Assembly: GCA_040403315.1 (NCBI GenBank)
Contig: JBBAKX010000003.1
Location: 29,627 to 93,626 of the forward strand
Source of the DNA: Flavobacteriales bacterium
GTDB taxonomy: Bacteria > Bacteroidota > Bacteroidia > M30B66
Direction: 5' to 3'
DNA: 64,000 nucleotides
Shown here: piece after piece, positions 1-64,000 of the stretch
How the letters are laid out: the number at the start of each line of letters is the position of its first letter
How positions within the stretch are numbered: position 1 is the first letter of the stretch
The notes under the pieces: model-generated
The model's database searches: none
Told to the model about the DNA's origin: nothing
The model's input: the letters and a program-made list of their open reading frames with translations, nothing else
Position numbers and translations under genes: made by a program

Positions 1-1165
1 CGTTGCCGTTAATCGGATGGATGCCTTTGCGCATTATTTGAGTCTAAATGGTTTTAGGGTTTCTGTAATTACATTGAGAGAAAATCTCAATGATTTAAAC
101 TATGAGGTTTTAGGCGGAATTACAATTTATAGGTTATCCAATAATGTTTTATTTAAAAGGTCTAAGTTTTATGCTGGTGAGGCAAAATGGAAGCATTTGA
201 TTAAAGTTGGATGGAACTTGATTTCTGCTCGAATGGATCCACTTCCCGAATCGGGATGGATGAAGGCTGTTTCGGCGCAATTATCCAAATTACATCAAGA
301 AAAGAAAATTGATTTGGTAATTAGCTCATTTTCTCCTGTAGAATCTCATTTGGCTGTAATACGTTTTCTCAATAAAAACAATGAGGTTAAGTGGATTGCC
401 GATATGCGGGATGAAATGTCGATGAACAAATTGCTGCCATCTTTAACTCGGAAAAAATTAGTGTATTATGAAAAGGAAATTGGTAAAAAAGCAGATGCTA
501 TCACATCAGTCAGTGCGCCGATTTTAGATCAATTTCGCTTATTGATGCCCAATGTTAAGTATTTTGAGGAGATTCGAAATGGCTTTAACCATGACTTGAA
601 CTTTGAAAATAAATTTAATCAAAAATTTACGATTGTTTATGCAGGTACTTTTTATGGCCTCATAAAACCAACAACTTTTTTTGAAGGATTAAAAGTTGCA
701 TTAAATCAAACGTATTTCGATTTCGAGATCTGTTTTATTGGTACGCATCGCAATTTTCAGATTCCTCAAGAATTTGTAAATCACTGTAAGTTTATTCCTA
801 AGGTTAGTCAGTTGCAATCAATTGTTTATATGGGCAATGCTGATGCGAATTTGCTGATTCTTCCAGCAGACGATCGTAAAGGTGTGTATTCAGGTAAATT
901 GTTTGATTACCTATCGGTTAAAAAGCCCATTATTGCGGTGATTGATCCTAATGATGTCGCAGCTCAATTGATTCGCCAACTTAATGCTGGATATGTTGCT
1001 GATTTTAGCAATCCTAATGAAATCGCATCCGCAATTTTGGCCGCATTTTCTTTGTGGAAGGCTAAGGACTCATTGGATTTAGACAAAGACAAATTTGAAT
1101 TACTTCACAGAAAACATCAGGTGAAAAAGTTGGAATTACTCATTCATAAAATACTCCAAAAATGA
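1..1165 (+). CDS. Glycosyltransferase (GT1/GT4-like), 5-prime partial at window edge
   Basis: ORF 17..1165 has no in-frame stop back to nt 2, so the N-terminus is probably upstream. C-terminal half (KPIIAVIDPNDVAAQL...GYVADFSNPNEIASAIL) resembles a GT-B group-1 C-terminal domain. Its stop overlaps the next start (ATGA at 1162-1165), suggesting an operon. Confidence 0.5.
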   Translation, partial: VAVNRMDAFAHYLSLNGFRVSVITLRENLNDLNYEVLGGITIYRLSNNVLFKRSKFYAGEAKWKHLIKVGWNLISARMDPLPESGWMKAVSAQLSKLHQEKKIDLVISSFSPVESHLAVIRFLNKNNEVKWIADMRDEMSMNKLLPSLTRKKLVYYEKEIGKKADAITSVSAPILDQFRLLMPNVKYFEEIRNGFNHDLNFENKFNQKFTIVYAGTFYGLIKPTTFFEGLKVALNQTYFDFEICFIGTHRNFQIPQEFVNHCKFIPKVSQLQSIVYMGNADANLLILPADDRKGVYSGKLFDYLSVKKPIIAVIDPNDVAAQLIRQLNAGYVADFSNPNEIASAILAAFSLWKAKDSLDLDKDKFELLHRKHQVKKLELLIHKILQK

Positions 1166-2184
1166 AGGTAATTCAAGTCGGACCCGAAGGCATCCACCTC
1201 TCTAATTATTGTTTCTCAATTTTACCAATCATAGATAATTTAGGATACATTGGAGAGACCAATTATAATATTTCAGGAACGAATTCTTCTGTTGTTGCGC
1301 CTTTTCGTGGCTCGAATGTTTTTATTTGGATAAAGTCTTATTTAAAAATTATAAAATATTTGAAAAGTGAAAATCCTGATATCATTCATATTCATCAGGT
1401 TAATCGATTGGCATTTTTTGTTTGTTTAGCTGCTAATAAAACCAAAGTTCCAATTGTTACAACTGCTTGGGGAAGTGATGTTTTACTAGTGCCCCAAAAA
1501 AGTTTTATTCATCGATTTATTGCCAAGTTTGTTCTCAAGAATAGTTTTGCGATAACTGGAGATTCGAAACAGATGATTTCGGCTATTCGTAATTTGGTTC
1601 CTAATCACAACAATCTACAATGTATTCAATATGGTATATTTCCTGTAAAGTCTTCCATTAAAGAGAATTTAGTTTATTCTAACCGCTTGCACAAACCATT
1701 GTATCGAATCAATTTAATTATCAAACTATTTGCAGAATTTTATTCTACTCACAAGGATTGGAAATTGGTGATTGGTGCAGAAGGTGATCAAACTGCATCT
1801 TTAAAGTTATTAGCTCACTCATTGTTACCTGAAACGGCTTTTGAATTTACGGGTTGGCTCAATGTTGAACAAAATGCATTTTGGTATTCCAAGTCATCAA
1901 TCTATATTTCATTGCCCGAAAGTGATGGAACTTCAGTGAGCCTGCTGGAAGCTATGTCGGCCGATTGCTTGCCTATCGTTCCTGATCTTCCTGTATCTGA
2001 AGAATGGATAAAATCGGGCATCAACGGTATTGTATACAATCCTGAATTAAATCCAATTGAAGAAGCTTTAAAATTGGATTCTGATGTTTGTCTTAAAACC
2101 AACCAAAAATTAATTGGAGAAAGGGCTTTAAAATCGACCACTACAAAGCAGTTTTATTCTATTTACGAATCTGCTTTGAAATGA
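1162..2184 (+). CDS. Glycosyltransferase family 4 (group 1)
   Basis: GT-B hallmarks: WGSDV near the N-terminal domain, and EAMSADCLPIVPD...GINGIVY (the E-x7-E region) in the C-terminal domain. 4-nt start/stop overlaps on both sides. Confidence 0.7.
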   Translation: MKVIQVGPEGIHLSNYCFSILPIIDNLGYIGETNYNISGTNSSVVAPFRGSNVFIWIKSYLKIIKYLKSENPDIIHIHQVNRLAFFVCLAANKTKVPIVTTAWGSDVLLVPQKSFIHRFIAKFVLKNSFAITGDSKQMISAIRNLVPNHNNLQCIQYGIFPVKSSIKENLVYSNRLHKPLYRINLIIKLFAEFYSTHKDWKLVIGAEGDQTASLKLLAHSLLPETAFEFTGWLNVEQNAFWYSKSSIYISLPESDGTSVSLLEAMSADCLPIVPDLPVSEEWIKSGINGIVYNPELNPIEEALKLDSDVCLKTNQKLIGERALKSTTTKQFYSIYESALK

Positions 2185-3383
2185 AAATGATCGCACCGAA
2201 GCATTTTCTTTTTTATTCCACTGCGATTTTGGCTGCATCTCTGCCGGTTTTTCCAGCGTGGATCCCATTGTTTATAGCTGTATTATTTCTTGTTTATCTT
2301 TTCACTAATGGTTGGAAGCTTCGATTCAATGAGCTTTTCACTTCTAAGTCGGCCATTACATTAATCGTTTTTTTTCTTTTCAATGTTATCGGCATTTTTT
2401 GGTCTGAGAATATTGATAAAGCAATTATGCACTTGGAAATAAAGTTGTCATTGCTGTTTTTCCCATTCCTATTATTTGCTCGACCCGACTTAAATAAAAT
2501 TACTGAGAAACGAATTCAATATGTATTTTGCTTTTCTAGTGCAGTGGTTGCATCATTTTTATTGTTGCGAAGTTTTTGGAGTGCTTTTTTTGTAGATGGA
2601 GTTGTATTAAGTTACGGAGCGTTTTCTCCAATTTTCCATCCATCTTATTTGTCGATGTATTTCATCCTAGCCATCATTTTATTGGTGGAGGGTTTTTTTG
2701 ATATACCTAAGAAGTATAATTTTCTGTTTGGAATTGCATTGGTGTCTCTTGCCACATCTGTCTTCTTCCTTGCCTCAAAGGTGAACATTATTTTATTGTT
2801 TGGTTTTTGCATATTTTATTTATTCAGATTTCTAAAGAATCGAATTTCAAATCTTAAGCAAATCATTGTTGCGGGATTTTTTGGCATTGCTTTCTTTTAT
2901 GCAATCTTTTTAAATCAAGCTATTTTCGAGCGCTTCTTAAAAGGGTTTGATACTGTTAAAAACATCAGTGAAATCGATGTGAATGACACAGAAAGCAATG
3001 CAGCGAGGATTTTAATTTGGAATTCTGCTCTTGATCTTATTACTGAGCATCCTTGGGGAGTTGGAACTGGAGATGTTAATATTGAACTCACAAAAAAATA
3101 CCATGAAAATGGTTTTACAGGAATTGAAAACCGCCAACTAAATGCCCACAATCAGTTTCTTCAAACTGCTGTTGCTCTCGGAATTTTAGGCATGATCAGC
3201 CTATTTTTTGTTTTTCTTGTTCCGATGTTTTATTCGATTGTTCAACGCGATTTTTCAATGGTGGGTTTTTTAATTCTAACTTTTGTAAACGCATTTGTTG
3301 AAGGTATTCTTGAAGCCCAAGCAGGTGTTGTTTTCTTTGCATTCTTTTACGCACTTTTGCTTCGAAATGTCAAGTCGTCTTAA
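2181..3383 (+). CDS. O-antigen ligase/polymerase-like membrane protein (Wzy_C / WaaL family)
   Basis: About 10 predicted TM helices. Periplasmic loop has the HPWGVGTGD...NAHNQFLQTAVALGILG motif typical of the Wzy_C (O-antigen ligase) family. Embedded between glycosyltransferases. Confidence 0.65.
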   Translation: MKMIAPKHFLFYSTAILAASLPVFPAWIPLFIAVLFLVYLFTNGWKLRFNELFTSKSAITLIVFFLFNVIGIFWSENIDKAIMHLEIKLSLLFFPFLLFARPDLNKITEKRIQYVFCFSSAVVASFLLLRSFWSAFFVDGVVLSYGAFSPIFHPSYLSMYFILAIILLVEGFFDIPKKYNFLFGIALVSLATSVFFLASKVNIILLFGFCIFYLFRFLKNRISNLKQIIVAGFFGIAFFYAIFLNQAIFERFLKGFDTVKNISEIDVNDTESNAARILIWNSALDLITEHPWGVGTGDVNIELTKKYHENGFTGIENRQLNAHNQFLQTAVALGILGMISLFFVFLVPMFYSIVQRDFSMVGFLILTFVNAFVEGILEAQAGVVFFAFFYALLLRNVKSS

Positions 3384-4386
3384 AGTTTCTGTCGTTATCC
3401 CTTGTCGCAATGAGGAAAAACACATCCAGCAATGTGTTGAGTCTGTTCTCGCTTCCGATTATCCGAAGGAATTACTGCATGTACTTGTTTGCGATGGCAG
3501 AAGCACCGATCACACCAGAGAAATAATTCAGCGGTTTGAATCCAATCCAATGGTTCAATTGGTTGATAATCCCGAACAAACCACTCCATTTGCACTCAAT
3601 TATGGTATCCAAGCAGTATTAACAGACGTAGTAATTATTTTGGGTGCTCATGCTGAAATTGCATCCGATTATGTGCGATTGTGTGTAGAAACTTTAAGCA
3701 ATCATCCCGATGCAGGCTGTGTTGGTGGAGTTCTCGATACCATCTCTGAAGATGAACAAACTGCTTCTATTGCGATTTCCATGTCGTCGTCTTTTGGCGT
3801 AGGAAATGCTTATTTCAGAACAGGTGAACGCTCTGGTTATGTTGATACTGTTGCTTTTGGAGCTTATCGGAGATCGGTTTTCGAACGTATCGGTTTGTTT
3901 AATCCTATTCTAGCTAGGAATCAGGACGATGAATTTAATTTCAGGCTACTAAAATCAGGATCGAAGATTTTTCTTAATCCTGAAATTCGTGCTAAATATT
4001 ACGTTCGTTCTTCATTTTCCAAGCTGTTTCGTCAATATCGCCAATATGGTTATTGGAAGGTTTTTGTGAATCGAGAACAAGCAACTGTTACTACTCTTCG
4101 CCAATTAATTCCACCTATTTGGGTGGCGTACTTATGCGCACTTCCAGTCGCATTTTTAGTAAATGAATATTTAGGATTATTTTGGGTTTTAGGCATCTTC
4201 GCTTACCTCGCGCTTTCGATTTATAGTGCTATTCGATTGGCTAAATCATTCATCCAATTTATTCAGGTTTGCTGGTCGTTTTATATTTTACATTTAAGCT
4301 ACGGAACGGGCTATATCGAAGGGATTTTCGATTTTATTCTTCTTCGAAAATCTGGAGGAAAGCAAAATACTTCTTTAAGTCGCTAA
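3367..4386 (+). CDS. Glycosyltransferase family 2 (membrane-associated, C-terminal TM helices)
   Basis: N-terminus MSSRLKVSVVIPCRNEEKHI...LVCDGRSTDHT is the classic GT2 nucleotide-sugar-binding start. A DDE/D-x-D-like QDDEF is present. Hydrophobic C-terminus. The ORF track begins at 3295, but the first ATG (3367) overlaps the upstream stop by 17 nt and is the likelier start. Confidence 0.75.
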   Translation: MSSRLKVSVVIPCRNEEKHIQQCVESVLASDYPKELLHVLVCDGRSTDHTREIIQRFESNPMVQLVDNPEQTTPFALNYGIQAVLTDVVIILGAHAEIASDYVRLCVETLSNHPDAGCVGGVLDTISEDEQTASIAISMSSSFGVGNAYFRTGERSGYVDTVAFGAYRRSVFERIGLFNPILARNQDDEFNFRLLKSGSKIFLNPEIRAKYYVRSSFSKLFRQYRQYGYWKVFVNREQATVTTLRQLIPPIWVAYLCALPVAFLVNEYLGLFWVLGIFAYLALSIYSAIRLAKSFIQFIQVCWSFYILHLSYGTGYIEGIFDFILLRKSGGKQNTSLSR

Positions 4387-4403
4387 TTATTTACTTTTCA
4401 CAA

Positions 4404-7400
4404 TTAAAATGCTTTTGACACTTTCGCCGATTGGCAAGATCCATTGTAAACAACCTGAATGGTATAAACACCTCGAGCCATTCCGTCTGCAGGAACATTA
4501 AAATGATTTATCCCTTCATTTGACGAAATAGTTTGTTGAAGAATCATTTTTCCATTCATATCGAAACAGAAAACCTTCACTTGTCCTTTCCCATTGTTGG
4601 TAAATGCACCACTCAAGCCTTTTCCATCTTCAAATGATGCATGCACAAGCTGAAACGAAGCTGATTGCTCAAATTGAACTGGAACAATTTCTGAATTACT
4701 GAATTCTCCGTTGAAATCTACTTGTTTCAATCGGTAATACAGCACTTCAGCGCGTTGCCGAGCAGCCATCGGATCTAATAATTCGTACTTAATTAGGTGA
4801 TTGGCATTTCCTGATCCATTAACACGACCAATTGGTGTAAATTTTAACGCGTCTGTTGATCGATACACTTCGAAATAATCATTGTTGATCTCCGAAACGG
4901 TTGTCCATTTTACTAATACGTCTTCTTGTATAGGTTCTGCTGAGAATTCGAGCAATTCAACTGGCAGTGCTGCATTGTCGAGTACGCCAAAAGTGAAAGG
5001 TCCAAATAAATTGGTTGCATCAGCAGTTATAGAACCTTCGGCCGTTGAACCTCCCGCATTTGATGCCACTGGCCCAATTTCCTTCCATTGTTGTTTGTCT
5101 GCCTGCCAAGCTGCAATTCGCAAACGCATCATAACATTGTTTTGCTCCGTGATGCCGCTTTCTGCTCCCCAGTTAAATGTAAATGTCGCGCTTTGTCCAG
5201 GCGATGGCGCAGGTGGTTGAATCATCCAGTATTCTAGGTTTTTTACTTCCATCGGATTTCCGTCCACATTGTTGGTATTGAATGATGAAGCAGCGCCGAA
5301 ATTGAAGTATTCCGCGGTGAGCGCGTTTCCTCCTTCATTTACTGCGTTTACAGGTCTAAATCTGCCATTTTTCCCTACGGGGAAGAGAAATTCTGCAGTG
5401 CCTGAGCTAAACTGCTTCATCACTGGGCCATCGATGTAATTATTGGAAGATCCAAAGCCCACAAGTTTAGCATTGTCGGCAACTGTGAGAAGATTGGTGG
5501 CTGATGTGTATAGAATTCCGGAGTTCATCACTAGGCTGTCGAGCACTGTTAATGGACTTCCTAGTCGCACCGAACCTTGCGTGTTTCTGTTTAGTTTGAG
5601 TGATTTTACTACGTTGTGACCAGGTTTGAATTTTAAATAGCCGATTACATTGGCTGAACCATTTACACGAAATCTTGTTGCTGGATCTGAAACTATGGTA
5701 CCGTCGGCCAAAGAATCAATTGTTCCATAAAGGTCAACATGACGACTGTTTGTGATCAATTCAGCGCCTGTGTTGAGGCGGATCACACCTGTCGACTTCA
5801 GTTTTAAGGTTAAGTTCGAATTTCCGTTCAACTGCATTTTTCCTGCGTTTCTAACGGTCAAGCTATTTAATTCAGCCATACTTGGAGTAGCACTGAACTT
5901 AATGCTGTCTTTCTGAGCATTGTAGCTGGCCATGAAGCTTCTCAAGCCAGTGTTATTGCTCCATTGCGACGATGAAGAATCGTTGTTAATGGTCCAATGT
6001 GAAGTGCCAGAGTTCAAAGTTCCTATAAGTTCTACATTTCCAGCCAACAAAGCCACACTGTTTTGCTGCGTCAATGTTCCGCGGATACGCGCCGAACCGT
6101 CGAACCAACAACCTTCGAGACTTGAATTTCCATTCATCGTAAGGATTGCCGATGGTTTAATGTCTATGCCTTTGAAAAATGCTTGTTGTCCTGCCGTCAT
6201 GATTGGTGCACGAACCACATTTACATTGCCCGCTGGCGTTGGTGTTGTGGAAGGAAATGCCGCAATGATGATGCTGTCGGCACAGGATGGTTTTTGTTTG
6301 AAATCCCAGTTGCTGTCGGTGTTCCAATCTGCGTTGGTTGCGCCCGTAAAGGTTTTTACATTGAACACTTCATCGGCGCCAATGTCGGTTCCGCGTCTGA
6401 ATTCGCCATCAATATCTGTATTTATTGCCAATGGTGACGTAACGACCATTCCTTTGCTGTTCACACGAATTTCGCACTGAGGAACGTGTAAATCGGCTGT
6501 GCCAGAAGATGTGAAAACGCTTGTAAAACAGGCTGTTTGAGAAGCCGAAACCGAAGCAATGTTTTCGAAATATGAATGTTGGTCTTTGCTTGTAAGTGAT
6601 TGCCAACCTGCCAAATTTTGAAAATTGCTTCCCCAGCGGGTCGAATTGCTTGCTATTGCTGCAAAAAGAATGTTGTTGTTCGATGCAGTAATTGCTGGTG
6701 ATGTAAGTTCTGAACCGAATCCGATGTGTCTTGAACTTCCCACTCTGGCGTTGCAGAAAATATTGTTTTGTACGTAAGCGGGCGCTGGAATGTTGATGCT
6801 CCAATTGTTGCCCCTGTAAAACGCATAAGTTGAATTGGATGCTCCCGATTCGGTTCCTCCGATAAACACTGTGTTGAAAGAGAATTGAACTGGGTTGTTC
6901 CGGGTGTCGTTGCCATGCCAAATGCCGATCATTCCAACTTTTTGGTTGTTGTTTGTGCCATTTGGAAATATACCTAATGTGATCATATTGTTGTAGATAT
7001 ACAATGAACCACCTGCTTCTTTGTCTCCACTGTTGATGGCCGAAACGATAGGCCCTTGATTATTCACATAAGTAGATCGATTCAGTAGATTGTAAATTCT
7101 GTTTCCATACACTTTCGAAATTCCTGGCGCTGCAGAAACAATTCCTGAAGTGTGCGATGCTATCGAAGTGGCAGAAGATGAACTGATTGTATGAATGATG
7201 TTGTTGTAGATATTGGCATCACCAGTATGCGTCAACATTAAAATTCCAGCAGCACCCTGGTTGGTTCCCCATTGATCGGAGGTAGAAAATGATTGCAGAT
7301 TGCAAATCGTATCGTTTCGAAGTATAACGCCCGCTGTACCATTGTGAAAAATACCTCTTGCGTAAGAATTTGAATGGGTAGAAGAATCACAAAGGCCCGA

Positions 7401-9638
7401 AATATAGTTCCCATAGATTTCTGCAATGTTTACACCATTGCTCATGCTGAGGATACCAGTAACGGTTTGTTTTTTAGTGCTGCTTCTGGTTCTTAAGCTT
7501 GCAGTTTGGATTCGATGGCCGATGGTATTGTTGCGAATTTGTATGCCCGAACCTGTTGCTCCAACGCGAATTCCTATAATATCGATTCCAAAATCACCAC
7601 CGCCTGAAACAGCTCCAACCATACCACGAATGGCGTTGCTTTCGACAATCCCTTCAGCGCCGTTAAATTCGATTCCTATGGCAGAAATTCCTCCAACGGT
7701 ATTGTTGGCTGAGGAGTTAAAAACCAACGAATCTCGGCTACCAATTGTGTTATTTCTAACGAATGCTTTTCCTTGGTTAATAAATATTCCTCTGAAACTG
7801 TATTCGTTGGTATTTGTAGTTCTTGTGAAGGTCATGTTGAAATTGTTGATCACATTTCCTTCAATAAATGCTGTTGAGGCTGCCGGAATTCGAATGTCAA
7901 TTGCACGAATTCGCATCGGCATATTGCTCGAAGTTGTCATTGTCCATGCTTGTCCAAGTGCAAATCTGGCCTTGCCGCCAATGTAATTGTTGGTGACAAA
8001 AATTGAGTCGCAATTGTTCGAATTCCCACCACTTTTTCCTCCTATAATTGAAACGTAGGTAGCTGAATTTCCTGGAGTTCCAGCCGAAACTTGGTACAAA
8101 TGGTTGTTGGTAATACGAACTGCTCGCAAATTGTCGCCAATAGCGATATAACCTGATGCAGAACTTGGTGTATAGATGTCGGTAATTTCGTTGCTGTTGA
8201 TCGCAATGTTTCTGCTTTCATAGCCAACCGTTCCGGCGATTAAAATGCCGTACCTCGGTGATGCGCTGGTAGCACTTGTTATCAAATTGTATTGAAAGGT
8301 TATGTCGCGGTTGGCAGCAGTTAAAGCAGCATCTCCTACTTGTAATAATCCTTGATTTGCATTGGTTGATGCACCTTCGATTCTGCAAAATTTAACTGCG
8401 CTATTGGATGATCCGTTTCTGAATTGAATAGTGGGACTGCCAGTATGGTTGTTTACAAAAATCAATCGTTTGGGCGTAGAGAAGCTTTCTGAAACATCAC
8501 CGATAGATCTACCGTCGATAAGAATATTGTCGGAACCATTGAAACAGAACATTCCATTTGTACTAACTGTGGTAGCGCTTGTGATGGTTCTGGTGGTTGT
8601 ATTGTTTGGACGAATGCTTACTTGATATTGATTCATTCCAGCAAGCTGGGGAAGGGAAAAAGTTCCTGTTTCACCGTTAATATCTGATACAACCTTCAGT
8701 GTTACATTGCTTGATATTCCTGAGTAATAGCTCATTTCTTGGAAAATTCCTCCACTGTTAGTGAACGACCTGAAATTGCCAGTGCTTCCAACGGTGTAAG
8801 CGCCTCCAGGAAATGATTGTGAAGGTGAATTGATTCGGAAGTTGTCAAGAAACATTTTCATTCCATTAGAACCTTTGTAAGTAATCTTGAAATGATTCGG
8901 AGAATTTGACGGTGTTTGAACATTTACTGCACTGTAAACCAAAGTAGTACCAACCCAAATGTCGGTTTTGTCGGTAGCCAATGTTCTTGGTAATCCATTT
9001 GGACCCGTATAGTTTAATGTGGTATTTGTGTTATTGATTACCCAAGTAAACTGAGTCATTGTTATCGCAGTTACATCAGAGTAATCATCGTCATCATCGT
9101 CGTCACTGTCATCTTCATCGTCCGAATCGTCGTCGTCATCGGTAATAGAAACACTGGTAAATGTGTTTGTAGATACCTGATTTCCTGTGATGTCGCGCAC
9201 TTTAAATTGTCCGTTTGAGGCAAGTGAATTGATGCCGAATTGTGCGTAAGTATTTGCGTTTGTTTCAGTAATTGCATTGTTGCTAAAGCCGCTTCCCAAT
9301 TGAAAAACGACAGCATCAGTTACGGCGCTTGAATTTCCTTGGAAACTGCAGTCGAATCGAATAAACATCGCTTGAGGATTGCCGCTAAAATTGGTGTTCC
9401 GAACGATGCTGCCTTGCTGGTTTCCGTTGCCAGTTTTTTGCACCCGAAGCCTTTGCTGATTGATCTGATAGTTTATTTGCGAAGGCCCGCCCATCCAAGT
9501 GAATTGGTTATTCGCCGGACTAGGATTAAAGTATGTGGATACACTTGATGATGTAGAGAAATTCTGAACGAAAGTTTGAGATTTTCCTAAGAACGCTAAA
9601 GTTATCACCAATGAAAGAAGAAGTAGGCGTTTTTTCAT
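4404..9638 (-). CDS. Giant secreted right-handed beta-helix repeat protein with T9SS C-terminal sorting domain (about 1745 aa)
   Basis: Signal peptide MKKRLLLLSLVITLAFLG (start moved to the ATG at 9636-9638 rather than ORF start 9683). Dozens of NNxI/GNxI/RNNTI parallel beta-helix-like repeats. Acidic tract DDDDDSDDEDDSDDDDDDD. C-terminal 80 aa (KVFCFDMNGKMILQQ...GVYTIQVVYNG...AKVSK) fits the Por/T9SS CTD pattern. Confidence 0.7.
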   Translation of the reverse strand: MKKRLLLLSLVITLAFLGKSQTFVQNFSTSSSVSTYFNPSPANNQFTWMGGPSQINYQINQQRLRVQKTGNGNQQGSIVRNTNFSGNPQAMFIRFDCSFQGNSSAVTDAVVFQLGSGFSNNAITETNANTYAQFGINSLASNGQFKVRDITGNQVSTNTFTSVSITDDDDDSDDEDDSDDDDDDDYSDVTAITMTQFTWVINNTNTTLNYTGPNGLPRTLATDKTDIWVGTTLVYSAVNVQTPSNSPNHFKITYKGSNGMKMFLDNFRINSPSQSFPGGAYTVGSTGNFRSFTNSGGIFQEMSYYSGISSNVTLKVVSDINGETGTFSLPQLAGMNQYQVSIRPNNTTTRTITSATTVSTNGMFCFNGSDNILIDGRSIGDVSESFSTPKRLIFVNNHTGSPTIQFRNGSSNSAVKFCRIEGASTNANQGLLQVGDAALTAANRDITFQYNLITSATSASPRYGILIAGTVGYESRNIAINSNEITDIYTPSSASGYIAIGDNLRAVRITNNHLYQVSAGTPGNSATYVSIIGGKSGGNSNNCDSIFVTNNYIGGKARFALGQAWTMTTSSNMPMRIRAIDIRIPAASTAFIEGNVINNFNMTFTRTTNTNEYSFRGIFINQGKAFVRNNTIGSRDSLVFNSSANNTVGGISAIGIEFNGAEGIVESNAIRGMVGAVSGGGDFGIDIIGIRVGATGSGIQIRNNTIGHRIQTASLRTRSSTKKQTVTGILSMSNGVNIAEIYGNYISGLCDSSTHSNSYARGIFHNGTAGVILRNDTICNLQSFSTSDQWGTNQGAAGILMLTHTGDANIYNNIIHTISSSSATSIASHTSGIVSAAPGISKVYGNRIYNLLNRSTYVNNQGPIVSAINSGDKEAGGSLYIYNNMITLGIFPNGTNNNQKVGMIGIWHGNDTRNNPVQFSFNTVFIGGTESGASNSTYAFYRGNNWSINIPAPAYVQNNIFCNARVGSSRHIGFGSELTSPAITASNNNILFAAIASNSTRWGSNFQNLAGWQSLTSKDQHSYFENIASVSASQTACFTSVFTSSGTADLHVPQCEIRVNSKGMVVTSPLAINTDIDGEFRRGTDIGADEVFNVKTFTGATNADWNTDSNWDFKQKPSCADSIIIAAFPSTTPTPAGNVNVVRAPIMTAGQQAFFKGIDIKPSAILTMNGNSSLEGCWFDGSARIRGTLTQQNSVALLAGNVELIGTLNSGTSHWTINNDSSSSQWSNNTGLRSFMASYNAQKDSIKFSATPSMAELNSLTVRNAGKMQLNGNSNLTLKLKSTGVIRLNTGAELITNSRHVDLYGTIDSLADGTIVSDPATRFRVNGSANVIGYLKFKPGHNVVKSLKLNRNTQGSVRLGSPLTVLDSLVMNSGILYTSATNLLTVADNAKLVGFGSSNNYIDGPVMKQFSSGTAEFLFPVGKNGRFRPVNAVNEGGNALTAEYFNFGAASSFNTNNVDGNPMEVKNLEYWMIQPPAPSPGQSATFTFNWGAESGITEQNNVMMRLRIAAWQADKQQWKEIGPVASNAGGSTAEGSITADATNLFGPFTFGVLDNAALPVELLEFSAEPIQEDVLVKWTTVSEINNDYFEVYRSTDALKFTPIGRVNGSGNANHLIKYELLDPMAARQRAEVLYYRLKQVDFNGEFSNSEIVPVQFEQSASFQLVHASFEDGKGLSGAFTNNGKGQVKVFCFDMNGKMILQQTISSNEGINHFNVPADGMARGVYTIQVVYNGSCQSAKVSKAF
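9072..9140 (-). repeat. GAT/GAC-rich low-complexity tract encoding poly-Asp/Ser/Glu linker inside the giant beta-helix protein
   Basis: Plus strand reads gtaatcatcgtcatcatcgtcgtcactgtcatcttcatcgtccgaatcgtcgtcgtcatc. Translated on minus it gives TDDDDDSDDEDDSDDDDDDDYSD (aa 181-203 of the ORF). Confidence 0.8.
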
Positions 9639-9826
9639 ATAGTGTTGAGTGTAATCAGATTCATATCGGGTGTTATAAGGCATCCTTTACTATCCAATTT
9701 TATAAGGGTTACTGAAGAAACATCGCATTAGAGCAGGAAAATTTTAATTAACACTAAATCAGGCACTTAAATAGGTTTTAATATTACATTATTTCTTACA
9801 TGCCTCTTTTTACCAATGTTTCAAGA

Positions 9827-9834
9827 TAAGTTTG
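9827..9834 (+). promoter_or_regulatory. Candidate Bacteroidota sigma-A -7 element (TAAGTTTG, consensus TAnnTTTG) upstream of the DegT-family gene
   Basis: TAAGTTTG lies 18 nt upstream of the ATG at 9852, in an AT-rich leader. Confidence 0.35.
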
Positions 9835-9851
9835 GGGAATAATACAGAACT

Positions 9852-11063
9852 ATGATTCCATTTTCACCGCCACATATCAGTCAGGAAGTAATTGATGAAG
9901 TAGTTGCAGCCCTGAAATCTGGCTGGATTACCACCGGGCCAAGAACCAAGGAATTAGAAAAACGACTAAGTGCTTATTGCGGAGTTCAATCAACATTGTG
10001 TTTAAATTCTGCTACAGCGGGATTAGAAATTATGTTGCGTTGGTATGGTGTTGGGCCGGGCGATGAAGTAATTTTGCCAGCTTACACGTATTCAGCAACT
10101 GCCAATGTTGTTGAGCATTGTGGAGCCAAAGTGGTTTTTGCGGATGTGAAATTGGACGATTTCAATATCAATCCGGATTGTATCAAGCATTTGATCAATT
10201 CGAAGACGAAGGTTGTTATGCCAGTAGATTTTGCGGGCTTGCCATGTGATTTTGATGCAATTAACCGTTTGGTGGCTTCGCCGGATGTGAAAGCGTTGTT
10301 CAAACCCAATCATCCGAATCAAGAAAAGTTAGGTAGGATTTTGGTGCTTTCGGATGCCGCACATTCTATAGGGGCTTTTTACCAAGGGAAGCATACCGGT
10401 GCGCTAACAGATGTATCGGTATTTTCGTTTCATGCCGTAAAGAATCTCACTACAGCCGAAGGCGGCGCTGTAGCATTGAATTTGCCTGAACCATTCGACA
10501 ATACAGAGATTTACAAAGCGCTGTGCATTTCAACCTTGCATGGCCAGAACAAAGATGCCTTAGCAAAAATGCAAAAGGGCAACTGGAAATACGATGTTAT
10601 CGAGCCAGGTTATAAGTGCAACATGACCGATATCATGGCTGCGATCGGTTTAGTAGAGTTAGATCGTTATGATCGAGAGGTTTTGCCTCGTAGAAAATTG
10701 ATCATGCACAAATACCATGAAGCATTTAAAGGGTATGATTGGGCAGAACTTCCTCCAACAGAATCAGACGAAAAAACGAGTTCATACCATCTGTATCCTT
10801 TGCGCATCAAAGGAATAGATGAGCCAACCCGCGACAGAATCATGCAAGCAATTTTCGATCAAGATGTGAGTGTGAATGTGCATTTCATTCCAGTTCCGAT
10901 GATGAGCTATTACAAATCGAAAGGATATGACATTCGAAATTATCCAATAACGTACTACAATTTTAGCAGGGAGATTAGTTTGCCTGTATACGAAGATTTG
11001 AACGACGAATTGGTTGATGAAGTAATTCGTGCTGTAGTAAAGGCAGTGGAATCGAATATTTGA
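9852..11063 (+). CDS. DegT/DnrJ/EryC1/StrS-family PLP-dependent sugar aminotransferase
   Basis: N-terminal MIPFSPPHISQEVIDEVVAALKSGWITTGP matches the family start. SFHAVKNLTTAEGG contains the PLP-binding lysine. Length 403 aa. Confidence 0.85.
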   Translation: MIPFSPPHISQEVIDEVVAALKSGWITTGPRTKELEKRLSAYCGVQSTLCLNSATAGLEIMLRWYGVGPGDEVILPAYTYSATANVVEHCGAKVVFADVKLDDFNINPDCIKHLINSKTKVVMPVDFAGLPCDFDAINRLVASPDVKALFKPNHPNQEKLGRILVLSDAAHSIGAFYQGKHTGALTDVSVFSFHAVKNLTTAEGGAVALNLPEPFDNTEIYKALCISTLHGQNKDALAKMQKGNWKYDVIEPGYKCNMTDIMAAIGLVELDRYDREVLPRRKLIMHKYHEAFKGYDWAELPPTESDEKTSSYHLYPLRIKGIDEPTRDRIMQAIFDQDVSVNVHFIPVPMMSYYKSKGYDIRNYPITYYNFSREISLPVYEDLNDELVDEVIRAVVKAVESNI

Positions 11064-11083
11064 GTTGATTTATGAAAAAGCAA

Positions 11084-11120
11084 AAGGGGAACAAGCTTTA
11101 ACACTTATTCCCCTTTTTTC
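11084..11120 (+). terminator. Rho-independent terminator after the DegT-family gene
   Basis: Stem AAGGGGA...TCCCCTT with an 18-nt loop, followed by TTTTTC. Confidence 0.5.
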
Positions 11121-11898
11121 TAGGTATTCAAATCGTAATTTGAAACCCTTGAGCTGCTTTTCCACAAGTCTTTTCACTTAATCTGCATGCCAAATAAATC
11201 AGTCCGAATTACTTTAGAACAATTGCCATCTCAGACATTTGTTTTGTATTTCTTCATCATGGTTCAAGTTTCGAATCAAATAGCATTGTCAGGATTCGTA
11301 AGCCAAAGTATCTCAACTTCTGCTCCGTTTAAACTGCGGCTCTTTCGATCTATACATTAACCATCTGCGATTTATCAGGATTTCTTGGTGTTCATAGGAT
11401 GTGATCTTTTGAACAGAAATCGATAAAGTTCCTTAACAGAACCACGTGCAGGTGTTCATTACTGAACTAAAGTTTAAAGAACTGTGCAACGCATTTCTTT
11501 ATCAAAGATGGAAATTATCTAATAGTATCGCTAAAAATCGATATCATTCTTATACACATGATATTCACTTAGTTATAAACTATCTAATTTGGCGCTAAGC
11601 CTTGTTATTGCTACAGACTTTCTTATTTGTTTGCAGGTTATAAACCGCTGTTGATAAGTGTAATAGTGAATAACTGGATGTTTTTTCTGCGATAAAGTAG
11701 ACTCCAAACGGCATTATTTACAAGAATTGGATGCGAAAGGATGATTTTAAGGAGTAGAATAATCAAATGGAGCAGTTTCGGCTTAACGGGTGAGGCAAAT
11801 ACCTTGTATGGCCGAACACGTGACCCCGGCTTTTTTTGACGGGGGAAGCCTATCCAATTTTTTAAATTGAATTTGGTTGTTCTGTGCAATTGTAAAAA

Positions 11899-11906
11899 TA
11901 TATTTG
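11899..11906 (+). promoter_or_regulatory. Candidate -7 element TATATTTG (TAnnTTTG) with upstream TTG, for ybaB
   Basis: TATATTTG sits 22 nt upstream of the ybaB ATG. TTG motifs about 20 nt further upstream fit the Bacteroidota -33/-7 architecture. Confidence 0.4.
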
Positions 11907-11928
11907 CATAAGAATTTAATTTCGGAAT

Positions 11929-12228
11929 ATGTTTGGTAAAATGATGGAAATGAAGCAGAAAATGGAAGAGATGAAGCAACGTCTCGATCAAATTTCTGTA
12001 ACTGGAAATTCGCCAGGTAGCGATATTGTTGTGCAAATGAATGGCAATAAAAAGCTTGTTGGCATTACTGTTTCGCCAGAATTGGCATCGCGTGGAGATG
12101 CTGAAGAAATTGCCGACTTGATGTTAATTGCATTTCAACGGGCAATGGAGCAGGCTGAAAGTGTAAATGAGTCGGAAATGCGCGCCGCTGCTGGAAATTT
12201 ACTTCCTGGGTTGGGTGGAATGTTCTAA
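11929..12228 (+). CDS. ybaB: YbaB/EbfC family nucleoid-associated DNA-binding protein
   Basis: 99 aa. MFGKMMEMKQKMEEMKQRL...VTG.SG.G.V...NG......I...L......E.LEDL...A...A parallels E. coli YbaB along its length. Ends LPGLGGMF, like the YbaB PGF(K)MPF tail. Confidence 0.8.
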   Translation: MFGKMMEMKQKMEEMKQRLDQISVTGNSPGSDIVVQMNGNKKLVGITVSPELASRGDAEEIADLMLIAFQRAMEQAESVNESEMRAAAGNLLPGLGGMF

Positions 12229-13524
12229 TTTATTCAGCAATTCTGCCAATACTCCCGATTGATGCTCGCGCGAAAATTGATCAGTGAAATTTCGATCTGG
12301 AATTTGACTGTCCGATTGACCGTTTAAATACCGCGCAAAGTGCTGTTTTAACTGGTCAAATGCCTCATCAACAGTGTTTGCAATACTGCCTAAATTATAA
12401 GGTTTAAATGTTTGGTCGAGAATATCATCATCGCCCGGACAAATCATAACTGGTTTTCCTAAACCCAAATATTCATAGATTTTACTTGACGGAATTCCTT
12501 TGGCTCCTTTGTGTGAGACCATCAATAAAATATGTGCTTTTGCTTGAATTTCGAGTACTTCGTTTCGTGAAATTCTCGGAGTCATAATGAGCATATCCTC
12601 ATATCCTTTCATATGATTCTTTACTCTTTCGGCTACTTCAACGAGAAATAAAATCCCAGGAAATCTCAGTTTAATGTGGCTTCTATGTTCTGGAAATGTA
12701 TCGGCTAATTTTTTAAATGCATCTAAAATTACTTCTATCGTTTGCGATTGATACAACATTCCATTGTAAACCACTGTGAACTCCTCGTATAACGGTAGAT
12801 TGAGATAGTTTTTATAATCTTCAGGAAAAAAACCATTCAACAAAACCTTTCCGTCAACTCCATTAAAATCGGCAATTTTATTTGTGTAAACTTCCGAAAC
12901 ACTTGTAATACAAAATGCTGTGGAAATGTACTTTTTCTCGCTTCGTATTTCAAGCTTTTTCAGTAATCCCTCTAATGGTCCTCTAGAGTATGTAACTGTT
13001 GATGTATTCCAATCGTCGCGATAATCAGCAATCCATGAAATTTGGTGTTTTTTATTTAATAAATAACCAAATCTGAATATTTCGAAAGGATTTCCAGTAA
13101 CAATAAGTGATTTAATTTCTGTGTGATTGCTTAAATATTGATCTGCGAAATGGTAAATATTCGAAAATGGAATAAATGATACTTTAAAATGAAGTCCGAA
13201 TAATTCTATAAATGACAAGGCTTTTCGCAAATATTTGAAACGCGTCTTACCATATTTTGTGTAAAGTCTATCGCGCAAATTTCCTTTGTAAGGCAAATAA
13301 TATACTGCATGCGTATCGAATTGTTCATGCACTATTTCTTTTCCAGACGGATGATGTATGTCTTCTGGTTTATTGATTTGGCGATCCCAATTTCTTGTAA
13401 TAATAATTGGATAGTAGCCAAATTTATTGAGGTATTTAGCCCAACCAAGACTTCTTTGTGATGCGGTGAGATTGCAAGGGGTAAAGAAGTAGCTTAGAAC
13501 TAAAACTTTTTTCAATTCTTCCAT
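12199..13524 (-). CDS. Glycosyltransferase family 4 (GT-B)
   Basis: N-terminus KKVLVLSYFFTPCNLTASQRSLGWAKYL matches the GT4 N-terminal domain signature (YFxP...). C-terminal GT1-like region GLGKPVMICPGDDD. The 3-prime end overlaps ybaB convergently by 30 nt. Confidence 0.6.
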   Translation of the reverse strand: MEELKKVLVLSYFFTPCNLTASQRSLGWAKYLNKFGYYPIIITRNWDRQINKPEDIHHPSGKEIVHEQFDTHAVYYLPYKGNLRDRLYTKYGKTRFKYLRKALSFIELFGLHFKVSFIPFSNIYHFADQYLSNHTEIKSLIVTGNPFEIFRFGYLLNKKHQISWIADYRDDWNTSTVTYSRGPLEGLLKKLEIRSEKKYISTAFCITSVSEVYTNKIADFNGVDGKVLLNGFFPEDYKNYLNLPLYEEFTVVYNGMLYQSQTIEVILDAFKKLADTFPEHRSHIKLRFPGILFLVEVAERVKNHMKGYEDMLIMTPRISRNEVLEIQAKAHILLMVSHKGAKGIPSSKIYEYLGLGKPVMICPGDDDILDQTFKPYNLGSIANTVDEAFDQLKQHFARYLNGQSDSQIPDRNFTDQFSREHQSGVLAELLNKLEHSTQPRK

Positions 13525-13525
13525 A

Positions 13526-14590
13526 TCATTGAAATAGTCTGATAAAATTATCAGAATTCGATTCTACAGAGTAGTGATCAATGATTTTTTTTCTGGTTTG
13601 TTTTGACATTTCCCTGAGCGCTTCCCTATTTTGAAGCACTGTTTCTATTGCCTTTTCCCATTGTTCAGGAGTTTCACAAATAAATCCATTCAATCCATGG
13701 TCAACAATGCGCGAATTTACTCCTACAGGCGAAACCAGAGCAGGAATCCCCAACGACATATATTGCAAGGCTTTAAAGCCACATTTTCCATTTGCCCATT
13801 TGTCGTTCACCAAAGGCATTATGCCAATATTGAAGCCCAAAAGATCTTCAATTTCGGTTTCCTTTTTCCACTTTACATATTCGAGACTTTCAAGTTCAAA
13901 TTCTGGTTTCAAATCTGAAATCACGCGAAAGGTAAAAGTGTATTTTTTCTCGAGAGCCGCAAGCACTTGAATAATTTCTCCGATGTAACGAATGGTTGAG
14001 TGTGAGCCAGTCCAGCCAATTACAAATTCATCGCCCGATTGATCTTTCACTCGGTTGTGGTAATTGTTGGTATCGATTGTTGTTGGATTGTAAACAACGT
14101 TGGAGTTGAATTTCCTTGCATAATCGCACAGAAATTCGTTTCCACAAGATACTTTCCAAGCGTACGTGCAGATTTTGTGCACATTTCCATACCCTTTCAA
14201 AAACGAGAAAAAGCTATTTGCTTCCGAATAATTGGGAATCCAAATTGCATCATCGAAGTCGTACACGATTTTTTTCTTCAGCCAACGAGAAGCAAAATAC
14301 TCGAAAAATGAGGGGCCGATGGGCGTTGCTTCCCGATGAATAAAGATGTAATCGTATTGCTTTAGCTTGAAAAGCAAGAAAAATCGCTTGATTAATCCAC
14401 CTAGAATGCCAGCTGCTTTTTTAGGAAATCTACCCGGAAGATAAAGTATGTCCCAAATCTCATTGCTGAGAAATGGTCTAATATCGTATGCTATACCCTT
14501 TTCGTTGAGCAAATTATAGTATTGCTCAAAACGAAAACGCTGACTAGGCGCTTTGTCGGTAGGATATGGAACAATAAAAAGTATCTTCAT
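13526..14590 (-). CDS. Glycosyltransferase family 1/4
   Basis: MKILFIVPYPTDKAPSQRFRFEQY start and a C-terminal GT1 motif region (FKALQYMSLGIPALVSPVGVNSRIVDHGLNGFIC). Only 1 nt from the downstream GT on the same strand. Confidence 0.7.
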   Translation of the reverse strand: MKILFIVPYPTDKAPSQRFRFEQYYNLLNEKGIAYDIRPFLSNEIWDILYLPGRFPKKAAGILGGLIKRFFLLFKLKQYDYIFIHREATPIGPSFFEYFASRWLKKKIVYDFDDAIWIPNYSEANSFFSFLKGYGNVHKICTYAWKVSCGNEFLCDYARKFNSNVVYNPTTIDTNNYHNRVKDQSGDEFVIGWTGSHSTIRYIGEIIQVLAALEKKYTFTFRVISDLKPEFELESLEYVKWKKETEIEDLLGFNIGIMPLVNDKWANGKCGFKALQYMSLGIPALVSPVGVNSRIVDHGLNGFICETPEQWEKAIETVLQNREALREMSKQTRKKIIDHYSVESNSDNFIRLFQ

Positions 14591-14737
14591 GCAAGTCGGT
14601 GAGCCGAACTGCGAAACTAAGAAAATCGATCAATGTGGATAGATTTATTGGCGGATTTCTGATAACAATTTTCAGCTTTTTCTAAGTTTTTCTTTTCGGC
14701 TGTTTCCAAATCATTACTGCATAAATGAAGGATTTAA

Positions 14738-15748
14738 TTAGATGATATTCACTTCCCTTTCGAGTGTAACGCCAAATTTATTTTGAACATCTTGTAGGAT
14801 GTCTTCAGACAATTGCCAGATTTCTTTTCCTGTAGCTTCTCCATAATTCACTAAAACCAATGCTTGCCTTGTGTGAACACCAGCATCGTTTCGGCGAAAT
14901 CCTTTCCAACCGGCCTTTTCAATCAACCAACCTGCTGCCAATTTCACAGCCGAATCGCCTGCAGGATAAAACACCAATTCGGGGTATTTTTCTTGAATAG
15001 TATCAGCCGTACCGGTTGACACTACCGGATTTTTGAAAAAGCTGCCCGCGTTTCCTAACTGGTTTGGGTCGGGCAATTTAGAACTTCTAATGGCTATTAC
15101 AGCGCGACTTATATCTTGAATAGTTGGATTAGTAATTGAAGCCATTTCAAGTTCCTTTTGAATGTCTCCGTAGCCAGTTTTTACCTTATGGTTTCGCTTA
15201 GTTAACCGAAATGAAACGGAAACAATAATGTATTGGTCTTTCAATTTCCGCTTAAATACACTTTCTCTGTAACCAAATGAACAAGAAAGATTGTCGAATT
15301 CTACCATTTCACCATCGGAAATTCGAATGGCTTGCAAACTTTCGAAGACATCTTTGATTTCAACGCCGTAAGCACCAATATTTTGCATCGGACTAGCGCC
15401 TACTTTTCCAGGTATAAGTGATAAATTTTCCAATCCGCCCCAATTGTTTCTCAAACAATGTATAACGAATTGATGCCAATTTTCTCCAGCTCCAGATCTA
15501 ACGATAACTTGGTCTTCATCTTCGTTAAGCAATTCGATGCCTTTGATTTCATTTTTCCAAAGCCAACCACTAGGATTTTGTGTAAAAAGTAGATTTGATC
15601 CACCGCCTAAAATCAATGATGGTAGGTTTGTTGTTTTTTCCATCAATGCTGGCAATTCTTCTGCAGATTGAAAAACAGCTAGATCACCAATTGCGTCGAT
15701 GCCGAATGTGTTGTGCGATTTTAGGCTTGCTGCCTTTTGGATATTCAT
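14738..15748 (-). CDS. murB: UDP-N-acetylenolpyruvoylglucosamine reductase (MurB)
   Basis: Collinear with E. coli MurB: SHNTFGID, ILGGGSNLLF, SGAGENWH, GLENLSLIPGKVGASPMQNIGAYGVEI, GNAGSFFKNPVV, VKLAAGWLIEKAGWKG, RQALVLVN. Confidence 0.9.
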   Translation of the reverse strand: MNIQKAASLKSHNTFGIDAIGDLAVFQSAEELPALMEKTTNLPSLILGGGSNLLFTQNPSGWLWKNEIKGIELLNEDEDQVIVRSGAGENWHQFVIHCLRNNWGGLENLSLIPGKVGASPMQNIGAYGVEIKDVFESLQAIRISDGEMVEFDNLSCSFGYRESVFKRKLKDQYIIVSVSFRLTKRNHKVKTGYGDIQKELEMASITNPTIQDISRAVIAIRSSKLPDPNQLGNAGSFFKNPVVSTGTADTIQEKYPELVFYPAGDSAVKLAAGWLIEKAGWKGFRRNDAGVHTRQALVLVNYGEATGKEIWQLSEDILQDVQNKFGVTLEREVNII

Positions 15749-15811
15749 ACTTGCGAAGCTAAGAAGAAGCTCGCCGCGGTTAGGTCGAAAAGTATAGAAT
15801 TTTCAACAAGA

Positions 15812-16354
15812 TCAATTAACAGTTTCTTTAGAAGAAGTTGCTAATAAAAGAGGCTTTTTTCTAATCAAAATGCTTAATACTATACTCAAACTGAGACAAA
15901 CCGCTAGGGCAAAAACGAAAGCTGAAGCGAGGTAAGAAACTGTCTCATAGCTTTTTCTAATTGCGTCTTCGCGTAGCATTAACGTATTGGCATCAATTTG
16001 TGAATCGCGAATTATTTTCAACTCGTTTTCCTGCTTAAACAGCAAAAAGGTTGGGTTTACTGCACCAATGTATAGCCAAACAAACAACGGGCTTATTAAA
16101 GAAACGGCAGCCGTAACAATTGAGCTAGAACGCAAGCTTTCGATAAATGTAATAGAACCTTGCTGCAGTTTGTCGCGCTTGTGTTTTAAGTTGAAATAGA
16201 TGCCTGTGAGAGGAACCAGGATGATTAACCAAAAAAACAATGGCTGCAACCCGAGATATTTGCCATGCAGCCCAAGTAGGTTCTCTAGTAATAACCAAAG
16301 AAATCCGCTAAAGGCAATCAAAATCCCGTTCCTAACTTCTAAAGATATTTGCAT
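15812..16354 (-). CDS. Small polytopic membrane protein (DUF4199-like)
   Basis: 180 aa with 4 predicted TM helices. Size and topology resemble Bacteroidota DUF4199 proteins. No catalytic motif recognised. Confidence 0.4.
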   Translation of the reverse strand: MQISLEVRNGILIAFSGFLWLLLENLLGLHGKYLGLQPLFFWLIILVPLTGIYFNLKHKRDKLQQGSITFIESLRSSSIVTAAVSLISPLFVWLYIGAVNPTFLLFKQENELKIIRDSQIDANTLMLREDAIRKSYETVSYLASAFVFALAVCLSLSIVLSILIRKKPLLLATSSKETVN

Positions 16355-16521
16355 AACTGAGTTGGGTTAAATGTAGGAAGGTTTGCTGTAAAACCATACT
16401 ATTGGTTTTCTCCTTTCGCAGTTATTCATATTCTGGGCTGGTGCAACATATTGATAATGATTGTTATAGGTTTTTTGGTTAGCTCTATGTAATTTATCTA
16501 AACTCCTCTTACCTTCGTCGG

Positions 16522-17634
16522 ATGCAGGTAATTGTAACTGTAAGCAACGATTTGTTCACCGATCAAAGGGTGCAGAAGGTTTGTAGCAGCATTATTCATC
16601 GTGGTCATTCGGTTATGCTTGTTGGCAGAGAGCTCCCGGAGAGCTTACCGCTTAATTTACCATACACCTCAAAACGATTCAAATTGTGGTTCAATTCGGG
16701 TCCACTTTTTTATATCAATTTGAATCTGAGACTCATGTTTTTTTTGTTGTTCAAAAGGTGCGATGCCATCCATTCGAACGATCTTGATACCTTATTGCCA
16801 TCATGGATTGTTGCAGGACTTCGTCGCAAAATGCTTGTGTACGATACCCATGAGTATTTCACGGGTGTACCTGAATTGCAAAAACGCCCCTTGGTTCGAC
16901 GCATTTGGGAATCCATTGAAGGACTAATTTTTCCAAAGCTAAAGCGTGTGATCACTGTAAACGATTCAATTGCTGAATTGTATCGAAAACGCTACGGAAG
17001 CGAGGCAATACAGGTGATGCGCAACATTCCTAACGCACAAGTAAATATTGAAACTAAGCAAGATTTTTCATCGGTTTTCCCTCCGGGGAAGTTTAGGATC
17101 ATCCTGCAAGGCAATGGCATCAACGTGGATAGAGGAGGGGAGGAGGCCGTTGAAATGATGAAAGATATTGATCGTGCGGTGCTCATCATTGCAGGAAATG
17201 GCGATGTTATTCAACAATTGAAAGACAATGTTATTGCAGCAAAGTTGGATGATCGGGTTATTTTTATTCCTCGAATGTCGTATTGTGAGCTGCTTGGCTT
17301 GACCCAGCTGTGTGATTTGGGCTTAACTTTAGACAAAGACACGAATATTAATTATCGTTTTAGTTTACCCAACAAATTGTTCGATTATTTACGCGCAGGA
17401 ATTCCTGTCTTGGCATCAGACTTACATGAAGTTCGAAAGATTGTTGAAACATATAAAACAGGCTGGATAGTAAAGGATGTTAATCCTAAGTTGTTAGCCG
17501 ATCATATAAATCTCCTGATTGATCAACCTGATGTTTACTTGCAAGTAAAATCAAATCTCTTAGAAGCATCAAATCAATTGTCTTGGGAGCAAGAATGCAA
17601 AGTTTTAGATAAATGGTATGGTAACGTAAAGTGA
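16522..17634 (+). CDS. Glycosyltransferase family 1/4
   Basis: C-terminal GT1 signature NKLFDYLRAGIPVLASDLHEVRKIVETYKTGWIV. Rossmann-like N-terminal domain. Divergently arranged with the murB-side operon. Confidence 0.6.
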   Translation: MQVIVTVSNDLFTDQRVQKVCSSIIHRGHSVMLVGRELPESLPLNLPYTSKRFKLWFNSGPLFYINLNLRLMFFLLFKRCDAIHSNDLDTLLPSWIVAGLRRKMLVYDTHEYFTGVPELQKRPLVRRIWESIEGLIFPKLKRVITVNDSIAELYRKRYGSEAIQVMRNIPNAQVNIETKQDFSSVFPPGKFRIILQGNGINVDRGGEEAVEMMKDIDRAVLIIAGNGDVIQQLKDNVIAAKLDDRVIFIPRMSYCELLGLTQLCDLGLTLDKDTNINYRFSLPNKLFDYLRAGIPVLASDLHEVRKIVETYKTGWIVKDVNPKLLADHINLLIDQPDVYLQVKSNLLEASNQLSWEQECKVLDKWYGNVK

Positions 17635-17822
17635 TACTTTCGGCCATAAAATATTATTCAGGATTATTTAATTATAATCGAAAAATATAGATTTTGGGTA
17701 TTCATTTAAAGGTGTTTTTACGGTACTGATTTGAATGATCCTGGCTATTTATAAATCAAATTTTGCTAATTATTTCGATCATTCAAATGCAATTCTATTT
17801 ATATTAATTTTGCCTAAAATAA

Positions 17823-18374
17823 TTGATCAAGACAATCATGAATAAATTAATTTCTACTTCGCTTATTTCGGCTTCGTTGTCTTTTTTGTTTCTTTCCTTC
17901 CAAACACCAACCGAATGGTTTAAAGGAGGGAATGCTGCAAAAAGCTATCAAATGGAAATTGATAAAACGAGTAAGGATGGATTAGCGATTTATAATCTAA
18001 AATCTATCGATTCGTTGATTACTGGCTTTGGATCGGTTATGAATTATATAGACCCTAAGCCCTTTCTTGGTAAGCGCGTTCGGATGACAGGTATGCTGAA
18101 AACCTTAGATATAAAGGAATGGTCAGGATTTTGGCTGCGAATTGATGAAAAGGATTCCAGATTACCCCTCGGCTTCGATAATATGCATGATGGTAGAACC
18201 GATCGATCCATTAAAGGAACTAACGATTGGAAGCGTTATGAAATCATTTTGGATGTACCTAAAGAATCTTATAAAATGGCTTATGGTGCTTTGATTTTTG
18301 GCGTTGGACAAATTTGGTTCAAGGATATCCAATTCGAAATTGTTGAAAAATCTATCAAAATTACTGGTCGTTAA
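17823..18374 (+). CDS. Hypothetical secreted protein (signal peptide, no recognised domain)
   Basis: N-terminal hydrophobic signal LISTSLISASLSFLFLSF. Beta-rich predicted mature region. Flanked by AT-rich non-coding DNA. Confidence 0.4.
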   Translation: MIKTIMNKLISTSLISASLSFLFLSFQTPTEWFKGGNAAKSYQMEIDKTSKDGLAIYNLKSIDSLITGFGSVMNYIDPKPFLGKRVRMTGMLKTLDIKEWSGFWLRIDEKDSRLPLGFDNMHDGRTDRSIKGTNDWKRYEIILDVPKESYKMAYGALIFGVGQIWFKDIQFEIVEKSIKITGR

Positions 18375-18886
18375 TGCATTTTTTTATATTCTTTAATTAT
18401 CATATCTTTAATTAATCATATTTAATTTGTGTAGTATTGATTCCGATTTCATCTGTCTAAATAAGATTATAGAATTTTCGAATTGGTTATGCTATAAATC
18501 ATACTAACGAGTGTGAATAATGTAAGTCAAATTTGATTTTATGTAATGCCGAATTCAAGACATTGTCTCTACTTTGTAATCCAAAAATAAACAATCCGAT
18601 TAGAGTTTTATTTAATAATATTTTCATTTAATTGAGTTTACTTGAGAATGTTCAATTCTGTTTTATTGCGTATTTATTTAAATTCAATATTTTTTCAGAA
18701 AAACAAACCATTTTCCATTAAAACCAGAGTTGTCTATCTCCTTATTTTTAAGCCTAATAAAATAGTTTGTTTTAATTTTAAGTTAAAGTAATAAACTGCT
18801 TGATGAGTAAATCATAATTAAAATTATTTTATAATTGGTCTATCGGATTATCCAAATTATTTTTAATCTAATTAATACAATCCACT

Positions 18887-19003
18887 ATGTCAAAAGAAAA
18901 ACAAGGCTCCAAGAAGTCCGATAAAACAACTGCTTCTAAAACTCCAAAAGAAAAGAAAACGCTTAAGGCATTAAAGAAAATTAGTAAAAATAACCAAGAG
19001 TAA
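18887..19003 (+). CDS. Candidate small ORF: 38-aa Lys/Ser/Thr-rich basic peptide
   Basis: ATG at 18887 to TAA at 19001-19003 gives MSKEKQGSKKSDKTTASKTPKEKKTLKALKKISKNNQE. Below the 60-aa ORF-track cutoff. Lies 12 nt upstream of the GH130-like gene in a 640-nt AT-rich spacer. Could be chance in AT-rich DNA. Confidence 0.25.
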   Translation: MSKEKQGSKKSDKTTASKTPKEKKTLKALKKISKNNQE

Positions 19004-19015
19004 ATAATTATTATT

Positions 19016-20056
19016 ATGTTGATTGTAGACAAACTTGGTATCGTGCTAGGTAAAACCTTAAATAGTTTTGAATGTGACGGCGTTTTAAACCCTGCGGTAA
19101 TAAAAGTGAATGATAAAATCCATATGTTTTATAGAGCTTTGGCAAAAGACAACTATTCTACAATAGGCTATTGTGTCTTGTCTTCCCCTATGGTCGTGGA
19201 AAGCAGAAATGAAATGCCATTACTTGTTCCACAAGCCGATTATGAGTATCAAGGTTTAGAAGATCCTAGAATTGTTCAAATTGATGGCCTTTATTATATG
19301 TCTTACACTGCATACAATGGTGTTAATGCATTGGGCGCTTTAGCTACCTCTACAGATTTAATGAAATGGAAAAAACACGGCATTATTGTTCCTCAAATTA
19401 CATATGATGAATTTAAACACTTTACCGAATCTAGTGGAGTAGTTCGCGAAAAATATAAACGATTCAATGCCCATCTATCTAGCCACGAAAAGCATGATCG
19501 TACAACTTTTATGTGGGATAAAAATCTTGTCTTTTTTCCTCGCAGAATTGATGGAAAACTCTTTTTTTTTCATAGAATAAAGCCAGATGTTCAAATTGTT
19601 GTTTCAATTAACTCGTTGGATGACTTAAACGTTGAATTTTGGCAAAGCTATTTCTTGAAATTTGATGATTACATAGTTCTATCTCCTAAATTTCAGCATG
19701 AAGTAAGCTATATCGGATGTGGATGTCCGCCAATTGAAACAGAGGCTGGCTGGCTTTTAATTTATCACGGCGTACATGATACAGTAAGAGGATATGTATA
19801 TACTGCTTGTGCAGCGTTGTTGGATTTAGATACACCTCAAAAAGAAATTGCACGACTACCTTACCCATTGTTTTTTCCCGAAAAAGAATGGGAGCTAAAA
19901 GGCGAAGTGAACAATGTTTGTTTCCCTACTGGTGCTATTCTTGAGGGAGATACTCTTTATATATATTATGGTGCAGCCGACGAAAGAATCGCAGTTGCGT
20001 CTTTAAAATTAAGTGAGTTATTGGCTGAATTGGCTTTAAATAAAATTAATAAATAA
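19016..20056 (+). CDS. GH130 / DUF377-family glycosidase or glycoside phosphorylase (beta-propeller fold)
   Basis: FECDGVLNPAVIK...HMFYRA...EDPRIVQIDGLYYMSYTAYNG...GWLLIYHGV...DTLYIYYGAADERIAVAS is the repeated pattern of GH130 mannoside phosphorylases and related DUF377 proteins. Confidence 0.7.
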   Translation: MLIVDKLGIVLGKTLNSFECDGVLNPAVIKVNDKIHMFYRALAKDNYSTIGYCVLSSPMVVESRNEMPLLVPQADYEYQGLEDPRIVQIDGLYYMSYTAYNGVNALGALATSTDLMKWKKHGIIVPQITYDEFKHFTESSGVVREKYKRFNAHLSSHEKHDRTTFMWDKNLVFFPRRIDGKLFFFHRIKPDVQIVVSINSLDDLNVEFWQSYFLKFDDYIVLSPKFQHEVSYIGCGCPPIETEAGWLLIYHGVHDTVRGYVYTACAALLDLDTPQKEIARLPYPLFFPEKEWELKGEVNNVCFPTGAILEGDTLYIYYGAADERIAVASLKLSELLAELALNKINK

Positions 20057-20059
20057 AAG

Positions 20060-22432
20060 ATGAGAACCGATATCGTATTGCATACGCCCAAAACAGAATT
20101 TTTAAGTCGCCCGCAAGTTTCTGTACAACTTTCAGTAAATCAAATGGATTCAATAGACGACGCGATTCTTCTTCCAGAAATACTCTTTGTTACATCATTT
20201 CCTTTTAGAGAATGTGGCATTGCAACATTTTCTCAAGATTTAATAGCTGCTTTACAAGATCAGTTTGAGCAATCTTTTAATTGTTCTATTTGTGCATTAG
20301 AATCTGATGCCGAGCAGCATGTTTACCCGATGCAGCCTCGCTTTATCTTAAATACCAGTCAACGAAATGCATTTGTAAAAACCGCATTTTTAATAAATCA
20401 TAGCGATAACATAGATTTAGTCGTAATTCAGCATGAATTTGGATTTTTTGCTGATAAAGAGCCTGATTTTAAGTTGTTTTTTGAAAGTATCCTGAAACCA
20501 GTAGTTTTTGTTTTTCACACTGTGCTTCCATCTCCTAGCAAGGAATTGCTTGATAAAATTCAAGATTTGGCTGCAATTTCTGCATCAATAGTTGTAATGA
20601 CAAATGATGCGGCAAAAATTCTTATCGATGATTACAATATTGCAGCTTATAAAATATCTGTAATTCCACATGGCACTCACTTAGTGCTGCCTTTAAATAA
20701 AAATACCTTAAAGAAAAAATATAATCTTACAGGTTTTAAAGTACTTTCAACTTTCGGTCTTTTAGGTAGTAGCAAGAGTATTGAAACCACTTTAATGGCT
20801 CTTCCAGAAATTCTTCTTCACCATCCTGATGTCTTGTTTTTGGTACTTGGGAAAACTCATCCTTCGATTGTAAAGAAAGATGGCGAAAAATATAGACATT
20901 ATTTAGAATCCTTGGTGTTTGAGTTAAAACTAGAGAACAATGTTAAGTTCGTGAACGAATACCTCTCATTACCTAATCTTTTGGAATATCTTCAATTAAC
21001 CGATATTTATTTGTTCACCTCTAAAGATCCTAACCAAGCTGTTAGTGGTACTTTTTCTTATGCAATTAGCAGTGGTTGCCCAGTAATATCAACTCCAATT
21101 CCTCATGCCAAAGAAGTTTTTCGAGATGGAGGAGGCGTAATAATAGGCTTTGAAGATAGCTTGCATCTCGCTGATGAAGCAATTGCTCTTCTCGATGACG
21201 AAGAACGTAGAATGGATATTTCATCAAATAGTTTCCATAAAATGGCATCCACAGTGTGGCAAAATTCAGCTATTTCTTATGGATTGTTGTTTGATAAATT
21301 AATTACTTCTGATTTTCATTTGAATTTTCGCATTCCAGTTTTTAATCTAAATCATATTCGCAGAATGACCACTGAATTAGGTATGATTCAATTCGCGAAA
21401 CTCTCGATCCCTGATTACAACTCTGGTTTTACTTTAGATGACAATGCAAGAGCGCTTATATCTATTGCACAGCATTATGAACTTTTTCATAGTGATAGTG
21501 ATTTAGAACTTATCAAAACATATTTGAATTTTATCGCTAGGTGCATGCAACCCAATGGTATATTTTTAAATTATGTTGATACCAACAAAGAATTTACTCA
21601 ACAAAACTACTCAGAGAACCTTGAAGATAGCAATGGTAGAGCCATTTGGGCATTAGGATACTTACATTCTCTTAAAAAAATTTTGCCAGATTCGCTACTT
21701 AATTTTTCCTTTGATTTAGTAAATAAAGCGTTGCCTCAATTACTGAAAATTCACTCTACTCGGGCGATGGCATTTATAATTAAGGGTTTACATTATATAG
21801 ATAATGAAGATTGTCAAATTGTATTAGAAGCACTTGCCAAACGGATGGCACTAATGTATAAACATGAAAAGAACAACCAATGGTTTTGGTTCGAACGTTA
21901 TATGACATATGCCAATGGACTTCTCCCCGAGGCTATGCTATGCGCTTACACAGCTACTTATGATGAAGAATATAGAATTATAGCATTAGAAAGTTTCGAT
22001 TTTTTATTGTCTATAATTTTGTCGGAGGATAAGATTAAGGTTATCTCTAATAAGGGATGGTTAATGAAAGATTCATTTAACCATTTGCAAATAGGTGGTG
22101 AGCAACCAATTGATGTAGCTTATACTATTTTAGCTCTTGAAAGATTCTACACTGTGTTTAAGAAGGATATTTACAAACAAAAGCTGAAAATTGCTTTTAA
22201 CTGGTTTTTAGGAGCTAATCATTTAAATCAAATAGTTTATAACCCTAGAACTGGTGGCTGTTATGATGGTTTAGAAGAAACGCACGTTAATCTTAATCAA
22301 GGTGCTGAATCTTCAATTAGTTATTTATTGTCTCGTTTAGCAATGAGTAGAATTTTAGAATCTGATAAAGGCAATTACATCTATGCAATTCCATCAACTG
22401 TTTTGATAATGGATGACACAGATATTTCTTGA
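20060..22432 (+). CDS. Two-domain protein: N-terminal GT4-family glycosyltransferase (about 400 aa) fused to a C-terminal (alpha/alpha)6-barrel glycoside-hydrolase-like domain (about 380 aa)
   Basis: N-terminal domain: ILFVTSFPFRECGIATFSQDL (GT4 N-terminal signature), then the GT1 core (STFGLLGSSKSIE...YLFTSKDPNQAVSGTFSYAISSGCPVISTPIPHAKE). C-terminal domain: DDNARALI, NGRAIWALGYL, WFERYMTYANGLLPEAM, LNQGAESSISYL, which resemble six-hairpin glycosidase/GDE-like folds. The fusion itself is directly visible as one uninterrupted ORF. Confidence 0.6.
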   Translation: MRTDIVLHTPKTEFLSRPQVSVQLSVNQMDSIDDAILLPEILFVTSFPFRECGIATFSQDLIAALQDQFEQSFNCSICALESDAEQHVYPMQPRFILNTSQRNAFVKTAFLINHSDNIDLVVIQHEFGFFADKEPDFKLFFESILKPVVFVFHTVLPSPSKELLDKIQDLAAISASIVVMTNDAAKILIDDYNIAAYKISVIPHGTHLVLPLNKNTLKKKYNLTGFKVLSTFGLLGSSKSIETTLMALPEILLHHPDVLFLVLGKTHPSIVKKDGEKYRHYLESLVFELKLENNVKFVNEYLSLPNLLEYLQLTDIYLFTSKDPNQAVSGTFSYAISSGCPVISTPIPHAKEVFRDGGGVIIGFEDSLHLADEAIALLDDEERRMDISSNSFHKMASTVWQNSAISYGLLFDKLITSDFHLNFRIPVFNLNHIRRMTTELGMIQFAKLSIPDYNSGFTLDDNARALISIAQHYELFHSDSDLELIKTYLNFIARCMQPNGIFLNYVDTNKEFTQQNYSENLEDSNGRAIWALGYLHSLKKILPDSLLNFSFDLVNKALPQLLKIHSTRAMAFIIKGLHYIDNEDCQIVLEALAKRMALMYKHEKNNQWFWFERYMTYANGLLPEAMLCAYTATYDEEYRIIALESFDFLLSIILSEDKIKVISNKGWLMKDSFNHLQIGGEQPIDVAYTILALERFYTVFKKDIYKQKLKIAFNWFLGANHLNQIVYNPRTGGCYDGLEETHVNLNQGAESSISYLLSRLAMSRILESDKGNYIYAIPSTVLIMDDTDIS

Positions 22433-22481
22433 ATCTATAATTAAGACTCCAGTTCCTAAATCATTATTGTATTATACCTTC

Positions 22482-22511
22482 AAAATGGAAGCAATAAAAA
22501 CTGCTTTCATT
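22482..22511. terminator. Candidate bidirectional hairpin between the convergent GT4-fusion and glgB genes
   Basis: AAATGGAAGCA-ATAAAAAC-TGCTTTCATTT. One mismatch in a 10-11 bp stem. U-rich on both sides. Confidence 0.4.
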
Positions 22512-24606
22512 TTGAATTATTTGCTTTTTTATCTGTTGTTTTCGTAGTTATTGATTTCAAGTTTTGTTTCAGAGGTTTCAAAACAATAACACTTAATGGA
22601 GGCAAATTTAAAGACACTGAATACTCACGGTTATTTCTAGCAATATTAGTAGCAGAATATTTGCGTATTTCGGAGTAATTGCTACCATTATATTTGGTAT
22701 CGTCGCTATTGAATATTACATCATAATCTCCACTTTTAGGCATCCCCATTCGGTAATTTTCATGTGGAACTGGAGTTAAATTCGCAACCACAACAACAAA
22801 ATCATTTTGATCTTCTGCTTTACGTAAATAAGATATAACACAATTTTTATAATCGCTTAGGTCTATCCATTCAAAACCTTTTGCATTAAAATCTAACTCA
22901 TACAAAGCCTTTTCTTTTTTGTACAATGCGTTTAATGATTTTATCAATTCTTGAATTCCTTTGTGCGGTGCGAATTCGAGCAAATGCCAATCTACCGAAC
23001 TTTTATAATTCCATTCACCATATTGCCCAATTTCCGAGCCCATAAATAATAATTTTGTTCCTGGATGTGTAAACATGCAGCTGTATAATGCACGTAAATT
23101 CGAAAATCGATGCCATTCATCACCCGGCATTCTTTGCAGCAAAGAGCCTTTCCCATGAACCACTTCGTCATGAGAAAGTGGCAACATGAAATTTTCATTA
23201 AATGCATAATACAATGAAAAGGTAATGTCGTTTTGATGGTGTTCGCGATAAATTGGATCAGTTCCAAAATACCGCAATGTATCATGCATCCAGCCCATCA
23301 TCCATTTCATTCCAAATCCGAGTCCGCCTAAATATACCGGACGAGAAACCATTGGCCACGAAGTTGATTCTTCTGCAATCATTTGGATTTCAGGAAAATG
23401 AGTATACATTGTTTCGTTTAATTCTTTCATAAACGAAATCGCCTCCAAATTCTCATTTCCACCGTGAATATTGGGCTCCCATTCTCCTTCTTTTCTTGAA
23501 TAATCCAAATAAAGCATCGATGCCACAGCGTCAACTCGAAGCCCATCAACATGGTAATATTCTGCCCAAAACATTGCAGAACTTATTAAAAATGCACGAA
23601 CTTCATGTCTACCGTAATTGAAAATTAACGACTTCCAATCAGGGTGGTAACCTTTCCGCGGATCTTCATGCTCATATAATCTAGTCCCGTCGAAATTCGC
23701 CAACGCAAATGTATCTTCTGGGAAATGTGAAGGCACCCAATCCATTATTACTCCAATTTCATTTTCATGAAAAATGTCAATCAAATACATCAGATCTTGC
23801 GGACTTCCGAATCTAGATGTAGGCGCGAAATAACCCGTAGTTTGATAGCCCCATGATCCTGAATAAGGATGTTCGGTAAGTGGCATAAATTCCACATGCG
23901 TGAAACCCATTTCTTTAATGTACGGAACCAATTCTTCTGCCATTTCGCGGTAACTGATGTAGGCATCTTCTGCATCTCCCGATTTTTTCCAAGAACCTGC
24001 ATGCAATTCGTAAACCGACCACGGTTGTTGCAAAGTGCCTCGTTTTTTTCGCGATGACCAACGATTGGCGTTCCAGGTATAATTCAAGTCCCAAACTATT
24101 GAAGCGCGCTTTGGCGGCAATTCGCTGAAAAATGCAAATGGGTCGAATTTTTCTAAAATGTAACCCGTTTGCGCGTTCCTAATCATGTATTTGTAAAGAC
24201 TTCCATGTGCAACGCCTGCAACAAAAGTTTCCCAAATCCCTGATCCATCTAACCTCGGTTGTAATTTGCCTTGTTCTGGATTCCAGCCATTAAAATCGCC
24301 GATTACGCTAACTGCCGCTCCATTCGGCGCCCAAACAGCAAAATAAGTTCCCTGAATTCCATTGTTTTCGCAAAGATGTGAACCTAATTTTTCATACAAT
24401 TTAAAATGCTTCCCTTGTTTGAATAAATAAATATCCATGTCAGAAAACAAACTGAAATGCGATTTAACACTGTTTAAATCAATATTATTTCCCTCCGGGG
24501 AAGGGGCCGATTCGATTGTTCTAGCCTTAGGTTTTAAAGCCTTTTTTTCGATTGGATCGGCTTCTTTTTTTGCCTTAGTTTTCTTGGATATTTTTTTTTC
24601 AATCAT
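22507..24606 (-). CDS. glgB: 1,4-alpha-glucan branching enzyme GlgB (GH13_9), with Lys-rich N-terminal extension
   Basis: GTYFAVWAPNGAAVSVIGDFNGWN (CBM48 region). GH13 catalytic regions GLRVDAVASMLY, EESTSWP, HDEVVHGK. About 50-aa N-terminal tail KKISKKTKAKKEADPIEKKALKPKAR. Confidence 0.9.
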   Translation of the reverse strand: MIEKKISKKTKAKKEADPIEKKALKPKARTIESAPSPEGNNIDLNSVKSHFSLFSDMDIYLFKQGKHFKLYEKLGSHLCENNGIQGTYFAVWAPNGAAVSVIGDFNGWNPEQGKLQPRLDGSGIWETFVAGVAHGSLYKYMIRNAQTGYILEKFDPFAFFSELPPKRASIVWDLNYTWNANRWSSRKKRGTLQQPWSVYELHAGSWKKSGDAEDAYISYREMAEELVPYIKEMGFTHVEFMPLTEHPYSGSWGYQTTGYFAPTSRFGSPQDLMYLIDIFHENEIGVIMDWVPSHFPEDTFALANFDGTRLYEHEDPRKGYHPDWKSLIFNYGRHEVRAFLISSAMFWAEYYHVDGLRVDAVASMLYLDYSRKEGEWEPNIHGGNENLEAISFMKELNETMYTHFPEIQMIAEESTSWPMVSRPVYLGGLGFGMKWMMGWMHDTLRYFGTDPIYREHHQNDITFSLYYAFNENFMLPLSHDEVVHGKGSLLQRMPGDEWHRFSNLRALYSCMFTHPGTKLLFMGSEIGQYGEWNYKSSVDWHLLEFAPHKGIQELIKSLNALYKKEKALYELDFNAKGFEWIDLSDYKNCVISYLRKAEDQNDFVVVVANLTPVPHENYRMGMPKSGDYDVIFNSDDTKYNGSNYSEIRKYSATNIARNNREYSVSLNLPPLSVIVLKPLKQNLKSITTKTTDKKANNSK

Positions 24607-24626
24607 AAGTTTAATGTTTACTGTAA

Positions 24627-26276
24627 TCAGGCATCCAAATAATGGCGTACAAATTTAACAAGACTTTGCAATGGAATTACTGTCCATTCTGGACGATTGT
24701 TTATTTCATACCCTAATTCATAAATTGCCTTTTTGAAAGAATACACCTGTAAAAGTGCATTGATTTTATCTTCATCTGGTAAAATATTACTTCCTGATGT
24801 TGTTTTGATGTATTCGCCTAGATAATAGCGACTTACATAATGATACCAGACATCAACTACCGCCATAAGTTTGTCTGTTAAATGCGGTTTATCAGCAAAT
24901 TCAGTAAATATTACAGAGTAAGCTGCATATCGAAATGATCTCATCATTCCAGCAACATCTTTTAGTGGTGGATATTTTAATCTCCTTTCATGGTGAGGCT
25001 TGTCGGGTTCTCCTTCAAAATCCAAAATAAAAAAATCATCCCCACTCATCAACACTTGTCCTAAATGATAATCACCGTGAATTCGGATTCTTTCTCCTTT
25101 CATTTCTCGCTGAAGCACCAAGTTAAAGAACCTTTTTACACGCTCTTTTCCTTTGATCATTTCTACAGCATCTTCACGCAGTTTTCCACTTATCCTTTCC
25201 AAATTGGCTTCGAGCATTCCAAATCTAGAATCAACAAGGTATTCGATGTCTTTTAGTAATTTATTTTGAAATGCTTCATCAATAGGTTCAGGATCAAAAT
25301 CAGAATGTCCTTGAGATTGGCTAAGTGCAAGATGCATTTCTGCAGTTCTTTTCCCCAAAAGGGATGCTTTTTTAAATACCGATTCACCCATCAACATTCT
25401 TAATTCTGAAGGTGTCTGTTCAAGGCCCAGCGACAGAGTATGAGGTTTAATTGGCAAAGGTTTTAAGTGGTAATCAATCTGAATTGCTCTTTCCAGAAAG
25501 TGCTTCACTTCTTGAGTGAAATATTTCCATGCATCACCATTATTCACAACCAATTCCTGTAACATCATTACTAACATTGGCCCCTTTTCAGGATGAATCA
25601 CCGAAATACTTCCAGCCAATTTTGGCAATTGATGAAAAGTGTTTTGTGCAGTCAACCGACTCACCATTTCATAGTCTGGATTGGTCATATATTCCACTTT
25701 TCTGAAAAGTTTCAGGAAGTACTTGTTGCCATAAATTATTGCCGAATTACTTTGGTCTGAATTTAAAACGGATGAAACTCCGAAATCTCCTGCTGAATCT
25801 TTTAATGATAGACCTTTATCTGCCGAAAGTGTGTAATGTTCACCTTTAATTTCGGTCGATTTTGATATCAAATTGGGCAATGTATTTCGAAAATCTTCGT
25901 CATATATAGCGTCAATAATATAGCCTGAATTAACTGAATTTTCAAGCCTACATAAAATGGAAATCGACGGCGAATGAAGTTGGTTTTCATTTACAAATGC
26001 CAGTGGGAGTGTGTAAATTTCTGTTGGCCCATCTGGATATCTTACTTTTAAAAGTAGGAAATGCACAAAATTCTTACCTGTTTGTACAGGAATATTTTGG
26101 TAAATTTTAATGGCACTGATCATCCTCGCCTTCCCTCCAAACCACCTGCATTTTCTGAGGTATGATGGTAGTAGCTGATTTTCTATTTGATGCACGTAAC
26201 GATCGTTCTGAAATAAATCATTCCATTCGCAATTCAATGTAGGTTGAATGGTGTCTTTAATCCTTGTATCCAGCAT
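24627..26276 (-). CDS. mak: Maltokinase (Mak/Pep2-like aminoglycoside-phosphotransferase-fold kinase) with N-terminal cap domain
   Basis: APH-type kinase motifs: IHGDYHLGQVL (HGD catalytic loop) and ILDFEGEP (DFG-like). Sits between glgE and glgB as in the GlgE pathway. I chose the ATG at 26274-26276 (MLDTRIK) as start. The ORF-track start 26327 would overlap the glgE 3-prime end by 40 nt. Confidence 0.6.
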   Translation of the reverse strand: MLDTRIKDTIQPTLNCEWNDLFQNDRYVHQIENQLLPSYLRKCRWFGGKARMISAIKIYQNIPVQTGKNFVHFLLLKVRYPDGPTEIYTLPLAFVNENQLHSPSISILCRLENSVNSGYIIDAIYDEDFRNTLPNLISKSTEIKGEHYTLSADKGLSLKDSAGDFGVSSVLNSDQSNSAIIYGNKYFLKLFRKVEYMTNPDYEMVSRLTAQNTFHQLPKLAGSISVIHPEKGPMLVMMLQELVVNNGDAWKYFTQEVKHFLERAIQIDYHLKPLPIKPHTLSLGLEQTPSELRMLMGESVFKKASLLGKRTAEMHLALSQSQGHSDFDPEPIDEAFQNKLLKDIEYLVDSRFGMLEANLERISGKLREDAVEMIKGKERVKRFFNLVLQREMKGERIRIHGDYHLGQVLMSGDDFFILDFEGEPDKPHHERRLKYPPLKDVAGMMRSFRYAAYSVIFTEFADKPHLTDKLMAVVDVWYHYVSRYYLGEYIKTTSGSNILPDEDKINALLQVYSFKKAIYELGYEINNRPEWTVIPLQSLVKFVRHYLDA

Positions 26277-26287
26277 AATTATTCGGA

Positions 26288-28246
26288 TTAAGAGATTGTG
26301 TTGATAGTTAATTTGAAAATGTGACAAGGCACCAGATCCGGTAAAAGTTCAACATAATTCCATTGTTTATTCCAATAATAATTAGAATTGTCCATCAAGT
26401 CTGTTAAATCTATCATTTCACCTTCAATTACTTGCATTTCTTTTAGTGGAAGTTTTACCCATCCACTTTGTTTGTTTGTCGGATCCATATTTATAATCAC
26501 TAGTATTTTGTTGCTCCCATCATCAGTCGACTTATAGAACGCCAATAACATGTCATTATCGGTTTCACAGAACTGAATGTTGAATGTACTGTGAAATGCC
26601 GAATTGTGATTACGTATAGAATTTATTTTTCCTATTAAATTGTGAATTGGAGATTCTAATCGCCAATCCCAATGGCGGACTTCATATTTTTCCGAATTGA
26701 AATATTCTTCCTTGCCTGCAACTGGTTCATTTACACAGTATTCATGAACAGGGCCGTACATACCATAATTGGATGATAGTGTAGCTGCCAAAACATACCG
26801 CATAGCCGCATGATTGGAGCTTGTGTTTTGCAAATATTCTGGCAGAATGTCGGGGGTATTTGGCCAAAAATTCGCTCTGAAATACTCCCGAAGTTCAGTT
26901 TGTGTTAATTGATTTAGATATTCTATTAATTCAGATTTGTCTTTTCGCCATGTAAAGTAGCTATATGATTGATGAAAACCAATTTTTGCCAATCGAGCCA
27001 TGATTTTTGGACGCGTAAAGGCTTCACTAAGAAACAAAACATCCGGATGATCGCGTCGCATTTCTGCCATAATCCATTCCCAAAAAACAAATGGTTTGGT
27101 ATGGGGATTATCAACTCTAAATATTCGAATTCCCTTTTCAATCCAAAATTTAATTACATATTTGAGCGCATTCCAAAGATTTTCCCAATCGTCGGTTTCA
27201 AAATGAATCGGTAAAACATCTTGGTATTTTTTCGGAGGATTTTCTGCGTATTGCACCGTCCCATCTGGCCGCCATTTAAACCATGATGGATGTTCTTTCA
27301 CCCATGGATGATCTGGTGAACATTGGTATGCCAAATCCATTGCAATTTCCACATTCAACGACTGAGCATGAATTATCAGGTTCTTAAATTCTTCTAAAGT
27401 GCCTAATGTGGGATTAATTGCAGTATGTCCACCTTCTGAAGCACCTATTGCCCATGGAGAGCCAGGTTCTCCCGGAAGTGCTGTAGTAGAATTGTTTTTG
27501 CCTTTTCGGTGCGAAACACCTATTGGATGAACAGGCGGAAAATAAACAGTATCAAAACCCAATTGAGCCAATCGAGAAATTATTGGCAAACAGTCGTTGA
27601 AGGTTCCCGGTCGATTTGTATCTGGCGAGGATGACCTAGGAAAAAATTCATACCAAGAACTAAATGAGGCTTTTAAACGATCTACTTGTACTGGATATGA
27701 TGCTGAACTACTAGCAAATTGCTTTAAAGGAAAATTTTCTATGACTTTATGCATCCTTTCGCTAGCTGCTGCCTCAACAGCTACCGCGTAATTGCCTGAT
27801 TCTAGCTTTGAAAGCAAATCCATAATCGCCTCCTTTTCCGCTCTTTTATTCGCTGCAGCTATTTCTTTTAAGAGTTCAGCACCAATGCGCAAGTCTAATG
27901 TAAGTTCATCTCCTGCTGCTAATTTCTTTTGAAAGCCTTTATACCAAGTCATCGCATGGTCGACCCATGCTATTACTGCATATTCGTAAGGAACTGTTTC
28001 TTCCACCCGAAATTCACCTTTCCAAATATCATTTTCAGTAATAAGAATTTGATTTTCAGACCACTTCTTGGTTCCCAGTTTTCTGTAAATCAATCTTGCT
28101 GAAATTATGTCATGCCCATCAGCAATTAGGTCTGCAGTAACGCATATAACCTCTCCAACTATCCTTTTAATTGGAAATTTCCCGCCTTCTACCTGTGGTG
28201 AAATATTTTCAATGACTACTCTCGCGCGTGCTTCGTATTTTTTCAT
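26288..28246 (-). CDS. glgE: Alpha-1,4-glucan:maltose-1-phosphate maltosyltransferase GlgE (GH13_3)
   Basis: N-terminus RARVVIENISPQVEGGKFPIKRIVGEVICVTADLIADGHD matches the GlgE domain-N signature (V.IE.VSP.VD.G.FP.KRVVGE...DGHD). GH13 catalytic core FRVDNPHTKP. Adjacent to mak and glgB. Confidence 0.85.
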   Translation of the reverse strand: MKKYEARARVVIENISPQVEGGKFPIKRIVGEVICVTADLIADGHDIISARLIYRKLGTKKWSENQILITENDIWKGEFRVEETVPYEYAVIAWVDHAMTWYKGFQKKLAAGDELTLDLRIGAELLKEIAAANKRAEKEAIMDLLSKLESGNYAVAVEAAASERMHKVIENFPLKQFASSSASYPVQVDRLKASFSSWYEFFPRSSSPDTNRPGTFNDCLPIISRLAQLGFDTVYFPPVHPIGVSHRKGKNNSTTALPGEPGSPWAIGASEGGHTAINPTLGTLEEFKNLIIHAQSLNVEIAMDLAYQCSPDHPWVKEHPSWFKWRPDGTVQYAENPPKKYQDVLPIHFETDDWENLWNALKYVIKFWIEKGIRIFRVDNPHTKPFVFWEWIMAEMRRDHPDVLFLSEAFTRPKIMARLAKIGFHQSYSYFTWRKDKSELIEYLNQLTQTELREYFRANFWPNTPDILPEYLQNTSSNHAAMRYVLAATLSSNYGMYGPVHEYCVNEPVAGKEEYFNSEKYEVRHWDWRLESPIHNLIGKINSIRNHNSAFHSTFNIQFCETDNDMLLAFYKSTDDGSNKILVIINMDPTNKQSGWVKLPLKEMQVIEGEMIDLTDLMDNSNYYWNKQWNYVELLPDLVPCHIFKLTINTIS

Positions 28247-28400
28247 AAGCTATTTGATGAATACCTAACGATGATACGCAATATAAGAATGTCAACAAGA
28301 CACTAAGTAAAAAAGTGAAATTTCTTAAGTTGTTCTTTATGAGATAAATAGGGATAAATCTCTGTTTTAATCTGTTGAGATGTACATACTGTAGCATGAT

Positions 28401-30308
28401 TTGGATTTGTTACATTTGCAAAATATGCGCTTCGAGAAATCCAGTATGCCAGTTTCGGTGCTATTTTTAATAGATCTTGGTATTTGCTTTATTTCGGTTT
28501 TAATATCCTATCTGCTCAGGTTTAATTTCAATATTCCTGCTGAGGAATTTAATTCTTTGTTCTGGGTAATTCCATCATTGCTTGCTATAAGAACTATCGC
28601 AAATCTGATATTTCAAACACACCGTGGAATTATTCGGCTAACCAATACTTCCGATGTGCAGAGGGTTTTTCTTTCTGTAGCATGTGGATCTATTTTTATA
28701 ATGCTTTTTAACCCAATACTTTTTGGGATTGTAGGAACTTATTTAATTCCCTATTCAATCACAGTTATTGAGGGTGTTTTTACCATTTTCTTAATGGTTA
28801 CAATGCGAATTGGTGTGAAAGTCCTGCTTATTGAATGGTTTAGCACTGGAAAGGAAAAAAATAAAGTGGTAATTGTAGGTTCTGGAGATACTGGCCTAAC
28901 GGCTAAACGTGCGATTGAACGTGATGCAGGAGCGAAATATGTTGTTGTTGCATTTATTGATGATGAGCCCGGACGAAGAGGAAAGAAAGTGCAAGGTGTT
29001 CATGTGAAGCAGCAAACGGAACTTTTCGAGATGATTAATGATCAGGAGATTCAATTGGTTATCCTAGCTCGAACTGAAATTGAAGCTGATCAAAAACAAA
29101 ATATTATTGATGCGTGTTTAATCAACAACATCAAGGTGTTTTCGGTTCCACCAGTAAGTTCTTGGATCAATGGAGAACTTAGCTTCAAGCAAATCAAGAA
29201 AGTCAATGTTAAGGATTTGCTCGAACGCTCTATAATCGATATCCACACCGAAAATATTCGTAAAGAGTTACAAGGTAAATGCGTACTTGTTACTGGCGCT
29301 GCAGGTTCAATTGGTTCTGAAATGGTAAAGCAAATTCTACCTTTCAAACCTTTAAAATTGATTTTGCTCGATCAAGCTGAAAGTCCGCTGTATGAACTTG
29401 AACGTGAGCTGCAAGATGAACTGAACTATTCAGGATTTGAAATAGTTGTGGGTGATATTCGAAATGAAGCCCGAATGCGCAATGTTTTTCAGCATTTCCA
29501 GCCCGAATATGTATTTCACGCTGCTGCATACAAACATGTTCCGTTGATGGAAAACAATCCATCAGAAGCTTTGCTCACAAATGTAAAAGGCACCCGTGTA
29601 TTGGCCGATTTGGCTTCAGAATTCGGAGCCAAAAAATTTGTTATGGTTTCCACCGATAAAGCCGTTCGTCCTACCAATGTGATGGGAGCCTCCAAACGTG
29701 TTGCTGAAATCTATGTTCAAAGCTTAGGGCAAGTGAGTCAAACAAAATTCATCACTACACGATTTGGGAATGTTCTAGGCAGCAATGGATCGGTGATTCC
29801 GATTTTTGCTCGTCAGATCGAACGCGGAGGACCAGTTACAGTAACACATCCCGATGTTACGCGTTTTTTCATGACGATTCCTGAGGCCTGTTTGTTGGTG
29901 CTCGAAGCAGGAACTTATGGTCAAGGAGGCGAGATTTTCTTATTTGATATGGGAAAATCTGTAAAAATCAAAGACCTAGTTGAGAAGATGATAAAATTGT
30001 CTGGGCTCACGCTCAACAAGGACATTACCATAAAATACACAGGTTTGCGCCCAGGCGAGAAGCTTTACGAAGAACTGCTCAACGACAAAGAAAATACCGT
30101 AGAAACACACCACAAACGAATCATGAAAGCGCTTGTTCAGGAATTCGATTTTAAAATAGTCGAACAAGCAATCAATGAAATGATTCCATTCTTCGAAACA
30201 CAAAATAATGAAGAAATTGTAAAGCGAATGAAACTTTTGGTTCCTGAATACAAGTCCAAAAACAGCATTTTTGAACAACTCGATCAGGAGGAAACCAATA
30301 CTAATTAA
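28401..30308 (+). CDS. Membrane-anchored NDP-sugar 4,6-dehydratase/epimerase (CapD/PglF/WbpM family)
   Basis: N-terminal TM segments, then a Rossmann fold VLVTGAAGSIGSEMVKQIL. Extended SDR active site (STDKAV...YKHV). Family-typical about 630 aa length. Confidence 0.85.
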   Translation: MDLLHLQNMRFEKSSMPVSVLFLIDLGICFISVLISYLLRFNFNIPAEEFNSLFWVIPSLLAIRTIANLIFQTHRGIIRLTNTSDVQRVFLSVACGSIFIMLFNPILFGIVGTYLIPYSITVIEGVFTIFLMVTMRIGVKVLLIEWFSTGKEKNKVVIVGSGDTGLTAKRAIERDAGAKYVVVAFIDDEPGRRGKKVQGVHVKQQTELFEMINDQEIQLVILARTEIEADQKQNIIDACLINNIKVFSVPPVSSWINGELSFKQIKKVNVKDLLERSIIDIHTENIRKELQGKCVLVTGAAGSIGSEMVKQILPFKPLKLILLDQAESPLYELERELQDELNYSGFEIVVGDIRNEARMRNVFQHFQPEYVFHAAAYKHVPLMENNPSEALLTNVKGTRVLADLASEFGAKKFVMVSTDKAVRPTNVMGASKRVAEIYVQSLGQVSQTKFITTRFGNVLGSNGSVIPIFARQIERGGPVTVTHPDVTRFFMTIPEACLLVLEAGTYGQGGEIFLFDMGKSVKIKDLVEKMIKLSGLTLNKDITIKYTGLRPGEKLYEELLNDKENTVETHHKRIMKALVQEFDFKIVEQAINEMIPFFETQNNEEIVKRMKLLVPEYKSKNSIFEQLDQEETNTN

Positions 30309-30320
30309 TCATAAAATTCC

Positions 30321-30746
30321 ATGAGTCAAAAGGTACATAAAACTAAAATCCAACTCCGTTTTTCAGACATTGATATGCTGAGGCATGTGAACAATGCAAA
30401 GTTCGCAACCTTTATGGAAACCGCGCGGATGCAGTTTTATAAAGACCTTGTTGCCCCGCAAAATGATTGGTCTGAAACGGGATTAATTATTGCTCGACTC
30501 GAATTTGATTTTAAAATCCCAGTATTTTTGAACGATGATTTTTATGTTGAATCTTGGGTAAGTGCAGTTGGAACAAAAAGCCTCACATTCGATTATCGTT
30601 TCATGGTTGATACCGATACAGGATCAATTGTAAAAGCAACAGGTAAATCTATCATAGTTTGTTACCATTACAAAAATGAAACAACGATTTCAGTGCCTCA
30701 AATCTGGAAAGATAAAATCAACCAATTTCAAGGATCTGATTTTTAA
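30321..30746 (+). CDS. Acyl-CoA thioesterase (hotdog fold, YbgC/4HBT-like)
   Basis: RFSDIDMLRHVNNAKFATFMETAR is the hotdog thioesterase N-terminal motif. 141 aa. Confidence 0.7.
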   Translation: MSQKVHKTKIQLRFSDIDMLRHVNNAKFATFMETARMQFYKDLVAPQNDWSETGLIIARLEFDFKIPVFLNDDFYVESWVSAVGTKSLTFDYRFMVDTDTGSIVKATGKSIIVCYHYKNETTISVPQIWKDKINQFQGSDF

Positions 30747-30989
30747 TTTAACGCTCCATTGCGCTTCAAACAGATTGAGAATACTAGGTTTTAGTTAAAT
30801 TGAATTGTTAATGATTTCTTAGGCAATTCGATAAATCATTTTAATTTTAGTTGTCGATTAAATCGGTTAACTTTTACGGTTTTCAAATTCTATCATGGAT
30901 TTAATCATGATCAGTTCGATTTAGTAGCTTTTTGAAACGAGAAAATTTCGACGCAACTTCACATTGTCTTCACTTTCATTTAATGTATA

Positions 30990-31397
30990 TTGCGAAATAA
31001 TTTAGGGAAAATGATAGTTCGAGTTGTTCTGAATTTGTTTATTGTTGTTTGTTTGGCTTCCTGTGCTAAAGATGCAGGAGAAGGCGGAACATCCTCTATA
31101 CAAGGAAAGATTTTTGGGTATGATATAAATGCAGCTGGAGTCGTAACCGATAGCGCATACGTTCAGGATGCTCGCGTTTACATCAGCTATGGAGACGGTA
31201 CAACAGTCGATAATGATGTTAGAACATCCTACACTGGAGATTACATTTTCCGTGGCCTAAGAAAGGGCATTTATACAATTTTCGTTTATTCGCAATGTAA
31301 TGATTGCCCATTCAATCAAGAGGTTGTGAAGCAAACTTTTGAAATTACTGAAAACAAACAGGAAGTTATTGTTCCTGATTTAAAGATTTTCGATTAA
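30990..31397 (+). CDS. Lipoprotein with carboxypeptidase-regulatory-like (transthyretin-like) beta-sandwich domain
   Basis: Lipobox LASC after a hydrophobic stretch. The internal ATG at 31011 (MIVRVV) is the likelier start. GKIFGYD...ARVYISYGDGTTVDNDVRTSYTGDYIFRGLRKGIYTIFVY matches CarbopepD_reg-like repeats. Confidence 0.4.
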   Translation: MRNNLGKMIVRVVLNLFIVVCLASCAKDAGEGGTSSIQGKIFGYDINAAGVVTDSAYVQDARVYISYGDGTTVDNDVRTSYTGDYIFRGLRKGIYTIFVYSQCNDCPFNQEVVKQTFEITENKQEVIVPDLKIFD

Positions 31398-32179
31398 TGA
31401 CAGAAGATCAGAATTCATTTTCTGCCCTTCATGATTTTGAAGCAGTAAGCCTACAGCAACTCGATGGTGTAAAGCTTATGAATCGAGTAGATCAAAAGTT
31501 TATTCTGCATCAGAGAGAGCTTAATTCTTTATTATTGGAAATTCAAGCATATTACAATGTTTTAGAAATAAAAAACAAAAGGATTTTCCGCTACAGCAGT
31601 TTATATTACGATACAGATGAGCAAAATTTTTATTCTGATCACCACAACGGGAAACCCAATCGAATTAAAATTCGAAGTCGTGAATACTTAGACACAGGAA
31701 CTGCATTCTTCGAAATAAAGAAAAAAATTAAAGGATTTCGTACAGAAAAATATCGTGTTGAAAAATCAGGTGATAAATTGAATGATCAACTTTCAGAACG
31801 AGAATTACTAAAAACTCATCGTCTAGATCATATTTCTCTAGTGCCTTCAATTATTGTTGAATATTCGAGAATTTCAATCATCGCAAAAGATTTTTCTGAG
31901 CGAGTAACAATCGACACAGATCTCTCTTTTAAAAAGGAAAGTGGAGAAGAGTCAATGAGAGGTCTCGTTATCATTGAGGTGAAGCAAGATCAAGTAAAAC
32001 GTGAAAGCCCAATCGTTGAAGCACTTCGGAAACGAAGAAACAGACCTTTTGGAATTTCTAAATACGCTATGGGCATGGTGCTCATGAATGCAGCAATAAA
32101 AACGAATGCTTTTAGACATAAAGTATCCAAAATCAAACAACTGATTTCAAGAAATGGAGCCAATAGACGCAGTGAATGA
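31397..32179 (+). CDS. VTC-domain protein (CYTH-like triphosphate tunnel; polyphosphate-polymerase-like domain)
   Basis: 260 aa, cytoplasmic. NRVDQKFIL...YYDTDEQNFYSDHHNGKPNRIKIRSREYLDTGTAFFEIKKK...EKYRV resembles bacterial VTC-domain proteins. Start overlaps the upstream stop (TAATGA). Confidence 0.55.
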   Translation: MTEDQNSFSALHDFEAVSLQQLDGVKLMNRVDQKFILHQRELNSLLLEIQAYYNVLEIKNKRIFRYSSLYYDTDEQNFYSDHHNGKPNRIKIRSREYLDTGTAFFEIKKKIKGFRTEKYRVEKSGDKLNDQLSERELLKTHRLDHISLVPSIIVEYSRISIIAKDFSERVTIDTDLSFKKESGEESMRGLVIIEVKQDQVKRESPIVEALRKRRNRPFGISKYAMGMVLMNAAIKTNAFRHKVSKIKQLISRNGANRRSE

Positions 32180-32816
32180 AAGCCTTAGCGCATCTGGTGC
32201 GCATAGCTTAACCGATTTTGCTATTCGATTCGGTATTAACTTATTTGTGATTTTTGTACTGGTTAGGTTATTGTACTATCCTCTGCGAAAAAATCGTGAT
32301 TTTCTTTTCACGTTTTTCCTCTTTAATATCATCAATTTCCTCATCTGCTTTTTACTGAGCAGCGCTAAATTAAAAATGGGATTTGCCTTCGGGCTCTTCG
32401 CTATTTTCTCGATTCTTCGCTATAGAACAGTAACAGTGCCTGTTAGAGAAATGGGCTATTTTTTTATCTCTGTTACCCTTGGTATCATAAATGCCTTAAC
32501 TACCAACGAACAAGGAATGGTTATGTTGGTGATTGCAAATTTGGTGATCCTCAGTGTAGCTTGGATTATTGATCATAAAGTAAAGGTAACTCACGAAAAT
32601 TTTAAGGAGGTAATTTACGATCGAATTGATTTAATTTCTCCTGATAAACGAGAGGAAATGATAAATGATCTGCGACAAAGAACTGGATTAAACATTCACA
32701 GAGTGGAGTTTTCAAGAATCGATTTTTTTAAAGACACAGCTCGGATTTTCGTTTTTTACAACGATTATAGAAATGATGCCGAAGTTGCTGTTAGTGAAGG
32801 CGGAGATGATGATTAA
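32154..32816 (+). CDS. DUF4956-like polytopic membrane protein (usual partner of bacterial VTC-domain proteins)
   Basis: 220 aa with 4-5 TM helices followed by a soluble C-terminal domain. Overlaps the VTC gene by 26 nt. Known co-occurrence pattern. Confidence 0.5.
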   Translation: MEPIDAVNESLSASGAHSLTDFAIRFGINLFVIFVLVRLLYYPLRKNRDFLFTFFLFNIINFLICFLLSSAKLKMGFAFGLFAIFSILRYRTVTVPVREMGYFFISVTLGIINALTTNEQGMVMLVIANLVILSVAWIIDHKVKVTHENFKEVIYDRIDLISPDKREEMINDLRQRTGLNIHRVEFSRIDFFKDTARIFVFYNDYRNDAEVAVSEGGDDD

Positions 32817-33519
32817 TAAAATAATAGTTTTAGCTTTTCTTATTGCTTCAACAACCGTTGTTTCTGCTCAGGCTGATCTACGTGATCTTCATCTATGGAC
32901 AGCCATAGAAATCAACCACAAACTCAACAAAAAGATTGAACTCTCCGTGCAGTTTCAATCTCGTTTCGACCGTGAGGTAAATCGCCTTCGCGGCAATTAT
33001 TTTAGCATTGATGCATCTCGAAAACTTGGAAATGGATTCAGACTTTTGTTAGATGCACGATTTGCAACTTCCAGCAGATGGGATAAGTGCCGCTTCGGGA
33101 TTGGCTTGCAGAAAAATATCAAGTTCGATGAAAAAGGAAACTCTGAATTAAAATTAAGAGCCCTTTATCAATACCAGTTTTTCCCAACAGCTGATGTTCA
33201 ATATAGCATCGATATTCCACAACAGAACTACCGATTTAGGGCTTCATTCACCACGAAAATCATCAAAAAAACTTACTTAACCATCCAATCTGAACCCATG
33301 TGGAGAGCAGAAGCAGGCAGCTTTTTCTTCCGCAGAGTGCGTTCAACAGTTAGTGTGAAAAGATCTTTGCCCGGACCATGGGCAATTCAAGTTGGTTATA
33401 CACGCCAATTAAACTTTAACAACCCAGTCGATATCCAAATTATTTCGACAACGTTATCATACGACTGGAAGCGAAAAGCGAAAGCTGAAAAAAGAACTAT
33501 CACCACTCCTGCCTTCTAG
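32806..33519 (+). CDS. Secreted beta-rich protein (DUF2490-like, putative outer-membrane beta-barrel)
   Basis: Signal peptide MMINKIIVLAFLIASTTVVSAQA. Alternating hydrophobic beta-strand pattern. Start ATGATGATT overlaps the upstream TAA stop. Family assignment is from memory and tentative. Confidence 0.4.
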   Translation: MMINKIIVLAFLIASTTVVSAQADLRDLHLWTAIEINHKLNKKIELSVQFQSRFDREVNRLRGNYFSIDASRKLGNGFRLLLDARFATSSRWDKCRFGIGLQKNIKFDEKGNSELKLRALYQYQFFPTADVQYSIDIPQQNYRFRASFTTKIIKKTYLTIQSEPMWRAEAGSFFFRRVRSTVSVKRSLPGPWAIQVGYTRQLNFNNPVDIQIISTTLSYDWKRKAKAEKRTITTPAF

Positions 33520-33646
33520 TAGTATTTTGCAATACCTTAGTTTATCGATGATTTTAAATCGTTCGGTTGATTTTTTTCTTTTTATCAATCAATAAACAAG
33601 AGCGCTCTTTTGGTGTTTCCTTGGTAGATTTCGAATAAACGCAACC

Positions 33647-34207
33647 ATGAAAAAACTATTCATCCTTCTGCTTTCCGCTACAATTTTTACTTCCTGCGTG
33701 AATGTGGTATCTAGCCCGAATAATATGCCAACTCCTTCTACTTCCATCTACGATTTCAAACTTAAGTCTATCGACGGCAAAACAATTGATTTTTCCTCTT
33801 TCAAAGGGAAGAAACTTTTAATTGTAAATACAGCATCCGAATGTGGCTACACTCCTCAATATGAAGGTTTGCAAGAACTTCAATCCAAGTTTGGGGATAA
33901 AATTAATATCGTGGGTTTCCCATGTAACGATTTTGGAGGGCAAGAACCTGGTGCAAATTCTGAGATTCAGTCTTTCTGCTCAAAAAATTACGGAGTTACT
34001 TTTCAAATGATGGAAAAAGTATCTGTGAAAGGTGAAAGTACTGCTCCTCTTTATAAATGGCTAGCCGACCCAGCTTTAAACGGTTGGAACAGCGAAAAAC
34101 CCAATTGGAATTTTTGCAAGTATCTCATCAACGAAGAAGGGAAACTAACCAATTTCTTTAATTCTGCTGTTAAGCCAATGAGCGACGATATTGTTAATAA
34201 GCTCTAG
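33647..34207 (+). CDS. Glutathione peroxidase (Cys-type), lipoprotein-anchored
   Basis: NTASECGYTPQYEGLQELQ...FPCNDFGGQEPG...FLIN are the GPx signatures. Catalytic residue is Cys (TGT), not Sec. N-terminal signal with Cys. Confidence 0.85.
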   Translation: MKKLFILLLSATIFTSCVNVVSSPNNMPTPSTSIYDFKLKSIDGKTIDFSSFKGKKLLIVNTASECGYTPQYEGLQELQSKFGDKINIVGFPCNDFGGQEPGANSEIQSFCSKNYGVTFQMMEKVSVKGESTAPLYKWLADPALNGWNSEKPNWNFCKYLINEEGKLTNFFNSAVKPMSDDIVNKL

Positions 34208-34227
34208 CCAAACCCTATTTTATTTAT

Positions 34228-34260
34228 AGCCCGAATAGCATTCTCTATTCGGGCTTTTTC
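34228..34260 (+). terminator. Rho-independent terminator after the glutathione peroxidase gene
   Basis: AGCCCGAATAG-cattct-CTATTCGGGCT followed by TTTTC. Perfect 11-bp stem. Confidence 0.65.
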
Positions 34261-34266
34261 TTGTTT

Positions 34267-36681
34267 ATGACCGATTTCTCCCAATTAGATGATTGGTTCA
34301 ATAAGAATGGTTGGACCGTCTTTCCTTTCCAAAAATCTTGTTGGAATTCTATTGATCAAGGAAACTCTGGTCTTTTAAATGCACCAACTGGCAGTGGAAA
34401 AACATTTGCCATTTGGTTAGGATTGCTCAATCGACTTCGAGCGCAGCAAACAGGACTTAAAGTGCTTTGGATAACTCCACTTCGCGCATTGTCGAAGGAT
34501 ATTTCTAATGCCATGCAAGATTCTGCTAATTCGCTCAATACGGGTTGGAGAGTGGGTTTGCGCAGCGGCGATACAGATGCAAAAACTCGCGAAGCGCTTC
34601 GAAGGAAACCGCCCGATGCTTTGGTTACAACTCCCGAAAGCTTGCATTTGATGCTGGCCTCTAAAAATTACCCAGATTATTTCAAAAATCTCGATGCTGT
34701 TGTTGTAGACGAATGGCACGAATTAATTGGATCTAAGCGTGGTGTACAGATCGAGTTGGCACTCTCAAAACTGAATTCAATCCAACCAAAATTGTTGATT
34801 TGGGGAATTTCTGCAACTATCGGAAACCTCGACGAAGCTATGAGCGTGCTCCTTGGAATCAACAATTCGGGGGTTATGATTCGTGCCACAAACAGCCGCT
34901 TCCCAGAAATTAAAACTGTTTTTCCCGATGAACTCGAGAAACTCCCTTGGGCGGGTCACCTTGGAATTCACCTTCTCCCCAAAATTCTTCCGATTTTACA
35001 AGACAATCAAAGCACTTTACTTTTTACAAATACAAGGTCGCAAGCCGAAATTTGGTACCAAGAACTGTTAAATGCCGATCCATCATTGGCCGGACAAATC
35101 GCTATGCACCACGGTTCGATTTCCCAAGAACTGCGAACATGGGTTGAGAATGCCTTGCATGATGGTTTGTTGCGTGTTGTGGTTTGCACTTCTAGCCTCG
35201 ATTTAGGGGTCGATTTCAGACCTGTCGATAATATTATCCAAGTTGGAAGCCCCAAAGGTGTCGCGCGTTTCATCCAACGTGCAGGTAGATCAGGCCATCG
35301 CCCAGGTGCTATCAGTAAGATCTGGTTTGTACCTACGCATTCGCTTGAATTGATTGAAATTGCTGCCATACGTGAGGCTGTAGCAACCAATGCAGTTGAA
35401 GCTAGAATTCCAATTTTACTTTCAATGGATGTTTTGGTGCAATATCTCGTCACACTGGCGGTTTCAGACGGTTTTGCACCAGATGAATTGTACAAAGAAT
35501 TGATCCAAACGCATGCTTATCAGGATCTTTCAGAAGGTGCATTTCAGTGGGCAATCAAGTTCATAACATCAGGTGGTGAAGCACTTTCTGCATATCCCGA
35601 CTTTGCCAAAGCAGTGTTTGAGGATGGAAAATTAAAGGTGAAAGACAAGCGAACTGCTATGCGACATCGCTTACAAATAGGAACAATTGTCAGCGATCCA
35701 ATGCTAACGGTTAAATACCTTGGAGGTGGAAGGCTGGGAACCATAGAGGAATGGTTTGTTGCGAAACTCAAACCGGGCGATATTTTTTGGTTTGGTGGAA
35801 AAGTTTTGGAACTGATCCAGGTTCGTGATATGGTGGTAAGTGTGAAGCGATCTAACAAAAAGCAAGGCCAAGTTCCACAATGGATGGGTGGAAGGATGCC
35901 TCTTTCATCTCAACTTTCGGACTTGATTCGAAAGGAACTCGATAAAGTGCATCACCGAAGTCCCGATCTATATGAGGAAACGCAATTTTTAATGCCACTT
36001 TTCGAACTTCAACATATGCGTTCTGCCTTACCAAGCAATGGGCAATTTTTAATCGAAGTGATGAAAAGCCGAGATGGTCACCATGTGTTTTTTTATCCTT
36101 TCGAAGGTCGACTTGTGCACGAAGGACTAGCATCTTTGTTCAGCTACAGGATTTCGAAACTCACGCCGATCACTTGTTCATTTGCGATGAATGATTATGG
36201 CTTCGAATTGCTATCAGATCAGGAAATTCCCATCCGTGAAGCGCTTGAAGAAGATCTATTCACGATGAACGGTTTGCATGAAGACATTTTGGAAAGCATC
36301 AATTCATCGGAGCTTGCGAGAAGAAGGTTTAGAGATATTTCGAGCATTGCAGGTTTAGTTTTCCAAGGATACCCGGGGAAAATTGCTGGAACGAAACATC
36401 TTCAAACTTCATCTAGGTTGCTATTCGATGTATTTAAACAATATGATCCATCAAATGAATTAATGGCACAAGCTTATCGAGAAGTTTTTTCGGATCAGCT
36501 CGAAGAGAAACGTTTGCGAATGGCATTAGAACGGATCAACACACAGGAAATCATCCTTAATTATCCAACGCAATACACACCTTTTGCTTTCCCAATTTTG
36601 GTGGATCGATTGAGAAGTAAAATGAGTACAGAAACCATCGAAGATCGGGTAAAGAAAATGCTGGCCAAGTCTCTCGAATAA
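34267..36681 (+). CDS. Lhr-core-like DEXH-box helicase (ligase-associated DNA-damage-response helicase family)
   Basis: Walker A APTGSGKT, DEWHE(L) box, SAT, HHGS, and QRAGRSGH motif VI. About 800 aa with a winged-helix C-terminal region. ATG at 34267 preferred over the TTG at 34261 used by the ORF track. Confidence 0.75.
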   Translation: MTDFSQLDDWFNKNGWTVFPFQKSCWNSIDQGNSGLLNAPTGSGKTFAIWLGLLNRLRAQQTGLKVLWITPLRALSKDISNAMQDSANSLNTGWRVGLRSGDTDAKTREALRRKPPDALVTTPESLHLMLASKNYPDYFKNLDAVVVDEWHELIGSKRGVQIELALSKLNSIQPKLLIWGISATIGNLDEAMSVLLGINNSGVMIRATNSRFPEIKTVFPDELEKLPWAGHLGIHLLPKILPILQDNQSTLLFTNTRSQAEIWYQELLNADPSLAGQIAMHHGSISQELRTWVENALHDGLLRVVVCTSSLDLGVDFRPVDNIIQVGSPKGVARFIQRAGRSGHRPGAISKIWFVPTHSLELIEIAAIREAVATNAVEARIPILLSMDVLVQYLVTLAVSDGFAPDELYKELIQTHAYQDLSEGAFQWAIKFITSGGEALSAYPDFAKAVFEDGKLKVKDKRTAMRHRLQIGTIVSDPMLTVKYLGGGRLGTIEEWFVAKLKPGDIFWFGGKVLELIQVRDMVVSVKRSNKKQGQVPQWMGGRMPLSSQLSDLIRKELDKVHHRSPDLYEETQFLMPLFELQHMRSALPSNGQFLIEVMKSRDGHHVFFYPFEGRLVHEGLASLFSYRISKLTPITCSFAMNDYGFELLSDQEIPIREALEEDLFTMNGLHEDILESINSSELARRRFRDISSIAGLVFQGYPGKIAGTKHLQTSSRLLFDVFKQYDPSNELMAQAYREVFSDQLEEKRLRMALERINTQEIILNYPTQYTPFAFPILVDRLRSKMSTETIEDRVKKMLAKSLE

Positions 36682-36707
36682 AGACTAAACAATAAATTTA
36701 TGGCGAT

Positions 36708-37760
36708 TTATTTTGCGCCTAATATCTCTAGGTACCTCAATAGAGCTTGGTTTTCCTGCTCCAAGATAAAGGCTACGAATTCTTGTTTTTGGTTTTCTGT
36801 TTGGGCCTGTTCTAATGCATGATAATATTTCTTTCTAGTGTTTAAGTCGCCTTTAATATTGGCAATTACGAAACCGTAGCGCAGTAATATTAGGTTCATG
36901 AGTAACCTTGAAGTGCGGCCGTTTCCATCAATAAAGGGGTGGATTGTAACCAAGCGCTGATGTGCCTCAGCCGCTAGGACCACTGGATGTAGTTGAGATT
37001 CTGACTTGCTAAGCCATGCAAAAAAATCTTCCATTTGTATAGGCACCAAATAGGGTGGAGGAGGCATGTGTTTACTTCCAGTTATCATTACTTGAACCTG
37101 CCTGTAACGACCTGCATTTTCTGGATCGATTCCACGAAGGATTAAATTGTGCAATGCAAGCACATCCCTTTCACGAATGGGCGTGTTTTTCGAAGCCAAA
37201 TCTTTCATGTAAACGATTGCTTCTTGGTGATTTATTGCTTCCAGATGCTCGCGCATACTTTTTCCAGAAATAGTAAGCCCTTCATTAACAACTAAGTCTG
37301 TTTCTTGAAGTGTAAGTGTATTTCCTTCAATCCGATTGCTTTCGAAGGTGTATTCTAGTTCAAGGGCTTGTGTAATTCTGTAACTATCGAATTTCCTAAA
37401 TTCTTGAAGTTTACTTCTGTGATCTTCAAGTGCACTTAGTATGTCATCAAATGCTCTGTAAGGTGCAATTGGCTCGCGAAGTGCCGAAACTGTTTCTTCA
37501 GAAAACAAGGCAAGCACATCGGGTAGTAGTTGAATATCAGAGCCCAATTCACGGTTGATTTTTTCTTTCAACCAATGGGTGATTAGTTGCTTCGTAGGAA
37601 TCTCGAGCAAGTTCGCTAAATCTAAGATTTGGTTCCTGGTTGGAAGCCTGCTGCCGGTTTCAAATTTACTAACCAATGCTTGGTCAATACCCAATTGCTG
37701 TGCTACTTCGCGAACGAGCAGCCTTTTCTTTTCTCTAGCGTTTTTTAGGATTGTTTGCAT
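36708..37760 (-). CDS. HTH(XRE)-Fic domain protein (AMPylation / adenylyltransferase family)
   Basis: N-terminal HTH LVREVAQQLGIDQALVSKFETG. Canonical Fic motif HPFIDGNGRTSRLLMN. Confidence 0.8.
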   Translation of the reverse strand: MQTILKNAREKKRLLVREVAQQLGIDQALVSKFETGSRLPTRNQILDLANLLEIPTKQLITHWLKEKINRELGSDIQLLPDVLALFSEETVSALREPIAPYRAFDDILSALEDHRSKLQEFRKFDSYRITQALELEYTFESNRIEGNTLTLQETDLVVNEGLTISGKSMREHLEAINHQEAIVYMKDLASKNTPIRERDVLALHNLILRGIDPENAGRYRQVQVMITGSKHMPPPPYLVPIQMEDFFAWLSKSESQLHPVVLAAEAHQRLVTIHPFIDGNGRTSRLLMNLILLRYGFVIANIKGDLNTRKKYYHALEQAQTENQKQEFVAFILEQENQALLRYLEILGAK

Positions 37761-37786
37761 GACGCATTCATCTTGTCAAGACAAAT

Positions 37787-39055
37787 TTAGTCATTTTCTT
37801 TGATGCTTTCAACATATTTCTCCCAACTCAGATTTTTTTTAAATGCTGCGACATTTTCCTCTAAAATTGGTTGATGAATAAATCGTTCCATCGCAGCTGT
37901 CATGCTTTCAATGTTGTCAGCTTCTGCCAAATAGCCATTTTTTCCATCTTCTATGGCATTCGCAAAATGACCGACACGTGTGGCTAAAATGGGTTTATTG
38001 AAATTGTAGGCTATAGATTCTACTCCGCTTGGTGTCGCGTATTCATAGTAATTTACTACAACATCGCTGAGTTGAAAAAAACGATACACTTCTTCGTTTG
38101 CAATAAATCGATTAGCTACTAAAACCCGATTTTGAATTCCAAATTTTTCGATCAATTCCAATGGACGATAATCATTTTCTTGGTCGTTGCTTTTGATAAA
38201 AATCGACTTCAGCATTTTAAATATGGCCGATTTTAATTTCACATGCCATTTCTTTTTATCTACCGTATCCCAAAATGATTCTCCTGCGATAATTAAACTT
38301 GCATCAGGATACTTCTCAGCAATTCTTGAAAATGCTTCAATGGTATAATGAAGTCCTTTGTATTTCCGGATAAATCCAAAAAACAAAAACACTGTTGTTC
38401 CGAGTTTTTCCTTTTTTCGTTCTAGCTTAATATTGAAGTGTTCGTCAGGAGCGAAGATGTCATAAATAGGATGAAACAACCTCAGGATGGTTTTCATCTC
38501 TTTTGATCTTGCTCCATCGGTGCTCACTGCGAATTGAACTTCTGGCATAAATGCACTAAACTCATCAATTGTAATTTGGCCATGCATGATAAAGGTGTCG
38601 GCCTTTTTAAGCGCAAACCGGGTGAGCATTTTATCGAGTTCGCCCGTTTCTTTTTGTACAACATTGTGCACATCAAAAATGATTTCACATTTGGGCAGTT
38701 TCCGTTTCACGCTTTGAGCAATCACTCCCATTGGAAGTCCTTGGATGGCAATGGCCCACTGAAAAATCACTTTTTTAGGTGCAATTTTCGCAATTAGATT
38801 TGCCGTTTTAAACCAACTAATCGGATTGTTGTAATTGGTGATGTAGTGCACCTGTATTTTGCTTCCTTCTAACAAATTGGTTCGAGAGTTCCTATCGATA
38901 AAGTCGCGGGGAATGATTGCAGGATATTGTTGGGTCCAAGAAACCAAATGAACCTCATTTCCTTGTTTTTCCAATGCTTTGCAAAGGGAAACCGTAAAGT
39001 TGGAAATACCTCCTTTAAACTGAGGTCCAGGACCGAATACGACAACTTTTTGCAC
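37787..39055 (-). CDS. Glycosyltransferase family 4
   Basis: MQKVVVFGPGPQFKGGISNFTVSL start and a C-terminal GT1 core (GVESIAYNFNKPILATRVGHFANAIEDGKNGYL). Confidence 0.7.
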   Translation of the reverse strand: MQKVVVFGPGPQFKGGISNFTVSLCKALEKQGNEVHLVSWTQQYPAIIPRDFIDRNSRTNLLEGSKIQVHYITNYNNPISWFKTANLIAKIAPKKVIFQWAIAIQGLPMGVIAQSVKRKLPKCEIIFDVHNVVQKETGELDKMLTRFALKKADTFIMHGQITIDEFSAFMPEVQFAVSTDGARSKEMKTILRLFHPIYDIFAPDEHFNIKLERKKEKLGTTVFLFFGFIRKYKGLHYTIEAFSRIAEKYPDASLIIAGESFWDTVDKKKWHVKLKSAIFKMLKSIFIKSNDQENDYRPLELIEKFGIQNRVLVANRFIANEEVYRFFQLSDVVVNYYEYATPSGVESIAYNFNKPILATRVGHFANAIEDGKNGYLAEADNIESMTAAMERFIHQPILEENVAAFKKNLSWEKYVESIKEND

Positions 39056-39399
39056 GTTGCGAATATAACGGGTATTTCAATTATATATGTAGCGCACTCA
39101 TGCTGGTTTAGATTGCTGGAATTCAACAATTAAAAACTTCTTTTCACAGCTCCAAGCAAGTTTATTCGGGATTCGTGCATTGAAAAACACCGTAATTATC
39201 AGACATTCAGTTTTCTATAACCAACAGTTGTGCGACTTTTCAAAATTTCAGCTGTAAGCATTCTATTAAATTTGCAGGAACAATCATTCAGCATTTAAGG
39301 TATTAACATACAAATCAGATTTTGGAAAACGTTGTTCAAAAGACGCGCAACATTCTTGAAAACTGAAACGTCACACACACGATCTTTAACCTTAAAAAT

Positions 39400-40215
39400 A
39401 TGATTAGCAAACTTTTCGCCCCAGTTTTAGGCCTTATTCTAATGGCAGGGCAACTTTCGGCAGCAGAAAGCATCGTTCGGGTATCTCAATCATTGTCTCA
39501 ACAAAAGGCTTATGCAGGTGGTACATTTTTGGTGAAAATTCGCATCGAACGACGAAATCTCGACAGTTACTTCCAGATTCAACAAGATCTTCCTAAAGGA
39601 ATGGAAGCAACAGGCGTAGAAAGTCAAGGTGCTACTTTCACCTTTAAGGATGGAAAAGTAAAATATACTTGGCTTCGTTTGCCAGCAACTGAAGAAGTTC
39701 AGGTAATGTACAAGGTAACTGTACCTTTCGAAATGCGCGGTGCACAAGCCATTAAAGGCAACTACTACTACATTCGTGAGGAAGAAAAGGAATCATATCC
39801 TCTTCCAGTTAACAATATTGAAGTTATCGAGAATGCGGCACCTTCTGATTCTTTGGCAGAAAAAACTTTGCTCGGCATTATTAATAATGACGCAAATAAG
39901 CCTTCCTACACTTCAGAAGAAAAGCCAGATTTGTTATTCAAAGTGCAAATCTTGAGTTCTACACGTAAACTCAATCGTGATTCGCTGAGCAAAGAATACA
40001 ATGTAAAAGATGTTGTGGATGAAGAGAATTTTAACGGTTTGTTCAAATACACTGTTGGGAACTTCAAGACCTACGAATCAGCGCGAGATTTCAAAAATCG
40101 ACTCGATTTCCAAAAATATATTCCATTCGTAATTGCATACAACCGTGGTGCACGAATTACTGTTGGAGAAGCGATGCAACTGGCATCTAAACGTAAAACA
40201 GTAGCGAAAAACTAA
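39400..40215 (+). CDS. Secreted SPOR-domain (septal peptidoglycan-binding) protein, paralog A
   Basis: Signal peptide. N-terminal beta-sandwich-like domain (QQDLPKGMEATGVES...KYTWLRLP). C-terminal SPOR domain FKVQILSSTRKLNRDSL...NGLFKYTVGNFKTYESARDFKNRL...VIAYNRGARI. Confidence 0.6.
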   Translation: MISKLFAPVLGLILMAGQLSAAESIVRVSQSLSQQKAYAGGTFLVKIRIERRNLDSYFQIQQDLPKGMEATGVESQGATFTFKDGKVKYTWLRLPATEEVQVMYKVTVPFEMRGAQAIKGNYYYIREEEKESYPLPVNNIEVIENAAPSDSLAEKTLLGIINNDANKPSYTSEEKPDLLFKVQILSSTRKLNRDSLSKEYNVKDVVDEENFNGLFKYTVGNFKTYESARDFKNRLDFQKYIPFVIAYNRGARITVGEAMQLASKRKTVAKN

Positions 40216-40324
40216 GAAGATTTTTATTCGAATTTATTAACGCTCCGTTGGTCTTCCATCGGAGCGTTAATTTTTTACAATTAACTCAAGTAAAGTTTCA
40301 GCTTGTTTTTGCGAACTTCGCAGG

Positions 40325-41344
40325 ATGAAGCATCTGTTATGTTTCGCATGGCTGTTACTTTTTCAGCAGGCTGCGCAAAGTCAGAAACTAAATTACCAAT
40401 TGCCCAAAGAATTTAAATCGGGCGAGGAAATCGTTGTATCAATCGCCATTCCTATCAAGGATCTCAAAGGAATTGCCAGATTTCAACAAGAGTTTCCGAA
40501 AGGTTTCGAAGTAAGTGAGTTGAAAAATGACGGCTCTATTATTTCCTTTTCCAATAGCCTCCTTCAATTTTTGTGGATTCAGCTTCCACTAAAAGATAGC
40601 CTAAGTGTTTCTTATAAGTTGCGCTGTTTGCCTGGCTTTGGAGGAAAAATAGAGGTTCCTTCGAGATTCTTCTTCCTTAATGGTTCCGTGCGTGAAGAAT
40701 CGGTTTTCAATCCGATGCCGCTATCTGTTAGTGGAGAGGTCTCTAAAAAATTCCAAGCATACAAACAAGATAAGCCAACCGATGCTTCACCAGTAAAGCC
40801 TGATGCAAAATCTTCAACCATTACCTCCGATAAATCTACCCCAGTAAAGTCCTCCACAACTCAGCCGAAATCTGTAGCACCCTCAAATGAGAAGGAAGAG
40901 AAACCTTCGGCTACAGCTACAAAAAAAGAGAATGCCGCGAATTCAACTGCAGTCAAAGAAGCGCCTGTTGCGAAAAAAGAAACAGCACCTGTTCCTGATA
41001 AAATATCAACGACCCAAACGAATGCCATTCCAGTTTCCAACAAACCCAAAGTGGAAGGCGCTGCTTCTGGAGATAAAATATCTTTTCGCATTCAACTTGC
41101 AGCTTCTTCAGAAAAGGGCAATCTAAAAGATCTGTCTAGCAAATTCGGTGTTCCAGAAAAGGATATCCGTGAGGAAACCCACAACGGTCTTTTCAAATAC
41201 ACCACAGGAGAATTTAACTCGCTAGCTGAGGCTCGAAAATCTATGTCGGCAAACCCCAAAATGAAGCAAGGTGCTTTTGTAGCTGGATACAACAAAGGAA
41301 TTCGAATCGATCTTGAAGAAGCCATTAGAATGAGTAAGAAATAA
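40325..41344 (+). CDS. Secreted SPOR-domain protein, paralog B, with Pro/Lys/Ser/Thr-rich linker
   Basis: Same architecture as paralog A (QQEFPKGFEVSEL...FLWIQLP; SPOR FRIQLAASSEKGNLKDL...NGLFKYTTGEFNSLAEARKSMS...VAGYNKGIRI). About 90-aa low-complexity linker between the two domains. Confidence 0.6.
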   Translation: MKHLLCFAWLLLFQQAAQSQKLNYQLPKEFKSGEEIVVSIAIPIKDLKGIARFQQEFPKGFEVSELKNDGSIISFSNSLLQFLWIQLPLKDSLSVSYKLRCLPGFGGKIEVPSRFFFLNGSVREESVFNPMPLSVSGEVSKKFQAYKQDKPTDASPVKPDAKSSTITSDKSTPVKSSTTQPKSVAPSNEKEEKPSATATKKENAANSTAVKEAPVAKKETAPVPDKISTTQTNAIPVSNKPKVEGAASGDKISFRIQLAASSEKGNLKDLSSKFGVPEKDIREETHNGLFKYTTGEFNSLAEARKSMSANPKMKQGAFVAGYNKGIRIDLEEAIRMSKK

Positions 41345-42351
41345 TGAGCATATATACTGAGCGACAACGACGACAGCTTGTCATTATCATAACGGTGATA
41401 ATGGGGGCTTTTTTGTTTTGGTTAATGCGTGATATTATTCCTGCATTTCTTGGTGCCGTTGTGATGTATGTTTTATTTCGCCCACTTTTTGCCGTTTTTT
41501 TAATCAAGTGGAATTTCCCAAAATGGTTAGCCACTTTGTCGGTTGTAATGCTGTCGTTCTTACTATTGGTTTTACCTTTTGTAGTTGTCGGTTTTATGAT
41601 CACCGACAAGGTGAAACTGTTGCTTCAACAAACCGATTCTATCAATGCCATTTTGTATCGAGTGCAAGATTATATCGGGTACGATTTCCATGATCCAGCA
41701 ACTTTGAACAAGCTTATTCAATCGGTGCAGGGAAGCCTTTTTGGAAGCGTGAGTTCGATAATCAGTGGAGTAGGAGGGATGTTTCTTACTGTGGCTATCA
41801 TGTATTTCATTCTTTGGTTCATGTGGATGAATTACAATAAATTTGAAAAGACACTTGTCAAGATTGTCCCTTTTTCTCGAATCGAGTCGGATCAATTTGC
41901 CGATGAACTGAAGAGTTCAACTTTTGGAAATGTTCTAGGTCAAGGCGCAATTTGTTTGGTGCAAGCAACTTTACTTTCTATCGGATTTGTAATTTTTGGT
42001 TTGGAAGATCCAATCTTCTGGGGCACTATTACCTTTTTTGTTTCATTCCTTCCAGTTGTGGGTGCTCCTCTGGTTTTTGTGCCAGCAGGACTTATCGCTT
42101 TAGCCTACGGAGATTCTTATGGAGGCTATGGTATAATGATTTATGGTTTTGTATTGGTTACTAACATCGACAATGTATTGCGACTTTTTATTTCACGCTA
42201 TTTTGCGGATACACATCCTTTAATCACCATTTTGGGCGTTATAGCTGGCATTCCTGTTTTTGGCATTTTGGGATTGGTGTTTGGTCCTTTGTTAATTTCT
42301 TGGTTTTTACTTTTAACCCGCATACTAATTAAGACTGAAACCAAGGTTTAA
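41344..42351 (+). CDS. AI-2E family transporter (PerM / UPF0118)
   Basis: 8 TM helices. Family-typical N-terminus (RQLVIIITVIMGAFLFWLMRDIIPAFLGAVVMYVLFRPLF). Start overlaps the upstream stop (TAATG). Confidence 0.8.
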   Translation: MSIYTERQRRQLVIIITVIMGAFLFWLMRDIIPAFLGAVVMYVLFRPLFAVFLIKWNFPKWLATLSVVMLSFLLLVLPFVVVGFMITDKVKLLLQQTDSINAILYRVQDYIGYDFHDPATLNKLIQSVQGSLFGSVSSIISGVGGMFLTVAIMYFILWFMWMNYNKFEKTLVKIVPFSRIESDQFADELKSSTFGNVLGQGAICLVQATLLSIGFVIFGLEDPIFWGTITFFVSFLPVVGAPLVFVPAGLIALAYGDSYGGYGIMIYGFVLVTNIDNVLRLFISRYFADTHPLITILGVIAGIPVFGILGLVFGPLLISWFLLLTRILIKTETKV

Positions 42352-42548
42352 TTAATTTAGTTTGTAATTTGAATTTCAGATAATTAAGGCCAATAAATAC
42401 TTTTTGTGTTTTATAATAACTGTCGTAGAATCAATAAATAGAGATGTAGAAAGTAACTATTGTCAATAGGGAATTTGCACTAATAATGGATGACAATATT
42501 TAGCTGATTCCTGTATTTTAACTTGTAATTTTTACGAACTTGCCTCCA

Positions 42549-42929
42549 ATGATAAAGACTTTTGTAAATATCTCTCTGCTTTGTGTGGCAATTTTGAGTC
42601 TTTCAGGCTGCTACTATGATGTAGAAGACGAACTATACCCTGATAACAATGTTTCATGCGATACTATAGCAGTAAATTTTTCTGTTGTAAAGCCAATTTT
42701 TGATTCGAAATGCGTTGGCTGCCATGGCGGTGCCTCACCATTAGCAGGAATCAAATTGGATACTTACTTAGATACCAAAGCCTATTTAGATGGCGCTGCT
42801 GCAACTTTGGTTTCTTCAGTAAAACGCGATGGAAATGCATCGAATATGCCTCAAGGCCAGCCGAAATTGGAAGCTTGCGACATAAGCAAAATATCTGCTT
42901 GGGTGGCTGCTGGATACCCCGAGAATTAA
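42549..42929 (+). CDS. Small lipoprotein with CxxCH heme-binding motif (PSCyt1-like cytochrome c domain)
   Basis: Lipobox LSGC. FDSKCVGCHGGASPLAGIKLDTY matches the planctomycete-type cytochrome c (PSCyt1) pattern I..PI....C..CHG......gL.L. Confidence 0.5.
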   Translation: MIKTFVNISLLCVAILSLSGCYYDVEDELYPDNNVSCDTIAVNFSVVKPIFDSKCVGCHGGASPLAGIKLDTYLDTKAYLDGAAATLVSSVKRDGNASNMPQGQPKLEACDISKISAWVAAGYPEN

Positions 42930-42974
42930 TTTTGGCACTGTTTTTATCTCCCATTCATAAAAATCCCTTCTCAC

Positions 42975-43532
42975 ATGAAAATCAATAAATTATTTGCTGG
43001 AATCCTCATTCTAGCCGGAGCATTTCAGGTAAATGCTCAAGACATGCATCAAACTAGAACTGCAAAAATTCAATTCTTCTCCAAAACATCAGTTGAAAAT
43101 ATTGATGCAGTGAATAAGGAAGCAACATCTTTCTTGAATACAAAAACTGGAGATGTTGTTTTTGCTTCGTTAATTAAAAGCTTCCGTTTTGAAAAAGCAC
43201 TTATGGAAGAGCATTTTAACGAGAATTACATGGAAAGCACCAAATTTCCTAAATCAGATTTCAAAGGAAAAATAGCCAATCTAGCAGATGTTGATTTTTC
43301 TAAAGATGGCATGTACAAAGCAAAAGTTACAGGAAACCTTACCATGCATGGTGTAACCCAACCTGCTACTGCTGATGCAATCATCACTGTTAAAGGCGGT
43401 AAAATCTCAGCTTCATCTAAATTCAAAGTAAAACTTGCCGATTACAAGATCGAACGTCCTGTTGTTGTAGCTGATAAAATCTCCGATACAATTGAAATTT
43501 CAGTTGACGCGGCTTACGAGCCAAAGAAATAA
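42975..43532 (+). CDS. YceI-like periplasmic (polyisoprenoid-binding) protein
   Basis: Signal peptide, then the YceI pattern (KIQFFSKTSVENI...F.G.......D.S...Y...G.LT.HGVT.P......I). Confidence 0.75.
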   Translation: MKINKLFAGILILAGAFQVNAQDMHQTRTAKIQFFSKTSVENIDAVNKEATSFLNTKTGDVVFASLIKSFRFEKALMEEHFNENYMESTKFPKSDFKGKIANLADVDFSKDGMYKAKVTGNLTMHGVTQPATADAIITVKGGKISASSKFKVKLADYKIERPVVVADKISDTIEISVDAAYEPKK

Positions 43533-43550
43533 CCTACAATTATCATTCAA

Positions 43551-43579
43551 GGCCGGAGTTTTTCCGGCCTTTATTTTTG
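43551..43579 (+). terminator. Rho-independent terminator after the yceI-like gene
   Basis: GGCCGGA-gttttt-TCCGGCC followed by TTTATTTTT. Confidence 0.65.
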
Positions 43580-43583
43580 CCCT

Positions 43584-44483
43584 ATGCTAAGCCAATCTAG
43601 ATTTCTTTTGCTTTCTATTTTACTGTTAACATCAGCCGCATTTGCACAACCGGTTGATGATGAAATGGCTAAGCTCCTCGAAGCTTCATTGGCAGAGCAA
43701 GAAACGCCTGAATACGCAGCAGCAACCTTCAAAACTACCCGTTTGGTGAATGGGCACACCAACGAACAAGTGGCCGCAGGTGTTTTGGATTTTCGAATTT
43801 CTCACCGATTCGGTGCCTTTAATACAGGAGCTTACAACTTTTTCGGACTCGATGTGGCATCCATGCGAATGGCGCTCGAATACGGATTAACGCCTTGGCT
43901 TACAATTGGCGGAGGAAGAAGTACTTACGAAAAAACTTATGATGGATTCGCAAAGTTTCGCTTATTGCGCCAAAGCTCAGGTAAAAAAGTGATGCCTTTT
44001 TCACTTAATTATTTCTCATCATGGGCAGTGAAAACGCTCAAATTTTCAAATCCTGACCTCAAAAATTATTACACATCAAACTTCTATTTCACCAATCAAA
44101 TCATAATTGCTCGAAAATTCTCCGATAGCTTTTCGTTCATGCTTGCACCAACAGTTGTGCACAGGAATTTGGTTGCCTCGGTTAATGATGACAATGACCT
44201 AATCTCTTTGGGTGTTGGTGGTCGATTGAAGCTAACCCGCCGCATGAGCATTAATGCAGAGTATTATTACCAATTTAACAAGCCCGAAGGCTCAGTTAAT
44301 AGTTTATCGATAGGGTTTGATATTGAAACCGGCGGACACGTATTTCAGATTTCTTTCACCAACTCACCAGCAATGATTGAACGCGCTTTCATTAACGAAA
44401 CAACTGGTCGTTGGGACAAAGGCGATATCATCGGAGGTTTCTGTATCTCCAGAAATTTCACACTTTTCGATCCTCGCAAATAA
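43584..44483 (+). CDS. Secreted putative outer-membrane beta-barrel protein (DUF5777-like)
   Basis: Signal peptide LLLSILLLTSAAFAQ. Alternating amphipathic beta-strand pattern with aromatic residues. Ends in F. Family assignment tentative. Confidence 0.4.
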   Translation: MLSQSRFLLLSILLLTSAAFAQPVDDEMAKLLEASLAEQETPEYAAATFKTTRLVNGHTNEQVAAGVLDFRISHRFGAFNTGAYNFFGLDVASMRMALEYGLTPWLTIGGGRSTYEKTYDGFAKFRLLRQSSGKKVMPFSLNYFSSWAVKTLKFSNPDLKNYYTSNFYFTNQIIIARKFSDSFSFMLAPTVVHRNLVASVNDDNDLISLGVGGRLKLTRRMSINAEYYYQFNKPEGSVNSLSIGFDIETGGHVFQISFTNSPAMIERAFINETTGRWDKGDIIGGFCISRNFTLFDPRK

Positions 44484-44488
44484 TAGTC

Positions 44489-45991
44489 TTAGTTTAAATT
44501 GTAGTCCTCTTCATCTGCATCGAAGTCTTCATCGCTGAATACGCTCGACATAAGATCTTTAAACAATACGTTACTATCTAGCGCCATTCGATTGATCAAC
44601 GAAAAGGATGCTAAACCGTAAAGTGTAAATTCCATCAACAACAACTTCTCATCTTCGTTTGCTTCCTTGTGGAATTGCTTCACAAGTGCCTCCAATCCTT
44701 CAACCAACAACAATTTCTCTCTCCAACCCGCATTTGGTTCATCTAGAAGAAGATCAACCTCATTGTTTTGGTTAAACCAGAGAATTACTTGTTCGTACGG
44801 GTTTTTCTCTTTTGCACGTTTGATGCGCTCAGGATCGGGAAAGTAATTTACAAATTGAGTGCGTATTGCCTTCGAAATGAGGAATTTCGCCACATTAACC
44901 GGGCCTTCTTGCTCGCCTTCATAAACCAACTCGATTTTACCGTTGATGGCAGGAATGGTTCCCCACAAGTCGCTCACGCGTGCAATCGTTTTCTTTTCGC
45001 CATTGATCAATGCTCTGCGTTCTGCAGTGCTCACCAAATTCTCGAATGCCGAAATGCTCAATCGTGCAGAAACCCCACTTTTAGGATCCACAAAATCTGA
45101 ACTTCTTGCCTCGAATCCAATTTGTTCCACTAAATCGCGAAGCATTTCCGGAACTTCAACCAAATCGGTTTGTTCTTTTGGCAAATTAGCCTCTTGCGCG
45201 GTGATGGTTTTTGCAATCTTGATGCTTTTCGGGTAGTGCGTTACGATTTGACTTTCGATCCTGTCTTTCAACGGAGTCACAATCGAACCTCTATTGGTGT
45301 AATCTTCTGGGTTTGCTGTGAAGATAAAGCGAATGTCGAGTGCCAAGCGCATTCTGAATCCTCTGATCTGAATATCGCCTTCCTGTAAGATATTGAACAA
45401 CGCAACTTGAATTCTGGCTTGAAGATCCGGCAACTCGTTGATCACGAAAATGCATCTGTTCGATCTTGGAATCAATCCGAAGTGAATTGCGCGTTCGTCG
45501 GAATAAGATATTTTAAGGTTTGCAGCTTTGATCGGATCAATATCGCCAATCAAATCGGCTACTGTAACATCAGGTGTGGCAAGCTTTTCAACGAAACGAT
45601 CATCCCGATGCATCCAGAAAATTTCGGTTTGGTCGCCATGAATTGAAATGTACTCTTTTGCCGAATTGGTGAGTGGCTGCAATGGATCTTCATTGATTTC
45701 TGAACCCTTCAAAACAGGAATATACTCATCCAACAGCGATGTCATTTGGCGCGCAATTCTCGTTTTTGCCTGTCCGCGCAACCCCAATAAATTGATGTTG
45801 TGCCCCGAAAGTATTGCCCGTTGAATATCTGGCATCACCGTTTTTTCGTAGCCCAAAATCCCCGGAAACGGGTTACGGTTGTTGCGGATGGCATCGATCA
45901 AGTTTTCGCGCAATTCGGAACTAATTGATCTGCTTTTGTAACCACTGGCTTTTAATTCGCCAAGGGTTTTCATTTTGAGGAGTTCGTTCAT
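44489..45991 (-). CDS. ChlI/BchI-like AAA+ ATPase (Mg-chelatase subunit I homolog, non-photosynthetic)
   Basis: Walker A LGLRGQAKT. Walker B region CIFVINELPDL. Follows the ChlI layout (ALFNILQEGDIQIRGF, FIFTANPEDYTNRGSIVTPLKDR). Acidic C-terminal tail. Confidence 0.7.
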   Translation of the reverse strand: MNELLKMKTLGELKASGYKSRSISSELRENLIDAIRNNRNPFPGILGYEKTVMPDIQRAILSGHNINLLGLRGQAKTRIARQMTSLLDEYIPVLKGSEINEDPLQPLTNSAKEYISIHGDQTEIFWMHRDDRFVEKLATPDVTVADLIGDIDPIKAANLKISYSDERAIHFGLIPRSNRCIFVINELPDLQARIQVALFNILQEGDIQIRGFRMRLALDIRFIFTANPEDYTNRGSIVTPLKDRIESQIVTHYPKSIKIAKTITAQEANLPKEQTDLVEVPEMLRDLVEQIGFEARSSDFVDPKSGVSARLSISAFENLVSTAERRALINGEKKTIARVSDLWGTIPAINGKIELVYEGEQEGPVNVAKFLISKAIRTQFVNYFPDPERIKRAKEKNPYEQVILWFNQNNEVDLLLDEPNAGWREKLLLVEGLEALVKQFHKEANEDEKLLLMEFTLYGLASFSLINRMALDSNVLFKDLMSSVFSDEDFDADEEDYNLN

Positions 45992-45997
45992 CAGAAC

Positions 45998-47086
45998 TTA
46001 AAGTTTTTTATTTCGGTTACGTTCAAAGTCGGCAAAAACAAGATCTCCTAGGCCTTTTAACCCTGTGAAGAATGCCTTACCTCCATTTGCTTCCGTGAAT
46101 TCATTTACAAAATCCTGCAACCAGGAATCAGTGGCCACCATAAATGTGGTTACTGGAATTTTTAGTTTTTTACACTGCACTGCGAGTGCGAGTGTGCGGT
46201 TCACAATCTTACGATCGAGTCCGTTCGAGTTTTTATAGTACGAATCACCAACTTTCAAACAGGTAGGTTTGCCATCGGTGATCATGAAAATCTGCTTGTT
46301 CTGATTTTTTCTTCTGCGCAACAAATCCATCGAGAGCTCCAAACCTGCAACTGTGTTAGTGTGGAAGGGACCAACCTGTAAATACGGAATATCTTTTACC
46401 TCAATTTGCCAAGCATCATTTCCAAATACGATCACATCGAGTGTGTCTTTTGGATACTTAATTCTGATCAGTTCTGCCAGAGCCAAGGCAACACGTTTTG
46501 CAGGAGTGATTCGGTCTTCACCGTAAAGAATCATCGAGTGTGAAATATCGATCATCAAAACAGTGGATGTTTGCGTTTTGTATTCACGCTCCATCACTTC
46601 CAAGTCTTTCTCTTCGAGGATTAAATCTCCGATGCCATGGTTCACTTGTGCGTTTCTGATCGAATCGGTTAACGAAATGCTCTCGGCAGGATCGCCAAAT
46701 TCGTAGGCTCTGCGGCCTGTTCCGGATTCGTCGCCGTTGCCACTGTAACGCGTCGACCTTTGACCTTCCTTGCCCTTTTTTAACTTTCCGAAAATCTGAT
46801 CGAGTGCTCCACGGCGAATTTCACCTTCCGTTTTGGGTGTCATCTGCAAGTTTCCTGGCTCATCTTCTTTGAGATAACCTTTGCGCTTGAGGTCTTCCAC
46901 AAAATCACCCATTCCATAATCGTCGTCGGTGAGTTTGTGTTGACGATCGATCTCGTTCATCCAACTTAATGCTTCGCCTACATCACCGGAGGTATGTAAG
47001 AGAATTTCCTTGAATAGATCAAACAGCCGTGTAAACGGATCTTGTTCATCATCAGGATCATACCGGGCAAATCGAAATCCTTCCAT
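45998..47086 (-). CDS. VWA-domain protein (ChlD-like partner of the AAA+ ATPase)
   Basis: C-terminal von Willebrand A domain with MIDAS-like VLMIDISHSM...ITDGKPT. 6 nt from the ChlI-like gene on the same strand. Confidence 0.7.
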   Translation of the reverse strand: MEGFRFARYDPDDEQDPFTRLFDLFKEILLHTSGDVGEALSWMNEIDRQHKLTDDDYGMGDFVEDLKRKGYLKEDEPGNLQMTPKTEGEIRRGALDQIFGKLKKGKEGQRSTRYSGNGDESGTGRRAYEFGDPAESISLTDSIRNAQVNHGIGDLILEEKDLEVMEREYKTQTSTVLMIDISHSMILYGEDRITPAKRVALALAELIRIKYPKDTLDVIVFGNDAWQIEVKDIPYLQVGPFHTNTVAGLELSMDLLRRRKNQNKQIFMITDGKPTCLKVGDSYYKNSNGLDRKIVNRTLALAVQCKKLKIPVTTFMVATDSWLQDFVNEFTEANGGKAFFTGLKGLGDLVFADFERNRNKKL

Positions 47087-47221
47087 CGTTCAGTAAGATA
47101 TAGAACAATTGCGGGTTCGTAAGGTTCGATTTTTCTTAGAACGTGAAATAATCGTGAAGCCAAAATGAAAAATCCCGCAACCATCAAAAGACGATTGCAG
47201 GATTTAATTTTTGATGACATT

Positions 47222-50200
47222 TTATCGAATCACTTGAATCTTTTCTGTCCAATGTTGGCTTTCTGACTCAACTTTCAAAAAGTAGGTGCCATTGGCTAGA
47301 TGACTCACCTGAATTTGGTTCGAGTTGTTTGTTTGTGCTACCAACCGACCGCTTAGATCAACAATAAATAGTCGATCTGCTGCTGCCTGATCTGGAATTC
47401 TCACCTGAAGAAATTCTTGGGCTGGATTCGGATAAACTTGCAATTGATCATCTTGATTCAGCACAGAAACGGTTGTTCCAACTTCAATCACAATGCTTAA
47501 ACTATCAGAACAATCACTATTTGACGCGTAACATATCACGCTGTAAGTTCCAGCTTCGGTGAATGTGTGGGTTGGATTTTCTAGGTTTGAAGTATTTCCA
47601 TCCCCAAAGTTCCAGAGGTAATCTGTTGCACCTTCAGTAACAATGGTAAAATCCACCATTGCATCAGGTAACATTAGAATTTCTGCTGAAGCTGCAATTT
47701 CAACAAATACAATTGGGTCGGTGTTTTCGATCGTGAAGTCGACCGTTGATGACGTTCCATCGAAGAAATCAAAGCCCAATGTGTAATCTCCAGCAGGCAT
47801 TCCTGCATAGTTGAAGCTGCTCTCAATAATATCTTGCCCTGTGAGTTCAACACCATCCGAATTAAACAGCAACAGTTGTGCTGTGCCTGGTTGCAACACA
47901 TTCAATTGCAAAGTCCCATCGTTTTCTGCGCAGCTTTCGGCTGTAACTTCCAATGAAATCTGCATTTGATTGAGGTTCCAATTGGCTTGAGCATTGGCTG
48001 CCGATTCTTCAATTTCTGCCAACGAATTGCCTCCCAAAATGGCGAAGGCATAAATGGCAGAATCGCCTGGTGCGATGGTTTCTCCCCAAGTACCTATGAA
48101 CGCAGCCACATCTCCAACGTTGCTGTTATTTCTGGTTGCATTTCCTGAAAGCACATTGAATTTCTCTTGGTTCGTGAATCCATCATACAACTGAATACTT
48201 CCGCCAGTTCCGTCGCTGTTGAAGCAATAAGCGCTACCATCTTGCCAGCTGAGGAGTTTCACTGCCATATATCGGTTGGTTTGAGACGCATCATAGGCAT
48301 AAACCATTTTACGAATCGGATCCCAAGTACACACATTCGATGCAGCATTTTGGATGTCCCAATCGGTGAAAATGCCACCGAAAACATCTGAAGCTACTGC
48401 ATTTCCTGTGTTTTTTACTATGTATTCCATCACCACATGGTTCGAAAGTTCACCTTCGGTAGATGCATAAGCACGCTGCCGAATTGAAAGTGGTTGCGCA
48501 CCCGCAGCATTGGTGCTAAACTTCGATACAATTTCTTTGTCGCCCGCGGAAGGATTTTCGATTTCTCGAACTGCATCGATCCGCGTGAAGTTATTGTCGT
48601 AGCCTGGAATCACTTCTGCATACACGTTGTCTGCAACTAGTCCGTCGCTGCCCAACATAAATCCCGAAGCATACATCTGACTGCCACTGTTGTTGAGCGA
48701 AACGCCCAATCCATCTGTAGCGTAATCGGCGTTATAACCGATACTTCCACGCGAGGTAACTGTGGTATGTAAGTTGTTGATTGCAAGATCCATGTAATCT
48801 TTGTTCACCCGAACGCTGATGTATTCGAATGCTGAGTAATTGGTTGCTGGATCGGTGTAGGTAAGTTTGAAAATCACATCTTCATTGATGGATGCGCTGT
48901 TCAGAACAACAATTTCGAATGGTGAAGCAGTGTTGCTTACCGATTGAAGGGTGTTGATTACGCCAGCATTGTGGCCTCCTTGAAGGATCTGTATGTTTGG
49001 ATTTTCGGTGCTGATTTGAACAGCAAGTGCGTTTGTCGGACTAAGATAATTGAAGAAATCGCCCACCACTTCCATCGTATCGCCTGCCACAATGAAATAA
49101 CTTCCATTGCTACTAAACTGATAGTTTTGGAAGCGTACAGATGGGATTTCCGGATCATTCAGCGCACGAAGAGTATTCAATCGGCCTGAACCTAACAGAT
49201 GGTAACGGTTTTCATTCCCCGGAAGGGTATAGATTGATGTATCGGATGTAACGCGCAAACGTTCAGCGATTTGCTGAGCAGTATAGGATGGGAAATGGCT
49301 TTTCACTAGAGCCGCAGCGCCGGCCACAAGTGGGGCAGAGAAGGACGTTCCAGAACTGATGTCGTATCCATTAAATGGCGAGCATGAAAGAAGCAATTCT
49401 CCTGGAGCAACAATATCGAGCATCGGACCATAAGTAGAAAGCGACCAAGCCAAATCGGTTGATCCCGTTGCGCCAACGCTCATCACGCCTTCGTATGATG
49501 CTGGATAATAGTTCTCGTTAATCCCAGAATTACCAGCTGCAGCAATGATCAGTGCATCATTGTTGGTGATGGCATACTGAATAACTTCTTCAGCGAATGG
49601 ACTTGGGAAGGTGCTTCCCCAGCTAGCGTTGATGATTTTACAACCAAGATCACTTAAATATACTATGCCTTCATAGCCAAAATTAAATCCGTTGGCATCG
49701 TCGATTCTCACAGGTACAAATTTGCAGCGGTAAGCATTTCCTGAGATTCCGATTCCATTGTTGGTGGTTGCGGAACTCATTCCGGTAGTGAACATTCCAT
49801 GCGGCGACAATGTGGCCGTTGGATCGTTGGTGTTTGAAACAGTATTCCAACCTCGATAATCGTCGATATAACCGTTGTTGTCGTCGTCGATTCCATTGAT
49901 AGGATCGGCAATGTTGAAGCGAACGTTTCCAAGATCTTGGTGGTCGAACTGAATACCTGCATCGGTAATTCCGATATAAACACTTGAATCGCCTTCTTCA
50001 ATATCGAAGGCTTCGAATGTTTTAATTAAAGCATGATGATATTGCTGACTAATTTGTGGATCGTTAGGCGTGAACATCGGTTTGTGCACGTAGCGCGGCT
50101 GAACCCATTCGAACAATCCGGTTTTATTAAGAAGCATAGCCACTTCACGAAAGTCCTTGTCGGACTGGTATTTCAGTGAAAGGATGAGACTCAAATCGAC

Positions 50201-50485
50201 CAGTTTTTTACCTGAACTATTGGTTTCCTTACGCAGCTTGTTTATGTGCATGAAAATCTTCTTGGAAGAAGTTACACCAAGCTGACTCGTTACGTTTTTT
50301 AACGCCGCAATTTCTGAAGGATCAGTGTTGATAAGGTTTCTGTAGGATTCTTTGTATTTTAGAATCATTTCGCCTGGCACCACATCCGAAGCTTGAACAG
50401 CTTGAGGAATAGTGTATGATTGTGCATCCGATAGCATCGGAGACATTAGTAAAGAAAGGCAAAGTAGTAAGTTGAGGTTCTTCAT
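47222..50485 (-). CDS. Subtilisin-like S8 serine peptidase with PKD domain and T9SS C-terminal sorting domain (1087 aa)
   Basis: Signal peptide. S8 triad regions (GITDAGI, HGMFTTG, GTSFSAPLVAGAAALV). PKD-like WNFGDGNTSNLENPTHTFTEAGTYSV. C-terminal LQVYPNPAQEFLQV...LANGTYFLKVES...KIQVIR T9SS CTD. Confidence 0.85.
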   Translation of the reverse strand: MKNLNLLLCLSLLMSPMLSDAQSYTIPQAVQASDVVPGEMILKYKESYRNLINTDPSEIAALKNVTSQLGVTSSKKIFMHINKLRKETNSSGKKLVDLSLILSLKYQSDKDFREVAMLLNKTGLFEWVQPRYVHKPMFTPNDPQISQQYHHALIKTFEAFDIEEGDSSVYIGITDAGIQFDHQDLGNVRFNIADPINGIDDDNNGYIDDYRGWNTVSNTNDPTATLSPHGMFTTGMSSATTNNGIGISGNAYRCKFVPVRIDDANGFNFGYEGIVYLSDLGCKIINASWGSTFPSPFAEEVIQYAITNNDALIIAAAGNSGINENYYPASYEGVMSVGATGSTDLAWSLSTYGPMLDIVAPGELLLSCSPFNGYDISSGTSFSAPLVAGAAALVKSHFPSYTAQQIAERLRVTSDTSIYTLPGNENRYHLLGSGRLNTLRALNDPEIPSVRFQNYQFSSNGSYFIVAGDTMEVVGDFFNYLSPTNALAVQISTENPNIQILQGGHNAGVINTLQSVSNTASPFEIVVLNSASINEDVIFKLTYTDPATNYSAFEYISVRVNKDYMDLAINNLHTTVTSRGSIGYNADYATDGLGVSLNNSGSQMYASGFMLGSDGLVADNVYAEVIPGYDNNFTRIDAVREIENPSAGDKEIVSKFSTNAAGAQPLSIRQRAYASTEGELSNHVVMEYIVKNTGNAVASDVFGGIFTDWDIQNAASNVCTWDPIRKMVYAYDASQTNRYMAVKLLSWQDGSAYCFNSDGTGGSIQLYDGFTNQEKFNVLSGNATRNNSNVGDVAAFIGTWGETIAPGDSAIYAFAILGGNSLAEIEESAANAQANWNLNQMQISLEVTAESCAENDGTLQLNVLQPGTAQLLLFNSDGVELTGQDIIESSFNYAGMPAGDYTLGFDFFDGTSSTVDFTIENTDPIVFVEIAASAEILMLPDAMVDFTIVTEGATDYLWNFGDGNTSNLENPTHTFTEAGTYSVICYASNSDCSDSLSIVIEVGTTVSVLNQDDQLQVYPNPAQEFLQVRIPDQAAADRLFIVDLSGRLVAQTNNSNQIQVSHLANGTYFLKVESESQHWTEKIQVIR

Positions 50486-50594
50486 GAACTTCGAATGATT
50501 AATGGATTTAACGACTGAATCTTGAATTCGTTTGTTTAACCATGAATGAGCTTGAAGGGTTATCGAAGAAATAGAATCTTACTTACATAACAAA

Positions 50595-51263
50595 TTAATC
50601 GCGCCAGAGGAATGGAAATAGCATGTAAGCCAATGCGACTACAATCAGGTTGATCGATAGCAATGCGAAAATGTAAGGACTTTGGATGCTGTGATCTAAA
50701 CCATCAACGGCATTTTTAGAAAATCGAATCAAAACAATCAACATAGGAATTACCACAGGGAAACTCAAAATGGCCATGAGCGTGCTGTTTTGGCGCGTTT
50801 TAGCAGCTATTGCAGCTACAAGCGTAAGGATCGATGAAAATCCTGAACTTCCTAATACCAATGCCCAAAAGAAGTAGAGTTGATCTTGAACCAGATTACC
50901 GATTAAAAGGCTGTAAATGATGTATCCGACCAAAGTGATAACAAGCATGAGCAGTGCATTGTAAATAATTCTAGAAAGAATTATCGCTTGCGCTGAAGCC
51001 AATGTGTAATAATAAAGCAATCGTCCACGGCTTTCGGTACTAAAGCTTTTCGAAGTTGCATTTACTGCAGTAAACAAAATGATGATCCAAAAAAGCGCGT
51101 TCCAAGTGGGCACATCCACCAAGGTTTTGAACGACAAATAGCAAACAAATACAGTTGAAACTACATACAACAAAATGGCATTCAAGGCGTAACGCTGCTT
51201 GAGTTCCAAGGTGATTTCCCTTTTGAGGAGTTGAATAATTTCGCGGCCAACATGCGACTTCAT
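50595..51263 (-). CDS. CcmB-like heme-exporter-type ABC permease (6 TM)
   Basis: 222 aa. Collinear resemblance to E. coli CcmB (charged N-terminus LELKQRYALNAILLYV; FPVVIPMLIV; C-terminal hydrophobic segment). No ccmA or ccmC neighbour in the window. Confidence 0.45.
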   Translation of the reverse strand: MKSHVGREIIQLLKREITLELKQRYALNAILLYVVSTVFVCYLSFKTLVDVPTWNALFWIIILFTAVNATSKSFSTESRGRLLYYYTLASAQAIILSRIIYNALLMLVITLVGYIIYSLLIGNLVQDQLYFFWALVLGSSGFSSILTLVAAIAAKTRQNSTLMAILSFPVVIPMLIVLIRFSKNAVDGLDHSIQSPYIFALLSINLIVVALAYMLFPFLWRD

Positions 51264-51431
51264 AGGTCAAATGTACTGCCTAATCGGAAATTTCAATTAC
51301 GCTGTTTAGACTAATGAAAGCTTATGTATTCAGAATCATCATAAAATTGCTCACTACTTAGCTATTGGAACACATAAATAAGTGCAGAGGAGATTGGCAG
51401 AGATTGCTTTAATTTGTGGCAAATTTTTAAA

Positions 51432-52142
51432 ATGAAACTTGATATTCTGGCTTTCGGCGCGCATCCGGATGATATTGAAATCTCTGTGGGCGGTACGTTG
51501 ATTTCTGAAGTTCGACAAGGAAAGAAGCTTGGTTTGATAGATCTCACCAGAGGTGAAATGGGAACCCGAGGCACTGTTGAAATTAGAAATCAGGAATCAG
51601 AAGAGGCTAAGAAGATTATAGGTGCTATGGTTCGGGAAAATCTCGAAATGCCTGATGCTTTTCTGGAAACGAACGCTATGAATTTGGAGAAGGTTATTCG
51701 TGTGATTCGCAAGTATCAACCAGATATTGTGATAACCAATGCGCCTTCTGATCGCCACCCAGACCATGGCCATGCTACGTCTTTGGTGGTTGAAGCATGC
51801 TTTAAAGCGGGTTTAAGGAAGTATATTGTTGATGGCACTGGTGAGAATGCTTGGAGGCCTAAAGTGGTTTATCAGTATATGCAGTTTTACCACCACAAGC
51901 CCGATTTTGTATACGATATTAGTGCTGTAATTGATCAAAAATTAGCGTGTGTTTTAGCACACAAATCTCAGTTTTACAACCCAGATTCAAACGAACCCGA
52001 AACGGTGATCGCCTCTCCACAGTTTAAAGAAAACATTAGGGCACGCGCTTCAGAATATGGCCTACAAGCAGGTTTTGAATTTGGAGAACCTTTGATGGTG
52101 ATTCGATTTCTAGGCGTACGCAGTCTCAGCGATCTCTATTAA
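51432..52142 (+). CDS. PIG-L/LmbE-family N-acetylglucosaminyl deacetylase (bacillithiol BshB1-like)
   Basis: LAFGAHPDDIEISVGGT...DLTRGEMGTRGT...PDHGHA are the zinc-binding LmbE motifs. ATG at 51432 preferred over the TTG at 51414 used by the ORF track. Confidence 0.75.
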   Translation: MKLDILAFGAHPDDIEISVGGTLISEVRQGKKLGLIDLTRGEMGTRGTVEIRNQESEEAKKIIGAMVRENLEMPDAFLETNAMNLEKVIRVIRKYQPDIVITNAPSDRHPDHGHATSLVVEACFKAGLRKYIVDGTGENAWRPKVVYQYMQFYHHKPDFVYDISAVIDQKLACVLAHKSQFYNPDSNEPETVIASPQFKENIRARASEYGLQAGFEFGEPLMVIRFLGVRSLSDLY

Positions 52143-52164
52143 AAGGTTCGGGATAACACAAAAA

Positions 52165-52200
52165 AGTCCCGGCTGATTAGATCAACCGGGACTTTTCGTT
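52165..52200. terminator. Bidirectional rho-independent terminator between the convergent bshB1-like and ppiD-like genes
   Basis: AGTCCCGG-13 nt loop-CCGGGACT with A-rich 5-prime and T-rich 3-prime flanks. Confidence 0.55.
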
Positions 52201-52213
52201 TATTCTATAATCT

Positions 52214-54340
52214 CTAGAAGAAGCGGTAGCGTCTGTCTTCAACGCCTGCTTTTTTCTGCAAGCTTGTGTAAACACCCATGTCAACACGGCCTTGACTACT
52301 TCCGATTAATTGTCTTTTAAGTTCTTTGATGTCGCCAGTCATTGGAGGTGCTTCTGTAATTGTTTCAACAACATACACAAAAACACCTGCATTTCCGCGA
52401 ACTGGACCATTCAAAACATTGATTTTTGAGTAAGGAATTATCCCAGCCAATTTTGGTTCATAACCATAATTAGGTAAAGAATAAGACGCGAAATTTACTG
52501 AGTTAGGCGCATCAACATTTAGTTTTACACGCGCAGCAAAAGCATCAATAGTTGTTGCACCTGCTAAAGCAAATTCTTTTTCGAACAACTCGCCTTTTTT
52601 CATGCGTTTCACCAACGGTTCGATATCCTCTTTCACTTGATCAAGTGGAGGAACGCCTTTATCGCGCTTTCCTGTAAGAGCAGCAACCACGTATTTACCG
52701 TCAAGTTCAAGCACTTTAGTAACGGTGTTTAAATCTGTTTCATCATTGAATGCCCATGTTACCAACTCGCGAGAATTTGCTAAGTCGTTTACTTGACGGT
52801 CTGTTGGACGAATACTGTTTGCTTTTACAATGAAGATTTTCTTTTCGTCAGCCTTCTTTTTAAATGCTTCGTAGTTCTCAGCAGTTACTGCGAAATCGTT
52901 TGCAGAATTGAAAACTGCTTCGTTGGTTTTGTTTGAAGGCTCAACCGGACGACTAATGAATACCAATGATGCTTTGTTGGTTGGCTTCGTTTTGTCTTGG
53001 ATATTGATCAAGTGTGTACCGAATTGCGTTTTAACAACAACTAAGTCGCCAACTTTTCCATCAAAGCATGCGCTGTTAAATTCTGGAACCATTGCTCCTT
53101 CAGGGAAAAAACCTAGATCTCCACCTTTGATTTTCGAACCAGGATCGTCAGAAAGCATCGTTGCAAGAGCAGCAAAATCTCCACCCGCTTGGATGACCTT
53201 TTTCAACGAATCAGCTTTCGCCATCGCTGCAATTTCAGTAATTCCTTTTTGTGTTGAGATAAGGATGTGTCGTGCTTTTACAGAATCAGATGCAGATTTG
53301 AAGCCACGTAGTTTTACAACTTTCACATCGTTACCATCCACGAAAGGACCGTAGACTGTTCCTGGCGTTCCAGCAAACACTGCAGAGTCGATTTGGATAT
53401 TTAAGCTTCCACGTTTTACACTTTCTTCGCGGAAACCGCTTGAAGAGTTAGCGTTAGCGAAAAGTGTATCGTTTGCAGCTGCTTGGAATTGTGTTTTGAT
53501 TTGCTCCATTGAGCCCATTAATTCAGCACGGTCTTCTGGAGTTGGGTTTACTTGGAAAACGACATATTCAAGCTTACGGGTTTCATCCTGTTGCTCAAGT
53601 TCATGTTTGTGCTCGTCGTAGTATTTTTTGTAATCGTCGTCTGAAATTTTCACCAACGAATCAGCTAACAAATCGTAGCTTTTACCAACCATACGGTAAG
53701 TTACTGAACGACCTCTTTCATTGTATGAATTTTTCGCCTGAGCGGTAGTAACATACATTGCCTTTTTGATCAGGTTGTTGTACTTCGCTTTTCTTCTAGC
53801 TTTCATCAACGATTGTTCGAAGTCAGACCATGATTCGCGGAATTTACCGTCAGGATCATTTTCTTCAGATAGTTGTGTTTTCAAAAAGCGAATTACACGG
53901 TTGCGATCGAATTGACGTGTAATTGAATCTTGGAATAATGGAATTTGCTGAACTTGAGGATCGACATTGTCACCTTGAACCATGTCGAAAAGTTCATCTT
54001 CAGCCACATTAACACCTGTGCTGTTAAATTCTTTATCGAAAAGATACTGATCTAAATATTCGTTCCAAAGATCGTTGATGAGTTGTTGGCGAACATTTTC
54101 ATCAACGCTTGAGGCATTTTGATTGCGTTTGTATTTTTCTTCAGCTGCATTTAAGCGACTTGCGAACTCCTCTCCAGAAACACTGTTTCCATTGATTTCG
54201 CCAATAGTGTTGGCGCCACCTCTGAACATAGAATTTCCTGAGGAAAACAAATCCTGAAGGACAAATGATACAAGTGCAAGTCCAATTACAATTACAACGA
54301 TAGTACCTGCGCGTGAACGGATTCTTTCTAAAACGGCCAT
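52214..54340 (-). CDS. Periplasmic chaperone / peptidyl-prolyl cis-trans isomerase (PpiD/SurA-like, parvulin domain)
   Basis: N-terminal membrane anchor (RAGTIVVIVIGLALVSFVL). SurA-N-like chaperone region. Parvulin motif VKARHILIST...GGDLGFF. 708 aa. Confidence 0.75.
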   Translation of the reverse strand: MAVLERIRSRAGTIVVIVIGLALVSFVLQDLFSSGNSMFRGGANTIGEINGNSVSGEEFASRLNAAEEKYKRNQNASSVDENVRQQLINDLWNEYLDQYLFDKEFNSTGVNVAEDELFDMVQGDNVDPQVQQIPLFQDSITRQFDRNRVIRFLKTQLSEENDPDGKFRESWSDFEQSLMKARRKAKYNNLIKKAMYVTTAQAKNSYNERGRSVTYRMVGKSYDLLADSLVKISDDDYKKYYDEHKHELEQQDETRKLEYVVFQVNPTPEDRAELMGSMEQIKTQFQAAANDTLFANANSSSGFREESVKRGSLNIQIDSAVFAGTPGTVYGPFVDGNDVKVVKLRGFKSASDSVKARHILISTQKGITEIAAMAKADSLKKVIQAGGDFAALATMLSDDPGSKIKGGDLGFFPEGAMVPEFNSACFDGKVGDLVVVKTQFGTHLINIQDKTKPTNKASLVFISRPVEPSNKTNEAVFNSANDFAVTAENYEAFKKKADEKKIFIVKANSIRPTDRQVNDLANSRELVTWAFNDETDLNTVTKVLELDGKYVVAALTGKRDKGVPPLDQVKEDIEPLVKRMKKGELFEKEFALAGATTIDAFAARVKLNVDAPNSVNFASYSLPNYGYEPKLAGIIPYSKINVLNGPVRGNAGVFVYVVETITEAPPMTGDIKELKRQLIGSSQGRVDMGVYTSLQKKAGVEDRRYRFF

Positions 54341-54445
54341 TTTAAGTTTATTGGTCTTTTATTTTCGGGCTGCGAATATAAGGATTCTTCCATTAATTCT
54401 AAATCCGAAAAATTGGTTTTGAAAATTGTATATTAAATATGAAGA

Positions 54446-54673
54446 TTAAGCATCGCCTTTATTTTCAATGCTGCTGTTATTCATTTTCTCTATTTTTCTT
54501 CTTTGATATCTGCGCAGTGCAAATAATGCTGAAGCTGCAAAAGTTGCAAACAAGGGCATCCTGGCTGAATCGAACTTTTGTTCTACCATTAACCAAATGC
54601 TTAAAACGGCCATCATTCCAGCTACAACCAGCCAGAAGATTTCCATCACTCTGAAAATTTTGTGATTATTCAT
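54446..54673 (-). CDS. Small 2-TM membrane protein, translationally coupled to lptC-like gene
   Basis: 75 aa with two hydrophobic helices. Its start overlaps the upstream gene's stop by 8 nt. The opposite-strand ORF 54439..54654 looks like an artefact (Cys/Phe-rich, no context). Confidence 0.3.
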   Translation of the reverse strand: MNNHKIFRVMEIFWLVVAGMMAVLSIWLMVEQKFDSARMPLFATFAASALFALRRYQRRKIEKMNNSSIENKGDA

Positions 54674-55205
54674 TTTTAACGCTTACGATTCCACTGATAT
54701 TGACAATTCTGTATTTACTGAAATCTTGATCCGATTCGAAACCATCCCCATAGATTACTTCAGAAGGCGATGTGATTTTAGAGAACTTCTCAGAATGAAT
54801 TCGACCCGTTTTCTGGTCCCAGATTAATTCTTCAGTATTCAATCTTTTTCCTTCTGCATTCCACAACTGTACGTCGTTTCGAGCAATCATTTGTTCCTTT
54901 TTGTTGTAACTGATTGCATATTTGGCTACCATGTGTCCCGATTCTTTTCCATCCACATCATAGAAAATCATGTCGACTCCTTTGATAAATTCGATGTATT
55001 CTTCTTCTCCCAAATAGGTATCGCGCTGCGGAGCCTTAATTTTCGCGCGCAGTTTAGCGGAATCAGAATACAACATTTCTATGTTTTTGGTGGATGAAAC
55101 CGGAAGTATTTTATCTGAATTGATTTTTCTTACTTCAACAGGATCATTCGTACATGAAACCATGCAGAAGCTCAGCCAACAAAGGAAAATGAAAATTCGA
55201 AGCAT
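54666..55205 (-). CDS. LptC-like LPS-export periplasmic lipoprotein
   Basis: N-terminal lipobox (VSCTN). About 180 aa beta-jellyroll-like sequence with the LptC-type pattern (SAKLRAKIKAP...IEFIKGVDMIFYD). Start overlaps the upstream stop by 1 nt. Confidence 0.5.
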   Translation of the reverse strand: MLRIFIFLCWLSFCMVSCTNDPVEVRKINSDKILPVSSTKNIEMLYSDSAKLRAKIKAPQRDTYLGEEEYIEFIKGVDMIFYDVDGKESGHMVAKYAISYNKKEQMIARNDVQLWNAEGKRLNTEELIWDQKTGRIHSEKFSKITSPSEVIYGDGFESDQDFSKYRIVNISGIVSVKNE

Positions 55206-56596
55206 TATTCAAATCGCGTTCTAACAAACCACCGGTCGTTTAGTGAAAAGGAAATGCTTACTCTGAATATTTGTTCTGACAATAAATTAGGATTAATGCT
55301 TCCCCTCTGTCCGTAAGACAAAGCAATATTCATCATACTCGTAACAGGCTTTCTATAATATGTAGGAATCGTGAATGGAAGTCCAACGCCTAAACTCAAT
55401 CCAAATTCAGCAACGTTGTTTCCATTGATTCTGAGCATTCCATCCGAATAGTATCCACCCAAGCGGTAGGCAGCGTTTCTAAAAGTGCCAGTTTTATTCG
55501 GTTGTGGGATAAACTGAAAGCCAGCAGAAGCAGTATAGCATGAACGTACCGAATCGGAATTGTTGAACAGTCTAAATGACGACCAGTCTGTGTAACGGTA
55601 ATCGGCTGTGAACATCCATTTTTTATTTGAGTTCGACAAGCTAAGCCCAGCGCCATATTGCATAGGCATCACAATTTGCCCTTTAAGACTTTCCTTATTC
55701 AGAACGGTATCGATAACCGTAGCAAAGTCACTCGTTCCGAAGAATGATTCAGCAGTATAATTGTAGTTGCCCGTTAAATTGAGCGATGGTTTAAAGGTGA
55801 ATCCGAACTTTAAGTGAAGAGAATCTTTATTGCTTTTTTGCTTTTGAACAATTCCCTGCTCAAGTACTAAATTGCTTTTGATTTTTGGAGTTTTGCTCCT
55901 AAATCGAATTTGGTAAGTAAGTCCAAATTTGGCATCAAAATCCTTCACTTGATTGGTAGCAGTTGTTTTACTCGACCGAATTTGTAGTTGCTGATCAGGG
56001 AAATTAACTTCAGTAACATAGTTCGATTTTCCGAAAATATATCTGAATTCTGCTCCGATGGCTAGATCTTTATAAATCTGAATTGAATTGGTGAGTCCAA
56101 CTGCAGAAATTCCACCTTTCCCGTTGTAATTGTAACTGATCAGGCCTTCCGCTTCGGTTTCGATACTGTCGCGCAGGGTATAGCCCATATTTGTAATCGG
56201 CATTAAATGCACTGCGGCGGTCCAACGTTTTTTGATCAATGGAAACGCGAGCGCTACCGAACTATATCCAGCTGTTGTACCTCTATTTTTCAATTTGGCA
56301 GTCGAATAATCAACCAATCCACCCGAAATTGATCCTTCAAAAATACTTACCCCACGGGCGATGCTCGTTAATGAGGCAGGTTGGGCAAGGTTAAGTACTG
56401 AAGAGTCATTTGCCGCGTGGTAACTTCCACCGAGCGACTGGCTCCAAGCTGAAGGATTCGGTAGATTGTCGCCAAGAGCATATCTGCCGTAAGGCGACTG
56501 ACTAAGGTTTTGAGCATTAATTCCAATAGATGGAATCAAAATCAAACCTAATAAGTAGATTGAAAAATTAAGCTTTCTGATGGAGAAGAATTTCAT
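55205..56596 (-). CDS. Putative outer-membrane beta-barrel protein (signal peptide, ends in aromatic/F)
   Basis: 463 aa. Signal peptide LLGLILIPSIGINAQ. Amphipathic beta-strand periodicity. C-terminal RTRFE. Sits in the coaX-lptC neighbourhood. Confidence 0.45.
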   Translation of the reverse strand: MKFFSIRKLNFSIYLLGLILIPSIGINAQNLSQSPYGRYALGDNLPNPSAWSQSLGGSYHAANDSSVLNLAQPASLTSIARGVSIFEGSISGGLVDYSTAKLKNRGTTAGYSSVALAFPLIKKRWTAAVHLMPITNMGYTLRDSIETEAEGLISYNYNGKGGISAVGLTNSIQIYKDLAIGAEFRYIFGKSNYVTEVNFPDQQLQIRSSKTTATNQVKDFDAKFGLTYQIRFRSKTPKIKSNLVLEQGIVQKQKSNKDSLHLKFGFTFKPSLNLTGNYNYTAESFFGTSDFATVIDTVLNKESLKGQIVMPMQYGAGLSLSNSNKKWMFTADYRYTDWSSFRLFNNSDSVRSCYTASAGFQFIPQPNKTGTFRNAAYRLGGYYSDGMLRINGNNVAEFGLSLGVGLPFTIPTYYRKPVTSMMNIALSYGQRGSINPNLLSEQIFRVSISFSLNDRWFVRTRFE

Positions 56597-57305
56597 TGAG
56601 TCCTTTCAAAGTTAGCCAAGGTTCTGGCTGTACGCTGGTTTTAAGATTGCGCTCCAGCAGGGCGAAGTCGCCTCCAGTAATAATTACCTGAAGGTCTTTG
56701 TGTGTCATTTGATATTGTTCAAGTATACCTTTCACTTCGGCCAAAGCTCCATTGATTACTCCGGATTGAATGGCTTCTCGTGTGTTTTTGCCGATCAAAT
56801 AAATTGTATCGGTTCTGTTAAGCAATGGCAATCGTGCAGTGAATTCGTGTAAAGCCCTAAAACGCATATCGATTCCTGGTGAAATAGATCCACCAAAATA
56901 TTCATTTTTACGGGTGATGAAATCAAACTTAATGCAAGTTCCAGCATCTATAACCACAACTGGTTTGTCTGGGAAAATCATGTTAGCAGCAACTGCATTT
57001 GAAATACGATCATGGCCAAGTGTTTCTGGTGATTCGTATTTGTTTTCAATTGGCAATTGTGTGTCTGGTGTGAAATAGCTAAACGGAATTTCAGCGCGTT
57101 TCAAGAAAGCTTCGAGTTCTGGCTGGCCTTGAGCTACGTTACTAATAAATGCACGGGTAGGTTCAGATGGTATTAACTTGAGCAATGATTCTTCCAACTC
57201 CTGCGCATCGCTGCGAGATGCTCTAACAGCGCGAATCAGCTGACGGTCCCTAAAACAGGCCGCCTTGATAGCTGTATTCCCAACATCGATCAGTAAGTTT
57301 ACCAT
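56568..57305 (-). CDS. coaX: Type III pantothenate kinase
   Basis: MVNLLIDVGNTAIKAA start (ASKHA fold phosphate-1 motif). VIDAGTCIKFD. GGDFALL region. 245 aa. Confidence 0.85.
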   Translation of the reverse strand: MVNLLIDVGNTAIKAACFRDRQLIRAVRASRSDAQELEESLLKLIPSEPTRAFISNVAQGQPELEAFLKRAEIPFSYFTPDTQLPIENKYESPETLGHDRISNAVAANMIFPDKPVVVIDAGTCIKFDFITRKNEYFGGSISPGIDMRFRALHEFTARLPLLNRTDTIYLIGKNTREAIQSGVINGALAEVKGILEQYQMTHKDLQVIITGGDFALLERNLKTSVQPEPWLTLKGLNEILLHQKA

Positions 57306-57375
57306 AATCTGAATATGCCGCGCAAAGATAAAATTAGATGAACGCAGCAGGGCATTCTTTTAATATATGTATCAA

Positions 57376-57404
57376 CAAAAAAAGACTACCGTTTCCGATA
57401 GTCT
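57376..57404 (-). terminator. Rho-independent terminator downstream of tRNA-Phe (minus strand)
   Basis: Minus-strand RNA AGACUAUCG-GAAA-CGGUAGUCU (9-bp stem with one G-U, GNRA-like loop) followed by UUUUUUU. Confidence 0.55.
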
Positions 57405-57417
57405 TCTTTTTCTTGTG

Positions 57418-57490
57418 TGGTGCCTCCAGGGATCGAACCAGGGACACAAGGATTTTCAGTCCTTTGCTCTACCATCTGAGCTAAGGCACC
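57418..57490 (-). tRNA. tRNA-Phe (anticodon GAA)
   Basis: Reverse complement GGTGCCTTAGCTCAGATGGTAGAGCAAAGGACTGAAAATCCTTGTGTCCCTGGTTCGATCCCTGGAGGCACCA. Canonical D-arm, anticodon loop CUGAAAA, T-loop TTCGATC, 7-bp acceptor stem. CCA not encoded. One U-U in the T-stem as read. Confidence 0.85.
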
Positions 57491-57515
57491 AACCGTAGCG
57501 CTCGAAAGCGGGATG

Positions 57516-57523
57516 CAAAAATA
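57516..57523 (-). promoter_or_regulatory. Candidate -7 element (TATTTTTG on minus strand) for tRNA-Phe
   Basis: Minus strand reads TATTTTTG about 26 nt upstream of the tRNA 5-prime end. Confidence 0.3.
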
Positions 57524-57644
57524 GTATGATTTTCTTTCATTGCAAGTGTTTTTGAATTTTCTTGTGCAAATGCCAATAAATCAAGGCGTCAAAATAATTT
57601 AAACACGATTTTTTCGTTCCTTTTTCTCATTTTACACACAAATT

Positions 57645-58388
57645 TTGAAGCCGCTTCTCACCGTTTTCTGCTTAATGATTTCAATTTTTTCAGAAGGACA
57701 AGATTTTCTATCCGCGCAACTTAAGCATGTTAGGGTTTCTGAAGCATGGAAAGTAGAAAATGCTTCCATTGTCTCAAAGTTAAAAGCTGTTGGAGTTTCA
57801 AGTGCTAAATTTTACCTCTTTTTAAGAGCTTTCAAGCAAGAAAAGCAACTAGAGGCTTGGGTTTCGGCTTCGCCTGATGGGCCATATACTTTATTAGCAG
57901 CTTATAATGTTTGTGCAGCATCCGGAAGTCTTGGTCCGAAAATCAAGCAAGGTGATCAACAAGTGCCTGAAGGTGTTTATTGCATCGATCGTTTTAATCC
58001 TTCGTCGGCATTTCACCTTTCACTTGGTATTGATTATCCTAATGCGGCCGACAAAAAGCGAAGTACTAACCAAAACCCTGGAGGCGACATCTTTATTCAT
58101 GGCGCGTGTGCAAGCATTGGTTGTTTAGCTATCACAAATACTTATATCAATGAGTTGTATATGATCGCGGTATTAGCACGAAACGGCGGACAAACAAAAA
58201 TCCCCGTGCATATTTTCCCTTTTCATATGGATGAAAATGCGATGCACCTCGTTGATAGAATCCAGTCAACAAACCAATGGAAGCCTTTTTGGGAAAACCT
58301 TGCAATTGTTTATCGTTTCTTTGAGGAACAATCGAAGCCAGGTGTTTGGAAGTCGAACTCTTCGGGAAAATTTATACTTTCAAAGTAA
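57645..58388 (+). CDS. L,D-transpeptidase family protein (YkuD-like)
   Basis: Signal peptide. Catalytic motif FIHGACASIGCLAITN (His...Cys of L,D-transpeptidases). Confidence 0.65.
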   Translation: MKPLLTVFCLMISIFSEGQDFLSAQLKHVRVSEAWKVENASIVSKLKAVGVSSAKFYLFLRAFKQEKQLEAWVSASPDGPYTLLAAYNVCAASGSLGPKIKQGDQQVPEGVYCIDRFNPSSAFHLSLGIDYPNAADKKRSTNQNPGGDIFIHGACASIGCLAITNTYINELYMIAVLARNGGQTKIPVHIFPFHMDENAMHLVDRIQSTNQWKPFWENLAIVYRFFEEQSKPGVWKSNSSGKFILSK

Positions 58389-58424
58389 TGTTTTGGAAGA
58401 TATTTTTATATTTGGTAGTTCAAC

Positions 58425-59018
58425 ATGGTACAATTGAAATCTGCCCTCGACATTTTCCGGTCGCAACTTAATGACTTGCACACGCTTCCTTTGGCCGATT
58501 GGAAGAGGTTTTCCAGTATTTGGCATTTGCATGAAATGGGCAGAAAAGAATTGATGACCCGTCAAGGAGAATCTGAACGTTATGCCTATTTTGTTTTAGA
58601 AGGTTTGCAACGTGCCTTTTATTCTGATGATCGTGGAAAAGAGCACACTGTGGTTTTTACTTATCCAAACTCATTTTCGGGTGTCGCTGATTCATTTTTG
58701 CTAGGGAAGCCAGCCTTGTACGATATGGAAACCCTTACCAAGAGTAAGTTTCTTCGTGCCGATCGGGTGGCAGTTTTAGATCTTTGTCATTCGCATCCCG
58801 AAATTCTAAAACTTATTCATCAAGCTACTTCTATTGCGCTCCGACTTGCAGTGCAAAGGCAAATCGAACTCATGGCATGTTCTGCAGAAGAAAAATTTAG
58901 ATTGATCATGGGAAGAAGTCCACAATTGCTTAATCTTTCTCCACAGAAGTACATAGCATCCTATTTAGGGATGGATCCTGCAACATTTTCGAAGCTAATC
59001 AGTCGAGTAGAATTCTAG
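58425..59018 (+). CDS. Crp/Fnr-family transcriptional regulator (cNMP-binding domain + C-terminal HTH)
   Basis: Beta-roll region YFVLEGLQRAFYSDDRGKEHTV. C-terminal HTH YIASYLGMDPATFSKLISR. Confidence 0.75.
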   Translation: MVQLKSALDIFRSQLNDLHTLPLADWKRFSSIWHLHEMGRKELMTRQGESERYAYFVLEGLQRAFYSDDRGKEHTVVFTYPNSFSGVADSFLLGKPALYDMETLTKSKFLRADRVAVLDLCHSHPEILKLIHQATSIALRLAVQRQIELMACSAEEKFRLIMGRSPQLLNLSPQKYIASYLGMDPATFSKLISRVEF

Positions 59019-59358
59019 CATTATTAAAAGCATAGACTTTAAAAATACTCTCCGATTTTCAATTGAACACAAGAAAAGTCATCCTCCCAAAAAATGGCTC
59101 TTGGGTGATAATTTCCTACCGATTCTTTGAGAGAATTCGATATTTAACCCCTATTTGAAGCTAATAATTTCCTGAAACCTTCCTAAAAAGGGATCGATAA
59201 CATCAACTTTACAATTCCTTAATCGACATTGATTTTGGTTCACAGGAATCTCAATTTACCTTTTTTTGCACCTTTGTCAACTAGCCAGCAAATTAGTCGA
59301 ACGGTCGAAATCGGAAATTTTAAGAAATGTAAATCGCTGATAATTAAGACAAAAAGAA

Positions 59359-59395
59359 AGGGCGTCCTAAAAATAGAACGCCCTTTTATCTTTTT
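59359..59395 (-). terminator. Hairpin terminator immediately downstream of tRNA-His (minus strand); stem also readable on plus strand
   Basis: AGGGCGT-12 nt-ACGCCCT with T-tracts on both flanks. Confidence 0.5.
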
Positions 59396-59472
59396 GGGTG
59401 GCTAATGGGGCTCGAACCCACGACCTCTAGATCCACAAACTAGCGCTCTAACCGCCTGAGCTATAACCACCG
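59396..59472 (-). tRNA. tRNA-His (anticodon GTG) with encoded G-1
   Basis: Reverse complement G-GTGGTTATAGCTCAGGCGGTTAGAGCGCTAGTTTGTGGATCTAGAGGTCGTGGGTTCGAGCCCCATTAGCCCACCCA. D-arm, anticodon loop UUGUGGA and T-arm closely parallel E. coli tRNA-His, including the extra 5-prime G. The acceptor 3-prime strand has an extra C relative to a perfect stem; ends are approximate. Confidence 0.75.
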
Positions 59473-59484
59473 TATCGAGGGCGC

Positions 59485-59492
59485 AAATATAG
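59485..59492 (-). promoter_or_regulatory. Candidate -7 element TATATTTG (minus strand) with -33 TTG for tRNA-His
   Basis: Minus strand reads TTGAAATTAATGAATTGCTATATTTG, then 12 nt, then the tRNA 5-prime end. Confidence 0.4.
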
Positions 59493-59688
59493 CAATTCAT
59501 TAATTTCAAAAAATCGGTTCAAAAACTTTATTGTAATTTTGTCGCAGAATTCAGGATTTTGAAACGACCTCCCTAAATGTAGGACCAAGTGATCTACAAC
59601 GACTGTGAATATTTCGTTGCAATTACGCACGATGCATTTGTGTAACGAATCGTTTCTCTCATTTATCTTAATCCTGTAGTTTTTTTTC

Positions 59689-60999
59689 ATGTTAATACAA
59701 ATACTGATTACCCTTTTACTTGTTGTACTGAACGGTTTTTTCGTTGCAGCTGAATTCGCTATCGTCAAAGTTCGTCATTCACAAGTTGAACTCCGAGCTA
59801 CACAAGGCAGCGGCGTTGCTAAAATAGCAAAGCATATACTCGATCATCTCGATGGTTACCTCAGTGCCTGTCAACTCGGAATTACCATTGCCAGTCTTGC
59901 ACTTGGTTGGATTGGCGAAGCTGTTGTGAATGATATTGTTCTTTCGATTATGGATAATCTAGGTTATACCATGACAGTAGAAGCATCACATGCCATTTCA
60001 ATACCGATTGCCTTTTCACTCATCACTGTATTACATATAGTATTGGGCGAACAAGTGCCAAAAACTGCCGCTATCCGCAAGCCGCTTCCAACAACTTTCT
60101 TTGTTGCCGTTCCACTTCGTGTAATTTATTTTGTCTTTCGTCCGTTAATCTGGGCGCTCAATGGCTTGTCGATCCTCACCTTGAAAATTTTTGGTTTGGC
60201 AGGTGCCGACCACGTTGAAATTCACACCGAAGAGGAACTTCGAATGATACTCACCGAATCGGAAGAAGGTGGAGCTATCAAGCCATCCGAGCACGAACTT
60301 ATCCAGAACGTTTTTGAATTCGACGATCGAATTGTACGTCAGATCTATATCCCACGTACACGTGTAATGGCGATTGACATTGACGACGACCTCGAAAAGA
60401 ATATCGAGAAAGTGATCGAAGAAGGATATTCAAGAATGCCAGTTTACAAAGACAGCATCGACAATATTCTTGGAATCGTTCACGCAAAAGACCTTATTCG
60501 ACTGATACATAAAAAGCAAATCATCGATCTTGAAGGCATGTTGCGCCCTGCTTATTATGTTCCGATGAGTAAGCAAGTGAATGATTTACTGCGTGAATTG
60601 CAACGTCAGCATATACAAATGGCTATCGTTACAAACGAATTTGGTGGAACTGAAGGAATTGTAACAATGGAAGATATCATCGAAGAACTCGTGGGTGAAA
60701 TCCAAGATGAGCACGATGAGGAAAAACCTGCAGTGGAGAAGAAATCCGAAATGGAATACTTAGTAAATGCAACTGCTAACATTTCTGATGTAAACGATCT
60801 GCTTCCTATTTCCTTAGAAGAAGGAACGGATTACGAAACCGTTTCAGGCTTGGTGAACAAAATTTTTGGTGGAATTCCCGCTGTGAACGAAGGTGTTGAT
60901 TATGGCGGCTATCGATTCACAATTACAAAGCGCTTCAAGCACAGCGTAGAACAAGTGCGGCTTACTGTTATAGACACAGACGCCGTGCACAACGATTAA
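59689..60999 (+). CDS. CNNM/CorC/HlyC-family transporter (DUF21 + CBS pair + CorC_HlyC)
   Basis: N-terminal DUF21 with the conserved NGFFVAAEFAIVKVR motif, tandem CBS domains, and a C-terminal transporter-associated domain. Confidence 0.85.
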   Translation: MLIQILITLLLVVLNGFFVAAEFAIVKVRHSQVELRATQGSGVAKIAKHILDHLDGYLSACQLGITIASLALGWIGEAVVNDIVLSIMDNLGYTMTVEASHAISIPIAFSLITVLHIVLGEQVPKTAAIRKPLPTTFFVAVPLRVIYFVFRPLIWALNGLSILTLKIFGLAGADHVEIHTEEELRMILTESEEGGAIKPSEHELIQNVFEFDDRIVRQIYIPRTRVMAIDIDDDLEKNIEKVIEEGYSRMPVYKDSIDNILGIVHAKDLIRLIHKKQIIDLEGMLRPAYYVPMSKQVNDLLRELQRQHIQMAIVTNEFGGTEGIVTMEDIIEELVGEIQDEHDEEKPAVEKKSEMEYLVNATANISDVNDLLPISLEEGTDYETVSGLVNKIFGGIPAVNEGVDYGGYRFTITKRFKHSVEQVRLTVIDTDAVHND

Positions 61000-61003
61000 A
61001 ATA

Positions 61004-63142
61004 ATGATGCTGCAAAGCCCGTCGAAGTTGGAGGCTCCGGAAATCGTCTGGAAAGTCGACGGGATGACTTGCGCAAATTGTGCTCAAGGAATTCGAAAAG
61101 TATTGGTAAAAAAAGGCTTGGAAGACGCCCATGCGAGCTTCGCAAATGGAGAGGTGTCTTTCACACAAGTCGAAGATTATGCGTTAGATCAAGTTAAGAT
61201 CGACATTGAAAATCTCGGTTACTCTGTGCAAATTGAGCAGAATAATCAACCTAAACCACGGTTTTCAGCACTCGAGAAACGCCTTCTCTTTTCGATCATT
61301 TTTACGATTCCTTTGCTGTTGCACATGGTGGTTGATCTTCCAATTTTGCACAAGCCAATTGTCCAATTGCTACTGAGCATTCCGGTAATGTTAGTTGGTC
61401 TAGATTATTTTGGAAGAAGTGCTTGGAACTCATTAAAAACCGGCATTCCCAATATGGATGTGCTGATTACCATTGGTTCAACATCCGCGTTTCTATATAG
61501 TGTTTTTGGTGCCTTTGTGCTTGATCCATCGCAAGCCCACAATTATTTGTTTTTTGAAACTGCAGCCAGCATCATTACTTTGGTGTTGCTTGGAAATGTG
61601 CTCGAACAGCGCTCTGTAAAACAAACTGGAAGTGCTCTCAGAGCTTTGGCCGCCTTGATCCCTTTAGAAGCCATCCGCGTAGATCTTTCTCATGGTCATG
61701 AAAATTTGGAAACCATTTCGGTCGACAAAATCAAAACCGCTGATCTGCTGCGCGTAAACGAAGGTGGAAGAGTTCCATCAGATGGTATTGTGTTTCAAGG
61801 TGAAGGTTTGGTTGATGAAAGCATGATCACAGGCGAAAGCCTCCCAGTGCAAAAAAATCTCAACCAAGAAATTATAGGTGGAACCTTATTAATCAGTGGC
61901 AATATTCTGATGAAAGTCACCAGAACTGGAAAACAAACTACATTGTCTAGTATTGTTGAAATGGTTCGTAAGGCTCAAAACGACAAGCCACCAGTGCAAA
62001 AGCTTGGCGACAAAATCAGCTCAGTGTTCGTGCCTGCAGTTTTACTTATTGCACTGGTTACGCTTATTGTTTCCAAATCTTTAGGGCTTACTTGGAGCGA
62101 TAGTCTGATGCATTCGATCGCAGTGCTTGTTATTTCTTGTCCTTGTGCAATGGGTCTTGCTACTCCAACAGCAATAATGGCTGGATTGGGAAGCGCTGCT
62201 CAAAAAGGTGTGCTCTTTCGCAGTGGTACTGATGTGGAAATGTTAGCCAAAACACAAATCTTGGTTTTCGATAAAACGGGTACACTTACCGAGGGCCGCT
62301 TCAGTCTCCAACAACTAAAAATCTACAATGAAACCTACAAAGATTCAGTAGATTCGATAGTAATAGCACTCGAAAATGCCTCCAATCATCCTTTGGCAGC
62401 TTCATTAAGAGAGATTTTTAAAGGGGTGATCCCCGTGGCAATGACCGATATTTTAGAAGTGAAAGGTATCGGTATGCAAGGAGTGCTTTCGGATGGCAGC
62501 ATCGTGAAACTTGGTTCTGGGAAAGTCTTGAATCAAACAAATAAGGCTTCACATGATTTGTATCTTACTGTTAACAACGAACTAATTGCAGGATTAGACT
62601 TGATGGATGTGCTCAAGCCAGATGCAGCTTCAACAATTTCAACATTGAAAGAGTTAGGTTACCGCGTGGTTATGCTAAGTGGCGATCGAAATTCGACCTG
62701 CGAAAGGGTAGGGCAGGCCGCTGGAATCGATGAAATTATCAGTGAATGCTTACCTAGCGATAAAGTGCGCATTATTGGAGAGTTGAAAAAGGAAGCCAAA
62801 GTGGCCATGATTGGCGATGGAATAAATGATGCACCTGCTCTCCATGCCGCTGATGTCTCAGTTTCGATGAGCGCTGCAAGTCAGATAGCGATTGATTCTG
62901 CGGGAGTTATCCTCACTTCAGGCAATAATCTTTCAGAGATTCTTACAGCGCTGAAGATTAGTAAATTAACCCTCCGAACTATTCGGCAAAATCTATTTTG
63001 GGCATTCTTTTACAATGTTGTCGCGATTCCCGTTGCCGCAGTTGGATTTTTAAGTCCGATGATTGCCGCATTTTCGATGGCATTTTCTGACGTGGTCGTA
63101 ATTGGAAATTCTATCAGATTGAAACTACGACGTATCAATTAA
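61004..63142 (+). CDS. Heavy-metal (Cu+-type) translocating P1B-type ATPase
   Basis: N-terminal HMA domain GMTCANCAQGI. TM6 CPC (SCPCAMGLATP). DKTGTLT phosphorylation site. GDGINDAP. TM7 YN and TM8 MAFSDV (MxxS) favour a Cu+ subclass. Confidence 0.8.
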   Translation: MMLQSPSKLEAPEIVWKVDGMTCANCAQGIRKVLVKKGLEDAHASFANGEVSFTQVEDYALDQVKIDIENLGYSVQIEQNNQPKPRFSALEKRLLFSIIFTIPLLLHMVVDLPILHKPIVQLLLSIPVMLVGLDYFGRSAWNSLKTGIPNMDVLITIGSTSAFLYSVFGAFVLDPSQAHNYLFFETAASIITLVLLGNVLEQRSVKQTGSALRALAALIPLEAIRVDLSHGHENLETISVDKIKTADLLRVNEGGRVPSDGIVFQGEGLVDESMITGESLPVQKNLNQEIIGGTLLISGNILMKVTRTGKQTTLSSIVEMVRKAQNDKPPVQKLGDKISSVFVPAVLLIALVTLIVSKSLGLTWSDSLMHSIAVLVISCPCAMGLATPTAIMAGLGSAAQKGVLFRSGTDVEMLAKTQILVFDKTGTLTEGRFSLQQLKIYNETYKDSVDSIVIALENASNHPLAASLREIFKGVIPVAMTDILEVKGIGMQGVLSDGSIVKLGSGKVLNQTNKASHDLYLTVNNELIAGLDLMDVLKPDAASTISTLKELGYRVVMLSGDRNSTCERVGQAAGIDEIISECLPSDKVRIIGELKKEAKVAMIGDGINDAPALHAADVSVSMSAASQIAIDSAGVILTSGNNLSEILTALKISKLTLRTIRQNLFWAFFYNVVAIPVAAVGFLSPMIAAFSMAFSDVVVIGNSIRLKLRRIN

Positions 63143-63179
63143 CGATTAAATCATATACTTTCACCGAAGAATTTTTACT

Positions 63180-64000
63180 TTGAGCGACAGTCCGGAATTT
63201 CACATAGTTTTTCTAGCTTCCTGGTATCCGGGACCTAAACATCCATTGCTTGGTATTTTTATCCGGCGACATGCCGAAGCTGTAGCCCAACAACAAAAGG
63301 TTACTGTGCTTCATGCCGTTCCGGACCTTTCGATGAAAGAAGGTGAGTTTCGCATTGAAAAACACGAAAACGGAAACCTTCGTGAAGTGATAATGCATTA
63401 CGGAAAAAAAACCAGAAGGAACAAGTTTTTGCAAGCTATTGCCCATTTCAAGCTATTGAAAAAGCATTATCGTTTTGGTGCTGAAAAAGTGGAGCAATGG
63501 TACGGTAAACCAGATCTTCTTCACCTTCATGTCGCGTGGCCACTTGGTGCTATTGCAAAGCGCTTGGCGCGGATGTGGAAGATTCCATATGTTGTTACTG
63601 AACATTGGACTGGTTATCAGCCCGAAGATGATCGCTACCGTGGATACGCGATGCGAAGTCTCACAAGAAAAACGTTGCGAAGTGCTAAAGCCATCCTCCC
63701 TGTGAGTGAAAGCTTGAAAAATGCGATGATCAGCCATGGTTTGAAGGGAAATTATATAGTTGTTCCCAATGTGGTGGACGATGAGCTTTTTTATCCAGCC
63801 AATGAACCCATTGAAGGCTTGAAATTGCTTCACGTTTCATCGCTCGATGATGCACAAAAAAATGTAAGTGGATTGCTTCGGCAGTTTGTACAAATCAAAC
63901 GTCAACATCCACAAGCTGAACTGAATATTGTGGGCTCAGGTGCAGATGAATCGGCAATAAAACGTTTGTCTAACGAGCTTGGCCTCACATTTAGAGGTGT
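63180..64000 (+). CDS. Glycosyltransferase family 4, 3-prime partial at window edge (probable TTG start)
   Basis: The frame opens after a TAA at 63147-63149 and has no ATG before residue 60. TTG at 63180 gives MSDSPEFHIVFLASWYPGPKHPLLGIF, a GT4 N-terminal-domain start. Runs off the window end. Confidence 0.55.
   Translation, partial: MSDSPEFHIVFLASWYPGPKHPLLGIFIRRHAEAVAQQQKVTVLHAVPDLSMKEGEFRIEKHENGNLREVIMHYGKKTRRNKFLQAIAHFKLLKKHYRFGAEKVEQWYGKPDLLHLHVAWPLGAIAKRLARMWKIPYVVTEHWTGYQPEDDRYRGYAMRSLTRKTLRSAKAILPVSESLKNAMISHGLKGNYIVVPNVVDDELFYPANEPIEGLKLLHVSSLDDAQKNVSGLLRQFVQIKRQHPQAELNIVGSGADESAIKRLSNELGLTFRG

Follow-up and report, generated by a model that had tools for sequence, protein, structure and literature searches.

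A predicted T9SS surface protein with a lectin-like head and a beta-helix stalk beside a glycan operon of a Flavobacteriales bacterium

Introduction

[quoted passage not shown] The described type A cargo of the system (TIGR04183/PF18962), such as gingipain RgpB and mirolase, has a signal peptide and a C-terminal sorting domain (CTD) of ~80 amino acids (aa) folded as a seven-strand sandwich. Type A cargo is anchored to the glycans of lipopolysaccharide (LPS) (PMC7468200, PMC13086638, PMC9143113). In Porphyromonas it is joined to LPS glycans (PMC7468200, PMC13086638), and LPS tethering has been demonstrated for this genus and Tannerella only. The protein described here resembles RgpB and mirolase in its signal peptide, its sorting domain and the predicted fold of that domain, but its passenger is not a protease. 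It combines a lectin-like head with a beta-helix stalk, and its secretion and LPS tethering are predicted by analogy with these cargos.

Parts of this architecture recur in other described systems. PfbA of Streptococcus pneumoniae (PDB 3zpp/4mr0) is a beta-helix surface adhesin that a Gram-positive bacterium anchors through an LPXTG motif, and Vag8 is an autotransporter with a beta-helical passenger, whereas the protein studied here has a T9SS CTD and ~20 coils of ~36 aa. PDB sequence searches detected no sequence homology to PfbA or Vag8. Enzymes and depolymerases with the pectin-lyase fold (the glycoside hydrolase BT_1002, RbmB, AlgE4, PL6, PL9, GH28 and K-type capsule depolymerases) gave no family-level sequence match. 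They differ from our protein, in which the alignments show no conserved catalytic-type residues in the helix body and the module occurs in tandem in other proteins. The predicted fold of aa 21–276 is that of L-type lectins and ConA-like domains (Emp46p/Emp47p, ERGIC-53, the calreticulin lectin domain and clostridial neurotoxin binding domains), but the sequence identity is just 7–14% and the head carries a lineage-specific poly-Asp loop. For phage tailspikes and tail fibres, PHROGs returned one chance-level match of 15 bits, to a family of unknown function. In our judgment, this is a hitherto uncharacterised T9SS surface protein of an ordinary kind. It reveals no new mechanism, and its suggested tie to the neighboring glycan locus is weak.

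Results and discussion

The gene and its genomic context

The gene lies in the window, the whole 64,000-nucleotide stretch that was analysed, between the following neighbors:

4404..9638, minus strand: whole gene, predicted modular secreted surface protein of 1744 aa (ORF and ortholog alignment)
3295..4386, plus strand: GT2 glycosyltransferase, final gene of a low-GC glycan operon, convergent with the large gene (Pfam Glycos_transf_2, 1.2e-23)
9852..11063, plus strand: DegT-family sugar aminotransferase, divergent from the large gene (Pfam DegT_DnrJ_EryC1, 5.7e-94)

A single ORF spans 4404..9683 on the minus strand and, read from the MKKRLLLL start at 9638, encodes 1744 aa plus a stop codon (4404–4406). 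The public gene call (P0001, 1759 aa) begins at an ATG 45 nt upstream (9683). We prefer 9638 because the equivalent methionine begins the close orthologs in the alignment. Full-length orthologs include P0002, P0003, P0004, P0021, P0023 and P0024, and the annotations of family members are all 'hypothetical' or 'T9SS C-terminal target domain'. The original prediction of a real gene, the largest in the window, holds (the runner-up encodes 1087 aa), as does its placement between the GT2 and DegT genes. The gap to the convergent GT2 stop codon (4384–4386) is as short as had been claimed, at 17 rather than 18 nt.

The gene had also been described as inserted into a polysaccharide locus, yet no operon is broken. 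GT4, Wzy_C and GT2 genes lie upstream on the plus strand, and the large gene sits between the 3' end of this operon and a separately promoted DegT gene. The glycan operon has a GC content of 35.5% versus 42.4% in the large gene, and DegT (~42%) is like the latter. A Bacteroidetes-type TAnnTTTG motif, TAAGTTTG, is located 25 nt upstream of the DegT ATG, whereas no such promoter motif was found for the large gene. Scans for sigma-70 promoters and terminators gave no excess over shuffle expectation.

A Wzx/Wzy-type glycan cassette adjoins the gene in the window and at loci L002, L089, L090 and L085. The ortholog at L085 is ~53–57% identical and also has an adjacent DegT copy (69% identical), but the glycan cassette there has been replaced, with a Wzy only 30% identical. 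Placement next to DegT is kept only in the lineage at ~53–57% identity or more; all seven orthologs at ≤39% identity are outside glycan loci. The comparison of homolog positions thus recovers the same DegT-adjacent site in the close lineage and no linkage at the level of the family. The original prediction proposed a functional link to the locus and named unlinked homologs as the observation that would speak against it. The unrelated contexts of the seven distant orthologs are that observation at the family level, so we rejected family-wide synteny with glycan loci (n = 7), and a general functional link is not supported.

Export signals

Both ends of the protein carry features of type A cargo:

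9579..9638, minus strand: Sec signal peptide, aa 1–20, MKKRLLLLSLVITLAFLGKS (by inspection: KKR, a hydrophobic core, then GKS before Q)
4407..4658, minus strand: T9SS type A CTD, aa ~1661–1744 (TIGR04183, ortholog profile and structural model)

The N-terminal Sec signal was recognised by inspection, and its pattern is kept in the orthologs. Gln21, immediately after the signal peptide, is conserved in at least 90% of the 14 orthologs. At the other end, the NCBIfam model TIGR04183 matches aa 1680–1741 with 30.4 bits (cut-off, 23) and also detects 11 of the 14 orthologs. Searched against the PDB, the ortholog profile matched the CTD chains 8glk_D (E 0.006) and, weakly, gingipain R2 (5hfs) and mirolase (8qb1) (E 0.27–0.37). 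The CTD folds in AF2 model 2 as a seven-strand beta-sandwich (model residues 572–652, aa 1662–1742; pLDDT ~75–86). No type B CTD (CHU_C/TIGR04131) matched at E≤1 in the Pfam or NCBIfam scans. The signal peptide and T9SS tail read from the DNA alone are both supported, the tail being of type A. A Pfam scan, which had been proposed as a check, places Por_Secre_tail (PF18962) below threshold (15–20 versus 27 bits) and finds neither Beta_helix nor CHU_C, while the type A model of NCBIfam passes. The same window encodes a second CTD-bearing cargo, an S8 protease.

The lectin-like head

After the signal peptide comes a domain with the predicted fold of a lectin:

8811..9578, minus strand: ConA-like/L-type-lectin-like beta-jelly-roll, aa 21–276 (AF2 model and Foldseek)

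The AF2 model of this region has the beta-jelly-roll of L-type lectin and ConA-like domains. Foldseek matched it to PDB structures of Emp46/47p, ERGIC-53, calreticulin, the BoNT binding domain, the Methanocaldococcus jannaschii legume lectin domain and TtX122 (E ~1e-4 to 1e-3; probability, 1.00; TM normalised to the target, 0.4–0.58). The domain is also found in P0005 and P0019. It is the most divergent part of the protein among close relatives (78–82% identity versus 86–93% elsewhere), and we counted the fast evolution of this predicted tip in favor of an adhesin.

The beta-helix module

Next comes the beta-helix module, with a conserved motif at its C-terminal end:

6339..8810, minus strand: right-handed parallel beta-helix module of ~800 aa, aa 277–1100
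6369..6416, minus strand: conserved motif DxDGEFRRGTDIGADE, aa 1075–1090, at the C-terminal end of the module (ortholog and module alignments)

The module consists of an N-cap, ~20 three-stranded coils of ~36 aa each (aa ~311–1011) and a conserved C-terminal end. The predicted stack of three-stranded coils and its structural similarity are those of a right-handed parallel beta-helix (pectin lyase fold). The protein had been described as almost entirely beta-helical, but the predicted coils make up roughly 40% of it, the remainder being the lectin-like domain, a solenoid-like region, two Ig/FN3-like sandwiches and the CTD. The repeats on which that description relied are indeed enriched, although they do not recur dozens of times: NN.I has 8 copies where composition would give 1.4, GN.I has 3 and RNNTIG has 2. 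Conservation in the helix takes the form of an Asn ladder and a Gly-Ile motif each ~36 aa, and no Asp, Glu, Lys or His is conserved in aa 376–964 across the 14 orthologs or 72 copies of the module. The Pfam models Beta_helix (PF13229) and NosD do not match the protein or its 13 orthologs; in module-homologous regions of P0193 and P0203, PF13229 scores 30.6 and 28.1 bits, respectively (cut-off, 25.9).

The module is spread over ~680 protein clusters, and Pfam and NCBIfam have no model for it. It is present as 1 to ~10 tandem stretches in Bacteroidota proteins of up to ~6000 aa, where it is accompanied by FN3, PKD, SprB, BNR_assoc_N and similar domains. The tandem arrangement and the FN3, PKD and SprB partners make the module typical of fibers and adhesins. 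The domain map given here covers one family of these surface proteins, and a definition of the ~800-aa module would improve the annotation of many giant 'hypothetical' proteins.

The module's C-terminal end carries further conserved residues. Eight residues of the terminal motif are invariant in the 14 orthologs (D1075, D1077, R1081, R1082, G1087, A1088, D1089 and E1090), and D1075, R1081 and G1087 are conserved in 100, 97 and 99% of the 72 module copies, respectively. The conserved polar residues R965, H971, D1019, S1022, D1075, D1077, R1081, D1085 and D1089 cluster at this end. As judged from the alignments, this cluster (aa 965–1090) could be a functional site.

The region between the helix and the CTD

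Three further segments connect the module to the sorting domain:

5349..6338, minus strand: linker, aa ~1101–1160 (W..NW..P.C.D motif), then a short-strand solenoid-like region, aa ~1165–1420 (AF2 model 2 and DSSP)
4974..5348, minus strand: beta-sandwich domain, aa ~1431–1555 (AF2 model 2; Foldseek matches to tandem FN3/Ig arrays)
4659..4973, minus strand: FN3-like beta-sandwich, aa ~1556–1660, with an LPVELL...YYRLKQVDFNG motif (AF2 model 2 and Foldseek)

The linker is modeled with low confidence, and its residues W1105, W1111, P1117 and D1121 are invariant in the 14 orthologs. The boundaries of the linker and solenoid sub-modules recur in other proteins. The FN3-like sandwich, which no Pfam model matches, forms a widely distributed cassette with the CTD. 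Indeed, a scan of genome contigs based on the ortholog alignment yielded at least 550 tblastn-confirmed loci, mostly covering aa ~1340–1740 or 1550–1740. The scan recovered mainly this cassette rather than orthologs because its patterns were derived from C-terminal motifs.

Adhesin or enzyme

The observed or computed domain architecture, fold assignments, CTD membership, family distribution and synteny pattern lead us, with modest confidence, to favor a surface-anchored rod (an adhesin or fiber) over a sugar-cutting enzyme. From them we infer secretion, anchoring, orientation, ligand binding and an absence of enzymatic activity, as follows. The signal peptide would direct Sec export, with cleavage probably just before Gln21, and the type A CTD would direct translocation across the outer membrane. 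By analogy with type A cargo of Porphyromonas, the CTD would then be removed and the new C-terminus covalently tethered to a lipopolysaccharide-type glycolipid. The mature rod would be anchored by its C-terminal end, with the two Ig/FN3-like sandwiches and the solenoid-like segment closest to the cell. Further outward, the ~20 coils of the beta-helix would form a stalk of roughly 10 nm. The modeled ConA/L-type-lectin-like jelly roll would cap the rod at its far end and probably serve as the head that binds ligand.

The original prediction left open whether the protein was a glycan-active enzyme or an adhesin, and the adhesin half of that alternative is the better supported. We consider it unlikely that the protein is a secreted polysaccharide lyase, glycoside hydrolase or C5-epimerase with the pectin-lyase fold. 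Such an enzyme would remodel or trim the polymer made by its neighbors, or degrade foreign polysaccharide, with the lectin-like domain as a carbohydrate-binding module. This reading is consistent with the Wzx/Wzy-type cassettes that adjoin the gene, with the frequent use of ConA-like domains as carbohydrate-binding modules, and with Foldseek matches that also include a PL6 alginate lyase and a GH87 glucanase. However, neither the sequence nor the ortholog profile matched any lyase or hydrolase family in Pfam, NCBIfam, PHROGs or PDB sequences. The alignments show no conserved acidic or basic residues in the helix body, and catalytic domains are seldom repeated in tandem as this module is, with as many as 10 matched stretches in giant proteins. 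The location of all seven distant orthologs outside glycan loci also argues against this reading.

The searches with the passenger covered Pfam (whole protein and five segments), NCBIfam, PHROGs and PDB sequences (single sequence and 14-ortholog profile). They returned the CTD alone and no family for the passenger. Pectate_lyase, Glyco_hydro_28, PL6 and similar models gave no match, and the profile found no sequence relative of the passenger in the PDB.

A possible tie to the glycan locus

A non-enzymatic tie to the locus, in which the head binds the cell's own polysaccharide or the locus makes the anchoring glycolipid, seems to us quite improbable. In its favor, DegT and the large gene are divergent neighbors from 100% down to ~53–57% identity despite the cassette swap, the head is the most divergent domain, and Porphyromonas attaches type A cargo to the glycans of its LPS. 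Against it stand the distant orthologs, which have no glycan linkage, and the presence of other CTD cargo elsewhere in the genome. Furthermore, DegT is not of the WbpE/PorR type. Among solved structures it is closest to 6ewj (397 bits), a protein of the capsular 4-aminotransferase type; ArnB comes next (211 bits), whereas WbpE scores only 104 bits. We therefore rejected a role as the PorR/WbpE linking-sugar aminotransferase. The shared 42% GC of the large gene and DegT, versus 35.5% in the operon, is in keeping with two core genes that border a mobile cassette, not with a co-evolving unit.

A bolder version has little chance of being right: the pair of DegT and fiber genes would mark the edge of a hypervariable glycan cassette, with the head co-varying with the cassette because it binds the cell's own polysaccharide or is displayed on it, and, separately, the end of the helix module would have a function of its own. 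If true, the protein would be a self-glycan-specific T9SS fiber, a tailspike-like specificity turned inward. The ~800-aa module with its DxDG..RR..D.GADE end would likewise be a new and widespread building block of Bacteroidota surface fibers.

The poly-Asp tract

The acidic tract of 22 residues noted in the original prediction is present in the head:

9075..9140, minus strand: poly-Asp tract DDDDDSDDEDDSDDDDDDDYSD, aa 167–188, 22 aa, loop insertion in the lectin-like domain (sequence and AF2)

Of the readings considered, the least probable makes this tract the key functional feature, one that binds Ca2+ or mineral or serves as an indispensable acidic spacer. In its favor, Asp and Glu account for 18 of the 22 residues, the loop is exposed and disordered (pLDDT <50 at model residues 144–170), and the five closest relatives keep it. 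Against it, its length shifts from ~22 to ~37 aa among them, and it is missing from all orthologs at ~57% identity or less and from other proteins with the N-terminal domain (absent from P0272, P0023, P0004, P0005 and P0019). In the rod favored above, the tract would be a disordered loop that arose recently, varies in length and adds negative charge or cation-binding capacity to the head, outside the core function of the family. Its coding DNA is a GAT/GAC repeat, imperfect with a period of 6/9 according to TRF, and resembles a low-complexity insertion prone to slippage.

Gene model and domain architecture

The gene for the predicted T9SS-secreted beta-helix protein lies on the minus strand (4404-9638) within a single open reading frame (9683 to 4404) and is, as originally noted, the longest in the window. 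The start at 9638 (MKKRLLLLSLVITLAFLGKSQ...) probably also holds and yields 1744 residues plus a stop codon. The public call of the gene (P0001, 1759 aa) begins at the ATG at 9683, probably 15 codons too far upstream, because close orthologs (P0002, P0003 and the proteins of loci L089 and L090) begin at the methionine equivalent to 9638. The position of the signal peptide also favors the shorter protein. The flanking genes are as follows:

1162-2184, plus strand: GT4 glycosyltransferase, upstream
2181-3383, plus strand: Wzy_C protein, upstream
3295-4386, plus strand: GT2 glycosyltransferase, upstream and convergent with the big gene (stop 17 nt away, rather than the 18 nt first reported)
9852-11063, plus strand: DegT aminotransferase, divergent, on the other side of the big gene

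BLAST and HMM comparisons with homologs reveal a modular protein:

aa about 1-276: N-terminal domain, common to homologs P0005 and P0019
aa 277-1100: discrete module of ~800 aa
boundaries near aa 1240, 1440-1465 and 1540: sub-modules of a nested C-terminal cassette

The C-terminus matches the T9SS type A sorting domain (CTD; NCBIfam TIGR04183, 30.4 bits vs a cut-off of 23), with Pfam Por_Secre_tail below threshold; elsewhere in the protein there is no match to Pfam, NCBIfam, PHROGs or PDB sequences. The repeat motifs, previously counted in dozens, are fewer: NN.I occurs eight times (1.4 expected), GN.I three times and RNNTIG twice. At the sequence level, the bridge from the module to the beta-helix is provided by homologs P0193 and P0203, in which Pfam Beta_helix clears its gathering score within the stretch homologous to the module.

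Two AlphaFold2 models were built from alignments of eligible homologs. The first (aa 22-1105; mean pLDDT 79, pTM 0.76) predicts an N-terminal beta-sandwich and, after it, ~20 sets of three short strands (aa about 311-1011). A Foldseek search of the PDB identifies the sandwich as a ConA-like/L-type lectin jelly roll (E about 1e-4 to 1e-3; target TM 0.4-0.58) that resembles Emp46p/Emp47p, ERGIC-53, calreticulin, the binding domains of clostridial neurotoxins, an archaeal legume-lectin domain and TtX122. In the second model (aa 1091-1744; pLDDT 75), a linker of low confidence leads into a solenoid-like region of short strands (aa about 1165-1420) and then into three beta-sandwiches, ending with the seven-strand CTD; the Foldseek matches of this part are generic FN3/Ig tandems. 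An FN3-like domain directly precedes the CTD and carries the motif LPVELL...W.T.SE.NNDYF..ERS.D...YYRLKQVDFDG. No Pfam model matches the FN3-like part, and the cassette that it forms with the CTD (window 4407-5006, minus strand; aa about 1545-1744; loci L004-L083) is present at at least 550 tblastn-confirmed loci in GTDB representative genomes, nearly all from Bacteroidota among the matches listed.

The acidic tract noted originally (DDDDDSDDEDDSDDDDDDDYSD) is confirmed at aa 167-188, where it forms a loop insertion, the only internal loop of the lectin-like domain predicted to be disordered. An imperfect GAT/GAC repeat encodes it. Only the five closest relatives have the tract, which ranges in them from about 22 to about 37 residues; the ~57% identical ortholog P0272, more distant orthologs and other proteins with the same N-terminal domain lack it. 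The most plausible reading of the tract is a recent expansion of low-complexity sequence; cation binding is possible, though not as a feature of the family.

Module conservation and proposed function

A phmmer search with the module as query, run in full over 1.84 billion representatives, retrieved 680 proteins at E<=1e-3 (90 at E<=1e-30), the majority of those with an organism name from Bacteroidota. Most are giant proteins (up to about 6000 aa) with as many as 10 matched stretches spaced about 930-960 aa apart. The entire ~1700-aa architecture is found in about a dozen representatives (27-57% identity), annotated at source as 'hypothetical' or 'T9SS C-terminal target domain-containing'.

Across 72 module copies, an asparagine ladder (N551, N595, N630, N668, N704, N744, N813, N846, N883, N922, N958 and N989) and a Gly-Ile pair are conserved. 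Their recurrence at ~36-residue intervals points to roles in stacking and turns. Conserved Asp, Glu, Lys or His residues are absent from aa 376-964, both in these copies and in 14 orthologs. The module's conserved polar residues gather at its C-terminal end (R965, H971, D1019 and S1022), together with an invariant motif, D1075-x-D-G-x-x-R-R-G-x-D-x-G-A-D-E1090. Because every tandem copy keeps this motif, it may be a cap or metal-site feature.

The best-supported reading, which we hold somewhat more likely than not, is a T9SS-exported, C-terminally anchored surface fiber or adhesin. It is favored by conservation in the helix that is purely structural in pattern, by giant multi-domain proteins that repeat the module in tandem, by structural neighbors of the adhesin type and by a faster-diverging tip domain. 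Against it, glycan-active enzymes use the same fold equally, and the conserved polar cluster ending the module stays unexplained. A glycan-active enzyme, one of the options offered originally, is unlikely. As a fiber or adhesin, the protein would be exported by Sec and directed across the outer membrane by its CTD. Following the precedent of Porphyromonas and Tannerella cargo (PMC7468200, PMC13086638, PMC9143113), the CTD would next be cleaved off and the protein attached to a glycolipid of the LPS type. The protein would stand out from the cell as a rigid stalk tipped with a lectin-like head. It is an uncharacterized addition to a well-known class, that of large T9SS type A cargo whose passenger is beta-helical, and would not surprise a specialist. 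By-products of the analysis are the domain map and two elements without Pfam or NCBIfam models: the widespread ~800-aa module and the FN3-like pre-CTD cassette.

Genomic context

The gene had been described as inserted into a glycan locus, yet it interrupts no operon: it sits between the 3' end of a Wzx/Wzy-type glycan operon on the plus strand, which reaches upstream beyond the window to RNase Y, and a separately promoted DegT gene (TAAGTTTG motif 25 nt 5' of the ATG). Four close relatives (L001/window, L002, L089 and L090) share this arrangement. Locus L085, with an ortholog about 53-57% identical, keeps the big gene next to DegT (69% identical) and divergent from it. Its glycan cassette differs, with a Wzy only 30% identical and the remaining genes unrelated. 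GC content is 35.5% in the operon (17-4386, plus strand) vs 42.4% in the big gene, 42.1% in DegT and 39% in the whole window. The big gene and DegT fit a conserved core pair bordering an exchangeable cassette, and the low GC of the operon, together with the swap in L085, points to horizontal exchange of an O-antigen or capsule-type cassette.

Linkage to glycan genes does not extend to the family, since none of the seven orthologs with 39% identity or less lies in a glycan locus. Five have unrelated housekeeping surroundings and two (L003 and L084) adjoin a PhoD-family phosphatase. A specific non-enzymatic tie to the neighboring glycan is improbable. In L003 (5315-7144) and L084 (7853-9682), with orthologs of 37-39% identity, the phosphatase has its own T9SS CTD and lies immediately upstream in the same orientation, and an SprB/PKD-type giant protein is close by. 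The phosphatase and the ortholog may be a conserved pair in this clade.

In Porphyromonas, the T9SS linking sugar is the product of a PorR/WbpE enzyme (PMC7468200). We rejected this role for DegT, whose best solved relative is 6ewj (397 bits, vs 104 bits for WbpE). A 635-aa Polysacc_synt_2 protein (28401-30308, plus strand), a PglF/CapD-like, membrane-associated UDP-GlcNAc 4,6-dehydratase, could supply the keto-sugar substrate to DegT, though the genes are 17 kb apart.

Other features of the window

A second T9SS cargo (47222-50485, minus strand; 1087 aa) combines Peptidase_S8 (subtilase), PKD and Por_Secre_tail (53 bits) domains; genes for an AAA_5 protein (44489-45991) and a VWA protein (45998-47086) follow directly downstream on the same strand. 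A GlgE-type alpha-glucan gene set (22507-28246, minus strand) encodes a branching-enzyme-like CBM48/alpha-amylase protein, a maltokinase N-terminal cap domain protein and the GlgE maltosyltransferase. At 19016-22432 (plus strand), a GH130 gene (beta-1,4-mannooligosaccharide phosphorylase family) is followed at once by a 790-aa GT4-type glycosyltransferase; L089 has an IS with a DDE_Tnp_1 transposase instead of this pair. An HTH and Fic/DOC domain protein (36708-37760, minus strand) adjoins an Lhr-type helicase (34261-36681).

Follow-up and report, generated by a model that had tools for sequence, protein, structure and literature searches.

Introduction

The GlgE pathway of Mycobacterium and Streptomyces comprises TreS, the maltokinase Pep2/Mak, GlgE and the branching enzyme GlgB. 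Maltokinases carry a catalytic HGD motif, a Mg-binding DFE motif, a P-loop Ser and an ATP-binding Lys. The locus described here encodes, as an operon, homologous Mak, GlgE and GlgB in which the examined residues are conserved, but it belongs to a Bacteroidota host and shows neither a linked nor a fused treS. In addition, the maltokinase is a stand-alone protein of the longer ‘TreS_Cterm’ type (549 aa, against 441-455 aa in mycobacterial Mak), and GlgB has a Lys-rich, disordered-looking tail. The closest described case within the Bacteroidota is PUL18 of Pontibacter sp. SGAir0037, where a GlgE pathway with a GH13_9 GlgB lies among alpha-glucan-degrading enzymes, as does the related cassette in our locus L097; the Pontibacter locus also contains a predicted TreS (GH13_16) and TreY/TreZ-type genes, none of which was found in this 64 kb window (PMC11206854). 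In the GlgE network of Pseudomonas aeruginosa, a MalQ bypass of TreS has been described, by which maltose for Mak is obtained through disproportionation of maltooligosaccharides (review PMC11046441). By analogy, this would be the favoured supply mechanism here, with the differences that P. aeruginosa keeps a TreS-Pep2 fusion and that no malQ was seen in the window.

A second group of described systems concerns mannosides. The gene cluster Teth514_1785-1796 of Thermoanaerobacter sp. X-514 encodes two GH130 beta-1,2-mannoside phosphorylases, a GT4 alpha-mannosyltransferase, a mannose-1-phosphate guanylyltransferase and hypothetical proteins (PMC4264767). Both that cluster and the locus described here link a cytoplasmic beta-1,2-type GH130 to a GT4 gene, and the Teth514 enzymes are the closest solved GH130 relatives; in contrast, an ABC transporter, a GH5 and a guanylyltransferase are all missing from this window, and its GT4-like domain shares one polypeptide with an (alpha/alpha)6 barrel. 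Phosphorylases of the beta-1,2 type are recognized by a single proton-donor Asp, no catalytic base, an R/H phosphate pair and no signal peptide, and a pair of E and K in the +1 subsite marks beta-1,2 specificity (PMC7660257). The mycobacterial ManT (GT4, 7qsg) and MmpH ((alpha/alpha)6 hydrolase, 7qsj) showed identities of 10-17%, and neither was a top match; the methylmannose-polysaccharide system to which they belong has no GH130, while no methyltransferases occur here, and the likeness is an analogy that does not make the locus part of that system. The Yersinia pestis protein YPO2471 (PDB 7tem), which stands alone and is annotated as exported, offers no functional lead, and a literature search found no paper on either YPO2471 or a GH130/GT4/barrel module.

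Results and Discussion

Organization of the interval

The window, that is, the whole stretch of 64 kb that was analysed, is low-GC Bacteroidota DNA in which every open reading frame listed by the first-pass annotation was found in its place. That annotation had presented the interval as one composite glycan-metabolism unit, a description not borne out by the comparison with related loci (numbered with the prefix L). The GH130 gene and its GT4-like fusion partner were kept as a pair on their own, without glg genes, in L002, L004 and L007 as well as in 80 metagenome loci, none of which (0/80) had glgE or mak nearby. Conversely, the glgE-mak-glgB cassette was found in unrelated neighbourhoods and without this pair in L013, L014, L015, L096, L097 and L098, where Mak identity was 36-58%. 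We therefore consider it likely that separate transcription units of a freshwater Bacteroidota genome have come to lie side by side here by chance, and that the interval is not one composite system. Unit A would be the minus-strand glgE-mak-glgB operon, leading from maltose to a glycogen-like glucan; unit B would be an independent, widely conserved cytoplasmic module on the plus strand, formed by a Lys-rich small open reading frame, the GH130 gene and the gene for a GT4-like::(alpha/alpha)6-barrel fusion; and unit C would be a variable secreted-protein gene inside the most AT-rich intergenic DNA of the window, upstream of unit B.

The adjacency of units A and B is lineage-specific. It was maintained in the close relatives L001, L005 and L006, so that the two may be co-regulated within the lineage, and in L001 the whole order murB, GT4a, GH130, fusion, glgB, mak, glgE, PglF-like gene was conserved with protein identities of 69-93%. 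Of the two enzyme-coding units, the glgE-mak-glgB part is genuine but ordinary, and the GH130/GT4-fusion module is the more interesting one.

The glgE-mak-glgB operon

The features of unit A and its borders are as follows:

22479..22516, no strand: hairpin (stem of 15 bp) where the convergent fusion gene and glgB meet, from a consensus scan only
22507..24606, minus strand: glgB, 1,4-alpha-glucan branching enzyme of the GH13_9 type; its N-terminus bears a Lys-rich tail of ~50 aa
24627..26276, minus strand: mak (pep2), stand-alone maltokinase of 549 aa; the gene caller start is ATG 26276, and the frame is open back to TTG 26327
26288..28246, minus strand: glgE, alpha-1,4-glucan:maltose-1-phosphate maltosyltransferase (GH13_3 type)
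28247..28400, no strand: divergent intergenic region of 154 bp with 29% GC, between glgE and the PglF-like dehydratase gene

The earlier reading of these genes as a minus-strand operon of the GlgE route agrees with their family scores, with the retained key residues and with the short gaps, which measure 11 nt for glgE and mak (with mak starting at ATG 26276) and 20 nt for mak and glgB. The hairpin, whose right arm overlaps the final glgB codons, is a likely bidirectional terminator, and the divergent region presumably holds the promoter from which the glgE operon is transcribed. A sigma-70 scan returned fewer sites than shuffled controls, and the Bacteroidetes-type promoter pattern gave nothing meaningful in the AT-rich region or 5' of either operon.

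The predicted GlgE contains the domains PF11896 (GlgE_dom_N_S, 171.8 bits), PF00128 and PF21702 (GLGE_C, 81.1 bits), and it aligned over residues 7-643 with GlgE1 of S. coelicolor (549 bits, 1e-163). In the HMMER alignment, which covers the motifs ENPPKKYQD, RIFRVDNPH, (S)EAFTRP and NTPDIL, the residues K355, Y357, R392, D394, N395, E423 and D480 (S. coelicolor numbering) were identical. We take D394 to be the nucleophile and E423 the acid/base, joined by D480, and K355, Y357, R392 and N395 to form the maltose-1-phosphate site. This site, on which the first-pass annotation had staked its GlgE assignment, is thus conserved at the residues examined.

The kinase likewise proved closer to maltokinases than to glucosamine kinase, as its best relatives of solved structure were the mycobacterial maltokinases (2e-38, against 4e-12 for a glucosamine kinase). 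It aligned end to end with TIGR02457 and passed its cut-off (402.6 bits, cut-off 375), whereas the glucosamine kinase model NF041273 scored 69 against a cut-off of 550. Its motifs RIHGDYHLGQV, LDFEGEP, DQSNSA and FLKLFRK align to the mycobacterial HGD, DFE, P-loop Ser and Lys, respectively. All 11 maltose contacts described for MtbMak (W222, D322, H324, P344, S367, Y370, K426, Y429, E430, Y433 and R438; PMC4171701) are retained, 10 of them established position by position on the 4o7o alignment and the remaining one, W222, inferred through an alignment with the M. vanbaalenii protein (GW versus AW). What had been described as a cap extension of ~120 aa is the ordinary Mak_N_cap domain (PF18085; 40.5 bits, cut-off 22), and the excess of length over mycobacterial Mak is distributed along the whole protein.

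GlgB, with CBM48, GH13 and Alpha-amylase_C domains, scored 943 bits against NF003811 (cut-off 741) and 877 against TIGR01515 (cut-off 464). Its Lys-rich N-terminal tail, already pointed out in the first reading, has 13 K/R among the first 50 residues; a tail of similar composition was found in L001, and a longer one in L013. In L014 it measures ~14 aa, and L015 has no tail. These comparisons identify the three enzymes as Mak, GlgE and GlgB, and their activities are predicted from these identities. Mak would convert maltose and ATP to alpha-maltose-1-phosphate, GlgE would move the maltosyl unit from this donor onto alpha-1,4-glucan, and GlgB would add alpha-1,6 branches, with a glycogen-like storage glucan as the product.

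Missing treS and the source of maltose

The reported lack of a TreS gene in the window was confirmed, since no further GH13 was found among the open reading frames of at least 400 aa and a tblastn search of the 64 kb with the TreS portions of four TreS-Mak fusion proteins had no match at E <= 1e-3. Contrary to what had been implied, it is not unusual. Cassettes of these three genes, with Mak as a stand-alone protein, were also found in the six distant Bacteroidota loci L013-L015 and L096-L098, and in none of these (0/6) could a treS be recognised within 10 kb; for this reason the treS-less cassette is the normal arrangement for this stand-alone-Mak clade. The cassette of L097 lies amid GH31, two amylase-like GH13 genes and GH57; a TreS identity for these two GH13 genes was rejected, as they scored 82-101 bits against a TreS cut-off of 678. 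A compact glgE-mak-glgB with stand-alone maltokinase and no linked treS is thus the usual form in one clade of Bacteroidota, which represents a modest refinement of a known pathway and suggests that the pathway is entered there through maltose and not through trehalose. The neighbouring genes would not make the maltose for Mak, and its likeliest origin would be the breakdown or uptake of maltodextrin or alpha-glucan (amylase/MalQ type), or a treS located elsewhere in the genome.

A more far-reaching version of this reading is that the lineage is truly devoid of TreS, the cassette being a trehalose-independent GlgE pathway, typical of Bacteroidota, that is fed by imported or amylase/MalQ-derived maltose. 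This is plausible, although we lean slightly against it. Every one of the ~50 nearest homologues of Mak, with identities of 40% or more, is a stand-alone protein of ~540-555 aa, with TreS-Mak fusions appearing only at 34-39% identity, and these data point in the same direction as the six treS-free cassettes, the alpha-glucan-degrading surroundings of L097 and the MalQ precedent of P. aeruginosa. However, the flanks seen extended over 10 kb and treS is often unlinked, a trehalose-phosphatase gene located 8 kb away in L098 points to trehalose metabolism in some of these genomes, and Pontibacter, itself a member of the Bacteroidota, has a predicted TreS in its GlgE locus (PMC11206854).

The GH130 and GT4-like fusion genes

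Unit B consists of the following features:

18887..19003, plus strand: Lys-rich small open reading frame of 38 aa, 12 nt 5' of the GH130 gene
19016..20056, plus strand: GH130 enzyme (PF04041, 179 bits)
20060..21319, plus strand: GT4-like GT-B domain, N-terminal part of a 790-aa fusion protein
21320..22432, plus strand: (alpha/alpha)6-barrel domain, C-terminal part of the fusion protein, of no described family

The small open reading frame was absent from the list of the first-pass annotation. Similar peptides (MSKxKxGxxKSDKK...KEKK...) were found 5' of GH130 in L001, L002, L007/L008, L018 and L027, and less clearly in L056, and a gene was called at this position in L005 and L007; the reading frame was absent from most of the more distant loci. 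The GH130 gene is separated from the fusion gene by 3 nt.

The closest solved relatives of the GH130 enzyme were a 1,2-beta-oligomannan phosphorylase (9fj8) and a beta-1,2-mannobiose phosphorylase (7fip), both at ~1e-42. It presents the GP-beta-1,2 pattern, namely the E-D proton-donor motif (GLEDPR), the K, the R/H phosphate pair and the D, with GLEDPR, FHR and YHG aligning to the Teth514 enzymes; the E/K pair of the +1 subsite is also present, as the E before the catalytic D and the K in a ‘KN’ motif, and no signal peptide was detected. Judged by these residues, the protein is predicted to be a cytoplasmic beta-1,2-mannoside phosphorylase, and hence not an alpha-glucan enzyme. Nevertheless, it has an insertion of ~40 aa relative to 9fj8 and 7fip and falls well below the NCBIfam equivalog cut-offs for characterised beta-1,2-mannoside enzymes (NF052550, 188.6 against 450; NF050092, 152.5 against 550), so that its real substrate may differ.

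The fusion protein of 790 aa (20060-22432) is composed of a GT4 part and ~370 extra C-terminal residues. Its N-terminal domain has a GT-B fold and a Glycos_transf_1 match, but the canonical Arg is replaced by L/F/M in 74 of 74 homologues, and the Glu pair of E-X7-E is replaced by Q326 (75/75) and Y334 (72/75), with profile alignments placing the first Glu instead at P324. In GT4 enzymes such as MshA and PimA, the nucleotide sugar is bound in the donor site by the G-R-x Arg together with the two Glu of E-X7-E. The domain thus lacks the canonical donor residues, and a function other than nucleotide-sugar transfer may be considered for it. The barrel domain matched no Pfam or NCBIfam family. The possibility of a GH76-like enzyme that would use the invariant DD(N) motif of the barrel was considered and rejected, since this motif lies at the start of the first long helix (barrel model, domain residues 40-41), a site that probably does not match the position of the GH76 catalytic Asp pair. 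The only names given to members of the protein cluster were ‘glycosyltransferase involved in cell wall biosynthesis’ and ‘YyaL (SSP411 family)’, the latter for a single fragment.

The conservation of the module was surveyed in the 80 metagenome loci, 57 of which had enough upstream DNA. The GT4-like domain was directly upstream of the barrel in 78 of the 80, and GH130 was in the same locus in 48/57, immediately upstream in 36 and elsewhere in the locus in 12; a search of genome contigs with the single fusion protein returned 4 loci. As to its neighbours, unit B adjoins here the alpha-glucan cassette and also a VTC/DUF4956 pair, and in other genomes it adjoins YtxH/DUF5670 stress genes.

Regarding its role, unit B would build a mannoside and recycle it by phosphorolysis, in which GH130 would act at beta-1,2 linkages and either release or use alpha-mannose-1-phosphate. 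Against this role, a retaining GT4-type enzyme would form alpha linkages, which GH130 does not cleave. We tentatively propose, as a reading that is still doubtful, that unit B represents an undescribed cytoplasmic system, conserved in thousands of Bacteroidota and related genomes, for the synthesis and phosphorolytic turnover of a beta-1,2-mannoside inside the cell, which could serve as a mannogen-like reserve or as a stress solute. In this scheme, the system would employ a GT-B domain whose donor site is non-canonical, and the barrel would be the founding member of a new family of carbohydrate-active enzymes. If true, the placement beside storage-type genes here and stress genes elsewhere would reflect a storage/stress regulon. 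The tight conservation and wide distribution of this unstudied pair make it a reasonable place to look for a so far undescribed intracellular mannoside pathway in bacteria, together with a new enzyme family.

It had been suggested that the GH130 and GT4-fusion pair supplies or remodels the substrate of GlgE, in which case the GT4 domain could be a GlgM-like maltose-1-phosphate synthase or other GlgE feeder, and the block a single alpha-glucan unit replacing TreS. This is very improbable. GlgM showed no sequence match to the GT4 domain, even with the family profile, and ranked 11th among generic GT4 folds; the Arg and E-X7-E residues for nucleotide-sugar binding are missing; the constant partner is a GH130 with the pattern of a beta-1,2-mannoside phosphorylase, in loci where glgE and mak do not occur; and the operon's own Mak already supplies maltose-1-phosphate. 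The pair, read here as a module independent of unit A, should not be annotated as alpha-glucan metabolism.

The AT-rich left end and the predicted secreted protein

Unit C and its surroundings comprise the following:

17635-17837, no strand: AT-rich intergenic region, 24.1% GC, which together with 18375-18886 flanks the secreted-protein gene
17838..18374, plus strand: small predicted secreted protein of 178 aa from ATG 17838; the open reading frame opens at TTG 17823 (178-183 aa)
18375..18886, no strand: AT-rich intergenic region of 512 bp, 22.3% GC, the lowest-GC intergenic region of the window

The N-terminus of the small protein, MNKLISTSLISASLSFLFLSF, reads as signal-peptide-like from its sequence, and the protein had no Pfam or NCBIfam match, even at E <= 1. 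A gene of 178 aa was called for it on the identical contig L005, while it is missing through an indel from the syntenic relative L001, and is thus variable among close relatives. The two flanking regions are the most AT-rich intergenic regions in the window, whose intergenic mean is 33.5% GC. The longer one probably carries the promoter of the GH130 operon; its sole common block with L001 is a stretch of 37 bp (18511-18547). No Rfam match was obtained at the gathering threshold for the whole window or at an E-value threshold for 17500-19100, and a repeat search found no notable repeats in the AT-rich region or 5' of either operon.

The claim that the block is bounded by AT-rich DNA holds for the left end (24% and 22% GC) and fails at the right end, where 28247-28400 has an ordinary 29%. 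That the block as a whole was acquired horizontally, as a glycan island with such DNA at its limits, is hardly credible, for although the two most AT-rich intergenic regions and an indel relative to L001 coincide at its left end, AT-rich DNA is lacking at the right boundary, neither repeats nor a tRNA or integrase were found at the flanks, the coding GC of the block (~32-43%) brackets the window coding mean of 39%, the gene order from murB to the PglF-like gene is retained in L001, and the small secreted-protein gene is the only variable gene of the block.

Gene organization of the interval

The ORF positions found agreed exactly with those of the first-pass annotation, and family scans assigned the genes as follows.

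Genes of the interval
17823/17838-18374 (+): secreted-protein gene, ORF of 178-183 aa with a signal-peptide-like N-terminus
18887-19003 (+): Lys-rich ORF (38 aa; 38-43 aa across loci, MSKxKxGxxKSDKK...KEKK...KK), just upstream of GH130
19016-20056 (+): GH130, by family scan
20060-22432 (+): fusion of 790 aa; the first ~415 residues match GT4-type Pfam models, the last ~370 match no family
22507-24606 (-): GlgB; NF003811, 943 bits vs a cut-off of 741
24627-26327 (-): maltokinase (mak) ORF; TIGR02457, 402.6 bits vs 375, plus a Mak_N_cap domain
26288-28246 (-): GlgE; GlgE_dom_N_S and GLGE_C domains

The secreted-protein ORF gave no family match, even at E <= 1. On the plus strand, the Lys-rich ORF (38 aa in the window) stops 12 nt ahead of GH130, which is separated from the fusion gene by 3 nt. 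On the minus strand, the gene call on the public copy of the contig starts mak at ATG 26276, 11 nt past the glgE stop, giving a protein of 549 aa, and the mak-glgB gap is 20 nt. A hairpin with a 15-bp stem (22479-22516) lies between the two convergent units; gaps and hairpin are consistent with two separate converging operons. The Lys-rich ORF, without match in the family scan, was also found at L001 6780-6896, L002 6720-6839 and L007 8825-8950, and it precedes GH130 in L018 and L027 as well; within the module's closest clade its sequence is kept, and it is missing from most of the more distant loci.

The glgE-mak-glgB operon encodes predicted GlgE-route enzymes

Residues 7-643 of GlgE aligned with S. 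coelicolor GlgE1 (549 bits, 1e-163), and K355, Y357, R392, D394, N395, E423 and D480, which we take from GlgE structures to be catalytic or maltose-1-phosphate site residues, were all identical when counted along the alignment. The closest solved relatives of Mak were three mycobacterial maltokinases (2e-38 to 3e-36), a glucosamine kinase reaching only 4e-12. Mak carries the HGD and DFE motifs, P-loop Ser and ATP-binding Lys named as maltokinase features in a 2024 review (PMC11046441), and 10 of the 11 maltose-contact residues listed for MtbMak (PMC4171701) are identical in it, as counted on the 4o7o alignment; the 11th, W222, is matched by a Trp in the alignment with M. vanbaalenii Mak. The first-pass annotation had let its GlgE-route reading depend on the glgE active site and the kinase maltose contacts, and since both are retained the reading stands. 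From homology, we infer that the cassette would produce branched alpha-glucan from maltose-1-phosphate. The reading is correct but ordinary, this being a known pathway whose compact form is common in Bacteroidota.

The N-terminal cap extension of the kinase listed in the first-pass annotation proved to be the standard Mak cap domain. Because an end-to-end alignment of Mak covers positions 22-527 of the 529-position TIGR02457 model, its length is normal for this family, which was originally built on maltokinases fused to TreS; the ~100 residues beyond mycobacterial Mak length are distributed across the N-terminus and an internal insertion. The Lys-rich tail reported for GlgB was confirmed (13 K/R per 50 residues). 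It is similar in composition in L001, longer in L013, ~14 residues long in L014 and missing from L015; it is a lineage-variable, low-complexity extension.

As the first-pass annotation had observed, treS is missing from the window: there were no further GH13 proteins among window ORFs of at least 400 aa, and in a tblastn search of the window (E <= 1e-3), the TreS halves of four TreS-Mak fusions gave zero matches; the Mak halves of the same fusions did match the kinase gene. This absence is not unique to the window. Each of the ~50 nearest Mak homologues (40-100% identity) is a stand-alone protein of ~540-555 aa, and TreS-fused forms appeared only at 34-39% identity to the window Mak. The order glgE-mak-glgB was identical in six of six further loci with unrelated neighbourhoods (Mak identity of 59% in L013, 57% in L096, 48% in L014, 40% in L097, 37% in L015, a Chitinophagales MAG, and 36% in L098), and none of the six had a recognisable treS within 10 kb. 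In L097 (3132-17581), the operon is part of a larger alpha-glucan cluster in the order GH31, CBM-bearing GH13, glgE, mak, glgB, GH57 and GH13. The two GH13 proteins were rejected as TreS, with 82 and 101 bits vs a cut-off of 678, and are amylase or cyclomaltodextrinase-like. Given the treS-less cassettes and this amylase-like setting, alpha-glucan breakdown is plausible as the maltose feed. In P. aeruginosa, TreS is documented to be bypassed through MalQ (PMC11046441), and Pontibacter, also of the Bacteroidota, has a predicted TreS adjoining GlgE (PMC11206854).

The GH130-fusion pair is found apart from the glg genes

More than 7900 relatives of the fusion are found in the database, with a typical identity of ~60-65% and a typical length of 750-830 aa. 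L002 (Flavobacteriales), L003 (Sphingobacterium) and L004 (Bacteroidales) each have GH130 immediately upstream of the fusion gene, and L002 and L004 have no glg genes in the 10 kb downstream of the fusion; among L001-L004, the glg cassette is retained only in the close relative L001. The pair is likewise present, and glg genes absent, in L007. A metagenome scan, using an alignment of stand-alone members of the C-terminal barrel as query, returned 80 loci of 33-62% identity, and in 78 of these the barrel is directly preceded by a GT4-like domain. Of the 57 loci with sufficient upstream DNA, 36 have GH130 as the immediate upstream neighbour on the same strand and 12 have it farther off in the locus, while in 9 it was not found. 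Neither glgE nor mak occurred near the barrel gene in any of the 80 loci.

Since the pair lives without glg genes elsewhere, its adjacency to the cassette is lineage-specific. No support was found for the composite glycan block proposed in the first-pass annotation, nor for a role of the pair in supplying or remodelling the GlgE substrate. The part that merits follow-up is the uncharacterised mannoside module.

A search with the C-terminal domain alone matched 2926 clusters at 50% identity, fused and stand-alone. In L011/L012 (3687-7089), the fusion is split, and the stand-alone barrel gene shares 4 nt with the 3' end of the separate GT4 gene. In this 27.5%-GC genome (GCA_041320695.1), the split fusion adjoins a HAD Hydrolase_3/S6PP-type phosphatase gene, an arrangement that recalls, by analogy, the two-step pathways in which a synthase and a phosphatase make compatible solutes.

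Predicted function of the mannoside module

No signal peptide was found in GH130. Among solved structures, it is closest to the Thermoanaerobacter 1,2-beta-oligomannan and beta-1,2-mannobiose phosphorylases. It shows an E-D proton-donor motif, no catalytic base, an R/H phosphate pair and a K at the +1 subsite, which is the beta-1,2-mannoside phosphorylase pattern of Li et al. (PMC7660257). The exact substrate is uncertain, because GH130 scores well below the equivalog cut-offs and has a ~40-aa insertion.

In the GT4-like domain (20060-21319), L, F or M takes the place of the Arg of G-R-x in each of the 74 homologues scored, and the Glu pair of E-X7-E is replaced by Q326 (75 of 75) and Y334 (72 of 75); in an alternative profile alignment, the first Glu falls at P324. 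Conserved instead are C52, H125, E126, H153, H204, K239, T266-H267-P268, R279, S329, T331 and E352. The textbook motif is not kept in other glycosyltransferases of the window either, so the donor-site loss was given moderate weight only; it suggests that the donor is unusual or that the domain is not a transferase.

As a best guess, the module would be cytoplasmic and would build and recycle a mannoside, with GH130 interconverting the mannoside with mannose-1-phosphate. Precedents, by analogy only, are the Thermoanaerobacter cluster in which beta-1,2 GH130 enzymes are linked with a GT4 gene (PMC4264767) and mycobacterial ManT (7qsg) and MmpH (7qsj). YtxH or DUF5670 genes lie near the GT4-barrel gene in several unrelated loci, among them 9 of the 80 metagenome loci as a raw count (L018, L022, L026, L041, L043, L046, L047, L061 and L074), which hints at a stress link for the module. 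Such small stress-type genes were also seen at L007 12468-12927 and L009 4301-7309, near a GT4-barrel or stand-alone barrel gene.

AT-rich regions and neighbouring genes

The two most AT-rich intergenic regions of the window (mean 33.5% GC) are 17635-17837 (24% GC) and 18375-18886 (22% GC). AT-rich borders, claimed for both ends of the interval, thus exist at the left end; the right end (28247-28400) has an ordinary 29% GC. The secreted-protein gene sits between the two regions and is absent from the otherwise syntenic L001, the freshwater MAG 'Bacteroidetes bacterium RE-26jul17-123', which was the nearest public relative found for the window. The whole block as a horizontally acquired island was rejected, because L001 keeps the wider gene order and the GC content of the coding sequence is normal. 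The low-GC window has 39% GC overall and ~39% within coding sequence. Upstream of the GH130 operon, the AT-rich spacer could not be aligned with L001 except for a 37-bp block at 18511-18547, 89% identical to L001 6471-6507, which could be a regulatory site; Rfam, repeat and promoter-pattern searches of the AT-rich DNA gave nothing else.

The interval is flanked by envelope-glycan genes, including a DegT aminotransferase, several glycosyltransferases, murB and a PglF-like dehydratase. A 1759-aa ORF at 4404-9683 (-) has no Pfam family at E <= 1e-5, and an HTH-Fic fusion protein gene at 36708-37760 (-) adjoins one more GT4-type glycosyltransferase gene (37787-39055). VTC-domain, DUF4956 and DUF2490 genes were located at 31397-33519 (+), ~3 kb from glgE. 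The VTC-DUF4956 pair is also present in the distant locus L097 (441-1864), ~6 kb upstream of glgE, and L096 has a CotH gene at its edge (1-1259); seen in 1-2 of 6 loci, this may be chance, or a neighbourhood for polyphosphate and alpha-glucan storage that recurs.

Follow-up and report, generated by a model that had tools for sequence, protein, structure and literature searches.

The locus examined here, part of a window of 64,000 nucleotides, raises the question of why a glycosyltransferase and a hydrolase-like barrel share one polypeptide, and on which sugar this protein acts. The open reading frame (20060..22432, + strand) runs from ATG to stop without interruption and encodes 790 amino acids, as the preliminary description of this DNA had stated; its division into two domains was confirmed as well. 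An N-terminal extension (residues 1-34; 20060..20161, +), predicted to be disordered (pLDDT <50), is followed by a GT4-type GT-B glycosyltransferase domain delineated by Pfam and fold matches (residues ~35-415; 20162..21304, +) and by an (alpha/alpha)6-barrel domain of an uncharacterised six-hairpin family (residues ~425-775; 21332..22384, +). The motifs that had been quoted are all present in the translated sequence: FVTSFPFRECGIATFSQDL corresponds to residues 43-61, DDNARALI to 460-467, NGRAIWALGYL to 525-535, ERYMTYANGLLPEAM to 612-626, and NQGAESSISYL to 746-756. A 100% identical copy of the protein occurs on contigs of two independent sequencing runs and assemblies. An assembly artefact, i.e. 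a stop codon or frameshift overlooked in the fusion, is therefore ruled out.

The best 120 homologues have a length of 750-831 aa and a query coverage of 92-100%, and the many full-length homologues stem chiefly from Bacteroidota. Because residues 1-34 were modelled as disordered and many homologues are ~767 aa long with 92% query coverage, M29 (ATG at 20144) is a candidate for the true start codon. Translation from there would yield 762 aa, and the region of residues 1-34 could then be partly untranslated. The fusion of the two domains is unaffected by the choice of start codon. The full-length model had a pLDDT of 89.4 and a pTM of 0.88, and its linker is ordered. Given this pTM of the whole chain and the ordered linker, the model implies a fixed arrangement of both domains and thus one compact body. 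A sequence check detected neither a signal peptide nor a transmembrane segment in the fusion or in the GH130 protein encoded next to it.

In the N-terminal half, Glycos_transf_1 (PF00534) matched residues 215-391 with 56.2 bits (cut-off 26.4), and PF13692 scored 46.1 bits (cut-off 27). The Glyco_transf_4 match spans residues 53-206; PF13439 reached 24.4 bits and stayed below its own cut-off of 28.5. The structure prediction displays the strand/helix alternation of a GT-B fold over residues 40-415, and Foldseek yielded target-normalised TM values of ~0.75-0.81 for HepE, MshA, PimB', BshA, and PimA. The Glycos_transf_1 score and the Foldseek matches agree with the earlier assignment of this half. 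It is thus classified, by profile and modelled fold, as a GT4-type GT-B glycosyltransferase, and the family predicts a retaining mechanism. The E-x7-E motif of this half is non-canonical. The positions of the two glutamates, as aligned to BshA and MshA, are P324-Q326 and Y334; both Q326 and Y334 reach a conservation of at least 90% across 66-68 members of the family, among them GT4 partners encoded by separate genes, so that a Q326...Y334 arrangement is almost invariant in the clade. Further conserved residues of the clade are H125, E126, H153, H204, G205, K239, H267, E276, Y278, R279, and D315, as well as S329-G330-T331 between Q326 and Y334. The region of the GR...K motif reads FGLLGSSK; K239 is invariant and a leucine occupies the position of the arginine. 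H267 and R279 are the other invariant basic residues near K239, and this region presumably plays a role in binding the donor diphosphate. Because the clade contains neither the two E-x7-E glutamates nor the GR arginine, an unusual sugar donor is possible.

For the C-terminal half, a barrel of six inner and six outer helices was predicted with a pLDDT of 92.9, and the (alpha/alpha)6 fold of the six-hairpin superfamily can be assigned confidently at the level of the model. The fold had thus been anticipated correctly, whereas the families named with it were not found: HMMs of GDE_C, GH63, GH15, GH37, and GH100 gave no match, and the nearest folds are different ones, namely AGE epimerases, GH9, and GH76. 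Scans of this half against Pfam and NCBIfam yielded no family match; remote fold matches include glucoamylase, GDE-type, and dextran-dextrinase barrels. The only close solved relative is YPO2471 from Yersinia pestis (7TEM, ~20% identity), a putative exported protein that stands alone and whose crystallised chain has no GT4 fusion; a literature search for YPO2471 and 7TEM returned no functional description. All other matches of the barrel-family alignment in a profile search against the PDB were weak (E 1e-4 to 1e-3). They fell on hairpins that have no catalytic role in cellobiose 2-epimerase or GH76, and do not support membership in either of these families. Catalysis in GH76 relies on a consecutive Asp-Asp pair. 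The barrel contains a conserved D460-D461 pair; the match of the GH76 profile (E ~5e-4) covers only profile positions 214-299, which form a non-catalytic helix hairpin. An AGE-type epimerase or isomerase was considered in view of the fold and of the known pairing of GH130 with epimerases. This candidate was rejected, since the barrel family has no conserved histidine, and the catalytic histidines of the AGE superfamily (cellobiose 2-epimerase, mannose isomerase) are without counterpart.

Conservation within the family is at least 90% for five carboxylates of the barrel (D460, D461, E612, D736, and E750). Together with R464, R527, N619, and Q682, they constitute a near-invariant set from Bacteroidota to Archaea, and the motifs DD..R, D-G, and N.N.GAES are kept even in the secreted Yersinia protein. 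In the predicted structure, the carboxylates coincide with the N-termini of alternate helices or immediately precede them. Six-hairpin enzymes have their active sites at such helix ends. Solely from the conserved acidic residues, we infer that the barrel may be catalytically competent.

The gene preceding the fusion (19016..20056, +) encodes a GH130 protein of 346 aa, which matches PF04041 with 178.9 bits. The fusion begins 3 nt past its stop codon, which bears out the immediate adjacency to a GH130-type gene reported before. The closest solved relatives are Teth514_1788 (9FJ8, E 8e-43) and Teth514_1789 (7FIP, E 1e-42); relative to these Thermoanaerobacter enzymes, the protein of the window carries an insertion of ~40 residues. 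Its EDPR motif, K169, H186-R187, and H251 are matched by identical residues in the alignment to those phosphorylases; we take K169, H186-R187, and H251 to be phosphate-binding residues. Its N-terminus is not hydrophobic. GH130 phosphorylases are set apart from the hydrolases of the family by basic phosphate-binding residues and by their cytoplasmic location (PMC4599007). The enzyme is hence predicted to be a cytoplasmic beta-mannoside phosphorylase. Specificity for the beta-1,2 linkage is only suggested, because the score for NF052550 (beta-1,2-mannobiose phosphorylase) was 188.6 bits at a cut-off of 450 and the equivalog level was not reached.

The association of these genes was analysed in 80 related Bacteroidota-type loci, 74 of which could be assessed for GH130; L058, L070, and L080 belong to cultured species. 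In 62 of the 74 loci, the gene immediately upstream of the fusion encodes a GH130 protein. In nine loci none occurs within 6-8 kb, and the remaining three contain only a distant GH130 (~30% identity) downstream and on the opposite strand. The GH130 gene had been proposed as a neighbour worth profiling, and the conservation is stronger than had been guessed. In two Bacteroidales MAGs (L036 and L040), GH130, GT4, and barrel are even united in one open reading frame of 1094-1096 aa. Furthermore, the combination of a synthase and a hydrolase-like module, which had been regarded as uncommon, is the standard form of this gene pair across Bacteroidota.

In all nine loci examined outside the Bacteroidota, which represent seven contexts, the GT4 is encoded by a gene of its own and the barrel gene comes immediately after it. 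Such split pairs are found in Dictyoglomus (L083), Bathyarchaeota (L084, L085), Thermoanaerobacter (L087-L089), Armatimonadota (L090), and Desulforamulus (L091), and also in L086, L092, and L093. The GT4 partner comprises ~390-450 aa, and the stop and start codons of the two genes often overlap. The Q...SGT...Y motif is common to the fused GT4 and to the partners in L083, L084, L086, and L087. GT4 and barrel are an ancient pair, which is encoded separately in Firmicutes, Dictyoglomus, Armatimonadota, and Bathyarchaeota and fused in Bacteroidota. No GH130 gene is present at the split loci of Dictyoglomus, Armatimonadota, L092, and L093; GH130 is a frequent, not an obligatory partner of the pair.

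Two of the split loci connect the pair to mannose. In Thermoanaerobacter (L087), the gene order is ABC importer, GH5, GH130, GH130, a mannose-1-phosphate guanylyltransferase-like gene, GT4, and barrel. The two GH130 genes are essentially those of the crystallised beta-1,2-mannobiose and beta-1,2-oligomannan phosphorylases (662 and 666 bits). The Desulforamulus locus has the order GH130, guanylyltransferase, GT4, barrel, and phosphomannomutase, with a phosphomannose isomerase gene further on. The cluster of barrel proteins includes ADD01386.1 from T. italicus. ADD01380.1 has been listed as the homologue of Teth514_1791 (PMC4264767), and ADD01386.1 lies six positions after ADD01380.1; from this spacing, and with a homologue search and the genome context as further grounds, the barrel protein is identified as the orthologue of Teth514_1785, i.e. 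the Thermoanaerobacter barrel gene is the one designated "hypothetical" there. By gene content and orthology, GH130 and the fusion are to be regarded as the Bacteroidota counterpart of the cluster Teth514_1785-1789 of Thermoanaerobacter sp. X-514 (PMC4264767). Both comprise a GH130 of the beta-1,2-mannoside phosphorylase type, a GT4 with the Q...SGT...Y motif, and a barrel of the same family; the GT4 of the Thermoanaerobacter cluster has been labelled as such (PMC4264767). GT4 and barrel are separate genes in the Teth514 cluster, whereas they are fused in the window. The Teth514 cluster contains two GH130 paralogues as well as the guanylyltransferase, GH5, and the ABC importer; the window, in contrast, has the single GH130 with its insertion, and the importer and the GDP-mannose gene are absent. 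The enzymes assayed from the Teth514 cluster are its two GH130 proteins (PMC4264767).

We consider it somewhat probable (roughly 55%) that the GT4-barrel fusion and GH130 form a cytoplasmic unit that makes and turns over an intracellular mannoside and does not act on alpha-glucan. The product would be an oligosaccharide, a reserve glycan, or a solute. The reading frame, the two folds, the pattern of conservation, the gene order, and the orthology to the Teth514 cluster are established by the results above, whereas donor sugar, barrel activity, and product are what we infer in the following scheme. The fusion would be a cytoplasmic enzyme with two catalytic modules, the GT4 being packed rigidly against the barrel. 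GDP-mannose would serve the GT4 module as donor of alpha-mannose, with a cytoplasmic acceptor or a growing oligosaccharide as the recipient. The barrel might then cleave or transglycosylate this product, which would result in trimming or in the generation of primers, by analogy to MmpH (see below). Finally, GH130 would reversibly interconvert beta-1,2-mannosides and mannose-1-phosphate and thereby couple the pools of glycan and GDP-mannose.

A retaining GT4 cannot itself form the beta-mannosidic bonds that are handled by GH130, and the connection of the two chemistries is left unexplained by a mannoside model. A Pfam scan found no gene for GDP-mannose synthesis in the operon of the window; this speaks against a mannoside model, as does the fact that the GH130 partner is not universal.

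The partnership of a GT4 with an (alpha/alpha)6 hydrolase has a precedent in the synthesis of the mycobacterial methylmannose polysaccharide (MMP), in which the (alpha/alpha)6 endo-mannosidase MmpH trims the product or generates primers for the mannosyltransferase ManT (PMC9883506). ManT and MmpH are both among the fold matches of the fusion halves. However, no relationship is detectable at the sequence level, the two mycobacterial enzymes are not joined in one protein, and the MMP cluster contains methyltransferases and no GH130. The cyclic beta-1,2-glucan synthase Cgs combines three modules, a GT84, an (alpha/alpha)6 cyclisation domain, and a GH94 phosphorylase. All three belong to families other than those of the window (GT84 versus GT4, GH94 versus GH130); moreover, Cgs is a membrane protein that acts on glucose, whereas the fusion is soluble and linked to mannose. 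A literature search on GH130 with GT4 returned no paper that describes the fusion or the barrel family. As a tentative and rather unlikely extension, the trio might operate as an autonomous machinery for a cytoplasmic beta-1,2-mannan similar to mannogen, or for a manno-oligosaccharide that is cyclic or carries a cap. This machinery would be widespread among Bacteria as well as Archaea, with Asgard and Bathyarchaeota lineages among the latter. The primer or cap would come from the GT4, GH130 would lengthen and shorten the chain by means of mannose-1-phosphate, and the barrel would represent a new family of glycoside hydrolases or transglycosylases that sets the chain length or closes rings. If true, the trio would parallel cyclic beta-1,2-glucan synthase, with mannose in place of glucose, and would correspond in prokaryotes to the mannogen cycling of Leishmania.

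Alternatively, the fusion could unite synthesis and hydrolysis of a compatible solute on one chain: the GT4 would make a glycoside resembling mannosyl- or glucosyl-glycerate, sucrose, or trehalose, and the barrel would hydrolyse it after stress, as GH63, GH37, GH15, and GH100 do. Solute synthases do occur in GT4, sucrose-phosphate synthase ranks 23rd in the Foldseek search, and the operon Teth514_1785-1787 was reported to be expressed more highly at 6% ethanol in a strain adapted to ethanol (PMC3751872). In four lineages, the pair is followed by CBS-domain proteins, possible sensors of metabolites or ionic strength. We nevertheless regard this explanation as unlikely. The barrel has no match to GH63, GH37, GH15, or GH100 at the sequence level, the steadiest partner of the pair is a phosphorylase active on polymers or oligomers, and the phosphatase gene of a two-step pathway is found neither in the operon of the window nor at the nine split loci. 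Making and hydrolysing the same compound on one rigid chain would also be futile unless regulated.

According to the model of Chiku 2014, imported beta-1,2-mannan would be salvaged to GDP-mannose for envelope glycans. GH130 would release mannose-1-phosphate, the GT4 would be an ordinary alpha-mannosyltransferase for a surface glycan, and the barrel an accessory. This agrees with the arrangement in Thermoanaerobacter, where a LacI regulator, the ABC importer, and the GH5 mannosidase adjoin the GH130 genes, the guanylyltransferase, the GT4, and the barrel (PMC4264767), and with envelope-polysaccharide genes near the module in the window (two more GT4, murB, and a CapD-like gene). At the 80 Bacteroidota-type loci, however, the module has no conserved neighbour of the importer, SusC/D, or GH5 kind, and GT4 and barrel are soluble proteins devoid of a membrane segment. 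Since a generic envelope transferase would furthermore leave the obligate pairing of GT4 and barrel and their fusions unexplained, we judge salvage to be distinctly unlikely.

The barrel could also be non-catalytic and assist the GT4 as a scaffold that binds glycan or has a regulatory function, in the manner of the GH15-like domains found in the alpha and beta subunits of phosphorylase kinase. Against this improbable role speaks the set of near-invariant acidic and polar residues that extends from Bacteroidota to Archaea and is in part kept in the Yersinia protein. In the model, these residues are moreover placed at the helix ends where an active site of this superfamily would be expected.

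The genes glgB (22507-24606), mak (24627-26327), and glgE (26288-28246), all on the - strand, converge on the fusion, as their coordinates confirm. A terminator-like hairpin (22479..22516), which is a consensus match only, begins within the 74 nt that separate the fusion from its convergent neighbour glgB and enters the 3' end of glgB by 10 nt. That the GT4 makes maltose-1-phosphate or a primer and the barrel trims alpha-glucan in a GlgE-linked remodelling is highly improbable: although the convergent arrangement is shared by the closest relative (L003) and the remote fold matches include the barrels named above, glgE, mak, and glgB are absent within 8 kb in the other 79 loci, the glg genes lie on the opposite strand beyond the hairpin, GlgM is just the 22nd fold match of the GT4 half (13% identity) and no GlgM-type NCBIfam model matches the fusion, and the conserved partners are genes of the mannose pathway. 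The linkage to glgE proposed for profiling thus proved to be incidental, and the hint at a GlgM-type enzyme lost its basis, GlgM being no closer than other GT4 enzymes.

If the mannoside reading is true, many prokaryotes possess an unrecognised cytoplasmic mannoside pathway, and the beta-1,2-mannoside phosphorylases, so far studied only in vitro, gain a physiological role. The database names of standalone barrel proteins, currently "glycosyltransferase" or "beta-L-arabinofuranosidase domain-containing protein", could then be corrected. Owing to the fusions, one or two recombinant proteins would suffice for a direct test of the functional link.

Upstream of GH130 lies an AT-rich intergenic region of 640 bp (18375..19015), which contains no open reading frame of at least 100 aa and is presumed to harbour the promoter and regulatory region of a two-gene operon. 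The GC content is 0.32 at 18001-20000 and ~0.39 in the window; the base composition gave no clear sign of recent transfer. A sigma-70 promoter scan detected fewer sites than in shuffled sequence. A small lysine-rich open reading frame of 38 aa (18887..19003, +) ends 12 nt before the GH130 start codon. Comparable small frames directly upstream of GH130 occur in L003, L007, and L008; their low-complexity sequence makes this weak evidence, and it is uncertain whether the 38-aa frame is part of the module. The only other recurring neighbour across the 80 loci is an AraC-type regulator, which is present in ~19 of them.

The fusion gene is uninterrupted, as stated in the preliminary description, and runs from ATG to stop at 20060-22432 (+), encoding 790 aa; all motifs quoted for it were found at the expected positions. 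The neighbours assigned to it, a GH130 gene directly before and convergent glgB, mak and glgE genes after, were confirmed. The stop codon of the GH130 gene (19016-20056, +) lies 3 nt before the fusion start, and 74 nt separate the fusion end from the stop of glgB; mak and glgE come next. A terminator-like hairpin begins in this gap and extends over the final 10 nt of glgB. The same 790-aa protein (100% identical) occurs on contigs of two independent sequencing runs, and the 120 best homologues in the database are 750-831 aa long at a query coverage of 92-100%. A frameshift, which had been considered as an origin of the fusion, and an assembly artefact are therefore excluded. Residues 1-34 are disordered in the model and many homologues comprise about 767 aa; translation may in fact begin at M29 (20144), and this would alter nothing essential. 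A lysine-rich small ORF of 38 aa (MSKEKQGSKKSDKTTASKTPKEKKTLKALKKISKNNQE; 18887-19003, +) stops 12 nt short of the GH130 start. Comparable small ORFs are located immediately 5' of GH130 in three of the compared loci (L003, L007, L008); this conservation may be compositional, the sequence being of low complexity.

The N-terminal half matches Pfam Glycos_transf_1 at residues 215-391 (56.2 bits; cut-off 26.4) and, more weakly, Glyco_transf_4 at residues 53-206. In the full-length model (pLDDT 89.4) it forms two Rossmann-like lobes, whose nearest solved folds all belong to GT4 (HepE, MshA, PimB', BshA, PimA). The earlier GT4 call thus holds for the fold and the Glycos_transf_1 match, but the canonical E-x7-E is absent from this half: in an alignment with BshA and MshA, the two positions are Q326 and Y334. 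Both are almost invariant within the GT4 clade, in which the usual GR...K arginine is replaced by a leucine and K239 is kept. Judged from these replacements, the N-terminal half represents a divergent clade of GT4-type GT-B enzymes and has a predicted atypical donor site.

For the C-terminal half, no match was obtained in Pfam or NCBIfam scans, and the specific hydrolase families proposed for it (GDE_C, GH63, GH15, GH37, GH100) are unsupported. The suggested (alpha/alpha)6 fold was borne out by a confident model (pLDDT 92.9, pTM 0.91), which was based on 41 aligned standalone homologues and consists of about twelve long helices. In a sequence-profile search, the sole real relative of this barrel was 7TEM, the crystal structure of Yersinia pestis YPO2471 (E 1.9e-28), with which it has several conserved polar motifs in common. 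The matches of the profile to epimerases and GH76 (E 1e-4 to 1e-3) comprise generic helix hairpins only. The fold matches extend to many other (alpha/alpha)6 enzymes, among them MmpH, glucoamylases, the cyclisation domain of cyclic glucan synthase, GH88, GH8 and GH63. The conserved polar residues D460, D461, N462, R464, R527, R568, W608, W610, E612, Y617, N619, Q682, D736, N744, N746 and E750 are placed in the predicted model at the N-terminal ends of alternate helices, which is where six-hairpin enzymes build their active site. An AGE-type epimerase mechanism was ruled out, as the barrel family is devoid of any conserved histidine. The whole-chain model (pTM 0.88) and its ordered linker (pLDDT about 89-97 near residues 410-430) indicate that the two modules are packed as one body and not on a flexible tether. 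Neither the fusion protein nor the window GH130 contains a signal peptide or membrane segment. The fusion protein is a soluble, rigid two-module enzyme.

With the barrel alone as query, 2,928 representatives of 50%-identity clusters were obtained, 509 of them at E <= 1e-30; the best 150 matches include about 64 fusions (700-830 aa) and 47 standalone proteins (340-405 aa). The best 80 loci of a species-level genome collection stem nearly all from Bacteroidota (Flavobacterium, Cytophagales, Chitinophagales, Bacteroidales, Prevotella, Porphyromonas), the exceptions being one Ignavibacteria MAG and one Syntrophobacterales MAG, and every assessable locus contains the fused form. GH130, of the beta-1,2-mannoside phosphorylase type, is often coupled to the GT4-barrel pair: 62 of the 74 assessable loci have it immediately upstream and in the same orientation, three contain only a distantly related GH130 downstream, and nine have none within 8 kb. 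Sometimes it is even fused. In two Bacteroidales/Muribaculaceae MAGs (L036, 5799-9089; L040, 5799-9083), the whole module of GH130, GT4 and barrel is a single ORF of 1096 and 1094 aa, respectively. Besides GH130, the only conserved neighbour in the 80 loci is an AraC-family HTH gene of about 185 aa (about 19 loci, for example L052, 6450-7007; absent from the window). In Bacteroidota loci it often follows the fusion gene at a distance of no more than about 100 bp, and its product is a candidate regulator.

Standalone barrels were compared in nine loci representing seven contexts, namely Dictyoglomus, Bathyarchaeota, the locus L086, Thermoanaerobacter, Armatimonadota, Desulforamulus and the related metagenomic contigs L092/L093. 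In all nine, a GT4 gene (about 390-450 aa) directly precedes the barrel gene, and the stop codon of the one and the start codon of the other often overlap. The motif Q...SGT...Y is common to the GT4 partners in L083 (Dictyoglomus), L084 (Bathyarchaeota), L086 and L087 (Thermoanaerobacter). Of the seven contexts, four have GH130 at a distance of up to 6 kb. GT4 and barrel therefore constitute the invariant core, an ancient and obligatory pairing, to which GH130 is a frequent but not obligatory addition. A CBS-domain gene (131-149 aa), also present in four of the seven contexts, is located directly 3' of the pair in L084 (3556-3951), L086 (7114-7527), L090 (7080-7526) and L093 (7072-7521); its product may regulate the module by sensing nucleotides. 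These loci are archaeal, from Armatimonadota and others, and in two of the four the CBS-domain gene is followed by GH130.

In Firmicutes, genes for GDP-mannose synthesis are co-located with the pair. The order in L087 is LacI, ABC importer, GH5, GH130, GH130, a mannose-1-phosphate guanylyltransferase-like gene, GT4 and barrel. The two GH130 proteins are essentially those of 7FIP (beta-1,2-mannobiose phosphorylase, 662 bits) and 9FJ8 (beta-1,2-oligomannan phosphorylase, 666 bits), that is, Teth514_1789 and Teth514_1788 of Chiku et al. 2014 (PMC4264767). The 90% cluster of the L087 barrel protein contains T. italicus ADD01386.1, six accession positions past ADD01380.1, which is listed as the homologue of Teth514_1791 in a table of PMC4264767. 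By this count, the barrel is the "hypothetical protein" Teth514_1785 and the GT4 Teth514_1786. In one transcriptome study (PMC3751872), an ethanol-adapted strain is reported to express Teth514_1785-1787 more highly at 6% ethanol. The Desulforamulus locus comprises, in this order, GH130, guanylyltransferase, GT4, barrel and phosphomannomutase, with phosphomannose isomerase 2 kb beyond; it encodes the full route from fructose-6-phosphate to GDP-mannose. The window GH130 is nearest to both Teth514 phosphorylases (E about 1e-42) and retains their EDPR motif, as well as basic residues that align with those of the two enzymes; against the NCBIfam equivalog it scores 188.6, below the cut-off of 450. 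Compared to the Teth514 phosphorylases, it carries an insertion of about 40 residues between two aligned blocks (residues ~128-168; 19397-19519).

As a general model, we favour a module for mannosides, not connected with glucan, whose barrel is active, at a probability of roughly 0.55; any single specific reaction is rated far lower. The GT4 would transfer alpha-mannose from GDP-mannose onto a cytoplasmic acceptor or chain, and the barrel would cleave or transglycosylate this product, resulting in trimming or primers. GH130 would reversibly exchange beta-1,2-mannosides and mannose-1-phosphate, and the three could form a cytoplasmic unit of mannoside synthesis and turnover. The best precedent for a partnership of GT4 and (alpha/alpha)6 modules is ManT and MmpH of mycobacterial methylmannose polysaccharide synthesis (PMC9883506); both structures are among the fold matches of the window protein. 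Difficulties for the model are the atypical donor site and the inability of a retaining GT4 to form the beta-linkages on which GH130 acts. A compatible-solute synthase and hydrolase on one chain, as envisaged in the preliminary description, would agree with the class of fold, the induction under stress and the presence of CBS partners; this reading is nevertheless improbable, given the GH130 partner and the missing family-level similarity. Slightly less probable is the salvage model of Chiku et al. combined with a generic envelope transferase, which accounts for Thermoanaerobacter but neither for Bacteroidota operons without a transporter nor for the obligate pairing. The conserved carboxylates oppose a non-catalytic barrel, to which we give a little less credit still. 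A link to GlgE and alpha-glucan, proposed from the window, is highly improbable and contradicted by synteny: among the best 80 loci, glgE, mak and glgB are near the fusion only in the closest relative, L003.

The barrel/fusion gene family is abundant and already deposited in databases, with names that are uninformative or wrong; a discovery can therefore not be claimed for the gene itself. Standalone barrels (P0272, P0286, P0404, P0463 and P0474) are named inconsistently: proteins of 337-387 aa without a GT domain are called "glycosyltransferase", and the Thermoanaerobacter orthologues "beta-L-arabinofuranosidase domain-containing protein" or "YyaL (SSP411 family)". Four points appear to be undescribed in the searched literature: that the barrel constitutes a family of its own, that it is obligately paired with a divergent clade of GT4, that fusions of two and of three modules exist, and that Teth514_1785 is a member of the family. 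Being a multi-module carbohydrate-active enzyme, the fusion belongs to a known kind and is no surprise in that respect. The module offers a good, cheaply testable lead to a novel family of glycoside hydrolases and to a mannoside pathway so far unrecognised in prokaryotes.

The glgB-mak-glgE block of the window (22507-28246, -) is complete and, in an apparent Bacteroidota genome, corresponds to a GlgE-type alpha-glucan pathway; no treS catalytic domain was seen within it. The longest mak ORF has a TTG start and a 40-nt overlap with glgE, and in the gene calls of locus L001 mak starts later (549 aa). Just upstream of the fusion module, beside murB and a DUF4199 gene, lie two further GT4-type genes (16522-17634, +; 13526-14590, -) and a 183-aa ORF without a Pfam match (17823-18374, +). 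The GT4 gene at 16522, murB and the DUF4199 gene are syntenic only in L003. A VTC-domain protein (31397-32179, +) and, after it, a DUF4956 protein (seen in L001) make up a pair that is usually tied to polyphosphate; they lie downstream of a CapD-like gene for polysaccharide biosynthesis (28401-30308) and of a 4HBT thioesterase.
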